Of a DNA stretch of 64,000 nt, positions 1 to 64,000 are shown piece by piece. Numbering within the stretch: the first letter of the stretch is position 1; each line of letters starts with the position of its first letter. The DNA comes from Callorhinchus milii (lineage: Eukaryota). Where the stretch lies: assembly GCF_018977255.1 (NCBI RefSeq), contig NW_024704742.1:8868001-8932000 (forward strand). The letters are read 5' to 3'. A program made the position numbers and the translations under genes. The notes beneath the pieces were generated by a model that was given only the letters and a program-made list of their open reading frames with translations, was not told where the DNA came from and searched no databases.

Positions 1-350
1 ATTACAGCTTCAAGCTGCTTTTTAAACTAAATCAGATTTCTAGGATCCAGGTAACTTCCAAATTCAATTGGGGTATAACTGAAATGCTTTGATGGTGTAT
101 TATGTCAACTCTGACTTGTCACTGTAGATTTTTTTACACTAACTGACCAGCACTCAAAGACCTGTCAGACTGGTGCTGTGTTAAATACAAGTCTCCCCAA
201 TTCCTTGGTAGGTGTCTACCAGTCAGAATATCTTCAGTAAATACACACTCGCCGACAAAAGAAAATCTTGCTGAATGGGTGAAATCAGTTATCGAACTTA
301 ATCACTTATCTATCCCAAAAAGTAGCGTAAACTAGGAATCTACTACATAC

Positions 351-605
351 CATTTCACACAGAGTCTTCTCCATTGCATCTCTCTGCGATTGAACACTTT
401 CCAGTTTGTGCTGCAGTTCATCTTTCTCCAGCACCACAGATGATTTTGCATTCTCCAGTTGCTGGACTTGATGGTTGAATTCCTGATCCAGTATTTGTGC
501 CTTGGAAATGTTATTGATCAGCTCACGCCTTAGTTGTTCAACCTCGATCAGTAAGTGGTCACGTTGAGATACTACCTGCTGAAGTTCATTTTTGCACCCG
601 AGTGT
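351..605 (-). CDS. CENPE: CENPE repeat unit 5 exon C (255 nt, 85 aa)
   Basis: tctgatag|ACA CTC ... TGT GAA ATG|gtatgt; phase 0-0, open. Confidence 0.9.
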
Positions 606-3600
606 CTATCAGAAAAAACATAAGGTTTTGCATGAAAATAACAATAACGGCTCCACTTCCTTGAAACCCATATGAGGATTAAGTGGCGATTAATTCTAAA
701 TCCCATCCTCAGAAGTAATTGTTCAAATCATTTATATGGCACAAAACTCAGTTATGGAACCCGTCTTCTGGCTGTGAGTAAGTGAAAGAGCAGAAAAACA
801 CATCACTTACCTTTTGTTTCTCTTTGTTTATTGTGTGGTCCTTTTCTGACAGACTTTGCTTCAGTTCAATTTCATTTTTCTGATTTACTTTTAGCTCTTC
901 TTGTAGATTTCTCATCTCTGCCTGATTCTCCACAGCCTGCAAAAGTGAATATCAGTTGCCTCTTGCAACAAAAGTAAGGTCGTTTTAAGCCACATTTCTA
1001 TAACATCCCTCATGCAGGGTAGCGTCCTCGAAAGCTTGACTGTGACGGTGATTAACTCTGACCTGGGGGAAGGGACCTTAGACATGGTTGAAGAGGAAGG
1101 TCTTCAGGTGTGACCTGAAGACTGAGAAGGATGGGGAAAGGCAGAGGGATAGAAGGAGCATGTCCTAGAATCTCGGGGCACATGGCTGAAAGTGCAGCCA
1201 CCGATGGCTAGATAATTGACATCCTTTGAACTCATGCAGTCCAGGCTGACATACCAGCCAAGATCTGGGAAAGCGCTGCATTGGTGCCGTCATTTGGATG
1301 AGACATTAAATCGAGGTCTCCTCTGCCTGTTAAAGATAGTATAGCACTATTCAAAAAGAGAAAGGGAGTTTCTCCCAATGACTTTGCCAACAATCCTCCA
1401 GACAGAATTGGTCAATCATTTCATGGTTGTTTGTGGGACATTGCAGTGCTTGCTTCACCCACAAAATACCCCATCACTAAACACTGTCCAGTATTTCCTG
1501 TAAAGTGATTTGAGACGTGCTCCCAAGCCAAAAAATGCTAAATTAGCTGTAAGGATTATTTATTTATTTTACTTTTGTTCCGGGAAATTCAAGGTTATTG
1601 TGGGGAATTAAACCGCTTCAATTTACCATCTCAATACTCTCTTGGAGATCACACTTCATTTGTTCACTCTCAGTTTGAAGGCTTGCTCGTTCTTGCTGTA
1701 ACTGCTCCTTCTCGGTCCTCAGGGTGTTCATGTTCTGCTGAAGAGAATAAAGCTGCTCCTTGAGTTCCTTTACTTCAATCTCATTTCTTGCCTCAATCAC
1801 TGTACTCTGATCTGGATTTAAACACTGATTTTCCAGGACATGATTTCCACATCCATCTTGGTATCGTATCTCCTAAATAGTTGTACAGACATATGATAAA
1901 TCCTTTGATCACAAGATGGGTTTCAATGAAGATAGTTTGGCCCATTTAATCTCACCCTCCCAAAATACTTATGTTTCTGACTTCCCATTACAGCTTCAAG
2001 CTGCTTTTTAAACTAAATCAGATTTCTGGGATCCAGGTAACTTCCAAATTCAATTGGGGTATAACTGAAATGCTTTGATGGTGTATTATGTCAACTCTGA
2101 CTTGTCACTGTAGATTTTTTTTACACTAACTGACCAGCACTCAAAGACCTGTCAGACTGGTGCTGTGTTAAATACAAGTCTCCCCAATTCCTTGGTAGGT
2201 GTCTACCAGTCAGAATATCTTCAGTAAATACACACTCGCCGACAAAAGAAAATCTTGCTGAATGGGTGAAATCAGTTATCGAACTTAATCACTTATCTAT
2301 CCCAAAAAGTAGCGTAAACTAGGAATCTACTACATACCATTTCACACAGAGTCTTCTCCATTGCATCTCTCTGCGATTGAACACTTTCCAGTTTGTGCTG
2401 CAGTTCATCTTTCTCCAGCACCACAGATGATTTTGCATTCTCCAGTTGCTGGACTTGATGGTTGAATTCCTGATCCAGTATTTGTGCCTTGGAAATGTTA
2501 TTGATCAGCTCACGCCTTAGTTGTTCAACCTCGATCAGTAAGTGGTCACGTTGAGATACTACCTGCTGAAGTTCATTTTTGCACCCGAGTGTCTAACAGA
2601 AAAAACATAAGGTTTTGCATGAAAATAACAATAACGGCTCCACTTCCTTGAAACCCATATGAGGATTAAGTGGTGATTAATTCTAAATCCCATCCTCAGA
2701 AGTAATTGTTCAAATCATTTATATGGCACAAAACTCAGTTATGGAACCCGTCTTCTGGCTGTGAGTAAGTGAAAGAGCAGAAAAACACATCACTTACCTT
2801 TTGTTTCTCTTTGTTTATTGTGTGGTCCTTTTCTGACAGACTTTGCTTCAGTTCAATTTCATTTTTCTGATTTACTTTTAGCTCTTCTTGTAGATTTCTC
2901 ATCTCTGCCTGATTCTCCACAGCCTGCAAAAGTGAATATCAGTTGCCTCTTGCAACAAAAGTAAGGTCGTTTTAAGCCACATTTCTATAACATCCCTCAT
3001 GCAGGGTAGCGTCCTCGAAAGCTTGACTGTGACGGTGATTAACTCTGACCTGGGGGAAGGGACCTTAGACATGGTTGAAGAGGAAGGTCTTCAGGTGTGA
3101 CCTGAAGACTGAGAAGGATGGGGAAAGGCAGAGGGATAGAAGGAGCATGTCCTAGAATCTCGGGGTACATGGCTGAAAGTGCAGCCACCGATGGCTAGAT
3201 AATTGACATCCTTTGAACTCATGCAGTCCAGGCTGACATACCAGCCAAGATCTGGGAAAGCGCTGCATTGGTGCCGTCATTTGGATGAGACATTAAATCG
3301 AGGTCTCCTCTGCCTGTTAAAGATAGTATAGCACTATTCAAAAAGAGAAAGGGAGTTTCTCCCAATGACTTTGCCAACAATCCTCCAGACAGAATTGGTC
3401 AATCATTTCATGGTTGTTTGTGGGACATTGCAGTGCTTGCTTCACCCACAAAATACCCCATCACTAAACACTGTCCAGTATTTCCTGTAAAGTGATTTGA
3501 GACGTGCTCCCAAGCCAAAAAATGCTAAATTAGCTGTAAGGATTATTTATTTATTTTACTTTTGTTCCGGGAAATTCAAGGTTATTGTGGGGAATTAAAC

Positions 3601-6600
3601 CGCTTCAATTTACCATCTCAATACTCTCTTGGAGATCACACTTCATTTGTTCACTCTCAGTTTGAAGGCTTGCTCGTTCTTGCTGTAACTGCTCCTTCTC
3701 GGTCCTCAGGGTGTTCATGTTCTGCTGAAGAGAATAAAGCTGCTCCTTGAGTTCCTTTACTTCAATCTCATTTCTTGCCTCAATCACTGTACTCTGATCT
3801 GGATTTAAACACTCATTTTCCAGGACATGATTTCCACATCCATCTTGGTATCGTATCTCCTAAATAGTTGTACAGACATATGATAAATCCTTTGATCACA
3901 AGATGGGTTTCAATGAAGATAGTTTGGCCCATTTAATCTCACCCTCCCAAAATACTTATGTTTCTGACTTCCCATTACAGCTTCAAGCTGCTTTTTAAAC
4001 TAAATCAGATTTCTGGGATCCAGGTAACTTCCAAATTCAATTGGGGTATAACTGAAATGCTTTGATGGTGTATTATGTCAACTCTGACTTGTCACTGTAG
4101 ATTTTTTTTACACTAACTGACCAGCACTCAAAGACCTGTCAGACTGGTGCTGTGTTAAATACAAGTCTCCCCAATTCCTTGGTAGGTGTCTACCAGTCAG
4201 AATATCTTCAGTAAATACACACTCGCCGACAAAAGAAAATCTTGCTGAATGGGTGAAATCAGTTATCGAACTTAATCACTTATCTATCCCAAAAAGTAGC
4301 GTAAACTAGGAATCTACTACATACCATTTCACACAGAGTCTTCTCCATTGCATCTCTCTGCGATTGAACACTTTCCAGTTTGTGCTGCAGTTCATCTTTC
4401 TCCAGCACCACAGATGATTTTGCATTCTCCAGTTGCTGGACTTGATGGTTGAATTCCTGATCCAGTATTTGTGCCTTGGAAATGTTATTGATCAGCTCAC
4501 GCCTTAGTTGTTCAACCTCGATCAGTAAGTGGTCACGTTGAGATACTACCTGCTGAAGTTCATTTTTGCACCCGAGTGTCTAACAGAAAAAACATAAGGT
4601 TTTGCATGAAAATAACAATATTTGATTGACGGGAGGATGTGCAGGAATAACTGTAGATAAAAGATCATGTTCAACAGGACCACGGCTCCACTTCCTTGAA
4701 ACCCATATGAGGATTAAGTGGTGATTAATTCTAAATCCCATCCTCAGAAGTAATTGTTCAAATCATTTATATGGCACAAAACTCAGTTATGGAACCCGTC
4801 TTCTGGCTGTGAGTAAGTGAAAGAGCAGAAAAACACATCACTTACCTTTTGTTTCTCTTTGTTTATTGTGTGGTCCTTTTCTGACAGACTTTGCTTCAGT
4901 TCAATTTCATTTTTCTGATTTACTTTTAGCTCTTCTTGTAGATTTCTCATCTCTGCCTGATTCTCCACAGCCTGCAAAAGTGAATATCAGTTGCCTCTTG
5001 CAACAAAAGTAAGGTCGTTTTAAGCCACATTTCTATAACATCCCTCATGCAGGGTAGCGTCCTCGAAAGCTTGACTGTGACGGTGATTAACTCTGACCTG
5101 GGGGAAGGGACCTTAGACATGGTTGAAGAGGAAGGTCTTCAGGTGTGACCTGAAGACTGAGAAGGATGGGGAAAGGCAGAGGGATAGAAGGAGCATGTCC
5201 TAGAATCTCGGGGTACATGGCTGAAAGTGCAGCCACCGATGGCTAGATAATTGACATCCTTTGAACTCATGCAGTCCAGGCTGACATACCAGCCAAGATC
5301 TGGGAAAGCGCTGCATTGTAAGAGGTGCCGTCATTTGGATGAGACATTAAATCGAGGTCTCCTCTGCCTGTTAAAGATAGTATTGCACTATTCAAAAAGA
5401 GAAAGGGAGTTTCTCTCAATGACTTTGCCAACAATCCTCAAGACAGAATTGGTCAATCATTTCATGGTTGTTTGTGGGACATTGCAGTGCTTGCTTCACC
5501 CACAAAATACCCCATCACTAAACACTGTCCAGTATTTCCTGTAAAGTGATTTGAGACGTGCTCCCAAGCCAAAAAATGCTAAATCAGCTGTAAGGATTAT
5601 TTATTTATCTAACTTTTGTTCCAGGAAATTCAAGGTTATTGTGGGGAATTAAACCCTTCAATTTACCATCTCAATACTCTCTTGGAGATCACACTTCATT
5701 TGTTCACTCTCAGTTTGAAGGTTTGCTCGTTCTTGCTGTAACTGCTCCTTCTCGGTCCTCAGGTTGTTCATGTTTTGCTGAAGAGAATAAAGCTGCTCCT
5801 TGAGTTCCTTTACTTCAATCTCATTTCTTGCCTCAATCACTGTACTCTGATCTGCATTTAAACACTCATTTTCCAGGACACGATTTCCACATCCATCTTG
5901 GTATCGTATCTCCTAAATAGTTGTAGATATATGATAAATCCTTTGATCACAAGATGGGTTTGAATGAAGACATATTGGCCCATTTGATCTCATCCTCTCA
6001 AAATACACACATTTCTGTCTTCCCATTACAGCTTCAAGCTGCTTTTTAAACTAAATCAGATTTCTAGGATCTAGGTAACTTCCCAATTCAATCGGGTTAT
6101 AACTGAAAAGCTTGGAATGTGTATTATGTCAACTCTGACTTTCACTGTAAATATTTTGACACAAATGGAGCAGAACTCAAAGACCTGTTAGAGTGTGTTA
6201 AATACAAGTCTCCCCAATTTCTTGGCAGGTGTCTACCAGTCAGAATATCTTCAGTAAATACACACATGCTGACAAAAGAAAATCTTGCTGAATGGATGAA
6301 ATCAGTTATTGAAATTAATCACTTATCTTTCCCAAAAAGTAGCCAAAACTAGGAATCTACTACATACCAGTTCAACCTTTTCACACAGAGTCTTCTCCAT
6401 TGCATCTCTCTGTGATTGAACACTTTCCAGTTTGTGCAGCAGTTCATCTTTCTCCAGCATCACAGATGATTTTGCATTCTCCAGTTGCTGGGCTTGATGG
6501 TTGAATTCCTGATCCAGTATTTGTGCCTTGGAAACGTTAGTTATAAGCTCACGCCTTTGTTGCTCAACCTCGATCAGTAAGTGGTCACGTTGAGATACTA

Positions 6601-9600
6601 CCTGCTGAAGTTCATTTTTGCACTCCAGTGTCTATCAGAAAAAACATAAGGTTTTACATGAAAATAACAATATTTGATTGACGGGAGGGTGTGCAGGAAT
6701 AACTGTAGATAAAAGATCATGTTCAACAGGACCACATGGGCTCCAGCTGCTTGAAACTCATATGAGGATTAAGTTGAGATTAATTCTAAATCCCATCCTC
6801 AGAGAACAAATTGTTGAAAGTATTTACTTGGCGCAAAACTCTCTCAGGTGTGGAATCCATCTTCTGGCTGTTTCGAGCTGTGAATAAGTGAGAGCAGAAA
6901 AACACATCACTTACCTTTTGTTTCTCTTCGTTTATTGTGTGGCCTTTTTCCGACAGACATTGTTTCAGTTCAATTTCATTTTTCTGCTTTACAATTAGTT
7001 CTTCTTGTAGATTTCTCATCTCTGCCTGATTCTCCACAGCCTGCAAAAGAATGAATGTTGCAACAAAAGTAAGGTAGAGTTTTAAGCCACAACAACATTT
7101 ACATAACATCCCTCATGCAGTATCCTAGAAAGCTCGACTGTGACGGGGATTGACGCTGAACTGGGGACACGGTTGAAGAGGAAGGTCTTCAGGTGTGACC
7201 TGAAGACTGAGAAGGATGAGGAAAGGCAGAGGGATAGAGGGAGCATGTTCTACAATCAAGGGCGTAGTGGCTGAAAGTGCAGCCACCGATGGCTAAATAA
7301 TTGACATCCTTTGAACTCATGCAGTCCAGGCTGACATACCAGCCAAGATCTGGGAAAGCGCTGCATTGTAAGAGGTGCCGTCATTTGGATGAGACATTAA
7401 ATCCAGGTCTCCTCTGCCTGTTAAAGATAGTATAGCACTATTCAAAAAGAGAAAGGGAGTTTCTCCCAATGACTTTGCCAACAATCCTCCAGACAGAATT
7501 GGTCAATCATTTCATGGTTGTTTGTGGGACATTGCAGTGCTTGCTTCACCCACAAAATACCCCGTCACTAAACACTGTCCAGTATTTCCTGTAAAGTGCT
7601 TTGAGACGTGCTCCCAAGCCAAAAAATGCTAAATCAGCTGTAAGGATTATTTATTTATTTTACTTTTGTTCCGGGAAATTCAAGGTTATTGTGGGGAATT
7701 AAACCCTTCAATTTACCATCTCAATACTCTCTTGGAGATCACACTTCATTTGTTCACTCTCAGTTTGAAGGCTTGCTCGTTCTTGCTGTAACTGCTCCTT
7801 CTCGGTCCTCAGAGTGTTCATGTTTTGCTGAAGAGAATAAAGCTGCTCCTTGAGTTCCTTTACTTCAATCTCATTTCTTGCCTCAATCACTGTACTCTGA
7901 TCTGGATTTAAACACTCATTTTCCAGGATACGATTTCCACATCCGTCTTGGTAACATATCTCCTAAATAGTTGTACAGACATATGATAAATCCTTTGATC
8001 ACAAGATGGGTTTGATTGAAGACATATTGGCCCATTTGATCTCATCTTCTCAAAATACTTACGTTTCTGTCTTCCCATTACAGCTTCAAGCTACTTTTTA
8101 AACTCAATCAGATTTCTAGGATCTAGGTAACTTCCCAATTCAATCAGGTTATAACTGAAAAGCTTGGAATGTGTATTATGTTAACTTCGACTTTCACTGT
8201 AAATATTTTGACACAAATGGAGCAGAACTCAAAGACCTGTCAGAGTGTGTTAAATACAAGTCTCCTCAATTCCTTGGTAGGTATCTTACCAGTCAGAATA
8301 TCTTCAGTAAATACACACATGCTGACAAAAGAAAATCTTGCTGAATGGATGAAATCAGTTGTTGAAATTAATCACTTATCTTTACCAAAAAGTAGCCAAA
8401 ACTAGGAATCTACTACATACCATTTCAACCTTTTCACACAGAGTCTTCTCCATTGCATCTCTCTGTGATTGAACACTTTCCATTTTTTTGAGCTGCAGTT
8501 CATCTTTCTCCAGCACCACAGATGATTTTGCATTCTCCAGTTGCTGGGCTTGATGGTTGAATTCCTGATCCAGTATTTGTGCCTTGGAAACGTTAGTTAT
8601 AAGCTCACGCCTTTGTTGCTCAACCTCGATCAGTAAGTGGTCACGTTGAGATACTACCTGCTGAAGTTCATTTTTGCACTCCAGTGTCTATCAGAAAAAA
8701 CATAAGGTTTTACATGAAAATAACAATATTTGATTGACGGGAGGGTGTGCAGGAATAACTGTAGATAAAAGATCATGTTCAACAGGACCACATGGGCTCC
8801 AGCTGCTTGAAACTCGTATGAGGATTAAGTGGTGATTAATTCTAAATCCCATCCTCAGAGAACAAATTGTTCAAAGTATTTACTTGGCGCAAAACTCTTT
8901 CTGGCTGTTTTGGGCTGTGAATAAGTGAGAGCAGAAAAACACATCACTTACCTTTTGTTTCTCTTTGTTTATTGTGTGGTCCTTTTCCGACAGACATTGT
9001 TTCAATTCAATTTCATTTTTCTGCTTTTCATTTAGTTCTTCTTGTAGATTTCTCATCTCTGCCTGATTCTCCACAGCCTGCAAAAGAATGAATATGAGCT
9101 GCCTGTTGCAACAAAAGTAAGGTAGAGTTTTAAGCCACAACAACATTTACATAACATCCCTCATGCAGTATCCTAGAAAGCTCGACTGTGACGGGGATTG
9201 ACGCTGAACTGGGGACACGGTTGAAGAGGAAGGTCTTCAGGTGTGACCTGAAGACTGAGAAGGATGAGGAAAGGCAGAGGGATAGAGGGAGCATGTTCTA
9301 CAATCAAGGGCGTAGTGGCTGAAAGTGCAGCCACCGATGGCTAAATAATTGACATCCTTTGAACTCATGCAGTCCAGGCTGACATACCAGCCAAGATCTG
9401 GGAAAGCGCTGCATTGTAAGAGGTGCCGTCATTTGGATGAGACATTAAATCCAGGTCTCCTCTGCCTGTTAAAGATAGTATAGCACTATTCAAAAAGAGA
9501 AAGGGAGTTTCTCCCAATGACTTTGCCAACAATCCTCCAGACAGAATTGGTCAATCATTTCATGGTTGTTTGTGGGACATTGCAGTGCTTGCTTCACCCA

Positions 9601-12600
9601 CAAAATACCCCGTCACTAAACACTGTCCAGTATTTCCTGTAAAGTGCTTTGAGACGTGCTCCCAAGCCAAAAAATGCTAAATCAGCTGTAAGGATTATTT
9701 ATTTATTTTACTTTTGTTCCGGGAAATTCAAGGTTATTGTGGGGAATTAAACCCTTCAATTTACCATCTCAATACTCTCTTGGAGATCACACTTCATTTG
9801 TTCACTCTCAGTTTGAAGGCTTGCTCGTTCTTGCTGTAACTGCTCCTTCTCGGTCCTCAGAGTGTTCATGTTTTGCTGAAGGGAATAAAGCTGCTCCTTG
9901 AGTTCCTTTACTTCAATCTCATTTCTTGCCTCAATCACTGTACTCTGATCTGGATTTAAACACTCATTTTCCAGGATACGATTTCCACATCCATCTTGGT
10001 ATCGTTTCTCCTAAATAGTTGTACAGACATATGATAAATCCTTTGATCACAAGATGGGTTTGAATGCCTTTAACTTTGGGATGGAATTACAGGGAGCGAA
10101 GCCCAATTTTTAACAATCTATGTTTTTGTATCCCTTGATTCTTCCACTCCACTGAGAATATTATCATTTACAGTTTAATCCCATTTTCTATTGTACTTCT
10201 CCAGAATGTTCTACTTCACATTCATCCTCCTGACTTGAAAGACTCTAAACCAAATATAAGGATTATTATGATGATGCAAACTGAATTCCACATTCCATAA
10301 AACTCTCCTAACCGCTCGCATTTATTGTCATGTTAACAGCAGTTGTGCTCAATTCAACCCATGCTCAGAGGGAAAAGATTAGACATCTTGCTCGACATCG
10401 AGCCCAAAGGGTAACACAAGAAGAAATGCCAAAGTATAATTTGAACCAACCTGCTTATCATTTCTGAGTTCATCCTTCTCAGAGGACAGACCTGTGAGGT
10501 CACGTTCCATTTGATCTGTTTCTTGGACAACCGTTGAGAGCTGCAGTTGCAGTTGTTTGCACTGGTTGTTCAGTCCATTTAGTTCATGTTTTGATTCTTT
10601 TAGTCTGGATTGTGCAGCCATTAGTTCTTCATAAAGCTGACCTTTTGCTATCGTCAACTCTTCATATTTATTTTTGTATTCCTCTCTCTCAGCTAATAAT
10701 TTATCTTTCTCTTCAGTCAAAATGCACAGTTCAGTAGCAGATTCGGCCATCTAAACATGCAAAGGAGGGAAGAACTCAGTGATCTAGTCCAGGTATGGAA
10801 AAAAGCACATGCCTACATTTTAGGAGACATAACTTGTCAACAAGTTCTGCCTTGATCAAAATTTCCACGCACTGAGTAGTCAATTCTTGTGTCAGGCTAT
10901 CTAACTGGTTCAAAAAAGTGCCCTAATACCTAATAATCTTTCTATGTACAAGTTATTTATACAGTACAACTCGCACAAGTCGTATCAGTTGGGACCCCAA
11001 CATTCAATAACATTTACGAAAAGTATGAGTGACAAGACAATTTGCACAAGTCGGATTTTATACTACGAACACATAACAGTAAACAAGTCCCTCGTTTTCC
11101 GCACTCATTTCAACTGAGTATATTGTACTGTAGTGTGCAGGTGGTACATCATCATTGCAGCTGATAAGTGTACATGTGGTGACAGATTAAGATGTTTCCC
11201 ACGCTCGTTTCAAACGGAATACTGCGCATGTTTACTTCGGCTGGTAGGTTGGCATGGTTGACAAGTCAAGACACTGCACACATACTTCAATCAGTCAGTA
11301 TATATGGTAGCGGTGTTACGAGGTTTGCAAAGAGTTTAAGATGTATTTTGGATCATTACAATTTAGCCATTTATCCGATTTATAAAATGACCTAATGCAA
11401 AGAAACCTAACCATTTTTTGGTAGGAAACTGATTGGTGCACATAACACTTAGGTGATTATACGATTTATAATGAGAAGACTTATGCAATTTTTACTGTAC
11501 TTATCCATTTTAGAAATATAATGCTTTACAGAATTTTTTGGTAGGTAAAATTACTGTTTTTTCGTAGTATCGCCCCTAAAATATTTATCTAACAATTCAA
11601 AATTTAATAAGAAAATGACAAAAACTTAAAGTTTATGCAAATTGGCAGTACTGTGTTGGCAATACTGAGCAGTGATTCTCAACCTTTTTCTGATCAAGGA
11701 CCCAACTGTAAACCTCTCTTTAGTGCAAAAATTATCTGGTTTACTAAATATTTCTTATAATAATAATCCTAGCATTTGATATAGCACTTTTCACATCTTC
11801 TAGACATCTCAAAGCGCTTCACAGAATATACTGTAAAGTGAATTGACTGTACATTTTGTGAGCGAAATGCAGCAACCAATTGCACACAGCAGTGTCCCAC
11901 AAACAGTCATGGATTGAAAATGACCAATTTATTATTTTTTTTATTTTTTTTGGAGGGATTATTATCAGGCGTGTGGAGTAAGGAAATTTGCCCAAGGTTT
12001 CACCCTGCCTGGAATTGAACCCAGATGTCTCGCTTGCAAGGTGAGTGCTCTATCCACTGAGCTACAGGACCACACCAAACCAATCAGAGTTCCCCTCATG
12101 CCACCTACACATTGAATTCCCATGACTGTAATGGATAGTGCACTCTCTCCTTAGTGATGCATCCTGCTTACCTAATTCAACAAAAACAACAACTTGCATT
12201 TATATAGTGCCCTTCACACTGGACGGCATCTCAGAGCGCTCAGATCTGGAGAATATTAAGAGCAGGCTTGCAAGATCTAAGATTCGGAGGGTCCCCAGAG
12301 TGTTTGCTATTGTACTGCTGGAGTTTCACCAGCCAAAGCTGCATGGTTTTATGCAACTGCATTCAACCATTGTAAACTCTGTATGAAAAGCTTCCTACTG
12401 CTTGTCCAGCCAGCACTCCTCTACTTGTTAGGGTTTCGGCTTGTAGAGTTGATAGGAGTTGAGTGGGAAGAATCCCTGCCCCCATCATCCCCACCTCCCC
12501 AAGTGATGATGAGTCAGGCTGGCTGATCTGTCATGAGCATTGCCCTGGACTAGTGCGGATCCGCACTAACAAGACCACCAAAAAGGGTTGACTCATTTCC

Positions 12601-15600
12601 GAAGTAATGTTGCCAAGCATATCACCTTGGAACCAGTTCAGCTCCAAGAGATTCCGCTAGCCTTTCCTCCCGCCAGGAGTATAATCACTGGTTGTTGATC
12701 TAACATCCGCCATGTACAAATTTGAGTTAGGTGGATGATGGGTATCAGGAACCACCGCAAGCTTCCTAGTGAGCAGCACATCTCAGCATGAAATACGTGA
12801 GAGCAGACAGGTGAGGATGCAGGCGTTGGAAGTATTGAATTATCTGGACCTTACGGATGGTGGAAATAACGAGACTGGCAAGGATTGCGTTAGGAAAATC
12901 TAGGCAAGAGGTAACAAGGCATGAATGAGATTTTAGCAGCATTTTGTGAGAGATGGGGACAGATGGCAAAGATGAAGAAAAGCAGCTTTGATAAGGACCA
13001 AGGTTATACGCTTTCATGTCGGGAGGAGGGTTTTGAGATGCACATTGAAGGAGCCAAAGGAGGGAGCAAGGCGAAGGGAATGTGGAATGGAGTTCCATAG
13101 GATGGGGGCAGAAAGGCTGAAGGCCCGATCACTGATGGTGTTTTACAAGGTAAGTGGACAGAACAACAGGACCAGGAATCAAGACTAGAAATGGAAAAGT
13201 AGATTTGGGTTTTGACTGTGGATAACGTCTACAGAAAGGGCATGTTGATAAGGAAAAGTAGGGTCCCCGAGGATAGAGCTGTGAAGTACTCTACAACTGA
13301 TGATGTGAGGGTGGGAGGAGCGAACATTAAAAGAGACAAAGCAATGGCTTTCAGGGGGCAGGGGAAGGGGAGGAAAGTGTGTTAAACATGGGAAAAACAC
13401 AGCTGTTAAGCAGATGGTGGCATTAAATTTGCTGTTGATGAAGACCAAAGGGAGAGGTTGAAGGCCGAGAAAGCGTTTGTGAGGGAGTGGGGACGGGGAG
13501 AGATGTTCCAGGGGCAGAATGAGAAAGTGGAGATTAAATGTAAGGTATACTGACTATGTACTTGTAAGCAAATGCGGCAGCCAATTTGTGCACAGCGGTG
13601 TCCAACAAACAGCCATGGCATGAATCAGCAATTTCACCTGAAGATTCATTGGCCAGGATACTGGAAAGAATTCCCTACTCTTGGTGAATAGTGCCATGGA
13701 ATCTTTAATGTCCACCTGAACAGACACATGGGACCTCAGTTTAACATCTCATTCGACGGATAGTCAATGGCACCACTCAAAAAGAGAAGGAAATTACTCC
13801 TGACTAACAATCCCACAAATATAATAGGTCATTCACTTCATGGCTGTTTGTGGGACATCGCTGTGCACAAATTGGCTACAGTTTTTGCCCACACAAATGC
13901 ACTCACTCCATTGTATAGTACTGTATACCCTATGAAGCACTTTTGGGAGGCCTCCTAACATGAAAGGTGCTACAACAAATACAAGGACTAAGCACTCTGA
14001 GACACTACTTATATTGAAGGGCACAGTACCAACACAAGCTGTTATTAATTAAATGTATTTGAAAAAGTTTACCTGTCAGATTAATATTTTCACACCGTAT
14101 GAATGAAACTGTGAAAAGAAGTCCTAGAAATTCGATAAAACTGAATCCATGCAAATTGTGACAGTACATCTTCCTAAAATTCAAATAAACACCTCCTGCA
14201 TTTCCTTTATTCACCTCTTTTGTTACTTTTTCAAAGTTCAATCAATTTAAGTTGACACGTTCTTCCCATTACAAATTCATGCTGGACATCCCTCATCAAT
14301 TACATTTTTTCTAAATGTTTCATAACAACATCAGTCATTATGACTTGAAGTAGCTTCCCTACAATTGATGTAACAATCACCAGCTCTTCCCTTTCTTAAA
14401 CAATGGAGTGACATTTGCCTCCTTCCAGCATTCTTGGAAACCACTGGGGTTTCCAAGAGGGTGACAAATGACACAGATGATAGACTCTAACATAATACAG
14501 TAAGTGTTTCATTTAGTTGTCGCTATTCCAGTCTCATTTGAAAACTGAATTAGACATTCAAAGAAATCAAAGAATCATACAATTACTGAAGTTGCAAGCC
14601 CTAATGCTAATTTAGTAGATAAACCCATTTACATGTAAAACATACACCACAATCACTGCTGAAGTAATCAATTTTCTGCACAATGGGTATTTACAGTTCC
14701 TTACCGGTGTTGTCAATTTTTCCACTTCATCAGGCAATGACTTGCACTCACATAAGCGGTTCACCTCTTGCTGCAGGCAAGTCTTTTCTTCTGATGTTTT
14801 AGCCAATTGTTGCTGAAGCTCAGAAATCGTCTTTTCTAGTTGAACACAGTCCAACAAGTCTAATATTGTTTTTTTAAAAAAAAATACATTAGAAGACTGA
14901 TGAACTTCTTCAATCACACAACAGCAATTAATTTAAAAACATTAATAAGAAGTAATGGATGCAAAAATACAGTACAGCAGTACAATGGGTCACTGTGACT
15001 CATTTAATTCTCAACATCCAAAATAATTCATTCTATACCTTCATTCTGATGACATTTACTGAACACAGATTATCTATTTTACATATACTAATGGAATGAA
15101 TCGACAGTCCTTCAATTCGCTGAAAGGAAACAAAATCAGTGGCATTTCTGCAATTTTTTTGGAGGAGGAAGTGACCTAACTTAGTCATGTTTGTTGTTCA
15201 AAACAATAATAGATGGTATATAAAAATCTACATTTAACAATGGAAATTCGATGAGACCTGGTGGCAGGAGGAGGCAGAGGGTCCAGGCATAACACTAATT
15301 TTTTTTACGAATTAAAATTGGAAAACTGTATGCCTAGCTATAATCAAATCGCCTCTATAGCAAATACTTTTGTGACTGGGATAAATTGCAGTGACATACT
15401 TTTGGGAACTTTTCCATCCATAAGAGTTGTTAGCTTGGTATTTTCAATAAAAACGTGCTGCAACTCTTTCTGCATATCAGTTTGCATTTGATTGTAGCGT
15501 GTTCGCTCAGCATCCAGCTGGTTCCGATACAATTGTGTGTCCTTCTCCATCTGCTGATAGTTCATTCTCATTTCATTCTTCAGATCAAATGTTAGAGGGG

Positions 15601-18600
15601 AAAGAAAAAAAAATTACTTTAGAACACGAGATTTCATTTTGAATGAAATTATTTTTGATTTGTGTACTTTGCTACATTGATAAGAAATACAGTCAAAGCT
15701 GTCTTCAGCAACGTATCAGGGGACTGGGCCAAAGTGTCCTTAATGTAAATAAGGTGGCCTCTGAATAAGGGTGCTTTGATGTGTGAACCTGGGTGTCCAG
15801 GGGGGTTGTTAACAAGGGGTTGCTGAATAGAGGCGTTTGATTGAATCTCACAATAGCCTATCAGAAACATTAAAGTTCCCGGTGTCACTCTTGATCTGAA
15901 GCACAGAAACTTTGAAACCATATCCATACAAATTGACACCGAGTCTAATGTGGATATCAAGTCATCAAGCAAAATACAATAGGGCTACATTGCCAACCAA
16001 AAAACACAGTACCACATTGTGCCAGCCCAATTTAATTTTTAATTAATTAATTTTCTACCTTTCTCAGTTTGTCTCTCTGGCTATAGTTTGCTCTGTATTT
16101 GTAGGTGAATGTGGCAGCCTATTTGCATACAGTAATGTTCCACAAACAGCCATGAAGTAAATTACTAATGTTATTTGGAAGATTGTTGGCCATCAGGAGA
16201 AACTTTCTTCTCTTTTTGAGTCATGACATGGGATCTTTAACATCCACCTAAAGAGGCAGATGGGACCCTGGTTTAACATCTCATTCCCAAAGGATGGCAT
16301 GTCCAACAGTACAATGTACAGTACAATGCAGTCCCTGTAATGCATTGGAGTGTTGGGTTGATCTAGACTACGTGAGCTCAATTCTATGTGCTTGAACCTA
16401 CAACTTTCTAACTCAGTTGTAAGTGCTACCAACTGAGCCAGGTTGATACTTTATAAAGTTAAGCAGCAAATGAAGCACTGAGGCAACATTTCTAATCGCT
16501 CAAAAAAAGGTCATTCACAAGGACGGTACTTCTGAAGAACTTAAAGAAATGAATTTACCACTTTTGGCATGGAGCGATTTTAGCAAATTAATCTGTATGT
16601 ATAGAATGCTGAAATGAGAATGGAGGTAGTAGCTACAAACAAGGTGCATTTATATAGCACCCTTCACCTTCGGACACCAAGCAAGGAAGAGCGGGAAGGA
16701 GAGAGGGGGATGGCCGTAGGCACGTTCATAGTGGTAGGATTTGAGGCAAGGTGGAGTGGTAGGGTGGGTGAGCTCCAGAGATGAGTGGCGTAGAACTGAA
16801 GGCTCAACCACCGATGGCGGCATGGAGAGGGAGTGGGACACAGCAGACCCCTGAGCTGAGGGAGCGAGCAGAGAAGTCGGGGAGGAGAATTCAGAGGTAA
16901 GATGCCAGCGAGTGAATGGATTTGTAGGTGAGACCTTGACATTGATCAACATCAACAAATAATTCAATTTTTGTATTACCATTTCTTCCTTCATCTGTGC
17001 ATTTTCACTTCTTAGAAAGGCAGAGTGCTTATTTCCATCACATATTAAGATTTCAGCATCATTCAGTGATTGTTGTAACTGCACAATCTGCTTCTTCAAA
17101 TCCTCACCGTCACTCTGAGGAATACAAATCAAGATATTGGAATTTACACAACTATGAAATGACGGTCTATTTCCTCATTCCACAGAATGATTATACCCCA
17201 AATTCAAGGTCCATCTCAAGACCTACTTCTTTGACTGCACTTTCGGTTAGCTTTCCCTTCCTCACCCCCTTTGGCTCCACCCCAGTTTGGGTGCCAAGCC
17301 AATATTGTTAAGTGATTTGTGATATCCTCCTGATTTGAAATGCACTAAACAAGTGTAAATTTGTATTGTAAATTGTGATTTATTTTATTTATAGCTTAGA
17401 GACATTGTCTGTAGATTGTTTTAATTTTGTTAAAAACAAAGGTCAAAATTGTCAAAATTCAGTGTGAAAAATGTTGAAAGAGTTTATGGGCCTTTACACT
17501 TGTTCAGTTGCGCAAGATATTCTGAGGTGCATAACGATAAACGTTCCATTTGATATAGTGCTTTTCATGTCTTCGAGATGATGTCTCAAAGCGCTTCACA
17601 GAATATATTGTAAAGTGAATTGACTATATTTGTGAGCGAAACGTGGCAGTCAATTGTGCACAGCAGTGAGCCACAAACGGTCGTGGATTGAGTGACCAAA
17701 TTGTTATTTTATTTATTTCCTTGAGGGATTACTGTCAGACGTGTGGAATAAGGAAACTTGCCCAAAGTTTGACCCTGTTGGGAATCGAACACAGGTCTCT
17801 TGCTTGCGAGGCGAAAGCTCTAACCACTGAGCTACAGGACTCCTCAAGCATACATTTCAGATAGATCCATTCATGAAGTGGGAAATGGAGCAGGCAATCA
17901 TACCCTAGTCATACAAGGAGTCAATCTGACAGGGAAACTTCTGGGCTCAACAAAGCACAAACACCCCCCAAGCAACCACACTAGGTTTACACAGGTTTGT
18001 TCACATGTGGAAGACCATTAAATGCCAGAACCGACATTATACTGCCATTCTTAAGAGTATTAAAACCAGACAGAGCTTCATTTACCAACATCCACATGGA
18101 AATTCCTGAGTTTGGAATAGAATTTGCATTCTCGGCCCAGAGGGTGCAAATTCCATTCCAAACTTACTTAACCTAGGAGTGAGTATTAGGCACATGTTGG
18201 CAAGAGTCCAGGCTTAGGGTCCCCAGATTGTGCCTGTGTCACCACCCATTTCTCACCCATGTCAATCTCATCTCAATCTTAGGTGGAGTTTAGCTACCTA
18301 AAAATATAGCTTGCCATTGAAAGCACTGTCTGGCAAGCTATATCCCCTCTCCCCTCCATTTGTCCTTCTACCCAGGGTTTGTCTGTATGTCACCTGAAGG
18401 CCAGTTCATCTTATCTTCCCACCCTCAATAGGATAGTCACTAATTAGTAATTCGACCTCCAACATGAACAGGTTTGAGCCCTCACAAGACAGATGCCAGG
18501 TACCAGGAGCTTCCTCGCAAGCAGCACAGCTCAACATGAAATACATGAAAACATTGCCAGCATCTTCCAACCCAGAGTTCAGATATTCATGCCCACCCAC

Positions 18601-21600
18601 ATTAGTCCTGAGCAGTAACCCGAACTATTAAAAATGAACAGAAAATTATACGGGGTCTTTGGAGGTTTTACTGTATTACATACATTCAGGCGTACAGGAG
18701 AGGAGCTTGTAACTACAAAAATAATGCACATTTCGATTTGAAAAAAACGATGTTTAAAAATTGCATGCATGTATATGGTCTAAGAACATATTCATGTCAG
18801 AAGGGAAAGTAAAATTTATAACTAAGAGATAGTGGAAAGGTAAAAATGTGTGCCCGTGCACCAGAAGACTGTACCACAAAGCATACCAAATTCAATGTTA
18901 CAGAAATACCCATATACAAACATTACCCAAAATGTGACAACCAGAAAATAATTTTATACTGATGAAAATGGTGTAATCATCTTTTTTTTAATGCAGATGT
19001 TCAGTGAAACCAGAGTATAATTGTATACTTACATATATTATAACTATATAATTGTATAACCAAAAGCCGTTGGAAGCTTCAGCTTCCGCTACAGTAAAGC
19101 AATTTAAAAATCTGGCTTTGAAAACCAAGGCAGTGAACTTTGAAGGTGGTTGTAACTTGAGATGCTAGAGGCGAGAGAACCTGGTTCGATTTACAGGCAG
19201 CTTCCTTACTCCACACACACCTACCTGTTTACCTAGCAGTAAGTAGGAACCCAGTTGTGTCACTTTTCCAGGGGTACTAATCACTTCAAAATAAATAATA
19301 ATATGGTCACTCAATGCACGGCTGTTTGTGGGAGACTGCTGTGTGTAGTTGACTGCCGCGATTTGCCCACAAAATAGTTACTACACTTTACAGTATGTTC
19401 TGTGAAGCGTATTGAGACATCTCGAAGACGTGACAAGTCGCTATATCAAATGCAAGTATTATTATCCCTTGAGTTAATTTACACTTAGGTATGTTCGAGG
19501 TTTTTTGATAAATCATTAGTTGAGTTTGTTTTTTCCTTTCTTTCAAAAATATGGCGCTGCCATATACCACACAGATAGTAAGTCAAATTGTTCCTTACTA
19601 CTTATGCAAATGTGGGTGAAGGCGTTCCAATTAGTGACTTGCCCCAGAAGGTTGCCCATCTTGACTGGCAGCGTTAAAGGAAGGCATCTGCCTTGGCTTG
19701 TTTTGATGTGCAGTGGCTCGGTACAGTAAATGATAGCATCGGCATATTTGGCAGGAAGCAAGGAGTTCAAATCACCATCTGCCTTCTGATTAACCCGAGA
19801 CTTAGTTTGCAGGATCAGCAAAGACGAAGTTTCTTCTCGAGGTAAAGCTGACATCTGCAAATTCAGAATTTTGATCTATCGGGAGATGCATGCTTGATCT
19901 ATCAGGAGTACACTCAAATTCACCCATAGCTCAATACATACCACGCAGATAGTAAGTCAAATTGTTCCTTACTCCTTAAAGAAAATTCTCAAAGTTCAGT
20001 TTGCAAGGTTTTGTGGAGCAGCAGCTGTTGGATGCCCTTGCTGTATTCTGCCACCTCCAATAGGATATAGTAATTCCAATTCCATCTCCAGCTGGTATCA
20101 ATGTGTCCAACAATTCCTTTACTACATTCCCAAAAGGACAACTTTCTTCCTAAGAGATCCCTTCCAAATCCAGCTCTAGTTCAGGTACATCTTTGAAGCT
20201 CTTCGAGACACTACTCCACGTGAAGTGCGCTATATAAATTCAAGTTGTTATGGTTGAAGACAACCCAAATCATCCAAACTGTTAGCCTGGCTGTGTATGG
20301 CTTAAGCACCAGTGCCGTTGGGCTCTTCCACCCCACTACTGTTAACATGGCTATCTGGAAAGTGACATGCAAGGAACCAGGGTAATGATGCACCTAGAAG
20401 TCAAACTGATCCCATCACGAAAGGGGCAAATCCCTTTCCAAATCCAGCTTCAGATCATTATCTCTTGAAGACAACCCAAATCACTCACACCCCATTCCAC
20501 CATTCATCAGCTTGGAACACACTCATTAAGTCTGAAAATCTATAGTCATCTAAAAACTGGCTCAAACTATGAAAATAGTAAAATTCCACTGTGATAATTT
20601 CTTTCATCAAAAACAGACTTTTGTACATGTTTTCAAATGGCCTGCACACTATTACTCTTAATATTCCACCTATTGCACTATTATGGGCCCAAAATTATTT
20701 TAATATACCTTGAGTGACTTACAATGTAATGCAATCTACTGTATTTTGCAAATATTTTAAACTTACCTGTGCTGTGCAGGTATAAAGTTTCAGGTTTCTT
20801 GCTGCCGCTTCTTTCAGCTGTTGAATTTGGTTTTGAAGGTCTAAAATCTGTTGATCTTGTTGTATTTTTTTCGCTTGGCTGATTATTTCAGTCTATTATT
20901 AACAAATAAAATATCTTCAAACTTCATTTTAGGCTAGCAGGAGTTACAACAATTACAAGTAAATCAAATGCATTGTGTAAACAGAACTTGAAATCAGGGC
21001 CTGTACTTCTAAACTGAATCAATATGTAACCTTGCTCGTGACCAATCGCAGAAACATTGAATTATATACACAGATTTCTGAACAATACAGAACCCACACA
21101 GGTCTGAACACGGTAAGGATATGAAGATTGCAATGCTTCAGAATGCACCGTTCGTGTTAATTAACATAAAGGATAAGTTAGGAAACACTGTAAACAAACA
21201 GGCCAACTTGGTACCGTTTCTTAAAACAATGAAGAGCTGAATCATGGTGCCAAGGGGCCTCAGCAATGGTTTAGTGACAATTTAAAACTATTTAATGCTA
21301 AAAAAAAAATCAACATTTTGACGGCACAAAAAGGAAACTGAATTAAATTGGGTTTTCTTACTCAGTGAAATTCTGCCTCGAGAATAGAGACATTAAAGAG
21401 AGGCCTCAGAGAATTATCAAGATATTGCAAAGGAGTCACTGAACGCAAGCTAATTAAGGAACAATATTAATGTTCATAAATATTCTTTGTTGTATGAAAC
21501 AACCTTTACCTCGCAATTCGAAATAAAAATTCAGTTTTGAAATCAAATTAAAGCAAGGGGGGGGGGGATGGAAGAAAATAAAACTCCCTGGACTTGTCCT

Positions 21601-24600
21601 CACGGTCACATTCCTCCCCAGCTTCACACCACCCTTTATAATCTCGTGCAGCCTTACCATTCCCAGCTGCATCCCTCACGCAGCTAACTTCATATCCCAT
21701 GCCCTTCCATCAGTGGGTACAATTGCATTACCATCAGTGGATGAGCATTCATTGTGCCTCTGTTCTGGACCTCCATTCCAGAGTGCCTCAGCCTCTCCCC
21801 CTTCTGCCCTACCTTTCAAACCAAATTAAGACCTTTCAAATTCTATCTTTAAAGGCATCTTTAAAGGTAATTATCTTTCCAAAAAATAATTATTTAATTA
21901 CTCAATCCACTGTTTGTGAGACACTGCTGTGCCCCACCATCAGTAGGCGCAATTGGCTGCCGCGTCTTGCCTACAAAACATACACTCCATTCACTTTCCA
22001 ATATATTCCGTGAAACGCTTTGAGACGTCTCAACAACATAATAAGGTACTATATTGAGTGCATGGATTATTATTATTATTCCTTTCCAATCATGCTTTCT
22101 GTCAACTTCCTCAACCCCCGCTCAGGCATGCAGTCAGCTCTGGGTTTGGTCTTGTGTGAAAACCGTATGTCAAATTAAATTTGAAGAAACTTCAAGAACT
22201 CTTATAATAAATGCCAGCATCCTGATTGCCTTATTGATCGTTTTTTGGATTCTGAATCAGAATTCAAATTAACCTGAACCAGGTTCTCTGGCCACAATCT
22301 TTCAATCCTCCTTGGATATGGGAGTGATGCCAGAGGACTGGAGGGTTGCAAATGTTACACCGCTGTTCAAAACAGACGAGGGATAAACCTGGTAACTACA
22401 GGTCAGTTAGCCTAACGTCAGTTAGGTTCTAGAGACCATAATCAGGGACAACATTACTCATGGGCAATCGCTTGTAGATGTTTGTAAAATAAGGTATTAA
22501 TGAATATGGAGAAACGTAAGGAAATGGGTTAAAAACATCTGCTATGATCACCTAAAGGTAGAATAGGCTGGATAAACTGAAGGCCTCTCACTGCTTATTA
22601 GGATTCATAGCTATGGGATTTTTTAATAACTGCAAAAAACTTCTTTTTTTTTTGAAGTTCTTAATCTTACAACAACAACAACAACTTGCACTTATAGAGC
22701 AGCCTTCACATAGGGTAGCATCCCAGGGCACTTACAATAGGCTACGTATATTTTCAACTTTAGCTATTGATACTTGCAAAGTACCTCAGTGATGTTTTGA
22801 ATTTCTTTTTCCAAGTACTCAAATTCTTCAATCTCCTTCTTTCCTTTCATTAGATTTTTCAGTTCACTTATTTCTTGCTTTTGTTTCTCGATTTCCATTT
22901 TTAGTATTTTGGCATCATTCTGGAAAGTAGACATTTTCATTCATAACTTTTCTTTTTTAAAAATCACAAAAGTTGAAACACAGGATGTTTTACTCATGCT
23001 ATAATGATGGAGTTCTGCTTTAAATACCTTTTCAGAGTAAAGAAGCTCACAAAGCTGAACACTTTCAATCAACTGCTTCTGCAAATGGTTTGCATGATTC
23101 TGCAAAACAAAAATGAAAAAGGAAATTAATTTTCAATGGATTCATTTTCATATTTGAAAATTAGGATTCATAAAACTAAATTGATCCAATGGAGCAGGGA
23201 AATGCATCCTCAACAATGTGGGGCCACCACCAAAGACTATTAGAAACCAAGAAAACTGCCTAAATTTTACTTTGTGCAGATCCTTAAACTGAAGGAAACA
23301 TTAGACATTCATACCATATTGAAATCAAATTAATGTTCTACCTCAATTTATTGCAGACACTTAGGGCAAACTTGATAAGGTACTGACTTACATTAGAATG
23401 TTTAAGCTGCACACATCGGGGCAGGGAGTTTTGTCCGATTTTCCAGGCATCCGGTACCTGAAGTTCTTTTCTTTCCACTCTGCTGAGCGCCTCTTCCCTC
23501 CCATTTCCATTGGAAGGGAAGGGGAACAATTGCGGGGCTCCACTAGGTATCAATCCCCTCCACATTCATCGGATGCTGCTTGTGAAACTGCTGTCCATCA
23601 ATCACGATTCAACTCCTCCCATGTTTCTTCCCCATTGCTCCGCGCCTCACTGATTGACAGCCCAATTCCAGTCACGTATGAATGGCTGGAGTCCGCTGTC
23701 AATTAATCTTAGACTCCTCCCATCTCCATCCCGGAGCCACTCGTGGCCAAATGGAGCCGCTCGAGACAGTGCAACATTACCCAGATTAACAGGATTTTCG
23801 TTCAAATTTAACAGGCATATTTAAAATGGGTAAGAATACAAATGAATCGGGGCCGGACATGTCATCCGATTTACCCTACGTCCGGCTAAAGTGGATTCCA
23901 CTGTGTGTATGTATGTGTATATATATTATGTTGTGTATATATATATAAAATATATATGCACACTTCAGCACTTTAGCTGCAATGAATACAAATTGACAGA
24001 TTTAAGTAAACAGATTAAATGATAAAGAACCAACCTCGCTCTTCCTATTTTCTTCTCTTCTCTCTTTTATCACGTCTTCAAGATTTTGCTCCAGCTCAGT
24101 GTACATTTTTACTAGTTCCTCGTTTGAAGGTCCATTATTACTCTCACTGAAGAATAAATGATTGAATTTTGTTAGGTAAATCCACTACACATTTTGAGTA
24201 TTAGCATTACGAATAACAATCCTTACATTTGATACAGTGCCCCAACACTTTGCTGATTCACAGGACTCACTGAAAGTTGCAGTGACTGTGCACCACGCAG
24301 GCATCCGGCAGCCAATTGGCCACAATAATGTCTTACAACAACCATGAAGTCGCGACAAATTTTATCCGGAGGATTGGTGGTCGGGATACCACGAAGAGAA
24401 AAACTCCCTTCCTTTTCAAAGCACATTGACAGTGCTCGATGGGCACCTGAGCTGTGGGCGGGAGGTGAATGAGGACCACTCTTCTGCACCTCCCTACCTC
24501 TCTGACCGCCTCTCTCCTCAAAACAGTGCCCGTTGCCTTCGTTCCACTGGGTCTGGCCTCTTCCTCGTCCCCCCCGAGTCCTCCGCTCTATCCTCTGCGG

Positions 24601-27600
24601 CAGTGCCTTCAGCCACCATGCCGAGGCTCTGAAACTCCCTTCCTTCGCCTCACCCTCTCTCTTCCTATTTTTAGGTCTCGGCTGAAGACCTTTTTTTTCG
24701 ACCACGCCTTTGGTCACCTTCCTCCCCCTCCCCCTGGCTCTGCCCTGGGATCCGTTACTGTGAAGCACTCTGAGATGCCGCCCGGCATGGAGGGCGCTTT
24801 ATAATCCCAAGTTTTGTTGATGGAGTTCCTCCGACAAGACAAAGGTGAGGTAGATAGCGCAGCGACATGAAGCAAGCACACTGAGTGAAGGGAGCAGTGG
24901 GTCAGTGGGGTTGAAGGAAGTGGGAGAGGTAGAGTGGGGCAAGACCATGGAGGGATTAAGAATGAGAACAAGGATCTTGAACTCAATCAACTGAGAGCCA
25001 ATGGAGCTGATCAAGGATGAGGAGGAGCAAGTATAGGCAAGAGCTGGGGAGGAGTGAAGCCTGGCATTGATAAGGCATGGATGAAGGTCTGAGTGGCCCA
25101 AGAGGAGAGGTAGTGGTAGAGTTGGGCAATGTTTTGGAGTTGAAGGAAAACTGATCGTGTGCAAACACAGATATGGGGTTCTTCACTGGTTGTGAGGTGG
25201 AGTGCACATCCATGCAGCTTGCTGTCAGTACCCATGGTGAAAATGCGATAATGGGAGCCAAGCTGGAGAGTTTTACTACATTTACAGGACTCAATCTTTT
25301 AAAAATTACTATTATGTTACAACTATTGCGCTCCTTTCACTTCACATCCCCGTCCTATCTGCCCCACTATCAGTGGGCATTCTGTCCTCACTCTGGAATG
25401 TCAACAGAGTCCCTACAACTTGCTCCCTCTTTCAACTTGTCAGTTTCAAGATATATGCTTACCTGCAATTACAGTGGTTTGATCTTGTTTTCCTTTTGTC
25501 ATTCATATCAGGGACAGATATATTCTGCAGATCTGATCTTCCACCTCGTTTCGTATCGGAGTATTCAGTTGTTGAATCCATAAAGGTACTGAATGAACAG
25601 CCGGAATCCCAAAAGTCTTCATTATCTTCAGCTGTTTTTTACCCCACAAAAACAAAAAACGACTGTTCAAGCAAAAACTTTAAAGAATCCAAAAACAAAT
25701 TTGTACAAATCAAGAGTTGAGATTTAGCTCTCCTTAACATTTTGGTGGGGAGGGTGGTTTGCACGAAAAAGACAAGAAAAACTTCTGTTGTTAAAACAGT
25801 ATGCAAAAACATTTTCTAGCTTCTAAAAATCCACAATTAATATTAATTTGTTACTGTGAAATCCATTATAATAGTGGTCACCTCGCTCCCAAAATGCCAG
25901 TTAGTTCTTACGTGCAAAGCAAGAAGTAACATCAGTGATGACCTCATAACCTAGAAATCAGCAAATAATATTTTCTCTGGAGACTTTTGAAAAGATAAAT
26001 CTCAAAAAGACAAGGCACCCTGTGATCTCTGAGGGACTGGCACTAAACTTCAGCAGCAACAATCATAATGTTTATGTGGCCCACGGACCTTTCTCAAATA
26101 GGGCATCTGACAGCCAAGAGCCAAAAATGTGAATCAAACCCTGGTGTAAATCACTGGTTAAGCAGCAACTGGAGTATCAGACTCTCTCCAATGGACTCTC
26201 CCTCCACCATCCCGCTCAACAGAACATGCCATAACCCAAATTCTCTGCGTCCAGTTCCGGGGTGTGGGGTGGGGGGGGTAGGGTGCAGAAGAAGTTTATG
26301 AGAATGATTCTGGGGATCAAGGGCTACAGTTATAAGGAAAGATTGGAGAAGTTGGGACTCTTTTCATTGGAGCTGAGAAGGTATACAAATGTAATTTTGT
26401 TGTTGTTGAAGAGAGCACCTAATTGAGGTGTACAAAATCATGAGGGGATTTGTTCAGGTAAATAAAGAGAAGTTATGTCCATTGGTTCATTGATAGGGGA
26501 GTCAGTAACTTGAATGCAGAGTTATGATAGTCACAAACACAACAAAAAGGGAGTTTAGAATTATTTTTTCCCCAGTGCATTTGGGTTATGGAATATTCTG
26601 CTAAGTAGGATAGTGGAGGGAGAGTCCATTGTAGCTTTCAATAGGGAAGTAGAGAGGCATATAATGATAATAATAATCGTTGTATTTAATGTAGAGCCTT
26701 ATCGTTGATGGCTCAAAAGCACTTCAGAGTATACTGCAAAGTGGATTGACTGTATTTTGTGGGCGAAATATGAAAGAGCGAAGCTTGAAAAGGTACAGAG
26801 AATAAGGTGGGACGATGGGATTGAAGCAATATCTGGTCTAGGCTTGATGGGCTGAATGGCCTCCCTCTGTACCTCAGATTTCTATGTTTCTAAAAAAAAT
26901 GTTGAAGGGGGATTTTGCAAACTTCTCTATTCCACTAACTTTCATCCAGTTCTTGAAAGATATCATCCAACTTGTTTCTTTTAGCTGCAACACTATCCGG
27001 ATATAAACTGAGCTTTAGTTTTCCAGGAGCCCAGGTAACTCTCCTCTTCCTTCTTGCCTGTAAAGCAAGCATAAAATGGGCATTTTATAGATTATTTTTG
27101 ATTTACATAATTTTGTTCCAGCAGTGTAATGTTTCAATTCAATTTTAGGAGAAAGTCAGTTGTTTGTTTAATAATAAGAACATAAGAATTAGGAGCAGGA
27201 GTAGGCCATTCGGCCCCTCGAGCCTGCGCCGCCATTCGATAAGATCATGGCTGATCTTCAGATCTAACTCTAATTACCTGTCCTATCCCCATATCCCCTA
27301 ATCCCTCTATTTTTAAAAATCTATCAGTCTCCGCCTTGAAGATGTTCAAGGACTGAGCATCTACAGCCTTCTGGGGTAGTGAATTCCATAAGTGAAGAAA
27401 TGATTCCTCAACTCTGTTCTAAAAGGCTGACCCTTAATTTTAAGACTGTGACAGCTGGTTATAGATTCTCCTACCAGGGGAAACAGACCCTCAGTGTCTA
27501 CTTTATCAGCCCTTTAAGAATCTTATGTTTCAATAAGATCCCCCTAATTCTTCTGTACTCTAGAGAATATAGCCCTAGTTTATTCAGCCTATCCTCATAG

Positions 27601-30600
27601 GTCAGTCCCCTCAACCCAGGCACTAACCTAGTGAATCTACTCTGCACCCCCTCTCAGGCAAGTATGTCCTTTTTTAAATAAGGAGACCAAATCTGCACAC
27701 AATACTCTAGGTGTGGTCTCACCAAGGCCCTACACAGTTGCAGCAAGACTTCCCTACTCTTGTACTCTAAACCTTTTGCAATGAACGCTAACATGCCGTT
27801 TGCTTTCTTAGTTGCTTGCTGCACCTGTGAACTAACTTTTTGAGACTGGTGTACAAGGACACCCAAATCCCTCTGAACACTAACACTATCTAATCTCTCC
27901 CCCTCTAGAAAAGAATCGTTTTTTCCATTTTTTGCTACCTAGGTGAAAAACTTCACACTTCCCCACATTAAATTCCATCTGCCACCTACTCGCCCACTCC
28001 CCGAGCCTATCTATATCCCATTGTAATCTTTTTGCATCAGAGCTTACTCTCCCACCTAGTTTAGTGTCATCCATGAATTTAGATACATTACATTCAAAGT
28101 CCTCGTCTAGATCATTGATGTAAATTGTAAATAGCTGAGGCCCAAGCACTGATCCTTGTGGCACTCCACTAGTCACATCTCCTGCCAATTCGAGAATGAC
28201 CCGTTTATCCCTACTCTCTGTTTTCTACCCATTAGCCACTCTTCAATCCATGCTAATATGTTCCCATTAATCCCGTGGGCCTTAACCTTGTGCAATAGCC
28301 TTTTGTGTGGCACTTTGTCAAATGCCTTCTTAAAATCTAAATATACTACATCTACTGGTTCCCCCCTATCTAACCTGCTAGATACATCTTCAAAAAACTC
28401 TAAAAGATTAGTTAAGCATGACTTCCCTTTTGTAAAGCCATGTTGACTCTGCCTAATCTTGTTATGGTCTTCCAGGAATCCCATAATGACATCCTTAATT
28501 AAGGACTCAAGAATTTTCCCTACCACTGAAGTCAGACTAACTGGTCTATAGATCCCCATCTTTTCTCTCCCACCCTTCTTAAATAGTGGTGTTATGTTTG
28601 CAATCTTCCAATCAATGGGAACCGTTCCAGAATCCAGAGAATTTTGGAAGATCAAAGACAAGCCATCCACTATCTCAGTAGCCACCTCTTTTAAAACCAT
28701 AGGATGTAGGCCATCAGGTCCAGGGGATTTATAAGTTTTAAGACCTGACCAGCTAACTCATCTTAGCTGTTTTATAGGCTTCTTCCTTTAACTTTATACT
28801 TTCCCTAACTGCTCTAGTTAGCCACGGTTGGGCCACCTTTCCCGTGGCATTCTTATTCCACAAAGGAATATGTGCTCGCTGGGAATTTTGCACTATCTCC
28901 TTAAACGTCTGCCATTGCTGGTCTACTGTCAAATCCTTAAGTCTAATTTCCCAGTTTATTTTAGCTAAATCCTCTCTCATACCAGCAAAGTTAGCTCTAC
29001 TTAAATTTAAGATCTTGTATTTGATATAGCACCTTATCATGTATTCTAGACATCTCAAAGAGCTTCACAGAATATACTAATTAAATATGAAGAATATTAA
29101 GGAACATTAAAGAATCATTAGACTGTGCAACAGTTCAAGGAATGTGCTTACCCTAAGTTCTGTCCAATTCTCTTCTGTTGAAGCAGTGACAAGCATTCTG
29201 GCTAGATTCTTCATTTTGTGCTCATGCTCTTGTTGTAGACCCTGTTTTTCTGCCAGCAGCTGAGCTTTCTCCATTGCCTGAGCAAGAGTCTCAGAAGTGA
29301 CCTAGAGAGCAAATGGAGGCAATTTTATAATTTCATACTTTAGTCGAATGTGGAATGAGATTACTGCACACTCCCAGTCGCTCACTCCAACTCCCATGGC
29401 CTCTCAGAACCTTGGATTTTTGTTCAACTCTCTTTTTAAACCTTTCTTCTGAGGTCTGACCATATCCACTTTCCTCCATCTCAACAACATCACCAACTTC
29501 CACCACTACCTCAACACATCCTTAGTCAACTCTAGACTCAACTTCTCAAATCCTTGCTCGTCGGCCTTCTCAAGTCGACCTTCCACAAGCTCCAGAAAAT
29601 CTAGAACTATGTAATGCTCAGTTTGTGGATCAGCCTGGCTCAGCTTACAGTACTATTGCCTTTGAGTTAGAAGGTTCTGGGTTCAAGCTCCATGTCGGGA
29701 CTTCAATTGCATATCTAGGCTGAGGGTGTGCTGCATTGTTGGAGGTGCTGCCTTTAGATGAGAAGTTATACTGAGGTACCATCAGTCTGTCAAGAGTATG
29801 TTAAAGATCACATGGTGTAATTCAAATAGAAAATAATAATTCTTGCATTTGATATAGCGCCTTGTCAAAGAGAGAACATTAGCAAGCCTGAGAATATTCA
29901 TTGACAACTCTGACTCAGGGCCAAACTGACTTGTTGGGGCCAGGTCACTTCTTATAAACTTCAGACTTAATGTAAAATAACTTAAACATTTGAAGAAATG
30001 GGACAGATCGAATCTTTATTGACCTTTTTATTATGTTTTCAATCCATGGTTGTTTCTTCAGGTTTGTTGCTGATTCTACATTCAAAAGCCTCTTATTTTT
30101 GGGCTTCACAAAATGGTGCTCGGTTGTGACCCTGTTAATCCTCCCAATTCTGGACGGGAGTGAGTTCTGAGTTGCATTTGATTTGGTTCTGTAATAATAA
30201 CAATAATAATACTTGCATTTGATATAGTGCCTTATCACGTCTTCGAGACGTCTCAAAGCACTTCACAGAATATACTGTAAAGTGAATTGTCTACATATTT
30301 TTGGGGCGAAACGCGGTAGCCAATCGCACACAACAACGTCCCACAAACAGCCGTGGATGTGAAGTGACCCGATGGAGAAGGGAGTTTCTCTGGATTTCCT
30401 GACCAACAATCGCCCAATACAATTGTTTCTTCATTTCATGGCTGTTTGTGGGACATTGCTGTGCGCAACTTGGTTGGCGTTTGCCCACAAAACACACTTT
30501 ATTTGACTTTACAGTATATTCTGTGAAGCGCTTTGAGATGCCTCAAAGATGTAATAAGGCCACAAAGATGTAATAAATGCAAGATTATATCCTGTGAATC

Positions 30601-33600
30601 GCTTTAAGAAAGTCTCCCGAAACAAAAAAAAAATATTTTTTGGGCTTGCACTTGGCTCTGCAAATCAGTCACCAACCTCTCCTGGCTACATTGACTCCCT
30701 ATCCCTCAGCACTGAAATCCTTGTCCTTATCTTCAAATGTCTCCACAGCTTTGTCCCACCCTACCTCTGCTCTAAAACTGCAATTCTACTCGACTACACA
30801 TTCCCTCTGCTCCTACAACTTATGGCCTGCTTCATACGTTTTCTTAGTCTCTCTCCAACCCAAATTCCCACAAATATGGAGCCCCATTGGTGGCCTTATG
30901 GGTGAAAACACCACCCATCACATGAGAATGATGGGTGCAGACTTGAGTCTCAGGATTCCTTACAGTACAGAAAACACTAAACAATGTCTGGATTCATAAG
31001 GGACAGATTATGGACCAACTGGGTATTAAAATTACTCCACCTAGGTTGCCATAGTTTGAATGTTAGTATTTTATTTTAATGAGGTCCTTTTATAAAATGA
31101 GTCCGCTTGCAGAACGCTGCTTTAAAATTTCAAGGCTACTGATCGTATACAACAACTTGTGTTTATATAGTGCCCGTCACACAGGATAGTGTCCCAGAAT
31201 GCTTGATAAGGGCAGAGTCTGACACCGAGCCACGGAGTGAGGGAGGTGACCATTTGCACAATCAAAAATGAAGGTCTTTAGGTGGGATTTGAAAGTTAGG
31301 AGGGAGGGAGCAAACCGGAGGGATTGAGGGACAGATTTCCAAAATGTAGTGGCTGAAGGCATGGCATACATCACATACTCTTTCAAGTATTGACAATTAG
31401 TTTTAACTTACTACTTTGCAATCCGCATTCATTGTATCTTTAATACTTCAATAAACAATCTCATAGAAATATAATTGATTTTTCTGTTTCCTACAGTGTC
31501 CTATTAATAAATATAGCATTTGAAATAGTTACTTTAAGGGAAGCCAAACTTTGTTAAAGTAACTTTAAGGTATGAAGATATCACCAGTGTCAGTTTGCAG
31601 GGTTTTTATTTGCACAGGGAGGGACTTGAGAAATAATAATAGCACCTTATCAAATCATTGAAATGTCTTAAAGCAATTCACAAGATTTAATGTAGGCTAT
31701 CTAGCAACTGCATTTTTTGTAGGTGAACGTTGTCAACCCACTTCCTCAGTCGACGAAACGGGGGGCGAGAAGAGGAACCTGGGGGAAGCGACTGGGAGCG
31801 AGTTTGAGGGTGGTGGGCAGAAGATAATCAGGAGCAGCGGCAGGAGGGCAAACCGAGCTGTTCCGGCACGAGGTTACTGCAGGAGCAGAGTCAGTGTGAG
31901 AGGTGTATAGTGGTAGCGAGGCCTCCGGGAGTGAGGTCGGCAGCACCCGGCAGGTAACGGCACAGCCGGGGTCTGGGAATTTTTTAAAAAAGGATTATTA
32001 CTCCTGGAAAAGTGATCCGCCAATCAACTAACGATCGAGTTCCCACTTACAGCTAGATAAACAGGAGTGTGGAGTAAGGAAACTCGCCTAAGGTTTTGCC
32101 CTGCCTGGGAATCGAACATGGGTCCATCCTCTTCCTTGCAAGGCGAGTGCTCTAACCACAAATTACCAGACATTTTAGGTTTCACCCGAAAGACACTTCC
32201 CCCAGCACTGAGCTTCGACTATCTGAACTCAGAAGACTATGGACTATGGGGGTGGGGGTGGTGGTGAAAGAGGGGGAGGAGAAAAAGGGAGTTTGATTTG
32301 GATACTCTAAAGCGCGTCAACCTGACTCTTTGACCGCGCTTTCAGTCATCTTGTCCCCATCCCACTTCCCTCGGCTCCCACCCCCAGCTCAGGTGCCCAG
32401 CCAGCAGCGTCGAGTGCTTTGAAACATCCTTTCAATGTGAAAATGTCACATCTCTGGAGAGAAACACAAAATATTGCTTGTGCGGCTCGCTGACGTTTCT
32501 CAAATAGGGAATCCACAGCCAATGTGAAAAAAACGATTTTGTGCAAATAAAAATCTTAGGGTTTCCAAACCTTGTCACCAGCAGCATCAACTTACTTTTT
32601 CAAGACGATTTTTCAAATCCATTATTTCTTTGCGGTAACGCTTAAGCATTGCTTGGTCGTCCAACACTTCATTCACATGAGGGGTGTTCTTCATAAATTT
32701 AGCAGTGCTTGCAAACTGAAATGAAAAATAAGATTGGAATCAATTCTGTACTCATTAACATTTGCTGCTGCAATGGGAAGATAAGAATGATCTAGAAAAA
32801 CAGATAGCAACACAAAAATTATAAACTAAATGTCCTTCTATGCAGAAAATTTTAGGGCTCTAACAAACACCCAATGGACCTTTTTCACCCAAACCTTTTC
32901 ACCTAGACTTTGTGTTAAGCAAAGTCCCCTAGTTTGAAGTCCCATTGGTTATTCCATTACCAGCCATTCGGCAGGGTAAGCCTGGCTTGGTGAGCTAGGC
33001 GCAGAAAATGTCATCGCTAGCAACGGGTGAGTCAATCAGTTCAAGGAGCAGCATCGCTTGAGTATACAAAAATATTAGCAGTGAGGATAAGTCTGTCGGC
33101 AAGTCTCGCTTTGAAGAGTGGAAGACCCATCTCCTGGAATTTCTGTGTGACTACAATTCAGACCAAACTTACAACACGGACAAGACCGCCTTGTTTTTCA
33201 AGTACAGCCTGGACAAAACTTAATGCATTAAGGAACAATCCTGTACATAGCAACAGGAGTAGGCCATTCAGCCCTTCAATCCCGTTCTGCCATTTAATTA
33301 GACCATGGCTAATCTGAACTTCAACTAATCCTTCCAATTCCAATTTCCCACTTTCTCTCCAAATCCCTTAATACCCTGACCTACCAAAAATCTAACAACC
33401 GCACTTTTGAAGGCGTGCATGGATCCAGCATCCATAGCCTTTTTGGACAGAATTCCAGATTTCTACCACTCTTTGAGTGCAAAAATGCTCCCTGATTTCA
33501 CTCTTAAATGGCCGGGTTCTAATTCTAAGACTATGACCCTTGTTTTGGATTCCCCCACCAGAGAAAATATCTTCACTGTAACTACCCTATTGAATCCCTT

Positions 33601-36600
33601 TATCATCTTAAATACCTGAACCAAATCACACCTCAACCTTCTAAACTCAAAGAAATACAATCCAAGTTTATGAAGCCTTTCCTCGTACCTTAATCCTTTT
33701 AGGCCTAGAAACATTCTGGTGAACCTGCGCTGCACCCCCTCCAGGGCCAATATATCTTTCCTGAGGTGTGATGCCCAAAACCGAATGCAGTTTCCAGATG
33801 GGGGTTTGACTAACGCTCCACGCAGCTGAAGTGTAATTTCTTCCCCATTGTATTTCAGGCCCTTTGAGATAAAGGCCAACATTCTATTAGCCTTTTTGAT
33901 TACTTTTTGCACCTGGGAACTAGATTTTAGTGATTTATGGATATGGATATCCAAATCTCTTCAATCCTCCACGGTTCTTAATTTCTCCCCATTAAGAAAA
34001 TATTCTGCTTTAACTTTTTTCGGTCCATAGTGGATGATCTTGCACTTTCCTACATTGAACTCCATCTGCCACAGTTTTGCCCAATCATTTAATCTGTCTC
34101 AGTCCCTTTGTAGCTTCCTACAAAAATATATATATTTTATATGGTGAATAGCTGAGGTCCCAGTATAGATCCCTGAGGGACACCACTTGTCACGTTCACT
34201 TTATCCCTATCCTGTTTCCTGTCTCCCAACCAATACCAAACCACGTCACAGCTCTGACTCCATGCGCTTCCATTTTCGCTAATAATCTTTTGGGTGGAAC
34301 CTTATCAAATTCCTTCTGAAGGTCCATATAAACAACTTTCATAGACACTCTTTAATCCACCATTTCAGTGACCGCCTGAAACATTCAACTAGATTACTCA
34401 GATATGAGCTGCCCTTCATAAACCCATGCTAATTCTCTTTGACTAGCTCATACCTGTCGACCTGTCTAAGTGTTCAATCACTCTGTCCCTGATGATGGAT
34501 TCCAGTATTTTCTCTATAACTGATGATAAGCTAACACTAAGTCACACAATATTCCAAATGAGGTCTGACTAGGGTTTTATACAACTGTAATATCACTTTG
34601 AGTTGTTTTCCTGTCCCCTTATGAAAAACGGCAAACGATATTTCTACACAATTTGCTTTTCTCACACGCTTAACTCCAAGTCCTGTCTTTCCCTTAGTAT
34701 TCTTATATGGAATCTAACTATAATCACTGTTCACAAATTTTCCCCCACCTCCAGATTAGTTACTTGGGCCACTTAATTCTCCAAACTGAATCTTGCACTG
34801 CCTCCTTCATGTTGGGCTGTCCACAAATTGCTTAAGAAAGCAATCTTGGATACTTTCTAAAAATGCAACTCCATTTTGCCCCTCAATACTTTCCTTATTC
34901 CAGTCAATCTTGAGGTAGTTGAAGTCCCCTATTATTACCATTCTTTTGTAACAGCTGCTTACTTTTCTAAACTACTTGCAAATGGCCTCTCCAATCTCCT
35001 TGCCACTATTGGGCAGTCTAAGGTGGAATCCTAATATAGTGACCACTCCCTTTTTACTTCAAACTTCTACCCACAAGGCACCTTACCGTCTATCAAGATA
35101 AGGCATGAAAAGGCGCTAGCTCAAATACAGAAAACTTGCATAAAAGGAGGGTGGAGCTAAGGAGACTGCCGGGGGGAAGGAGGGAGGCAATAGGCACAGA
35201 AGCAAGCAAAAGAGGGTCACCATACCTGAAGCGTACTAACAGTTTCTTCCAAAGCATCTGTAGTAATTGTGCAAATGATAACTGTCTTTGCATTCCCACC
35301 CAATGAATTTTGCAGGATCCGAGTTATTTTACTGTCTCTGTAATTTATAAATCCACTAAAAGAAAACAAATATTGAATTACTATACGAAAACACCCAGCG
35401 ATTTATTTATTTTAAAGAAAACAGGTCACAAAGCAAACTACAAAAATGGCCTTCCAATAACCTTATTCTGAAAAATCAAAACAGTTTCCTACCCCGTCTG
35501 TCCATCACTGAGTTTTTTAATTACTTGGCCAAGCACGAACAAACTACGGTTGATATTACATCCTTCCTTCAGTCTGACACCTAAGTTATACAAAAAAAAG
35601 TTTTACAAACATTGGCCTTAAAACAAAGTGAAATCAGATTTGAATTGTTGAGTACCATGTTATGTTAATGATTTTGAGAAAGTAAGCCATCTAGGGGTGC
35701 AGATATAGAGATTTATAGCTGGGATTACAAGTAGAAAACATAAAAAGGTATATGGAATCTGGTTTTATACAGTGCGGCCCTGTTATAACACTATAGTGCA
35801 AATTTGCTTATAGCTGGAGTACTTGCTGACACCCAATTCATTTCCACATGAAGTCATGTAGAAGTCCACATTTCCACATGAAGTCATTTCCAATTTATTT
35901 CTACGTGGAGGCCTGTAGCTCAGTGGTTAGAGCACTTGCCTTGAAGCGAGACACCTGGGTTCAATTTCAGGAAGGGTGAAACCTTGGGTAAGTTTCCTTA
36001 CTCCGCACACCTAATAATAATCCCTCCAAAAAAAACCAAAAATAATAAATTGGTCATTTTCAATCCTTGACTGTTTGTGGGACACTGCTGTGCGCAATTG
36101 GCTGTCGCGTTTTGCCCACAAATATACAGTCAATTCACTTTACAGTATATTCTGTGAAGTGCTTTTTATTATCTCAAAGACGTCTATATCAAATGCTAGA
36201 ATTATTATTATATTGTGCGCTCACCAACTTCCTTTCAATAGATTGTGTTGAAATCACTTTCTGCATTGGTGTGTAAGGGAAAAACAGGAAGAAACATTAG
36301 GTGGTGACCGATTTTAGCTAAGATGACCATCATTTAGCTTTTAGCTTCCTGCACTTAGTTTCAGGCCATTTTTGGGGGTCACTCAGGTGTCTGAAACATG
36401 TTTAAGAGTATCCAAACCAAACTGAGAAATTCATGCATCCCACCTGAAATCCCAGAGATAGGATTGTTGGAATGGAATGCACACTCTCTCACTAGAGGGA
36501 TGTATCCTGCTTACCTAGTTCCAGAAACTATTAGTCGCAGGTTGGCAAGAGCCAAGGTTTGGGGACCCCAGAGATAACTCGTTGGGGTAACTGCTGGAGT

Positions 36601-39600
36601 CTAGCCAGCTAAAACCACACAGCTTGCCATTGATATTGTGTCTGACGAGCTTGTCCAGCTAGGACTACCCTACCCGTTAGGGCTTTGGCTTGCAGGGTTA
36701 ACAGGAGCTGAGTGGGATGACTCCCTGCCCCCAATGACTGGTCTGCCATCCAGGTCCTGCCTATAAGACAGACTGGGCTGTGCTGTCATCAGCAGTGTTC
36801 TAAAATACTGCGGACCCCCCTGGCTCGGGAACCGGACTAGAGACCGCCTCAGAGAGCTGGCTTGATTCCGACGTTCCGTGGCTGAGCATGTCAGCTCCAG
36901 TTCCGAGCTAGTTCAGCTCCAAGGAGACCCCACTTCCAAGCAATGAAGAAGTGACACTGTGGTGATCTGAGGAACTGGAAGTCATGACCCAACAACCTGT
37001 TTAGTGCGGGAACCAATCAGCTTGCTCCTTATACGTGGCTACCAGTCATACTCACGATTATGTTGCTAAAATGGGGGTTGCAATTTTATGGATCCCAAAC
37101 ATTACATGTTGTAACAAAGTTGCACTGTAAACATGGCATTCAATATAAAAGTAAGGAAGTGATGTTAAATTTATACTTGATTGAAGTACAGAGTTTTACA
37201 AAAAGAACATAAGAGCCACAAAAAGGATAAAGAGCAGGTCAAAATATTGGTTTACAAATAAGGTTAAAAGTTCTGTACATTTTCCCCTGGAGCAGGGAAT
37301 GCAAATTACATTCTAGACAGAAATTTCCATGCAAGGTTATTATTATTATACAAGGTAGCATATATATGTAGAACTCAATTTGTTTTGGATACTCTTAAGT
37401 ATGGTGATGGGTTTCCATACGTGCCAGGGTGACCAAAGAATCATCCAGAGGCACTTTGTACTGTTTTGATTTTAATAGGCTCAGCATCATACAGTTGTTT
37501 AAATAAGCGTTAACCTGAATCACACTGTACAAACCTCATTTCCCAAAGACAACTGCACATTTAAATGGAGAAAAATCATGCATTAAGTGAGCGCCCAAAA
37601 TTCAACAGAACAGAACTAGGATCTGCTGAACGTTGAACTAATTTTTTCAGAAAGGCACAACTCATTGAAACAAAAACTCACCCTCAGCTCCCGTTTGACT
37701 GGCCCTCTCGCTTCCTGCTAGATCGACCAAATTCTGCATTTATGAAAAGTAGTTAGATACAATTTTAAGTTCAAGTATTTGGTATCTGTGGTGGGATAGT
37801 GAGGGGAAAAGAAGACTGAAAGTGTGACGCTGGCAGCATCACCAGTCCAGAACCTTGGCGTCTCATTTGACCCTCAACTGTTCTTTCTACCCCACATCCA
37901 TACCATGACTCTTTCTGCCTTCTCCCACTTCTGCCACAACACCCGGCTCCACCACTGCCTCACCTCTCAGGTTGCCGAAACCCTAATCAACTCACTCATT
38001 GAACCAAGGCTCGACTATGCCAACTCCCTGCTTGTCGACCTTCCCAACTCTTCCCTTCACAAGTTCATTCAGAACTCTGCAGCTCGTGTCCTCTCCAGAC
38101 CATGTTTCATGACTCTATCACCCCCACCCTCACCTGGCTCCCCATCTCTCAGAGGGAAGTTCAACATTCCCATCCTCGCCTTCAAAGCTCTCCCTGACCT
38201 TGTTCTTTCCTACCTCTACAATCTGCTAACCTCATATCAACCTGTCTGGTCAGCAGGCAATGGCCTGCCCATGTCCCCTGCCCAAGCATCGGTGGTCAGG
38301 CCTTCAGCCTCTCTATCCCCACCCTTTGGAACTTCAATCCCTTAGCCTTGTTCCCTCCCTTGCCTCCTTCTAGGCGCATCTCAAGACCCTCCTCTTTGAC
38401 CACACTTTTGATCACTCTCCTACCCTACCCCTCCTGACCTAACTCATTCGCTCTCCTTGTAATCAGGCATTTCCTGCCCCTGCAATCACCACGTGATCAG
38501 ATAACTTGCTCTCTTCTCTATAAGTTGATGTTACACCCCTGGGAAGGAGAAAGTGTTTGGGTGCTGATGTGCAGTGTTCTGTTTGATGTAAGCGCAGGAA
38601 ACAAAGTTCTGACTCAGCAGCTGGTAAGTTTGCTAGTAGCAAGTGAGGTAATGGGGTTACGAGTTGTGTGATTGATACAACTAATGCATTTTTATAAAAC
38701 ACTAATTAGGCCTCAGCGAGAGACTGTGTTCGGTTCTGGGTCCCGCACTTTAAGAAGGATGTCAAGGAATTGGAGAGGATGCAAAGGAGATTTACCAGGA
38801 ATTCAGTTATCAGGAGAGGCTAGAGAAGCCGGGATTATTCTCCTTGGAGCAGAGAAGGTTAAGAGGAGACTTATTAGAAGTTTTCAAAATTTTGAGGGGA
38901 TCGATAGGGTGAACAAGGAGAAACTATTTCCACTGGCAGGTGGGTCGGTAACCTGAGAACCCAGATTTAAAATAGTTCTTAAAAGACACAGTGAGGAGAA
39001 ATGTTTTCCCACAGCGAGTTATTCAGCTCTGGAATGCATTGGCTGAAAGGGCGGTGGAAGCCGATTCGATCACAACTTTTAAGAGAGAAGTAGATAATTA
39101 TTTGGGGAGGACAAGTTTGCAGAGCTATGGGGAGAGCACGGGCGAATGGGATCGATTTGGATAGCTCTTTTCAAAGAGCCGGCACAGACACAATGGGCCC
39201 AATGGCCTCCTTTGTTTGTATAATTCTATGATAAGTTTAAGTGGACCTAATGGGAAATTTACCGGTCTTGGGCAAATGTATGACTTGGGCAATTATATGA
39301 TTTATAAAGAACTTCAGTGAGTTTTACTGCGTATATCAGCCTTCAGTGTCTCGAAGAGCTTAAAACAATGACCACAACTCACCAAATGAGCAACCTTTAC
39401 TGCTTCGTCGATCGATTCCGGCATTGAACCATCATTTTTCTCTCTGCTTTCCAAGATCTGAAAAGTACAGATGTGTGAATTGTATTTCACATAACTCTGG
39501 CTTAAACTCTGCTGTTAGGCTATAACAATGGGAAAACAGGTCAAAGGCTCCACCCCCCTTGAGTGTGGGATCCCTACATTCAAAGATGATATATAATAAC

Positions 39601-42600
39601 CCTTGTATTTAATATAGCACTTTGCGTCTTCAAGACTTCATAGGGTTTACTATTTGCACAATTATTTCCCACAAACAGCCATGGAGTGAATACAAATTTT
39701 ATTTGGAGGATTGTTGGCCAGGACATTGGGAGAAACTCCCTTCTCTTTCTGAATAGTGCCACGAGATCTTTAACTTCCACTTCAACAGGCAGCCAGGACT
39801 TTGGTTTAATCAAAAGACAGCACCTCTGACAATGCAGCACACCCCCAGGACCTCACTGGAGTGTCAGTTTGGACTTTGGGTTTCAAGTTCCAACCTGGAA
39901 CACACTGATATTAGGAACTTCTCCTGAATTGCATATTCTTCACATCAAAGATAGCTGCATGCTTTTCCTGTCCCCATCTCATGACATTACTCCCATGTCT
40001 TCGAGTTACCCCGCATTTTCCACCAATACTCCAATCTCTGCCCCCATCCCTGCACTCCTTTTCTTCCATTTATCCCTCCTCCCTATCAATCATCATCACC
40101 CATATGAAGCACACCACCTGCACACCACAGTTAACATGTTTCACTCCTCAGGCACAATCCCACTCCCCTTCAAAACCACTGTCATCATACCCCTTCTCAA
40201 ACAAAAAAACACCCATGATCTTTCAAATTCTGCAAACTACTAGCCTATCTCAAACTTGCCCTTCATTTTTCAAGTACTGAAACACATTCTCACAGCACCG
40301 AGACATCACTCAAGGTTACAAATGATTCCCTCTATCTGTGATCAGGGTTCCCTCTGCCTCCTTGTCATCCATCCTGAACCTCTCGCTGCTTCTAACATGC
40401 CACCCTCCTCAACTGCCTCTCCTCCCTCACCACCTACCTCAGTGGGTCAGCCCTTACCTGGTTCAAGTCCTATTTGACCCATCAACACATTTTATCTCCT
40501 CCAATGGTTTATCCTCCAGATTACCTGTGGTGTACCCCAAGGCTCTCATTTACATGTTCCCTCTTGTTGACATCAGTGTAGACACAGGATAAACTTTCAC
40601 GTATGCAGAATGCACCTAATCTATTTTTCCTCCTCACTGCTAGACAAGTACAACCAATGCTCTGACTGCCCGTTTGTCCGTCATCAAGGCCTGGATGAGC
40701 ACCAACTTCCTGTAGCTGAATATGGACAGCAAGGAAGCCATCTTCTTTTGACTCCCATCAATGTCTTCTCAACTTTGGTTTTGAACACCATAACCTTCTC
40801 TGCCTATCCCTAAGACTCACCAAACCTGAACATAACCTTGGCATCAGGTTCAATCCTCAGTTATACTTCCTACCCCATATCCAGTCCCTGACCAGGACTG
40901 CCTTCTTCCTTCACCTGCCTTCATCCCATCTTACTTCAAACACTGCTGAAACACTCGTTCATGTTTTCATCACCTATATAATAATTGTAGTGACTGTACA
41001 TATGATTAGCTTGCAATACTAAATTTCATATACAATGACCCACAACATTTTACTGTAGCTCGTCAACAATCTGAAATGTTACTTTTCTTCAGAACAATGC
41101 ATAAACATAAAAGCATTTAGAATTAAAAAGTCCAACCATTCTAAAAATAGTATGTGACCGACTGCTGTGTTCATTCATTTTGGTTTCTCCATAATGGCGG
41201 TTCTCTGAAAAAAAAGCACAAAAAAGTCAAAACTTCTCTGTCAATAGATTAAATACATTTGCATGAAGATACTTTAGATACATTGTTAGACTTTAGATAT
41301 ACATTTCTTACTTTTCGGATTTCTCCGCAAACAAAAATAGTCAAAATGTATCAATTATGCAACTATAGACTATTTTTGTAAAGATTTAGAAACTTCCCTG
41401 TTCAATCCAAATCTAAACTACAATAACTTGCCCTTCATGCACAATTGCACTTTGTACACTGCTTAATAGCTGGGCTGGACACCAAGCGAGGAAGGGAGAG
41501 GAGAGAGGGAGAGAAGGCAGTGACCCATAGGGTAGGCTCTGTCAAAGAGGCAAGTCTAAAAAAAAGAGTAATAGACAGTTGTTGGGCAATCATGTGATCT
41601 CAAAACTCATATTCGCATGGCATATGCAGGTTTACTTTGACCTTTGTGCGTTTGTTGGTAAAATAAGACGAAAAGCAGGTTGTGCAAGTGGTTTTTGATC
41701 ATAATATGAGAGATATATATATTTATACACACACATTGCACTCGGTCTGTCCATCTGCACCTCCATTCAGCCAGGAGCGGCTCCTGGATGTAGATGGGTG
41801 AGGTCAAATTGCGACTGATAGCGGACTCCAGCCATTCACAAGCTGCTGGAGTTGGTCTGTCAATGGGGGGGGGGGGGGACTACTGGGCACAATGAGGGAG
41901 GGAAATCATGATTGATTGACAGCTGAGCCACTTGTGATTGGTTGAAGCCCGTCCATTCACAAGCAGCTCCAGGCTGTCAATCACTGCAAGTCCCCACTAA
42001 TTGGTCCAGTTCCTATCCAATGAGAACAGCATTGGGAGCGAGGAGGCGTTGCCGAAATTGGGGCGTTTTTCTGCGTTTCTGTGTACAGAATTGTTTCCTT
42101 AATCAGTGCATCTCCAGTCCAACTAGGAAGGAGGCAGTTCTTGATCTTGCTTCAGGAAATGAAGTGAAGCAAGTGCAACCGGAGAGCATCCAGGAAACAG
42201 CAGCATTACTAGATTGAAGGTACGAATGGAAAAGATAAAGAATTGGCATAAATGAGAACAAGACTTGCATACCTGGAACAATTCAAACAAGTGCCTTCCC
42301 TCTCAAACTAGAAAGCTTCTCTGATCATCTAAAACTATCAAACTACCCATCAACAACTTGCACTTATATAGCACCCTCCACACAGGGTAGCATCTCAGAG
42401 TGCTTAACAGTGGCGAAGCCTGACTCCAAGCCGGCAGGTGGCCATAAGCGTGGTCGAAGAGGAAAGTGTTCAGGCCGGACTTGAAAGAGGGGAGAGAGGG
42501 GACAAGGCGGACGGATGGAGGGAGAGTGTTCCAGAGTTTTGGGGCATAGTGGCTGAAAGCCACTATAGTGGCTGGGGCGAAGGGTACGAAGGACGAGCAG

Positions 42601-45600
42601 GAGGCTGGTGCCAGTCAAGCGGAGGCACTGGGTGGTGGATTGGGGAGTGAGCAGGTCGGAAAGGAAGGGAGGTGCCAGGGAGTGAATGGGCTTGAACACG
42701 AAAAGAGACACTCTGAAGTTTTGCTGATGGATTAAATAGTCTGTTTTGCAGTAAATAAAATATTTTGGATCGAAACTGTTGAAATAATTCACTCTATATT
42801 TACATGCAGGACCTGATTTTTTTTTAAAAAAGCAGCTGAAGTAGTAAATAATCATAAATGTATTTGACATAAACTTAAACATTGAAGAAAATAAAATGAA
42901 TCTCACTTTCTCCTTTCCTTAGCCATGCCATTGCGTCCTCAAAAGTTGCAACTACTTCTTCGTTAAGATCAGCAACATAAACTGTTCTCTGAATGATGAG
43001 GAATATAAACAAGAAAATCAATTTAGCAAAGTGAATACATTTCGCAAAAGCTTCTATTTAAAACAGACATTCAAACAAAAATAAAACGTTGAGGCCATTT
43101 GTCTTAGATCGGACAGTGCAAGTAAAACATAATATAATAATAATAATCCTTGCATTTGATATAGCGCTTTTCACGTCAGGAGGACGTCCCAAAGCGCTTC
43201 ACAGAATATACTGTAAAGTGAATTGACTGTATATTTGTGGGCGAACGCGGCAGCCAATTGCGCACAGCAATGTCCCACAAACAGTCGTAGATTGAAAGTG
43301 ACCAATTTATTATTGCTTTTGGTTTTGGAGGGATTATTATTAGGCTCTGTGTGGAGTAAGGAAACTTGCCCAAGGTTTTGCCCTCTGCCTGGAATTGAAC
43401 TCAGGTCTCTCGCTTGCAAAGCGAATGCTCTAACCACTGAGCTACAGGACTCCACATAGTGAGTTCTAAGGACCAATAAAGAACTGTTGTGTTTTCTAAA
43501 AAGTGGATCTCGAGTCTCTGTTAAATTCGAGGGAGAGAGAGACACACACAAACAGGTTACTGCAGAAGTCAGTTATCTGGTAGTGCAAAGGGGGCAGGTG
43601 TAGGTTTTGGAGGAGAAAACAACTGTAGATTGTGAGGGGCACGGAGAGCTGTACAGGGTGTGAATGTGGGAAGGGGTGGGGCGTTACCTTTAAGAGATAA
43701 GCCTCGCGGACAGAGTGGGTGATGGGACAGATGACCATCGATGATTACTCAGGCTGGAGCAGGGGGAGGCAGTGGAAGAGAGAGGTGAGGAAGGCTGAAA
43801 GAGAGAAGAACTGAATGCAAGTAGTGAATACTTACCTGAATATCTTCTCTAATTTCTAAGGGTTTTCCTTTCTGCTTAACCAGTAAATCAGTCACATTCT
43901 CGTTATAAATCTCCATATAAGAAACACGCAGCAGAAATTCTCTGTTTGGCACCTGCAGGGTTTTTGGAACAAGAACAAGTAAGTATCTGTGATAAAACTA
44001 GCAAAACTAAGTTACTTAGTACAAGTTTATCAAGTAAGTTAACAAAAAAAAGATAAATGGGTTCAGCAAAAAAATATATCACGATAGGACTGATGAACAC
44101 AATTCGCTAGGCAGAGCAGTTAATATAATACCAAGAGGGCGAGGGGCACAGTGTAGATGGGAAGGTCTGGCGGGGGGAGGGAGGGGTCTGGCGGAGGGGG
44201 TGCGGGTCTGGCGGCGGGGTGGGGGAAGGGTCTGGCGGGGGGGCTTTGACAAAATGGCAGCCCTGTGCACCAGCTCTGCAAGATGGAGGGAGAAACCGGG
44301 AAGGTGTATACTGTCGGATCCTGTGGTTGAATGCCAGGGCATGAAAACATGAAACATTACTTACGCCCTCAATAACTTTAAATAGCTTGTGAACGGTCAG
44401 TGGAATAATTCCAGGAGATAGTTTACTTCCCATCATTGTGTAAGTTTTTCCAGAAGACGTTTGTCCATAAGCGAATATAGTACCTGACAAAAAACAAACT
44501 TTATTTTTTAAAAAATCAAAGGTGTATAAAGTTATATTGACTCAACTACACCTAAAATCACTGTCCAGCAGTTTTAATTTTGGATCTTGACTGGTGAGTA
44601 AAAAAAATTACTGCAGCACATCTTACATTATGAAAAATTCAGCATAAAAATATTTTTGGTCTAACAATGGCCTGGAGCATTGGATTCCAGGCTATTTGAG
44701 CAAATTAGGTAAAATACAAAAAAAGGATGCTTACTCAAGGATTTGATTTTCTAAACATGTAAAATCGCTCAACACAACAACTTGTATTTACGTAATGACC
44801 TTCATGTAGAAATAATGTGTCAGAGCACTTTACAATAGCAGAGTGGGCCTCAAGCAGCTGGGAGGAGCAGAAGAGGTGACCAAATGCACAGTCAAATACA
44901 TTGGTCAAAGCCAATGTTTGATAGAACCGGAGGGCTCGAAGGAGGGAGTTCCAGAGAAAACTTATGTACTAAAGATGACCAGGATTCTTTAGAAATGACA
45001 TCCAGTTTGTGTAACATTTAGCAGAAATTAAATCCATATGCAGAACAATATCTGTAATAAAGCACTTTCTCACCAGAGAAAGTAAATATCAGTGAATTCA
45101 ATCTTGAGAGAAAACAGTTCACAGGGGACCTCATAAAGGTGGATAATATTTTAAGAATTGGATCTTCTGCCTTGGTTCTCTGTTTCTGCTTGCATGTCAG
45201 CTTGGTTCAATTGGTAGCACTCTGACCTCTGAGTCAAAAGGTTGTGGGTTCAAAGCCCTACATCTGGACCATGGCCTCTCCGTGTTGAGGCTGATACTCC
45301 AGAGCAGCACTAAGGATTGGGGTGGTTGGGGGGTGCTGCATTGTTGAAGGTGATGCCCTTTGGGTAAGATATGAAACTAAGGTCCTGCTGCCTGTTCAAG
45401 TGGACGTTAAAGATTCCATGGTACTAGTCAAAAAGAATATTGATCTGGGTTTACTTATTCAATCCCAATTATAATTCTACACACCTCAATGAGGTGCTCT
45501 CTAAGTAGTCTTCTACCAAGCCAAACTGCCTAACACTTTCTGGAATTAGTTGAGCAGGATTCATTCCTCCGTGGAGTCTGCATTCCCTGCTGGACGAGAG

Positions 45601-48446
45601 GAAGTTCCATGTACCGAGGCATATATTCATGTGTGGAATTCTCAGTCTAGTTTGGATGCACTTAAGCAGGGTGATTGATGGGTGTCCAGCTGAACAAAAC
45701 AAGTGCAGGAAGTGATATTTGCAGTGACCCAGTGGTTCAGATGTCCGACATTTATTTCTTTATAATTTTTTTTGCGTAATAATGGGGTTATCTTATACAA
45801 TAACGTGACAACTAATGTGAGTTTAATACTACTATTCGAACATAAATTTATTGATACTTAAAATAAAAAACACTCACCATTGTAGCCTTGGACAGTGGAA
45901 AGGACAAGAGAGTGTGCGACTTCATCATATACAGTTTGTGTTGACTCTCCAGCATGGAAGACTCGGTCTAGAAGGAACCACAATTCAGAAACGTGGAAAC
46001 TATTAGTAGTTAAACTAACTTTAAAAAATCCTTATTCCTTGAAATGTATGATCTTATGATCATTAATCACTGAATTTAGTTATGGACGAATAAAGGTAAG
46101 TCAACTATATGGAACACAGTAAACATCACACAAGTCGTATCAGTTGGGACCATACAGTTCATTTAATATGATTTATGCAAAGTATGAGTTATGTCAAACA
46201 TGCATAAGTCATATCACATATGACTTGTATAAAGTTATGTATAAGTCGGATTTGATATGACTTACACATAAATAAACAAGTACTGAATTGGCTGGTGACA
46301 TTAAGGCAATGTTTCAAAATGGAAATTTTCAGACCGATCATTTTCCAGTACAACCATTTTCATGTACTCTTTCACCTGTTTTATTATCTCTAAATGTTCT
46401 ATTTGAATGTTCCTGCTGTCTTCCCTGATTTTATTGTATTTTTCTTGCAGTGGGAAATGATACAAATGTGTGAATTATGTAAGAGTTGAAGGGACATGTT
46501 AAGAGTCCACTTAATTGTCTCAGTTATAAAAAGAGATATGTGCAGCCTTATACTTTACACAGCCGTTAGTTGGAGGACACCTGAAAAAAGCGAGTGAGTA
46601 CAACACTGCTCTTATAGCCACAAGGCTGTGCTCCAGTCATGACATGAATGGGCAGAATTCCCATTCATAATACAGAGATGGGTCCCCTTTGCTCTACACA
46701 AGATCAGGCATCTCCTGCGCCCTCGCTCACCGCTTGATCAGGTGATGCTTTTTCCTCTCTCAGCTCCACCGTCCCAGTGATGATGTTGTCGTTACTCTCT
46801 TGGGAGTAACAGCAAAAAACTCATTTGGTGCTTTGTACCAGTGAGCTGCGAAGACCTACACAAGGCCATTTTGCATTTCACCCAAGCATCATGCTCTGAT
46901 GTTCAGATCAACAGATCAGATCAGAAGTAGTGAAATGAGATAAAGGTGAAGCGAAAGGAGAATAATAAATGGATGTTGGAGGTACAAATCAATACGAAAG
47001 TGTGCTGATGTGGGTGAAAATATTTTTGTGTAACATGAAAAGAAATCATGATGGAGAAAGGAATAGGAGGGTATAAGGAATAGGTGGAGACTCATGTGCA
47101 GTGAAACATCAGAATGGACTAGTTGGGCTGAATGGCCTATTTCCGTGCTATAGTCTTTGTGAGAGTGACTTTGTAAAGTTACAAGTGATCCTCGTCGCTT
47201 AACTAACCTGTTCATACAAATGCATTCTCATATCTCACAAACGGTTCAGATGCTCCAACTGAACCACACAAAGTTGTTATTGAAAGCTCCATGGATTTCT
47301 TCCACGAAATAACCAAATACCCACAACAAACAAAAGAAGGTTCATCAGAAGACGCCTCCTGAGAGCTTACCAAAACTGAATGATTTGGTTCCATCAATCT
47401 GACAAAGGCTTTGTTCATCTTGTTTCCAATGAACCGCAGGAGGCTCTCCGCTCTCTCTAACACACACAAAAGAGGAATGCAATCGGTTTCTGAAAACTGG
47501 GGAAGGGTGGATCGGTGGGCGGGGGGGGGGGGGGGCGGGGGGGGTCCGGTGGGTGTGGGGGGGGGCCGGTGGTGGGTGTGGGGGGGGGTCCGGTGGTGGG
47601 TGTGTGGGGGGGGGTCCGGTGGGTGTGGGGGGGGGGTCCGGTGGGTGTGGGGGGTCCGGTGGGTGTGGGGGGGTCAGTGTGTGGGGGGGGGTCAGTGTGT
47701 GGGGGGGGTCAGTGTGTGGGGGGGTCAGTGTGTGGGGGGGGGTCAGTGTGTGGGGGGGGTTCAGTGTGTGGGGGGGGGTCAGTGTGTGGGGGGGGGTCAG
47801 TGTGTGGGGGGGTCAGTGTGTGGGGGGGGGGTCAGTGTGTGGGTGGGGGTCAGTGTGTGGGGGGGGTCAGTGTGTGGGGGGGGTCAGTGTGTGTGTGGGG
47901 GGGTCAGTGGTGTGTGTGGGGGGGTCAGTGTGTGGGGGGGTCAGTGTGTGGGGGGGGTCAGTGTGTGGGGGGGGGTCAGTGTGTGTGGGGGGGTCAGTGT
48001 GTGTGGGGGGGTCGGTGTGTGTGGGGGGGTCAGGAACTTCAGGATGGAGTTCCAGAAGGTGAGGGGGGGAGCGAGGTGGGGGTGTGGAGCCGACCGGAGC
48101 CCACTGAGCGGAGGGAGGGAGCGGGCAGGATGGCGGGGGTTAGGTGGTCGGAGAGGTGAGGGGGAGAGGTGAGGGGCGGGGGGGAGGGGAGGGGGGACAG
48201 CAAGACCGTGAAGGGTTTGTAGATGGGGCCCAGGATGGGGTGAGGATGAGGGATGGGGTGAGGATGAGGTGAGGGATGGGGATGGGGTGAGGGATGAGGT
48301 GAGGGATGGGGATGGGGTGAGGGATGGGGTCCCGCTCTGGAGGAGGAGGAGGAGGTATTTTCAGAAACTGACCTTTGGAAGAGCGGCTTCAAACGAATGC
48401 AAACCTTCACGGCGGCGGCGGTGTCGTCTCCCGCAGCGCTCTCCAT
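351..48446 (-). CDS. CENPE: Centromere-associated protein E (kinesin-7), multi-exon, 3'-partial; 38 exons and 1969 codons within the window
   Basis: Hand-spliced exons join in frame at GT-AG sites. Kinesin motifs [22 protein letters not shown] and [15 protein letters not shown]-type neck [30 protein letters not shown] and DGKVPK; then long coiled coil. The gene continues beyond position 1. Confidence 0.96.
811..936 (-). CDS. CENPE: CENPE repeat unit 5 exon B (126 nt, [15 protein letters not shown]...KEKQK)
   Basis: ttttgcag|GCT ... AAG|gtaagt; phase 0-0. Confidence 0.92.
1627..1872 (-). CDS. CENPE: CENPE repeat unit 5 exon A (246 nt, ends ...[11 protein letters not shown])
   Basis: tatttag|GAG ... 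ATG|gtaaat; phase 0-0. Confidence 0.92.
2338..2592 (-). CDS. CENPE: CENPE repeat unit 4 exon C (255 nt)
   Basis: tctgttag|ACA ... ATG|gtatgt. Confidence 0.9.
2798..2923 (-). CDS. CENPE: CENPE repeat unit 4 exon B (126 nt)
   Basis: Same splice sites as the other copies; lies within ORF 2735..2929. Confidence 0.92.
3614..3859 (-). CDS. CENPE: CENPE repeat unit 4 exon A (246 nt)
   Basis: Same splice sites; overlaps ORF 3605..3787. Confidence 0.92.
4325..4579 (-). CDS. CENPE: CENPE repeat unit 3 exon C (255 nt)
   Basis: AG/GT boundaries, open frame. Confidence 0.9.
4846..4971 (-). CDS. CENPE: CENPE repeat unit 3 exon B (126 nt)
   Basis: AG/GT boundaries; lies within ORF 4783..4977. Confidence 0.92.
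5667..5912 (-). CDS. CENPE: CENPE repeat unit 3 exon A (246 nt)
   Basis: AG/GT boundaries; overlaps ORF 5658..5840. Confidence 0.92.
6368..6631 (-). CDS. CENPE: CENPE repeat unit 2 exon C (264 nt, ends ...LCEKVEL)
   Basis: AG/GT boundaries, open frame. Confidence 0.9.
6915..7040 (-). CDS. CENPE: CENPE repeat unit 2 exon B (126 nt)
   Basis: AG/GT boundaries; lies within ORF 6786..7109. Confidence 0.92.
7717..7962 (-). CDS. CENPE: CENPE repeat unit 2 exon A (246 nt)
   Basis: AG/GT boundaries; overlaps ORF 7708..7890. Confidence 0.92.
8421..8687 (-). CDS. CENPE: CENPE repeat unit 1 exon C (267 nt, [10 protein letters not shown]...LCEKVEM)
   Basis: AG/GT boundaries, open frame. Confidence 0.9.
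8952..9077 (-). CDS. CENPE: CENPE repeat unit 1 exon B (126 nt)
   Basis: AG/GT boundaries; lies within ORF 8880..9146. Confidence 0.92.
9765..10010 (-). CDS. CENPE: CENPE repeat unit 1 exon A (246 nt, [10 protein letters not shown]...QESIEM)
   Basis: AG/GT boundaries; in phase with exon 23. Confidence 0.92.
10451..10750 (-). CDS. CENPE: CENPE exon 23 (300 nt, [18 protein letters not shown]...NDKQ)
   Basis: tttag|ATG ... CAG|gttggt; coiled-coil composition. Confidence 0.92.
10962..11497. mobile_element. Non-autonomous Tc1/mariner-pogo (Tigger-like) DNA element
   Basis: Imperfect ~20-bp TIRs cagtacaactcgcacaagtc / gacttatgcaatttttactg, each flanked by TA. Confidence 0.75.
11760..12070 (-). 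mobile_element. tRNA-derived SINE with L2-like tail
   Basis: Same head and tail as the copies at 43135 and 55667. Confidence 0.85.
12110..12660 (+). repeat. Unclassified interspersed repeat (related copies at ~18100-18340 and ~36450-36930)
   Basis: Collinear similarity by eye, e.g. tcctgcttaccta, tagggtttcggcttg, gagtggga..ccctgccccc, agttcagctccaag. Confidence 0.7.
12770..13500 (-). mobile_element. Degenerate L2-like LINE 3' fragments
   Basis: Translation [24 protein letters not shown] resembles the L2 ORF2 C-terminus. Confidence 0.6.
14705..14859 (-). CDS. CENPE: CENPE exon 22 (155 nt, [18 protein letters not shown]...[12 protein letters not shown])
   Basis: tattag|AC ... CCG|gtaagg; phase 1-0. 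Confidence 0.93.
15400..15577 (-). CDS. CENPE: CENPE exon 21 (178 nt, [13 protein letters not shown]...MDGKVPK)
   Basis: tctgaag|AAT ... AAA A|gtatgt; DGKVPK motif. Confidence 0.92.
16100..16442 (-). mobile_element. tRNA-headed SINE with Deu-domain-like core (related pieces at ~13570-13760, 29630-29830, 39650-39900, 45195-45440 and in every array unit)
   Basis: Minus strand reads tggctcagttggtagcac... then gatgttaaacc...ggtggatgttaaagatcccatg, matching the recalled DeuSINE core. Confidence 0.65.
16980..17114 (-). CDS. CENPE: CENPE exon 20 (135 nt, SDGEDLKKQ...[15 protein letters not shown])
   Basis: cctcag|AGT ... ATG|gtaata; SAFLRSEN motif. Confidence 0.94.
17545..17843 (-). mobile_element. 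tRNA-derived SINE
   Basis: Same family as 43135-43455. Confidence 0.85.
19150..19465 (+). mobile_element. tRNA-derived SINE (5'-damaged, longer subfamily)
   Basis: ttccttactccacac...gcagtaagtaggaaccc...gctatatcaaatgcaag tail. Confidence 0.75.
20767..20892 (-). CDS. CENPE: CENPE exon 19 (126 nt, [26 protein letters not shown]...)
   Basis: aataatag|ACT ... CAG|gtaagt; phase 0-0, heptad pattern. Confidence 0.85.
22785..22919 (-). CDS. CENPE: CENPE exon 18 (135 nt, ...[19 protein letters not shown])
   Basis: ctttccag|AAT ... GAG|gtactt; EFExLE motif. Confidence 0.9.
23028..23099 (-). CDS. CENPE: CENPE exon 17 (72 nt, [24 protein letters not shown])
   Basis: ttttgcag|AAT ... AAG|gtattt; phase 0-0. 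Confidence 0.85.
23585..23760 (+). repeat. Unclassified interspersed repeat, with an inverted copy at ~41760-41930
   Basis: tgaatggctggagtccgct here versus agcggactccagccattca at ~41820, with collinear flanks. Confidence 0.65.
24035..24146 (-). CDS. CENPE: CENPE exon 16 (112 nt, [25 protein letters not shown]...)
   Basis: ttcttcag|T ... GAG|gttggt; phase 2-0 fits neighbours. Confidence 0.83.
24440..25160. mobile_element. Two L2-like LINE 3' fragments, tail to tail
   Basis: [14 protein letters not shown] on + strand; LHWLSVD / IEFKILVL on - strand. Confidence 0.7.
25463..25631 (-). CDS. CENPE: CENPE exon 15 (169 nt, [16 protein letters not shown]...NHCNC)
   Basis: Open phase 1-2 exon that bridges exons 14 and 16 exactly; strong donor AG|gtaagc, weak acceptor aaaaaacag. 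Confidence 0.72.
26290..26890 (+). mobile_element. CR1 LINE 3' fragment, interrupted by a SINE tail
   Basis: Sequence encoding [15 protein letters not shown] and the gatgggctgaatggcctcc 3' UTR. Confidence 0.75.
26940..27057 (-). CDS. CENPE: CENPE exon 14 (118 nt, [13 protein letters not shown]...)
   Basis: ttacag|GCA ... GAA A|gttagt; RRVTW motif. Confidence 0.95.
27175..29030 (-). mobile_element. CR1 LINE, 5'-truncated; ORF2 reverse transcriptase with frameshifts and internal deletions
   Basis: ORFs with [57 protein letters not shown] and LVRPHLEYC; typical CR1 3' UTR. Confidence 0.95.
29152..29301 (-). CDS. CENPE: CENPE exon 13 (150 nt, [12 protein letters not shown]...[11 protein letters not shown]...ELR)
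   Basis: ctctag|GTC ... AGG|gtaagc. Confidence 0.95.
30193..30590. mobile_element. Inverted pair of SINE 3' halves
   Basis: Tail on - strand at ~30193-30357 and on + strand at ~30435-30590. Confidence 0.8.
32596..32715 (-). CDS. CENPE: CENPE exon 12 (120 nt, [17 protein letters not shown]...[11 protein letters not shown])
   Basis: Helix 6, neck linker and neck coil; AG/GT boundaries. Confidence 0.97.
33243..35075 (-). mobile_element. Degraded CR1 LINE pieces (3' end, RT and endonuclease fragments)
   Basis: KANRMLAFI and [22 protein letters not shown] endonuclease motif near 34915-34940. Confidence 0.85.
35226..35355 (-). CDS. CENPE: CENPE exon 11 (130 nt, [24 protein letters not shown]...STLQ)
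   Basis: Kinesin L12/helix 5 motif; AG/GT boundaries. Confidence 0.97.
35493..35580 (-). CDS. CENPE: CENPE exon 10 (88 nt, [26 protein letters not shown])
   Basis: Kinesin helix 4; AG/GT boundaries. Confidence 0.97.
35905..36211 (+). mobile_element. tRNA-derived SINE
   Basis: gtagctcagtggttagagc A-box, ggttcaattt B-box, family tail. Confidence 0.85.
37682..37733 (-). CDS. CENPE: CENPE exon 9 (52 nt, [17 protein letters not shown]; switch II)
   Basis: DLAGSE; AG/GT boundaries. Confidence 0.97.
37830..38420 (+). mobile_element. L2-like LINE ORF2 3' fragment
   Basis: [10 protein letters not shown]...RLDYANSLL...IQNSAARVL. Confidence 0.85.
38690..39230 (+). mobile_element. CR1 3' fragment nested in a TIR-family DNA element (~38480-39330)
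   Basis: YKTLIRP...KEKLFPL and CR1 3' UTR; the flanks on both sides match the contiguous sequence at 50080-50407. Confidence 0.75.
39383..39457 (-). CDS. CENPE: CENPE exon 8 (75 nt, [25 protein letters not shown])
   Basis: tttcag|ATC ... TTG|gtgagt. Confidence 0.96.
40120..40975 (+). mobile_element. Degenerate L2-like RT fragment
   Basis: [19 protein letters not shown]...NY*PISNLPF. Confidence 0.75.
41137..41204 (-). CDS. CENPE: CENPE exon 7 (68 nt, [22 protein letters not shown]; switch I)
   Basis: NxxSSRSH; AG/GT boundaries. Confidence 0.97.
42352..42720 (-). mobile_element. L2-like LINE 3' end
   Basis: [14 protein letters not shown]...[10 protein letters not shown]. Confidence 0.8.
42907..42988 (-). 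CDS. CENPE: CENPE exon 6 (82 nt, [13 protein letters not shown]...WLRKGE)
   Basis: AG/GT boundaries; phase 0-1. Confidence 0.97.
43135..43455 (-). mobile_element. Young full-length tRNA-derived SINE
   Basis: Minus-strand head gtggagtcctgtagctcagtggttagagc...ttgcaag...gagttcaattcc and (TTA)n tail; nearly identical to 55667-56022. Confidence 0.9.
43836..43952 (-). CDS. CENPE: CENPE exon 5 (117 nt, [18 protein letters not shown]...IREDIQ)
   Basis: [12 protein letters not shown] boundaries. Confidence 0.97.
44365..44483 (-). CDS. CENPE: CENPE exon 4 (119 nt, [19 protein letters not shown]-loop)
   Basis: Walker [13 protein letters not shown] boundaries. Confidence 0.98.
45878..45967 (-). CDS. 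CENPE: CENPE exon 3 (90 nt, [14 protein letters not shown]...VQGYN)
   Basis: FDRVF and GYNG motifs formed across the junctions. Confidence 0.97.
46117..46430 (+). mobile_element. Left end of the TA-flanked TIR element family (another left end at ~54870-55155)
   Basis: cagtaaacatcacacaagtcgtatcagttgggacc matches 10962; ~150 bp shared with 55005-55155. Confidence 0.7.
47371..47456 (-). CDS. CENPE: CENPE exon 2 (86 nt, [28 protein letters not shown])
   Basis: gtgttag|A ... TTT G|gtaagc; phase 2-1. Confidence 0.95.
47516..48030 (+). repeat. G-rich minisatellite (GnTCCGGTGGGTGT grading into GnTCAGTGTGT)
   Basis: Tandem units directly visible in intron 1. Confidence 0.95.
48373..48446 (-). CDS. 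CENPE: CENPE exon 1 coding part (74 nt, [24 protein letters not shown])
   Basis: gaggATGG Kozak context, VxVCIRxxP first kinesin strand, AG|gtcagt donor, CpG-rich. Confidence 0.95.
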
Positions 48447-48489
48447 CCTCAGCCTCGCGCCGCTCCGCCGCTTCAGATCACCAACCGCC

Positions 48490-48600
48490 GCGACCCGTTT
48501 AAATCTCGCTCCGCTCCACTCTGATTGGTTGCCGCAGACCGGAAGCCAAAGGGGGAGGCGGGACATGCACTGCCGGAAACAAAGCGGATTGACCAATCAG
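48490..48600 (-). promoter_or_regulatory. CENPE core promoter: CHR-like TTTAAA, two CCAAT boxes, two ETS cores and a GC box
   Basis: TTTAAA 48498-48503; ATTGG 48524-48528; CCGGAAG 48539-48545; GGGAGGCGGG ~48553-48562; CCGGAAA 48573-48579; CCAAT 48593-48597. Confidence 0.7.
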
Positions 48601-48647
48601 TGAGCAGTTCATCCTCATTCCAATCATTAAACGTTAGTCAAACATTG

Positions 48648-49265
48648 GGAGGTCACACATGGGGGGTCACACATGGGGTCAATCATGGGGGGTCACACAT
48701 GGGGTCAATCATGGGGGGTCACACATGGGGTCAATCATGGGGGGTCACACATGGGGGGGTCAAATGTAGGGGTAGTCAAACATGGGGCGTCAAACATGGT
48801 GGTAGTCAAACATGGGATCAAACATGGGTGGGGGGGTGTCAAACATGGGTGGGGGGGTGTCAAACATGGGTGGGGGGGTGTCAAACATGGGGGGGGTGTC
48901 AAACATGGGGGGGGTGTCAAACATGGGGGGGTGTCAAACATGGGGGGGGGGTGTCAAACATGGGGGGTGTCAAACATGGGGGGGGTGTCAAACATGGGGG
49001 GGGTGTCAAACATGGGGGGTGTCAAACATGGGGGGGGTGTCAAACATGGGGGGTGTCAAACATGGGGGTGTCAAACATGGGGGGGGGGGTGTCAAACATG
49101 GGGGGGTGTCAAACATGGGGGGGGGGTGTCAAACATGGGGGTGTCAAACATGGGGGGGGGTGTCAAACATGGGGGGGGTGTCAAACATGGGGGTGTCAAA
49201 CATGGGGGGGGGTGTCAAACATGGGGGGGGGTGTCAAACATGGGATCAAACATGGGTGGGGGGTG
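48648..49265 (+). repeat. G-rich minisatellite (GnTCACACAT / GnTCAATCAT grading into GnTGTCAAACAT)
   Basis: Tandem units directly visible. Confidence 0.95.
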
Positions 49266-49579
49266 GAAGATGTTCAGTGAATTCTTGATTTGGAAAATTG
49301 GGCAAAAAAATAAATAAGCTGTCAATAATCTCCAATCACATCTTCCAGACTTGAGTTGAATTGACATTTGTTAGATTAGGGTATTAAGGGATATGGGAGG
49401 ACTGTCAAGGCTTTGGACCTGAGCTGGACCTGGGAATCAGGAGGGGGTGGAGGCAGGGAGGGTGGGAATAGGAGCTCGATTGAATTAGCGGTCGAAAAGG
49501 CCATCTTGACATGGGCCTTGAAGGAGGCATGGGAGGGAGCGAGGCATAGGGAATGGAGTTCCAAGTGGGGTGGCAGAGA

Positions 49580-49820
49580 GTCCCACAAACAGTCGTGCAT
49601 TGAGTAACCAAATTATTATTTATTTACTTATTTTTGGAGGGATTATTATCCCTGGAAAAGAGATCCGCCAATCAACTAACAACCGGGTTCCTACTTACTG
49701 GTGGGTAAACAGAGGCGTGTGGAGTAAGGAAACTTGCCCAACATTTCACCCTGCCTGGAAATCGAACCCAGGTCTTTCTTGTTGGTGAGGCAAGTGCTCT
49801 AACCAATACCCCACAGGACT
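49580..49820 (-). mobile_element. tRNA-derived SINE 5' part, joined to an L2-like fragment (~49440-49580)
   Basis: gtgtggagtaaggaaacttgccc family core. Confidence 0.75.
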
Positions 49821-52404
49821 TCACTGTGGCATATTGGTTAGAGTACGGTATCTCATATGCAGAAAACATGTACTGTACAAAACCGGTCTTCCGTACCTGT
49901 TGACTGTTCTGTATTGTGCATGTGATTTTTCGGCATTGTCTGCAAGTGGTGACGCAGAGCACTGCACATGCTACTTCAAGGCTGATAAGTGCTCATGCGA
50001 TGAAGGGTCCCCTTCACTCTCCACATAATTGCCCCCCACCTAGCTCACCATACATCAGGTGATGCTCTTTCCTTTCTCAGGCCCCAACCCTTCCGTGTAC
50101 GATGATGTTGATGGTATGCGCTGCCCACCCCCCCCCCCCCCCCCCCCGAGTGGGAGGGAGGGTCCGGAGAGTGTGGGGATGCAGTGACACGTTTGAGATA
50201 GGCACGGGAAATAAAGTTTTGACCCTGCAGCCGGTAAGTGTGGTAGCGGCCAGTGCAGTAGCAATGTTACGAGTTATGCTGTGGTAAACACGACGATTGC
50301 ATATAAATTTAAGTGGATTTAATAGGAAATTGAATGCGCCTCGGGTAGATGTACGACTTAGGTGCATGCACAATTTAAATAGAGACAACCTGTGCAAGCT
50401 TTACTGCAATAATTGTTGCATTTGATATAGTGTCTTATTGAGATATCACAAGGAGCTTCACAGGATTTACTGTAGCAACCATATTTTTTATATAGGCGAA
50501 CACAGCAGCCAATCTGCAACAATAATGTGCTACCATATTGTTGTAGGACAGTGTGGACCAACTGGCGGCCCGCGGGCCACATCTGGCCCAGTGGGTGGTT
50601 TTATCCAGCCCGAGACCATTTCTAACATTTCAATTTTCGTTCCCTCAAACCCGAGTATCCTCCCAGGGCAGTGGCAGGAGCCGGCGGTTATGAGGACGCA
50701 GCGTGGAGAGTGAAAATAATACCTGCCATTGCTGCAGTCTGTCAAGAAGGCAAGTGCATCTCTTACCAACTGCATCCTTAGCGACCGCCGGCTCCTGCCA
50801 CTGCAGATAGTGACCAGCACGGCTGATTGAGAGAATGATTGAGAGGGTGGTGGGAGAGGTGGGGGTTGGTGGGTGGGGGGGGGAGAGGGGGAGAGAGAGA
50901 AGAGGAGAGTATATGTATGTGAGAGAGAGGTAAGAAAGGGTGAGGTAGAGAGAGTCTGTGTTTGGTGGGTGGGCTCGAGCGTGTGATTGAGAGCGAGAGA
51001 GCTGTGAAAGATTGAGAATGTGAGGGGGAGAATGTGAGAGAGTATTAAAGCTGTGGTAGCCCATTCTTTCTATATACAGTACTGCACAGTACTGTACCTC
51101 GTGGAGATAACGTACTGTATCATGAATGGGAAAAAAACCAAACAGGTTTCAAAACAGAATTGTTTTATTAGAATACTAGCTGTACCTATTGCAGCTTCGC
51201 TTGTGACCAAAGGATCCAACATGGAATGTAGATTGACACACAGACAGACATTTCATCTTAATCTATACTCATCATCTGGGAGGACTCCTTTTGGGAGGAC
51301 TCAGTGGGCGGACTCGGCGCTTTAAAAATGTAATTTTGTTGTTGTTGTCGTGACTTAGCTTTGTCTGTGTTCTTTATTTTGTTCCCGCCGCTTACGTGCT
51401 CTGTGACGCAGGATGCCACAACACCACTTTGACTCGGCAGCCACCAGGTGTAATTGCAGTGAAAAACGCAAAACTGAAAATAACTCATGAACGATAGGAA
51501 ATACCCGAAAATAAATAAATGTTGCAAGACCTTTCCGGTGAGGTAGAAATCATGTCTATGTGTCAATTGAGGTCCTTCTTGAAGCGCAGACATATATTGT
51601 CGTTTTATTAGTATATAATAGATAATAGATAGAAGATACACTCTTACAAAGAAGGATGGTATTAACACTGTAACTGAATTATCAATCACTTTTTAAGATG
51701 TTAAATCAGATATAACCACTTAATTCACTCTGCCTGATCGCCCCCATTCAAATTCCGCGGCTGCAAATCACATTGAGGGGCAATGTCCATTTTCATTTCA
51801 GGATTTGCCTCGCAAAACTGGAGAATCTGGAATTTCTAATCGATCCTTATCAATAATTTGTGTTTAATTAGCCTAATCTGCATTGCCTGATAGCTGGTCA
51901 AACCCTCATCTTCGGTACATGTGTGCAGTACAGAACAGGAAACTGTTACTGTTAGTGAGGTAGCAGGGTTACGAGTTGTGTGACTGTTAATACGACTAGT
52001 GCAGGTAAGTTTAAGTGGATTTAATAGGAAATTGAACGGGACTTGGGCAGATTGTACAATTTAAACAGATCAGACTTACGTGAGTTTTACTGTACAGCCC
52101 AATAATTAAGAGTGTCTGTGGGGCAGGGGAGAGTGTGGGGGAAGGAGAGGAAAGGGTTCAGTGATTATGTGTAGGCAATGAGCTGAGGAAACAGTGCGTG
52201 TGGGCTCTGATAACTTCAAGTCATCTCCAGGCCCCGGCCAAACTTGACCACTGGGATAGAGACTAGAGTCACTGCTGGACCTGCACAGAGTGGGGAGGAG
52301 GCTGAGGCTCAGCGGAAAACATGTTGGTCCAACTTCCTGCTTCAAAACAGAAATCATTGAAAAATAACAGATCATTTGTAAAATCAGTGAGGTGCAAAGA
52401 CTCA

Positions 52405-52410
52405 TTTATT
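52405..52410 (-). terminator. Candidate polyadenylation signal of the Kazal inhibitor gene
   Basis: AATAAA on - strand ~250 nt after the stop, followed by U-rich sequence. Confidence 0.6.
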
Positions 52411-52661
52411 ATGGCTGTTAGAAAAGAGGAGTTGGATAGGACCAGTGTGAACATCACTAACTTAAATAGTTAAACTATTGTACATTGTATTGTTTCACAG
52501 TGCAAAACTTTTTAGTAAAATGTCAACATTTTGTAAATAGTCTACTTGGCTAATCATTGCAAACAAATGGTGATTAACTAGAATTGATGAGAATTGATGT
52601 GATTTGGATTCACAGATGTCCTGGTTACCCGGAGACTGCTTAGATTCTTGTGAGATTTAGC

Positions 52662-52707
52662 TCAACATTCTTCAAGCTTCTCAATAACAACATCTTCCTT
52701 GAGTTTC
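52662..52707 (-). CDS. Kazal inhibitor exon 4 ([14 protein letters not shown])
   Basis: catttcag|G AAA ... TGT TGA; supplies the sixth Cys. Confidence 0.9.
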
Positions 52708-55665
52708 CTGAAATGTAGAGAACATCAGTTGTGCTGAAATCAAAATCTTAATTGAATTGTTGTTTAATATGATTGTTGTTCAAGCTGATGTTCAAACATT
52801 TCCCATTTTACTTATGTCACATAACAGGTCCTCTTAAAGAACACAGAACTGCTCTTAAAGAAACTAGAGATGTGTGTTTATGTTTACACGCATAATGTGT
52901 AAACGCTTTGCAAGGAGAGACCTGGGTTTGATTCCCGGCAGGTCAGGGAGAAACCTTGGGCAAGTTTCCTTACTCCACACGCCTGATAATAATTCTTCAA
53001 AAAAAAATAATGAATTGGTCACTTCAATCCACGACTGTTTGTGGGACACTGCTGTGCACAATTGGCTGCCGCGTTTTGCCCACAAATGTTCAGTCAATTC
53101 ACTTTACAGTATATTCTGTGAAGCGCTTTGAGACATTGAGAAGGCGTGAAAAGTGCTATATCAAATGCAAGGATTACAAAATTAAACACGCATTGCTGTG
53201 CAGTGATCTTAGCTGCTTGATTTTAAGCATCTTCAAAACTGAACACATTCCTATGTGGGGCATCCAAAGCTGTGCTCCCTGATGACTAAATAAACTGGGA
53301 TTAAAATGAAACAGGAAAAGGAGGCTTATGACCTGGTGCAGGAACAGAGAGACCTGGAGATTCGCACATACAAATCTTTGAAGGGTGCAGGACAAATTGA
53401 CAAAGCTGTTCTAACAGCATACATGATCCATGGCTTTATAAATAGAGACAGAGTATAAGAACAGGGAGTAAAGTGTCCAATTCTGGGCACCACACTTTAG
53501 GAAGGATGTCAGGACCTTGGAGAGAGTGAAGAGGAGATTTACTATAATGATACCAGAGATGAGGGACTTCAATTATGTGGAGACACGAAAGTGGCTGCGA
53601 TTGTTTTCCTTTGAGCAGAGAAAGTTGAGGGGAGATTTAATACAGAGGTTCAAAATCATGAGGGGTTTTGACAGAGTAGATAAGGAGAAACTGTTTTCTT
53701 TAGCAGGTGGGCAGTAACCAGAGGACACAGATTTAAAATAATTGGCAAAAGAAACAGAGGGGAGACCAGGAGAATTTTGTTTACCCAGAGAGTTGTTACA
53801 GTCTGAAATGCACTGCCTGAAAGGATGGTGGAAACAGATTCGCTAATAGCTTTCAAAAAGGAATTGGACAGATACTTAAAAACGCGCAAGGTATGGGGTA
53901 AGAGCGGGGGAGTTGGTAGCTATTCACAGGCGCGATGGGTCAAATGCCCTTTTTGCTGTAAGATTTTACGATTCTGATTACATCACTGCGGATGTGATGG
54001 ATGTAATGGTTGGTTTGTGTGTGCTGTAACACTGTCGGATACTTTAACTCAATGCTATCTGCCTTGCATTGCTGCGCTGCTGATGTTCAAACATTTCCCA
54101 TTTTACTTATGTCACACGGCAGCTCCTCTTAAAGAACACAGAACTGCTCTTAAAGAAAGCAGAGATATGTGTTTATGTTTACCAGTTAATGAAACAGAGC
54201 ATGCATTCATTGTCATAGGTCACACCGTCAGATCCACAGACAGGCCGGAAGTTCAGTGGACAAGCTGGGAACATTTCTCTGTACTTCTCACAGTTTGGCT
54301 GGAATAGAAAACACAATCACTGCAGTTGTTCAAAAAGAAATGCGCACAAAGTAAAATGAAAGTTTAAGGCACACGGTTTACCTAAAACATTAAAGATCAT
54401 CTTACCTCAATGACTGTGACATATTTTCTGGCCTCTTTAAAATTATGCAAAGGGTTAAAAAAAGGTTAGGTTAATTACTTAATCATCAAAACAAATATAA
54501 TAACAATCCTTATGTTTTACACAGAACTCTCTCCCTCAATCCTTTCGCCTTGCCCACACTCTCCTCATTTTCAGGTCGCGTTTAAAGACCTTTCTGTTCA
54601 ACCGTGCCTACGGTCACCTTCCCCCCACCACTGACTCGGCATCAGGCTCCGCCACTGTTAAACACTCTGAGACGCCTTCCGGCGTGAAGAACGCTATATA
54701 CATGAAAGTTGTTGTACAATACATTCCAAAACATTGAGTATAAACACTAAGAAAACATGTTACAAATCAGGATTTAAACATTTATACAAATAATATAATC
54801 TCTCCCAGTTTTAATTTCCTTTATGTTCATATTGAAAGATATTATTGCTCTCTGGGTCACGCTGGAAACCTCACATAAGTCATATCATTTGGGACCATAC
54901 ATTTAATATGACTTATGCAAAGTGTGTCAAACTTGCACAAGTCGTACCATATATGACTTATGTACAGTTGTTGGATTTTGTTATGATCCAACATAACAAA
55001 TACACAAGTACTGAGCTGGCTGGTGACACTAAGGCAAAGGTTTCAAACTGGAAATTTTCAGACCCATCATTTTCCAGAACAATCATTTTCATGTACTTTT
55101 CAACCTGTTTTATATTCTCTAAATGTTTTATTTGAATGTTCCTGTTGTCTTTCCTGGCTTCTCTTCTCAGCGGGCTTCGATCTGCTCCATGTCCGCCGCC
55201 CATCCCATCCCACCCCACCATCGGAGAGCAAGTTTTTAGCCTCTCTGCCCACACCCTTTGGAACTCCATCCCACAGTCCTTCCACCTTGCTCCCTCCGTT
55301 GCCTCCTTCAAGGCCCATCTCAAGACCTTCCTCTTCGACTGTGCTTTCAGACACCCTCCTACTCCCAGCCTTCACATGATCCCAACCACAGCTCGCGTGC
55401 AAATCTCTTAACTGTTCAGCACCGTGGGACGTCCTCCCGATGTGAAAGGTGTTTTACAAATGTAATTTGTTGTTCTTGTTTTATTGTATTTTTCATATTC
55501 ATGCAATACAAAATTACATTTGTACAGTGCCGTTCACATCAGGAGGATAATACAGTGTTCAGATTCGCCATTTTAATACAAAATCATATGTTGAAATAAA
55601 GACCCGGAAAGTTAGAACTATGGGCTAAGAGGAAAGGAACAGTTAATTTGGAAACTTAGCTACAC

Positions 55666-55715
<50 letters not shown>

Positions 55716-57386
55716 CCTTGCATTTGATATACCGCTTTTCACGTCGGGAGGACGTCCCAAAGCGCTTCACAGAATATACTGTAAAGTGAATTGACTGTAT
55801 ATTTGTGGGCGAACGCGGCAGCCAATTGCGCACAGCAATGTCCCACAAACAGTCGTAGATTGAAAATGACCAATTTTATTATTGTTTTTTTTTGAAGGGA
55901 TTATTATTAGGCTCTGTATGGAGTAAGGAAACTTGCCGAAGGTTTCGCCCTCTGCCTGGAATTGAACTCAGATCTCTCGCTTGCAAAGCGAGTGCTCTAA
56001 CCACTGAGCTACAGGACTCCACGTGAGATTGAAGAGGTAGAATCGATAGACGGAACTATTGAGACAGATGGATGATAAAGATAAGAAAGTAGAGTGAAGA
56101 AGCAGAACAAAGGTGTGGTAAAGACAGAATAACAGCGGGGGGGGGGGGGGGGGGACGAAAACAAGATGTGGGGCCCTGCACTACACATCCTGAGATGTTT
56201 TTGAGACCTTGGTGACCTGGTTATATGGCTCAAGGTTTGACAAATGATTGGATGAAAGGGGGCATAAAAGACCCCGTTGAGAAACTTTGGAAAAGAAGAA
56301 GGAAGACTGCAGCAGTCTGCAGGCCAGATAGAAAATTGAAAGCTGGAAGACTTGGAACCGCTTTGCTTAAGACAGAAGATTGAAAGCTATAAGATTCGAA
56401 AGTGCTTTGCTTTAGACGGAAGATTGAAAGCTGAAAAACCTGAAACAACCTACTAGAACTTGGTAATATGGTTTGATTATTTGTATACAAGTATATAGTC
56501 TTATGTAACCTTATATGTGTGAGTAGCAGGCAATTGGCAGAGTGTATTAAACTATTGGGATTCTGAGTATTAAAAGAACCAATATAATCCATTTAAGCGT
56601 GTCTCTTATTTGGATTTTCTAACAACAGAGACGAGTTCCCTTCTCTCTCTCCTCTCTCAGCCCCGCCACCCCCACCACCCCCTCTCCCCCCACTGCCGTG
56701 TGCGATGATGTTGATGTTGCTCCTCGGGAGGACGGGTGCGAAGATTGTTGGAGTAAGGATGTGCGGTAGTCTGTTTGAGGTCGGCGCGGAATCCACATTT
56801 TGACCCGGCAGCCTGTAAGTATTTCGAGTTGTAAAGGCCAATTTCAGGCCAGATACCAGAATTTCTTTCTTTACAAAGTGCGTAATCAACTACTGGAAAA
56901 AAGGGAGTTAATTGATAATGATAACAACAACAACAACAAAATTACACTTATAGGGCGCTTTTCACGTCGGGAGGACGTCCCAAGGCGCTGATAATAATCA
57001 TTCATTAGAATTATCATTATTGGAAATGCAGTATCGCGAAGCAGTTAAAGGGGCGAGTTGATAAGACTACCAGTCCTTTCAGACCCAATCACCTTCAACT
57101 GTGCTACGCTTTTCAGAAATCATCTTACGTCCAATATTGTAATTCTTTTATTTTTCTCTCTCAGCTTATGTCCCCCACAGTCCTGACCCAAACCAACCTG
57201 GGATATTTTTACATTATACAATAGCGCATCTTAAAGTGGAAAGGCTGTTTTGCAGGTACAGACTAACACCTATAAAATAGAAGCAAATAAAAAACCTAAT
57301 GTTAGAAATCAAAATCCACAAAGGAACTTACCCACAGCACAGACGAGGAACATGGAAACCAGAGCAAAAGCTGGCAAGGATTTCAT
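52662..57386 (-). CDS. Secreted single-domain Kazal-type serine protease inhibitor (SPINK-like), 81 aa; exons 57332-57386, 54406-54434, 54183-54298, 52662-52707
   Basis: Spliced product [81 protein letters not shown]. Signal peptide, six Cys, PVCGSDGxTYxNEC signature; exon sizes 55/29/116/46 nt with intron phases 1, 0, 2. Confidence 0.95.
52905..53178 (+). mobile_element. tRNA-derived SINE, 5'-truncated
   Basis: Family core and tail. Confidence 0.85.
53400..53980 (+). mobile_element. CR1 LINE 3' fragment
   Basis: [12 protein letters not shown]...[14 protein letters not shown]. Confidence 0.85.
54183..54298 (-). CDS. Kazal inhibitor exon 3 ([38 protein letters not shown])
   Basis: tattccag|CCA ... 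AAC TG|gtaaac; Kazal signature. Confidence 0.97.
54406..54434 (-). CDS. Kazal inhibitor exon 2 (29-nt micro-exon, ARKYVTVIE)
   Basis: Branch point cctaac, pyrimidine tract, aaag|AG GCC ... GAG|gtaaga; phase 1-0 bridges exons 1 and 3. Confidence 0.88.
55556..56624 (+). mobile_element. Solo LTR interrupted by a SINE
   Basis: TGTT...AACA termini; ACAG at 55552-55555 and 56625-56628; ATTAAA near the 3' end. Confidence 0.65.
55667..56022 (-). mobile_element. Young full-length tRNA-derived SINE with long (TAA)n tail
   Basis: Near-identical to 43135-43455; (TAA)n at 55667-55714. Confidence 0.9.
57332..57386 (-). CDS. Kazal inhibitor exon 1 coding part (signal peptide [18 protein letters not shown])
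   Basis: caacATGA; hydrophobic core; G|gtaagt donor. Confidence 0.92.
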
Positions 57387-57465
57387 GTTGCTGCAGCAGA
57401 AATGTTGACTGTTGTTAGTAATTGTCTGCGTGTCTGTCAGTGTAAACTGCTGATACCGGTGCTGG

Positions 57466-57498
57466 TTTATATAAAGGAAAGGCTGGTCAATGACTCAT
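57466..57498 (-). promoter_or_regulatory. Kazal inhibitor promoter: TATA box and AP-1 site
   Basis: TATATAAA on - strand at 57473-57466; ATGACTCAT at 57490-57498. Confidence 0.75.
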
Positions 57499-57842
57499 TG
57501 AGGAATGTGCAACATAGAATGAATGTGTCAACCAACAGATAAAGAATTACACGTGTTTCAAGTGTTTCCGTGTAAAGCAATGGTTTTACTCAAACACAGG
57601 ATAAAGCTTATTCAAGGATCTTCTAATATTACTATTCACTGAGTACAGGGAGTGCTCTTTGCTTATCTCGTTCCTCCCAAATACTGACATAATAATAACA
57701 TGTTTTTATATAACAAAATTACATTTGTGTAGCACCTTTCACGTTGAGAGGACGTCCCAAGGAAAAGTACTGTCCCTTCCCCACAGTACTCCTTGTCTCA
57801 TGAGAAGGTGATGTCTCTTCTGGAAACCTCCTTTCCTGGAAT

Positions 57843-58345
57843 TATAATAATGATCCTTGTATTTGACACAGTGCCTTATCACATCGTCAAGACGTCTCAA
57901 AGCGCTTCACAGAATATACTGTAAAGTGTAGTGACTGAATTTTCTGAGCGAAAAATTGGCAGACAATTGCGCACAGCAGTGTCCCACAAACAGTCATGAG
58001 GACACCTGTAGCTCAGTGATTAGGGCACTTGCCTCTCAAGCAAGAGACCTGGGTTCTATTCCAGGCAGGGCGAAATGTTGGGCACATTTCCTTACTCCAC
58101 ACGCCTCTGCCTTATCTAGCAGTAAGTAGGAACCCGATTGGCAAATCTCTTTTCCAGGGATAATAATCCCTCAAGAAAAAAAAACAATAATAATTTGGTC
58201 ACTCAATTAACGACTGTTTGTGGCTGCCATGTTTCACCCATAAATATACAGTCAATATTCACTTTATAGCATATTCTATGAAGCGCTTTGAGACATCTCA
58301 AAGACGTGAAAAGCGCTATATCAAATGCCAGGGTTATTCTTCTTC
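57843..58345. mobile_element. SINE 3' half (- strand) abutting a near full-length SINE (+ strand)
   Basis: Family tail reversed at 57843-57997; head cctgtagctcagtg at ~58005. Confidence 0.8.
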
Positions 58346-58439
58346 TTCTTATTATTATTATGAGTGACCACGTTATTAGTTCTTTGGGAAGGATTATTAT
58401 GCCCGGAAAGCGATCCGCCAATCGACTAACAACAAGGTT

Positions 58440-58640
58440 CACATTCTCACACAGACACTCCCAACACACCCACATACTCTCAGACACACACACTCTCAAC
58501 ATACACACACGCACATCGACACACTCATATAGACACACTCTCATACACTCACTTTCAGTCACACACTCATTCAGACACACACACTCTCAGACACTCACTC
58601 TCAGTCACCCACATACGTTCAGCCACACACTCACTCACAG
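58440..58640 (+). repeat. Degenerate (CA/CT)n microsatellite
   Basis: Directly visible. Confidence 0.85.
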
Positions 58641-59749
58641 AGCTCCCGGTCACGTCAGGGTGCAACAGCGGCTCTTGCTGGCAGAACTCTATTACCTCTC
58701 TGTTAATTCTCTGGTGGTGGCGGGGGGGGGGGGGCTTTTCTTTTTAAGAAAGGGGGTTAACAAAGATAACAATACCCAACATAAAATGTTGTATGTGTGT
58801 GGTGGCGAATAGGAGAATAGCATAAAGGGATTCTGGATAGAAAATGTTCAGGCTAACAGGCCATTTGCGGGGGTGCATTTTGGTGTGGTGAGGGGCGGTG
58901 GGGGGAGCACGAAAGGGGTTTAAGCACCACATTCACCAGCCGTTAAAATTTTTCCCCTCTGTAGCGGCCTGGGATATCTTCCTGTCTGCTTTGCCGACCT
59001 ACATAAATAAAATATAAATACATGAATGTATATAAAAAATAAAGGTAAGTGTACACACATGCGCACATCACATTTTGGGACAACTCTGGTTACAAGGCGA
59101 GTGTTCCTCTCTACGATCCCCATTTTGAACCCCTCAGTGAGTAGATACCCTGTTATGCAGGGAGATGTGAGGACAGCCAGTGGCCGGGGTCAGGTCCCAC
59201 CGAGCTTCTGACATTAAAGGTGCTTTGAAAGTATATTGTTGTTGCTGTTGGCCAGGTTAACAGCACACAGGATGTGCACACATTTTTTGGGACGCTCCCT
59301 TTAAGTACAGTTTGAAACCCTCCCCGTGTGCACGACGTACATGTGGTACCCGCACATACCCTGACAAGGCGCGATTGCTGATTTCGATTGGCGCTCGATG
59401 TGTATTGTACACGCACACGTTTACCCAATAAAAAAAACCTGAAAACATCGCAAACACAACACCGTACACGTACACTAATCAACCCAACCAGTCCTGCTCC
59501 TGTCACCGCAGTCTCCCCGCCGAGGTTCTGTTCCCTTTATCTACAGGACGGTGAGCCCTTACCTCCCTCTCTGCTGCTCTCCCCTTATGGGAAGAGACAG
59601 GCAGACATACATACATTTTCGGGCGCTTTTTGGTTACACATCGAGCGTCTCTCTGTACATTACATGGCTACACACATATTTAGTTTTGGGTTTGCTGGTG
59701 AGTTACCCAGTGAGCGCGCCCTGATGCCCCCCTTCCCCTGGTAGGGACC

Positions 59750-60440
59750 CTGACACGTGGGGGTGTGACGCGGATGTGAGAGTGGCTAGTGCAGGAGCGG
59801 TTCCGGCTTGTCTTTGCCGCGGCTGAGCCGAACTTCAGCGTGTCCCTTAGTGCGTAGCCCCTGATCCTAGCGTGCGTGAGCCTGAGGCAGGCCGTCTCCA
59901 ACAACTCGTCCCTCTGGAAGCCATCAGGTCTCGGGAACCAAAAGGCCTCCTTCACCCAGTTACTGATCCACCAGGTGATTAAGTGTGTCTGTGGGTGTAG
60001 CTGTGTGTGTCTGTGGGTATGGCTGTGTCTGTGGGTATGGCTGGGTTTGAGTGTGTCTGTGGGTGTGTGTGTCTGTGTAAGTCTCTGGGAAGAGGCTGTC
60101 AGCACTAAGTGCAGTGACTGCGGGCCCCAGGGACCAATCCCCAGAGCAGCCATTCTACCCCCTTCATGTATCAACATTCCAGGAAGAGGAGGTCCTTGGT
60201 CTCCTGGTCTCTGCAGGCGGCCCTGAGGGCAGCACTGACTGGACATGTCCTCGCTGTGCATGGGGAGGGGAGGGAAAGCCCAGCTCATGGCCAGCCACGC
60301 CGGGTCCTGATGGTTGTTGCACAGGGCTGGTGACGAGGTGATCTGCTGGATGTGGCTGGCAATGGCTGCCATGAGGCTATTTAGAAGTCTCTGGACAAAG
60401 GACAACTATGTGGCATGTTCTGGGGCAGTTCTGCCCGATC
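59750..60440 (-). mobile_element. Tx1-clade non-LTR retrotransposon ORF2 C-terminal remnant
   Basis: WWISNWVKEAFW...CLRLTHARIRGYALRDTLKFGSAAAK resembles recalled Tx1 C-termini; frameshifted and split by a GT microsatellite (~59983-60078). Confidence 0.65.
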
Positions 60441-61551
60441 CGTCCTCTCGGCACCGGGTACAGTTTAGCTAAATTCGGGGACCTGAGTAAGGGTCTAAGA
60501 GGGATCTAGCTCCACTCAAAATTCCCAAACCTTTCCAGAACAGGTAAAATTGTTCAAATGACCTCTTCTGTGTTTTCCAAGTGGTTTTCGTTTATTGAGA
60601 CTCAGCAGGTTTTTAAAAGTATAAGATTCCACACGTGCTAGTTTTTATTTTTGGGTCACTGTGCTGCATTCGGAAAAAACTGTTTTAGACTATTGTTTGA
60701 ATAAATGAGAATAGTTTAAGATAAATAAAGTGCCTCCTGACATGAAAGGCACTAATCAAATATAATTTGTTGTTGTTGTGGGATGTTCTTGAGATCCCTC
60801 TGACTGGGGTCAAAACTTGGACAAAAATGAGAAGTGAAGGATTGTGACTTTCAGCCTGCACCTGGAACGTGTAATTCACACATACAAAAAAGGATAAGAG
60901 TACCATGACAACCCACGCTCTCCTTCTAGGGGGAACATCTTGGTTTCATGCAACAGTAAGAAACAAAGTGAAGCCAAACAAGGTGATGGTGCGGTGGGAC
61001 ACTGGTTTCACTTAGCCGAGTTTCTGACTTCTGTTACTAGCATCGTTCATCAACTGCTCATAAGCATTTTATTCCTTGCCTATGAAGAAAAATCCAAGAA
61101 CTTTGAGACTATTGAGGTATACACTGCTATCAAATGAAGCTATATTTTACTTTTATAATGTGGAATTTTACAAAAAGTGGCAACATAGATTTCAGTTGGT
61201 TATTCAACCCCCGCTTCCATTCCACAGAAACATGTTCTTGCCTGTCCTTTGGACCTCCTGATGACACATTTTCTTCCAGCTGAGTAGCAGGAAGAGGACT
61301 GATTTTGAAGGCTCTGACAATTTTGATTCAGCCCCCCATTGAAAGGTGCTCAAGTGCAAAACTCAACAGTGTGGCCTAACAGAAAGAGGGGTCAACATCA
61401 GGCCTTTCCCACATTAGGGAAATGAGCACAGATCAGGGTCACATCAACTCCATGTTGCTGCTACACAAAAATGTTCCTTGTCATTCAATTAAATGGATAA
61501 ACATCATGAAAACTGGGACTAGGGGTTAATCAGTCTTTTCATCTCTGGCAC

Positions 61552-61908
61552 GTGGAATCCTGTAGCTCAGTGATTAAAACACTTGTCTCACAAGCGAGAC
61601 ACCTGGGTTTGATTCCAAGCAGAAGGACAAATTTCCTTACTCCACACACCTGTTTACCTAGCAGTAAGTAGGAACCCGGTTGTTAATCGATTGGCGGATT
61701 GCTTTTCTGAGGGTAATAATCCCTTCAAAAAATAATAAATTGGTCACTCAATCCATGACTGTTTGTGGGACACTACTGTGCGCAATTGGTTGCTGGTTTC
61801 ACCCACAAAATATACAGTCAATTCACTTTACAGTATATTCCTTGAAGTGCTTTGAGACGTCTCAAAGACGTGATAAGGCGCTATATCAATTGCAAGAATT
61901 ATTATTAT
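61552..61908 (+). mobile_element. tRNA-derived SINE (longer subfamily)
   Basis: gtggaatcctgtagctcagtg head; family tail. Confidence 0.85.
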
Positions 61909-61977
61909 GGGCTCAAATCCAGCCCTGACTGATGGGACTTACTTCTTTATGATACATCAATTGTAGTATCAACCTTG

Positions 61978-63197
61978 TGTAAGATTATATTTGTGATTTT
62001 TAATGTTTATTAAGACTTTTAATTACTCTTTATATGCATTTAGAATGTAATCTACCCATAATTCTTTAATAAGGTTTGTTTGATAGAATGACTAGCTTAG
62101 CAGGGGTTAAAAGGAGCTTCGCTGGACGGGTTGAGGTCAGCTTCTGATTACATTTCATATTTTCCTGGGAAGATGTTCACTCCTCTGAGATAATGAGCAA
62201 TCGGGTCCTTGAGCACCGATGTAAGAACAATGGATCACAGAAAAAAAAGGCTACAACCTCAGACACCTGCCATCTCGAGGCTGAGAAACAAACCGGCTGT
62301 GGAAGGCTGCCCAGAAGTTGTCCATATCTTTCTCCTTATCAGATATTTTCCCATGCGAAAAGAGCCTGCTCAAAGATTGTTAGCAGCCTGTGAAGGGTGG
62401 GGGCTATCTCTGTGACAAGGGGAGGTGGAGTTAGAAACACATAAAAAGATTAATTTTGAAAATAATTGGAGTTGTGTAGAGGGTCAGCACACTTCCCAGT
62501 GGAATCGATGTTGATTCTAGCGTATCTATGTATAGTGTACAGGGGTGAGGGAATTTACCTCCAGTAAGAAAGTGACCATGAAAAGTGAAAGAGGAGTAGT
62601 GGGTAATATGTTTTTGGTTCTGTTTGCTAGGCAGAGAAGTAATAACAACAGTAGTAGTGGTTGGTCCGTTTGAAACACAGAAGTCAGGTTAGACAGTACA
62701 AGTGAGGCGTTGGGCTAAGAGCTGATTGTTTCTTTTGGGTTTCCAGGAGCCACTCGCTGTGACTCAGTGTGATAGCTCTGTGATCTCTCCAGTGTGCTCC
62801 CAGGTCTACTGTTTAGTCTGCAGTACAAAACAGTGCTTGGCTACGTGTTGTCGTCCCTATATCGTCGGTACTGCTGTTGCTGCGTACGACTGGTTGGGTC
62901 CGAGGGTTTACCGGTCGCTGGTCCGTTTAGTGTATGTGTTACCAGAATCAGTTGTACTTGAGGGATTTCCAGGGGTTGATCTCTGCTGTGTATTTTAAGG
63001 TGTGTTGTTTGTCTGGAGTACTGAGCAACCCCTGTATGCATGCTGTGTGATAAATGTTTTGCTCACACAGATGTGTTGTATTGTTATTGTGTTGTTATGT
63101 TTGGTATAATTTGATTAGATTATTAAACCTTATGTTTCATCTTATGCAATAAACTCTATACTCTTACCACTGCCTGTCAAATTATTTACAGTTTACA
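61978..63197 (+). mobile_element. Solo LTR, 1220 bp
   Basis: TGTAA...TTACA termini; CTTG at 61974-61977 and 63198-63201; AATAAA at 63148-63153. Confidence 0.75.
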
Positions 63198-64000
63198 CTT
63201 GTTCACAGTTCATTCAGGTCTGCACATTGCTGATGAGAGGCCAAAGGACTGCAAATGTGGGAAATAATAATAATATTAATAATTGTTGGGGACAGAAAAT
63301 ATCTAGTTTTACCTGACATTATTTCATCTGCTGTGCGCAAATGGCTGCTGCGTTTCACCCACAAATATACAGTCGATTCACTTTATAGTATATTCTGTGA
63401 AGAGCTTTGAGACGTCTAGAAGATGTGAAAAGCGTTATATCAAATGCAAGGATTATCATTTATTTATTAATATTAGCTGATCTGGATTCTGGCATCGGGA
63501 ACCAAAAGGGGATAAACTGTTGCATTCCCCAGGAGAAGTCTCATTCAGCACAGAAATGACCAAATCAGCAGTAAAAGGCTCCTGGTTAGATTTGGATGGC
63601 ATGACATGCACAGCAATATTTTTTTTACAATGAATAAATCCAACCTTACTTTTCAACCACTGTACATAGTATCTGTTAATTGTCTGGGTATTAACTAGAA
63701 ACTAAGTATATAATGTGTGATTGGCATCAGTGCCATGGATCTGCCATAGATCAGGATCTGAACAGAATCCATGTGCGTTATAAAGCCATGACAAGGTCAT
63801 TGCATGAACCAGTCAATAAAAATGCACATCTTATCTGTGGTGTTATTAACTCCTGGAGTGTCTGAGACGAATGGGCAAATCGCTTAAAACAAGTTGTTGG
63901 TCAACAATGCTACTGTATTATTTACGGTATCATTGCTGAATTGATTTATATTTTAATCATTAAGCATTTTACTATAACTTCAATGGCCATAAAGAAATAG

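Follow-up and report, generated by a model that had tools for sequence, protein, structure and literature searches.

The window, the whole 64,000-nucleotide stretch of DNA that we analysed, carries on its minus strand the single CENP-E (kinesin-7) gene of the elephant shark, Callorhinchus milii. The gene runs from motor and neck exons through single-copy stalk exons into a tandem array of repeated exons. The stalk exons were placed with P0007, a 2584-aa NCBI model from the same assembly that lies on a 139-Mb contig; two of the stalk blocks adjoin split codons, and exon ends are possibly off by 1-2 bases. The features are as follows.

32596..48446, minus strand: twelve motor and neck exons, 367 aa, ATG at 48446, all bounded by AG..GT
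48373-48446, 47371-47456, 45878-45967, 44365-44483, 43836-43952 and 42907-42988, minus strand: motor/neck exons 1-6
41137-41204, 39383-39457, 37682-37733, 35493-35580, 35226-35355 and 32596-32715, minus strand: motor/neck exons 7-12
14705..29301, minus strand: ten single-copy stalk exons, from exact peptide mapping of P0007
29152-29301, 26941-27057, 25465-25629, 24035-24148 and 23028-23099, minus strand: stalk blocks 1-5, P0007 peptide matches
22785-22919, 20767-20892, 16980-17114, 15401-15577 and 14705-14857, minus strand: stalk blocks 6-10, P0007 peptide matches
10451..10750, minus strand: last single-copy stalk exon before the array, 100 aa, from P0007 mapping and a contig of run X5 (see below)
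1..10066, minus strand: tandem array of three-exon cassettes, five units, passing beyond the window start

The first-pass annotation had called this gene CENP-E, and its motor, its colinearity with a relative and the end of its tail all bear this out. An N-terminal kinesin motor is encoded in twelve intact exons. The Pfam family Kinesin (PF00225) matched minus-strand exons at 44107-44541 (E 5.6e-15) and 43749-43997 (E 6.5e-09), the best solved-structure matches of the P-loop exon were the CENP-E motor (1t5c and 6m4i), and exons carrying the SSRSH and LAGSE motifs are present in the motor region. Using tblastn, we found that Heterodontus CENP-E is colinear with the window from motor to stalk, from 47.4 kb down to 14.7 kb, which supports orthology with CENP-E. 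A search with the repeated exons returned only Callorhinchus milii "centromere-associated protein E-like" proteins. All 124 hits of a wider protein search were CENP-E by name or unnamed models, with the named hits spanning sharks, rays, fishes, amphibians, reptiles and mammals, and a second Callorhinchus CENP-E locus was not among the protein search hits. Beyond the window, P0007 and an older model, P0001, have a 678-aa tail that ends in CKTQ, as in human isoform P0038; this C-terminus is found in 52 of the 127 fetched proteins, and we take the CKTQ CAAX-type box of the CENP-E tail to be a farnesylation site.

P0007 is without the motor. It starts at an ATG inside an intron near 29395 (~29.4 kb), and the twelve intact motor and neck exons lie upstream of this start on the same strand; the public annotation thus looks truncated at the 5' end of the gene. 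Adding the 367 aa of motor and neck to P0007 gives an estimate of ~2947 aa for the full protein. The surroundings of the first coding exon (ATG 48446) have features of their own: G-rich minisatellites with periods of 14-52 nt flank it at 47537-48033 and 48635-49263, and GC nearby reaches 0.55 with strong GC skew, probably marking a promoter or CpG-island region. Long minus-strand ORFs in CENP-E introns, at 27654-29064 and 33463-33960, look like pieces of LINE reverse transcriptase when their translations are read by eye.

Repeat searching resolved positions 1-10066 of the minus strand into five head-to-tail units of 1987-2053 bp. The copies keep one register, their starts lying 1987 or 2048-2054 bp apart, and in a lag scan the array similarity stops near 10066. 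Numbered in gene order on the minus strand, the units are the following.

8019..10066, minus strand: U1 (2048 bp), with exons A at 9765-10010, B at 8952-9077 and C at 8421-8687 (267 nt)
5969..8018, minus strand: U2 (2050 bp), with exons A at 7717-7962, B at 6915-7040 and C at 6368-6631 (264 nt)
3916..5968, minus strand: U3 (2053 bp), with exons A at 5667-5912, B at 4846-4971 and C at 4325-4579 (255 nt)
1929..3915, minus strand: U4 (1987 bp), with exons A at 3614-3859, B at 2798-2923 and C at 2338-2592 (255 nt)
1..1928, minus strand: U5, truncated at the window start, with exons A at 1627-1872, B at 811-936 and C at 351-605 (255 nt)

Every unit holds three phase-0 exons, A of 246 nt (82 aa), B of 126 nt (42 aa) and C of 255-267 nt (85-89 aa). 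An AG acceptor and a GT donor are present at 15 of 15 array exons, stop codons are absent, and both the exon lengths and the differences in exon length between units are multiples of three. In makeup the array resembles a coding macrosatellite or multi-exon VNTR, with head-to-tail units of at least 1 kb that carry whole exons in frame. The translations of U1-U5 add up to 1052 aa (213+212+209+209+209), and 917 aa stand ahead of the array, namely the 367 aa of motor and neck and 550 aa mapped letter for letter from P0007. P0007 matches all 15 array exons residue for residue at identical coordinates, with no split codons. These exons are thus already in the public model, with identical boundaries, and that model extends the whole array to six A-B-C cassettes and a seventh C (6 A, 6 B and 7 C), which together supply 1352 aa of the protein. 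TRF gave no match within 1-10066 because its longest period is 500, and no Pfam family matched the repeated exons above cut-off.

The units fall into two subfamilies, U1-U2 and U3-U5. In pairwise comparisons without gaps, U1 and U2 are 98.0% identical, members of U3-U5 are 99.0-99.7% identical, and identity between the subfamilies is 93.5-94.1%. U4 and U5 are the closest pair, at 99.74% (over 1928 aligned bases, 5 substitutions and a 1-base indel), and U3 and U4 are 99.3% identical, differing by 14 substitutions and 72 gap columns. Chance cannot account for five 2-kb copies at 94-99.7% identity, a likeness far beyond it. These results reproduce what the first-pass annotation had read from the array: at least five head-to-tail units of ~2 kb, exons of the stated lengths in phase 0 with open frames and intact splice sites, 1052 aa following 917 single-copy aa, "about six" differences between U4 and U5, and an array that leaves the window, beyond which P0007 has one more full unit and the extra exon C. 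They also support its proposal of a recent in-frame amplification of a three-exon cassette.

Between subfamilies, exons diverge by 4.2-4.8% versus 6.5-7.3% for introns, and 11-13.5 synonymous against 15-18.5 non-synonymous differences give a dN/dS of 0.28-0.35. The young subfamily has a dN/dS of ~1 among its own members, from only 1 synonymous and 4-5 non-synonymous changes, and because the changes are so few, selection on the newest copies is not demonstrable. The A-to-B intron (9078-9764 in U1, with its counterpart in U2-U5) holds fragments 68-86% similar to about a dozen other sites in the window. Such fragments are present in the A-to-B intron of every unit, and they are therefore interspersed-repeat insertions older than the cassette amplification.

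An AF2 model of the U1+U2 stretch (a monomer run with no alignment; mean pLDDT 74.5, pTM 0.27) has long helices at residues 22-184 and 249-424, with pLDDT below 50 between them. This low-confidence, non-helical stretch of ~64 residues spans the C-to-A boundary and contains DGCGN and NPDQ motifs; a heptad signal is present along the repeats and falls at the C-to-A boundary, where the AF2 helix breaks. Each unit is predicted to form one helix of ~163-176 residues followed by a ~64-residue non-helical stretch, and the AF2 helices and heptad signal together describe a very long, discontinuous coiled-coil stalk. A coiled coil rises ~0.15 nm per residue. On this basis each unit would contribute a rod of roughly 24-26 nm, plus a hinge, which lowers the "up to ~30 nm" per unit of the first-pass annotation, since the helix covers only ~163-176 residues. 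The predicted pattern of rod and hinge fits the discontinuous human stalk, for which PMC8905165 gives more than 20 discontinuous coiled coils.

Hidden Markov models of the three elephant-shark modules (A, B and C), run on CENP-E proteins, revealed that the same part of the stalk is repeated in other cartilaginous fishes. In 6 of 6 elasmobranch-type CENP-E proteins, one A is followed by 7-12 tandem C modules of 87 aa, with A missed in Pristis. When Heterodontus CENP-E is written in rows of 87 aa, the homology of its repeats to exon C is plain. A single A-like and a single B-like stretch come before these repeats, and the conserved sequence after them is the one that also follows in the elephant shark. 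Because elasmobranch C-module repeats lie at the same site, this site was already repetitive in cartilaginous fishes. To judge from the module matches, it is repetitive in all cartilaginous fishes examined, and holocephalans and elasmobranchs amplified different blocks there. Two protein searches returned no second holocephalan CENP-E. At E 1e-3 the module models matched nothing in the CENP-E of sturgeon, alligator, human, Ascaphus or Xenopus.

Elasmobranch CENP-E totals 2591-2897 aa versus ~2947 aa in the elephant shark. Since the relatives are repetitive at the same site and reach similar totals, the array re-amplifies an ancient repetitive segment and confers no exceptional reach. The earlier proposal that the array alters the reach of the stalk is thus revised: reach is not merely added, and the total lies near those of the relatives.

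Repetition of the stalk extends beyond cartilaginous fishes. A periodicity scan of one CENP-E model per species found 80-aa stretches at least 90% identical at a fixed lag in 38 of 69 species, which were hand-picked and hand-labelled from 120 listed proteins; the proteins scanned are predicted models, all of at least 2548 aa (the lower bound of the search), and the scan was of CENP-E only. The lags range from 42 to 409 aa (for example Narcine 202, Ascaphus 409, Ranitomeya 216 and 230, Cyclopterus 170 and Coregonus 173), and nearly all repeats are mid-protein. No mammal among the 69 species had such fixed-lag repeats. The fetched CENP-E models are 2548-4066 aa long, the lower figure again being the bound of the search, and those of amphibians reach 3.0-4.1 thousand aa. 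From these predicted proteins, such repetition appears to be common in CENP-E stalks and has apparently gone undescribed, the elephant-shark array being one instance of it. A broader hypothesis is possible but rather doubtful, namely that the stalk is a recurrently re-amplified spacer across vertebrates, in which each lineage has multiplied its own exon block independently, the copy number of an array is polymorphic within a species, and selection acts on total length and rod-hinge architecture and not on sequence. If this were true, natural alleles would differ in kinetochore-tether length by whole units.

The same variety could mean that a repeat prone to recombination has produced the array as a neutral side effect, with a stalk length that drifts freely under no length constraint and no function tied to copy number. 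The wide range of repeat periods among species, the spread of fetched protein lengths (whose minimum is set by the search) and the newest copies, which carry no detectable purifying selection, speak for such drift. We nevertheless consider it unlikely. The older subfamilies differ with a dN/dS of ~0.3, 15 of 15 exons are intact, and chondrichthyan totals stay within 2591-2947 aa despite differing repeat architectures. In addition, PMC4116301 reports that shortening of the human stalk impairs congression and attachment. We thus favor the reading in which the array mainly renews the stalk and may hold its length near the range of the relatives.

To follow the array into RNA, we compared the contigs of four runs with positions 8019-15700; X1 and X2 are DNA-like, X5 and X7 are RNA-like by guess, and all are short-read and so cannot give copy number. 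The exon A-to-B joint of U1, 9076/9764, occurs in one contig each of X5 and X7, which come from two studies. The intron, bounded by GT..AG on the minus strand (CT..AC on the plus), is excised exactly; the joint is absent from the contigs of the DNA-like runs X1 and X2. Exon-bounded contigs of X5 and X7 also match exon A of the U2 and U4/5 types and exon C of subfamily I, so that at least three exon-A variants are present in the RNA-like contigs. Repeated exons are thus found in what look to be mature mRNAs, and the A-to-B joint together with the exon-bounded contigs supports the presence of array exons in transcripts. Upstream, a 2824-nt X5 contig covers the exon at 10450-10750 exactly and extends 2495 letters further upstream, 44 nt more than the 2451 nt of coding sequence on that side. 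The length of this contig suggests that motor and stalk are in one mRNA.

The joint between units, from exon C to the next exon A, was not among the joints listed (15 of 2964), so that the evidence for tandem units within a single mRNA comes from the gene model and indirect signs. The array could accordingly be real in DNA while most transcripts skip exons or units, leaving a protein much shorter than the model. Besides the unlisted C-to-A joint, it speaks for such skipping that all exons are in phase 0, so that any whole-exon or whole-unit skip stays in frame, and that older RefSeq isoforms differ in the repeated exons that they hold. However, these isoform differences fit the gaps and collapse of the older assembly. 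Contig depths in X5 point weakly the same way: the A-to-B contig (235) and subfamily-I exon C (182) are deeper than upstream single-copy mRNA (38.7), the direction expected with several units per mRNA, although contig depth cannot rank the parts of a gene. Skipping on this scale is therefore quite improbable in our view, and we retain the reading that the units are transcribed and spliced in tandem.

Summed contig depth in X1 and X2 was considered as a measure of the array (bins of ~37-59 in the array versus ~10-15 in the flank) and rejected as evidence, since contig depth does not measure copy number. Much of the contig matching falls on interspersed repeats (9047-9817 and 11617-13929), which dominate it, and 11617-12387 has enormous summed contig depth in X1, X2, X5 and X7. 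The sole Rfam match over 8019-14000 is tRNA-like (RF00005, 42.3 bits) at 12000-12071 on the minus strand, outside the array; this match probably marks the head of a SINE of tRNA origin, present in very high numbers, that sits in the intron preceding the array. One X5 contig (record 17; 605 nt, depth 6.8) joins 8019-8359 straight to 10065-10268, that is, the 3' part of the C-to-A intron to the unique upstream flank, omitting exons A-C of U1. The two sides of this junction have no 12-mer in common, and the 8359/10065 junction is absent from the assembly and is not followed by the contigs of X1 and X2. Record 17 may be a second, structural allele at the 5' edge of the array or a chimeric contig.

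An older assembly provides an independent view of the locus. Its models, P0001-P0006, carry only ~2-2.5 units, and their modules are identical to A1, B1, A6, B6, C6 and C7. Because these are edge modules, the edges of the array are confirmed by the independent assembly, with the middle apparently collapsed there. The lower unit count of these models and the junction in record 17 are only hints that copy number may be polymorphic, as the first-pass annotation had suggested. Older short- or medium-read assemblies usually err by collapsing near-identical 2-kb repeats, and long-read assemblies do not usually err by expansion. That only two or three units are true and U3-U5 were falsely duplicated in assembly is highly improbable: the small unit count of the older models, the 99.0-99.7% identity of U3-U5 and the short-read nature of the contigs, none of which was seen across the whole array, would suit it, but each unit has private differences, unit lengths differ (1987 versus 2053 bp), the substitutions and gaps given above separate U4 from U5 and U3 from U4, and RNA-like contigs carry at least three exon-A variants.

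We are therefore confident that a 2-kb block of three exons has truly been amplified in tandem and in frame inside the single Callorhinchus milii CENP-E gene, and that the array is transcribed. Unequal crossing-over with gene conversion likely multiplied this block of three phase-0 coiled-coil exons. Six cassettes and the extra exon C would encode 1352 of ~2947 residues, with every unit presumably included in every mRNA. Each unit is predicted to supply a helical rod of ~165-175 residues and a non-helical hinge at the C-to-A boundary, and the array would build a segmented, flexible tether from the motor to the kinetochore-binding tail. In this model, the array is the form taken in a holocephalan by a part of the stalk that consists of tandem repeats in all cartilaginous fishes examined.

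A stalk of which nearly half consists of near-identical cassettes argues that its length and rod-hinge layout are maintained, and the other route by which elasmobranchs reach a similar total length at the same site argues likewise. If copy number varies between individuals, the locus would offer a natural allelic series relating tether length to chromosome capture. It is also a trap for assembly and annotation, as the array was apparently collapsed in the older assembly and the current model is without motor exons. In the open literature, subscription journals and supplements aside, we found no published description of tandem exon arrays in CENP-E, and we found no literature that treats Callorhinchus together with CENPE.

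The closest known system is CENP-E of elasmobranchs (Heterodontus, Heptranchias, Pristiophorus, Narcine and Pristis), which is the same gene by its motor, colinearity, tail and CKTQ end, with the same stalk position tandemly repetitive and a homologous exon-C module. The two differ in what is repeated: elasmobranchs repeat the single 87-aa C module 7-12 times after one A, whereas the elephant shark repeats an A-B-C cassette of 209-213 aa six times and adds one C, in copies that are up to 99.7% identical, introns included. The array is a further example of intragenic multi-exon amplification, a kind known from the KIV-2 VNTR of LPA, where a kilobase-scale multi-exon cassette varies in copy number between people and sets protein size. 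Intragenic multi-exon tandem blocks also lengthen other modular proteins, as in the triplicate region of nebulin, the Olduvai triplets of NBPF and the long homologous repeats of CR1, all of which belong to protein classes other than that of CENP-E. The likeness to LPA KIV-2 lies in a head-to-tail, in-frame, multi-exon cassette that forms a large coding share, up to 70% of the LPA coding sequence according to the abstract of PMC11201333; the difference is that LPA repeats a folded domain and elephant-shark CENP-E a coiled-coil spacer. A long, flexible CENP-E stalk is needed for chromosome congression and stable attachment, as PMC4116301 reports. There, a 'Bonsai' CENP-E without 1475 of ~1700 stalk residues was impaired in both free-motor motility and chromosome congression. 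This 85% deletion was engineered into human or Xenopus CENP-E and is silent on steps of a single 210-aa unit. Among these systems, the elephant-shark array is notable mainly for sitting in a kinetochore motor whose stalk length, on the evidence of PMC4116301, matters.

Follow-up and report, generated by a model that had tools for sequence, protein, structure and literature searches.

The kringle IV-2 region of LPA and the triplicate region of nebulin are multi-exon coding macrosatellites whose copy number varies between people. Among kinetochore proteins, the MELT arrays of KNL1 have undergone recurrent and rapid evolution that makes them strikingly different from one lineage to the next, as set out in the available part of the source (Tromer et al., 2015; PMC4558858). 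In the sections of two papers available to us, the human and Xenopus kinetochore motor CENP-E is described as a long, flexible, discontinuous coiled coil that connects its motor to a kinetochore-binding tail, one dimer spanning up to 230 nm (PMC7475649, citing Kim et al., 2008; PMC4116301). According to the same sections, "Bonsai" CENP-E, whose stalk is 85% shorter, is impaired both in binding microtubules and in chromosome congression (PMC4116301, Vitre et al., 2014; PMC7475649). The word "repeat" has 0 occurrences in PMC7475649 and in PMC4116301, and a search of literature titles and abstracts, outside subscription journals and supplements, found no description of internal repeats or exon amplification in CENP-E.

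Results

The window, by which we mean the whole 64,000-nt stretch of Callorhinchus milii DNA that was analyzed, very probably carries, within the gene for CENP-E (kinesin-7), a tandem array that is genuine, transcribed and protein-coding (Table 1). Within bases 1-10040, a repeat search returned 12 direct-repeat families of 4-5 copies each, spaced 1,987-2,069 nt start to start, and blastn with the unit at 1-1987 as query, run on the window and 30 kb of its flank, found five in-window copies at 89.7-99.7% identity, the last ending at 10066. Tandem Repeats Finder missed this array because its longest period was 500; all that it reported were short arrays, G-rich and CA-rich, in other parts of the window. 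Exon positions were obtained by exact mapping of the current NCBI protein model, P0007, onto the window DNA. Each cassette contains exon A of 246 nt (82 aa), exon B of 126 nt (42 aa) and exon C of 255-267 nt (85-89 aa). As in a macrosatellite, kilobase units lie head to tail at the DNA level with their introns included, and 19/19 repeated exons of the full array match P0007 exactly, with an AG acceptor, a GT donor, compatible phase (0) and an open frame.

A sequence-only reading of the window had given these exon sizes, phase 0-0, the lack of stops and the intact splice sites, and all 15 in-window exons, each with a length divisible by three, agree on mapping. It had also counted 1,052 aa of repeats after 917 single-copy residues: the five in-window cassettes encode 213 + 212 + 209 + 209 + 209 = 1,052 aa, and the spliced model gives exactly 917 residues before the first. 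The array does leave the window, as that reading had proposed, and extends to ~7,630 bases before window base 1 (7.6 kb outside the window). Its count of "at least five" units holds for the window, but the full array consists of six A-B-C cassettes, a seventh C exon and two decayed relics. Past the sixth cassette the order is a decayed copy of exon D (D′), the seventh C exon, exon D proper and a shortened relic of exon A (A′); D′ and A′ are unused in P0007. The 19 intact repeated exons supply 1,352 of the 2,947 model residues (46%). Across the genome, exon C occurs 7 times and exon A 6 times plus 1 relic, every one at the CENP-E locus; all first-look candidates were scored for these counts (10/10 and 13/13). 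A high-copy interspersed repeat lies in the A-B intron of U1, and in U5 it occupies 993-1207 and 1283-1449, unit positions with many genome-wide matches. Since this repeat is present in all in-window cassettes, it was copied together with the unit.

Table 1. Features of the CENP-E locus, in window coordinates
Feature	Position	Strand	Basis or detail
In-window tandem array (cassettes U1-U5)	1..10066	-	Repeat spacing, blastn, exact mapping of P0007
Cassette U1, 2,048 nt	8019..10066	-	98.0% identity with U2; exact P0007 match, AG/GT sites
U1 exons	A 10010-9765, B 9077-8952, C 8687-8421	-	C 267 nt, 89 aa
Cassette U2, 2,050 nt	5969..8018	-	P0007 mapping; 98.0% identity with U1
U2 exons	A 7962-7717, B 7040-6915, C 6631-6368	-	C 264 nt, 88 aa
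Cassette U3, 2,053 nt	3916..5968	-	P0007 mapping; 99.3% identity with U4
U3 exons	A 5912-5667, B 4971-4846, C 4579-4325	-	C 255 nt, 85 aa
Cassette U4, 1,987 nt	1929..3915	-	P0007 mapping; 5 mismatches + 1 gap vs U5
U4 exons	A 3859-3614, B 2923-2798, C 2592-2338	-	C 255 nt, 85 aa
Cassette U5, 1,986 nt	1..1928	-	Final 57 nt fall before window base 1
U5 exons	A 1872-1627, B 936-811, C 605-351	-	C 255 nt, 85 aa
High-copy interspersed repeat in U1 A-B intron	9192..9737	.	Very high word depth
Final single-copy stalk exon ahead of array	10451..10750	-	Model residues 818-917
Single-copy neck + stalk exons (6-10)	22919-22785, 20892-20767, 17114-16980, 15577-15401, 14857-14705	-
Single-copy neck + stalk exons (1-5)	29301-29152, 27057-26941, 25629-25465, 24148-24035, 23099-23028	-
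Motor + neck exons (7-12)	41204-41137, 39457-39383, 37733-37682, 35580-35493, 35355-35226, 32715-32596	-
Motor + neck exons (1-6)	48446-48373 (ATG 48446), 47456-47371, 45967-45878, 44483-44365, 43952-43836, 42988-42907	-

The gene had been named CENP-E from its letters alone, and the motor, tail matches, colinearity, RRVTW site and CKTQ end all uphold that name. The 12 motor and neck exons (32596..48446) keep an open frame with AG/GT at every junction; among the single-copy exons in 14705..29301, ends with non-zero phase are accurate to +/-2 nt. The kinesin motor patterns P-loop, SSRSH and DLAGSE occur at 44466, 41175 and 37724 of the minus strand, and PF00225 scored above its cut-off in all three motor exons tested. 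All 36 tail matches are CENP-E, 35 being so named and the unnamed P0011 clustering with skate CENP-E, with E-values from 3e-130 to 4e-88 in cartilaginous fishes and about 1e-27 in mammals. The spliced model matches Heterodontus CENP-E colinearly across residues 11-2183 and aligns with elephant CENP-E over 11-1146 and 2398-2947. RRVTW, an RVxF PP1-docking/Aurora site, falls at model residue 423 and is encoded in exon 27057-26941. Of 11 orthologs examined, 7 carry the motif at 414-424, and the pattern search did not find it in the other 4, all batoid proteins. In the available text of PMC7475649, the RVxF PP1-docking site overlaps an Aurora site (human T422). The last four residues of the model are CKTQ, and each of the 11 orthologs examined has CK[TMIV]Q or CRTQ there. 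Such a C-terminal C-x-x-Q box is a farnesylation site. CENP-E is described as farnesylated in the same part of PMC7475649.

The 2,947-aa protein is our own spliced model, in which the motor-to-array link is not spanned by any one read or contig seen. P0007 annotates every repeated exon, yet it is without the motor, and the older-assembly gene models (P0001-P0006) contain just 1-3 cassettes. With all cassettes the computed mass is ~342 kDa, versus ~208 kDa for a one-cassette version, which would measure 1,808 aa. Pfam returned no family for the cassettes, and P0007 gave only sub-threshold DUF5527 and MucBP_2 matches.

Neighboring units are the most alike. The sequence-only reading had put the differences between units 4 and 5 at about six by eye, which proved correct: with the cassettes numbered in gene order, an alignment of U4 with U5 across 1,986 bases of exon and intron shows 5 mismatches and 1 gap column (99.75%; 99.698% over 1,988 by blastn). 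U3, U4 and U5 are mutually 99.0-99.75% alike, about 6-19 mismatches, with U3-U4 at 99.3%; U1-U2 are 98.0% identical, identity between these two groups is ~93.7%, and U6 is 87-89% identical to the others. A 61-nt stretch in the B-C intron of U3 is missing from U4 and U5. The exons of U6 share 95.7-96.8% identity with those of the other cassettes, its introns 82.4-85.1%. Identities of 88-99.7% across 2 kb in five copies make a chance origin impossible. Exon mapping and unit alignments thus support the proposal of a tandem coding array with its introns included.

Transcript evidence came from short-read contigs of three RNA-like runs, X5, X6 and X7 (two studies), whose RNA label is a guess backed only by their intron-free joints. 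The A-B intron is spliced out (joint 9076-9764) in contigs of all three, and the B-C intron (joint 8687-8952) in X6 contigs. X5 and X6 contigs join a C donor back to an A acceptor, a return of 1590, and X7 shows a variant joint; the C-to-A joints in three RNA-like runs imply that at least two cassettes are read in series. One 669-nt X6 contig reads A-B-C-A, and one X5 contig joins the upstream single-copy exon to A1 (joint 10009-10450). None of these spliced joints occurs in the DNA-like run X1. That transcripts might omit the repeated exons had been raised as an objection to the array, but the X5-X7 contigs have them spliced in tandem, although short reads give no cassette count per mRNA. Since all repeated exons are phase 0-0, transcripts could skip cassettes without frame loss. 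In 12 older cassette pairs pN/pS is 0.19-0.33, and we conclude, on these comparisons of sequence, that the repeated exons have been under purifying selection.

Two further leads were set aside. Where X1 contigs cover unique parts of the unit, their word depths are 10-29, compared with 7.56 for the flanking contig; contig depth is not copy number, and X1 is possibly the assembly's own sample, so no copy count was drawn from it. The DNA-like runs (X1-X4) date from 2025. A 2,824-nt X5 contig ends on exon 10750-10451 and reaches 2,494 nt beyond the stretch compared. This extension equals 817 model codons plus 43 nt, which we regard as a mere coincidence of length, the sequence not being visible.

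Each cassette is predicted to form a ~25-residue Gly/Pro linker followed by a ~184-residue parallel, in-register dimeric coiled coil. In an AlphaFold2 model of exon A, residues 1-19 are non-helical with low confidence and residues 20-81 are helical, with a mean pLDDT of 87; Gly and Pro occupy cassette positions 7, 9 and 20. Two copies of one cassette gave a complex prediction of 0.51, versus 0.00 for the best of 3 controls, in runs that share at least 86% of contacts with a partner pLDDT of at least 83. Contacts run i to i with 3/4 spacing from P0007 residue 1214 to 1397, the first 25 residues lying outside the interface, and a crude heptad scan agrees with the predicted coiled coil. The passing mark is reached by 21/30 proteins solved as pairs of one chain and by 0/23 solved as single chains; among eukaryotic pairs it is met by 17/29 overall and by 1/7 of those without an older solved relative, so the cassette's pass may reflect memory of solved coiled coils. 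The predictions were made without alignments, and coiled coils pass easily. The rise per residue of a coiled coil is established knowledge. The Gly/Pro break and coiled coil suggest that each cassette adds one jointed rod of ~27-31 nm, in keeping with the earlier estimate of up to ~30 nm per unit.

Repeats are also present in the stalks of other vertebrates. In eight elasmobranch CENP-E proteins predicted in NCBI/UniRef (Heterodontus francisci, Hemitrygon akajei, Pristis pectinata, Amblyraja radiata, Mobula hypostoma, Mobula birostris, Pristiophorus japonicus and Carcharodon carcharias), 8/8 contain 7-12 tandem C-like modules that start 86-87 aa apart, and exons A and B occur once. The C modules of C. 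milii start at intervals of 209-213 aa, or 88 aa for the last pair, and with A and B each present six times the array is not of the elasmobranch type. Some elasmobranch modules are 94-100% alike, so amplification or homogenization was recent there also. In a module tree the C. milii modules form one clade, and the elasmobranch arrays contain both position-conserved and homogenized modules. Windowed self-BLAST of eight tetrapod CENP-E proteins found the mid-stalk to be repeated as well, with mammalian offsets of ~147-150 aa and a best identity of just 59-68%. A profile built from 64 cartilaginous-fish C modules matched 16/27 mammalian proteins weakly, at about E 1e-5 over ~35-45 residues, which makes the tetrapod repeats no more than possible homologs of C. 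Searching exon C with phmmer against 1.84 billion representative proteins gave only 6 matches, each either from C. milii or shark or a short unnamed fragment; exon C by itself thus does not reach tetrapod CENP-E. On these protein comparisons, the repeat principle is not peculiar to the chimaera lineage: the repeats in elasmobranchs and tetrapods make the chimaera array a three-exon version of a widespread repeat region that turns over.

Discussion

Is the array real, and is all of it used? One concern is that a long-read assembler over-expanded it, so that U3-U5 are copies of one or two real units. Only about 6-19 mismatches separate these three, the older-assembly models show 1-3 cassettes, and the copy number of U3-U5 rests on one assembly. 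However, every unit bears its own substitutions, U3 has the 61-nt intron stretch that U4 and U5 lack, other contigs have no extra copies, and the old models themselves mix variants of U1, U3-5, U6 and C7 type. As U1, U2, U6 and the seventh C exon (C7) are clearly distinct (88-98%), the array has at least four or five real units however U3-U5 are judged, and we regard over-expansion as very unlikely. Alternatively, the array may be present in the genome while splicing treats most cassettes as optional, yielding shorter stalks and leaving the six-cassette protein rare or absent. All 19 repeated exons are symmetric, the older-assembly NCBI isoforms are predicted with differing cassette numbers, and short-read contigs cannot count cassettes. 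A collapsed assembly can nevertheless explain the old isoforms; C-to-A joints occur in three RNA-like runs, none of the 15 joints listed, beyond which there are 48 further ones, skips a cassette, and purifying selection appears to have acted on all older cassettes. Optional use of most cassettes therefore seems unlikely to us, and we favor an array that is genuine and read in series.

How the cassettes came to be so alike is a separate matter. We envision that the units multiplied through replication slippage or unequal crossing-over among themselves, perhaps with a contribution from gene conversion. The high identity may stem from gene conversion rather than recent duplication, and the array could then be old, with near-identity maintained by ongoing concerted evolution. 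The single clade of C. milii C modules and the mixed elasmobranch arrays fit such a history, and in the young pairs introns are as similar as exons, which is also expected from conversion. Yet identity drops stepwise along the array, from (U4,U5) to U3, (U1,U2) and U6, and U4 and U5 share a structural deletion, as successive duplications predict. We consider an old, converted array doubtful, though a more serious contender than either of the preceding alternatives. Gene conversion and recent amplification are not mutually exclusive.

If the cassettes are jointed rods, they would lengthen the tether that runs from the motor to the kinetochore-binding tail. The suggestion that the array changes the reach of the motor in ~210-aa steps survives in part: each cassette adds ~210 aa, but the stalk is not unusually long, since the 2,947-aa C. 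milii protein falls within the 2,565-3,008 aa of seven full-length cartilaginous-fish orthologs. Array turnover would hold the stalk near the usual ~2,600-3,000 aa instead of building an exceptional one, a view based on 9 cartilaginous-fish proteins (one partial) and 8 tetrapod proteins. As a tentative proposal, possible but somewhat short of probable, we suggest that the jawed-vertebrate CENP-E mid-stalk (~1,000-1,350 residues) is a fast-turnover array of exon-sized coiled-coil units, with a period of 87 aa in elasmobranchs, 209-213 in the chimaera, ~102-104 in squamates and ~147-150 in mammals, that has been rebuilt repeatedly by gain and loss at ~2,600-3,000 aa, selection acting on tether length and jointedness and not on sequence. 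On the same proposal, the C. milii cassettes, 0.25-1% apart, may vary in copy number between individuals.

Why might this matter? Shortened "Bonsai" stalks show that length and flexibility matter for congression, for reasons described as still unclear in the available text (PMC4116301, PMC7475649). Countable, near-identical, frame-neutral cassettes offer natural, easily engineered variants in ~210-residue (~30 nm) steps, and copy-number variation in C. milii, if true, would give natural stalk-length variants. A stalk rebuilt from different repeats in sharks, rays, chimaeras, squamates and mammals at similar length would suggest that tether length is selected. Collapsed assemblies can under-report such genes, as the 1-3 cassettes of the older models and the motorless current NCBI model illustrate.

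Compared with known systems, the C. milii array resembles LPA and nebulin in that a kilobase, multi-exon unit is repeated head to tail in frame, changing protein size in fixed steps; unlike theirs, it sits in a kinetochore motor tether. KNL1 is likewise a kinetochore protein with a lineage-variable repeat array, but its repeats, as presented in the available part of Tromer et al. (2015), are short linear BUB-docking motifs, whereas the C. milii unit is a predicted structural rod segment in which no binding motif is evident. The human and Xenopus CENP-E stalks form the same tether between motor and kinetochore-binding tail. Closest are the elasmobranch CENP-E proteins, which share the gene and the stalk region, have a homolog of exon C as their module and carry segments resembling A and B directly before it. 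Elasmobranchs repeat C alone, a putative single-exon module in arrays compared as proteins, whereas C. milii amplifies A, B and C together with a period of 209-213 aa.

Results

The first 10 kb of the window (1–10066) are made up of head-to-tail units that recur every ~2 kb. A repeat search of the window returned 12 direct-repeat families of 4–5 copies each, spaced 1,987–2,069 nt apart, and blastn with bases 1–1987 as the query, searched against the window together with the 30 kb upstream of it, found five in-window copies (89.7–99.7% identity), the last ending at base 10066. Tandem Repeats Finder did not report the array, but only because its longest period was 500. The sequence-only reading had described at least five such units running off the window; the array indeed extends 7.6 kb past window base 1, adding a sixth cassette and a seventh C exon (C7). 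When every first-look candidate in the genome was scored, exon C had seven copies and exon A had six plus one relic, all at the CENP-E locus, a cassette copy number taken from a single assembly.

To place the cassette exons, P0007, the current NCBI C. milii CENP-E protein model (2,584 aa), was mapped exactly onto the DNA. In each cassette (U1–U6 in gene order), exon A is 246 nt, exon B 126 nt and exon C 255–267 nt long, all with AG acceptors, GT donors and phase 0-0, and U1–U5 encode 213 + 212 + 209 + 209 + 209 = 1,052 aa; exon sizes, phase, splice sites and total all agree with the sequence-only reading. The array exons are already in the NCBI annotation, as P0007 includes six cassettes and C7 and skips two relics, D′ and A′. 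Both relics are traces of earlier duplications in which another unit was copied, a C–D block of about 2,166 nt. Repeated exons account for 1,352 residues, or 46%, of the full-length model described below.

Exons and relics of the CENP-E array beyond the window (positions in bases before window base 1)
Feature	Position	Remarks
U6 exon A	114–359	
U6 exon B	1823–1948	
U6 exon C	2229–2492	
D′ (exon D copy, decayed)	3514–3684	donor gone, reads into stop
C7 (seventh C exon)	4396–4659	
True exon D	6690–6863	
A′ (exon A relic)	about 7474–7629	without acceptor, cut off after about 52 codons

The gene lies on the minus strand. Its single-copy coiled-coil exon at 10750–10451 is 100% identical to six partial C. 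milii proteins, which their sources name "centromere-associated protein E-like", and a search with the tail returned P0007 along with ray, shark, mammalian and reptilian CENP-E. P0007 is without a motor; intact motor exons lie upstream in the window, with kinesin motifs at 44466, 41175 and 37724. The twelve motor and neck exons, from the ATG at 48446 through 32596, contain no stop and have AG/GT at each junction, and PF00225 scored above cut-off in all three motor exons tested. Joining them to P0007 gave a spliced model, made in this analysis, of 2,947 aa (342 kDa), in which exactly 917 residues precede the array, the number reported previously. At residue 423 the model has RRVTW, a site described in a review (PMC7475649) as a PP1-docking site overlapping human T422, and it ends in CKTQ, the same kind of ending found in 11/11 orthologs checked. 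The tail matches, PF00225 hits, RRVTW and CKTQ bear out the earlier assignment of the gene to CENP-E. Given the intact motor and neck exons at 32596–48446, the gene as annotated seems to have been split or cut short. The first four residues of P0007 come from intron sequence directly upstream of exon 29301–29152 (window 29301–29346).

Other features of the window were also recorded. Minisatellite arrays with 12–52-bp units, G-rich on the + strand, occur at 47537–48330 and 48635–49263, on both sides of CENP-E exon 1 (48446–48373), in intron 1 and the 5′ flank. Positions 48001–50000 have a GC content of 0.55 and a GC skew of +0.39; since the + strand is G-rich there, the CENP-E gene strand is C-rich. 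These minisatellites may contribute to promoter structure. An open frame on the minus strand (54182–54316), some 6 kb upstream of where CENP-E starts, encodes a Kazal-type serine protease inhibitor domain (PF00050, E 9e-15) and is presumably part of a neighboring gene. One short interspersed element is present in many copies in introns and flanks (11800–12150, 17500–17900, 55740–56060, 57890–58170 and elsewhere), giving recurring translated strings in stop-to-stop frames.

Several observations address whether the array is functional. Exons of U6 are 95.7–96.8% identical to those of the remaining cassettes, and introns 82.4–85.1%. Of the cassette pairs, the 12 older ones have pN/pS values of 0.19–0.33, and the three youngest have too few changes to judge. 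We aligned contigs from three RNA-like runs (X5, X6 and X7; two studies) to window 8100–10800. The A–B intron is spliced out in contigs of all three runs and the B–C intron in X6 contigs; the upstream exon is joined to A1 in X5. In X5 and X6 a C donor connects back to an A acceptor, X7 has a variant of this joint, and the exon order in a single 669-nt contig is A-B-C-A. No such joints occurred over 8100–10800 in the DNA-like run X1. The "RNA" status of X5–X7 is an automated guess; the joints themselves indicate spliced RNA. Exon conservation, pN/pS and spliced joints support a coding, expressed array in which at least two cassettes are transcribed in series.

With introns included, U4 and U5 are 99.75% identical (5 mismatches plus a single gap over 1,986 positions, close to the roughly six differences first counted), U3 is 99.0–99.3% identical to U4/U5, and U1 and U2 are 98.0% identical. 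The (U1,U2) and (U3–U5) groups are about 93.7% identical, and U6 is 87–89% identical to all others. A 61–66-nt stretch of the B–C intron is present in U3 (4621–4681), U1 (8729–8794) and U2 (6673–6738); its common absence from U4 and U5 marks them as the youngest pair. The A–B intron consists partly of a high-copy interspersed repeat, present in every in-window unit. Since this repeat was copied with each of these units, duplication took place at the DNA level. Identity declines step by step with distance, and relics lie at the 3′ end; both are consistent with successive unequal exchanges. Gene conversion may also have added to cassette similarity, and is inseparable from duplication here. Ages depend wholly on a rate; at an assumed 1e-9 substitutions/site/year, intron divergences of 0.3%, 1.7%, 7% and 15–18% would translate into ages of approximately 1.5, 8, 36 and 80 million years.

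In AlphaFold2 predictions of exon A alone, residues 1–19 are non-helical with low confidence and residues 20–81 form a single helix; Gly and Pro occupy cassette positions 7, 9 and 20. Two U4 copies predicted as a complex scored 0.51 (the highest-scoring of 3 controls reached 0.00), with runs sharing at least 86% of contacts and partner pLDDT of at least 83. Modeled contacts run from residue i to i with 3/4 spacing across 184 residues, the first 25 lying outside the interface, and a crude heptad scan is consistent with this coiled coil. The dimer-score mark was reached by 21/30 solved same-chain pairs and 0/23 solved single chains. Among eukaryotes it was reached by 17/29 pairs, yet by 1/7 pairs without an older solved relative, so the U4 pass may reflect solved coiled coils that the predictor has memorized. 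Coiled coils rise about 0.15 nm per residue. At that rise, each cassette would add roughly 27–31 nm of stalk, in line with the up to ~30 nm per unit proposed earlier, and the entire array, at full extension, would contribute as much as about 200 nm.

Discussion

How does this stalk compare with those of other vertebrates? In all eight elasmobranch CENP-E proteins, A- and B-like segments occur once each (C. milii has six of each) and are followed by 7–12 tandem C-like modules (segments homologous to exon C) whose starts are 86–87 aa apart. In a 64-module tree, batoid modules cluster by position and most Heterodontus modules by species; the C. milii modules, all seven of them, make up a single clade beside the last Heterodontus module. 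As best module-to-module identity is 94–100% in six species (60–67% in skate and sawfish), amplification or homogenization is ongoing in several lineages. Repeats are also present in all eight of the tetrapod proteins compared, from around residue 765 to around residue 2220, and match the C-module profile only weakly. Snake and gecko proteins have 102–104-aa offsets with up to 99% and 93% identity, respectively; in six mammalian proteins (five species), best repeat identities are 59–68%, with offsets near 147–150 aa commonest in 4/6. In Hemitrygon akajei (red stingray; P0008) there is a second large internal duplication (~1958–2220 versus ~2401–2663, offset 443 aa, 97–98% identical), and the ~104-aa repeats of Thamnophis elegans (garter snake; P0025) are up to 99% identical. 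These two cases are independent recent amplifications in CENP-E.

Seven full-length cartilaginous-fish orthologs are 2,565–3,008 aa long. As the C. milii model, at 2,947 aa, falls within this range and would be 1,808 aa with a single cassette, the array gives a stalk of normal, not extended, length. From the 17 proteins compared, we infer length homeostasis of CENP-E. According to PMC4116301 and the review PMC7475649, stalk length and flexibility matter: "Bonsai" CENP-E, with a stalk shortened by 85%, binds microtubules poorly and fails in congression (PMC4116301), and one dimer of CENP-E can extend over as much as 230 nm, why such length is required being described as unclear (PMC7475649). 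The word "repeat" is absent from both texts. A full-text literature search returned no description of CENP-E internal repeats or exon amplification in titles or abstracts. Multi-exon coding macrosatellites are known as a class, examples being LPA KIV-2 and the nebulin triplicate region, and the C. milii CENP-E array belongs with them. The nearest analogue found is KNL1, for which the abstract of PMC4558858 describes recurrent repeat evolution.
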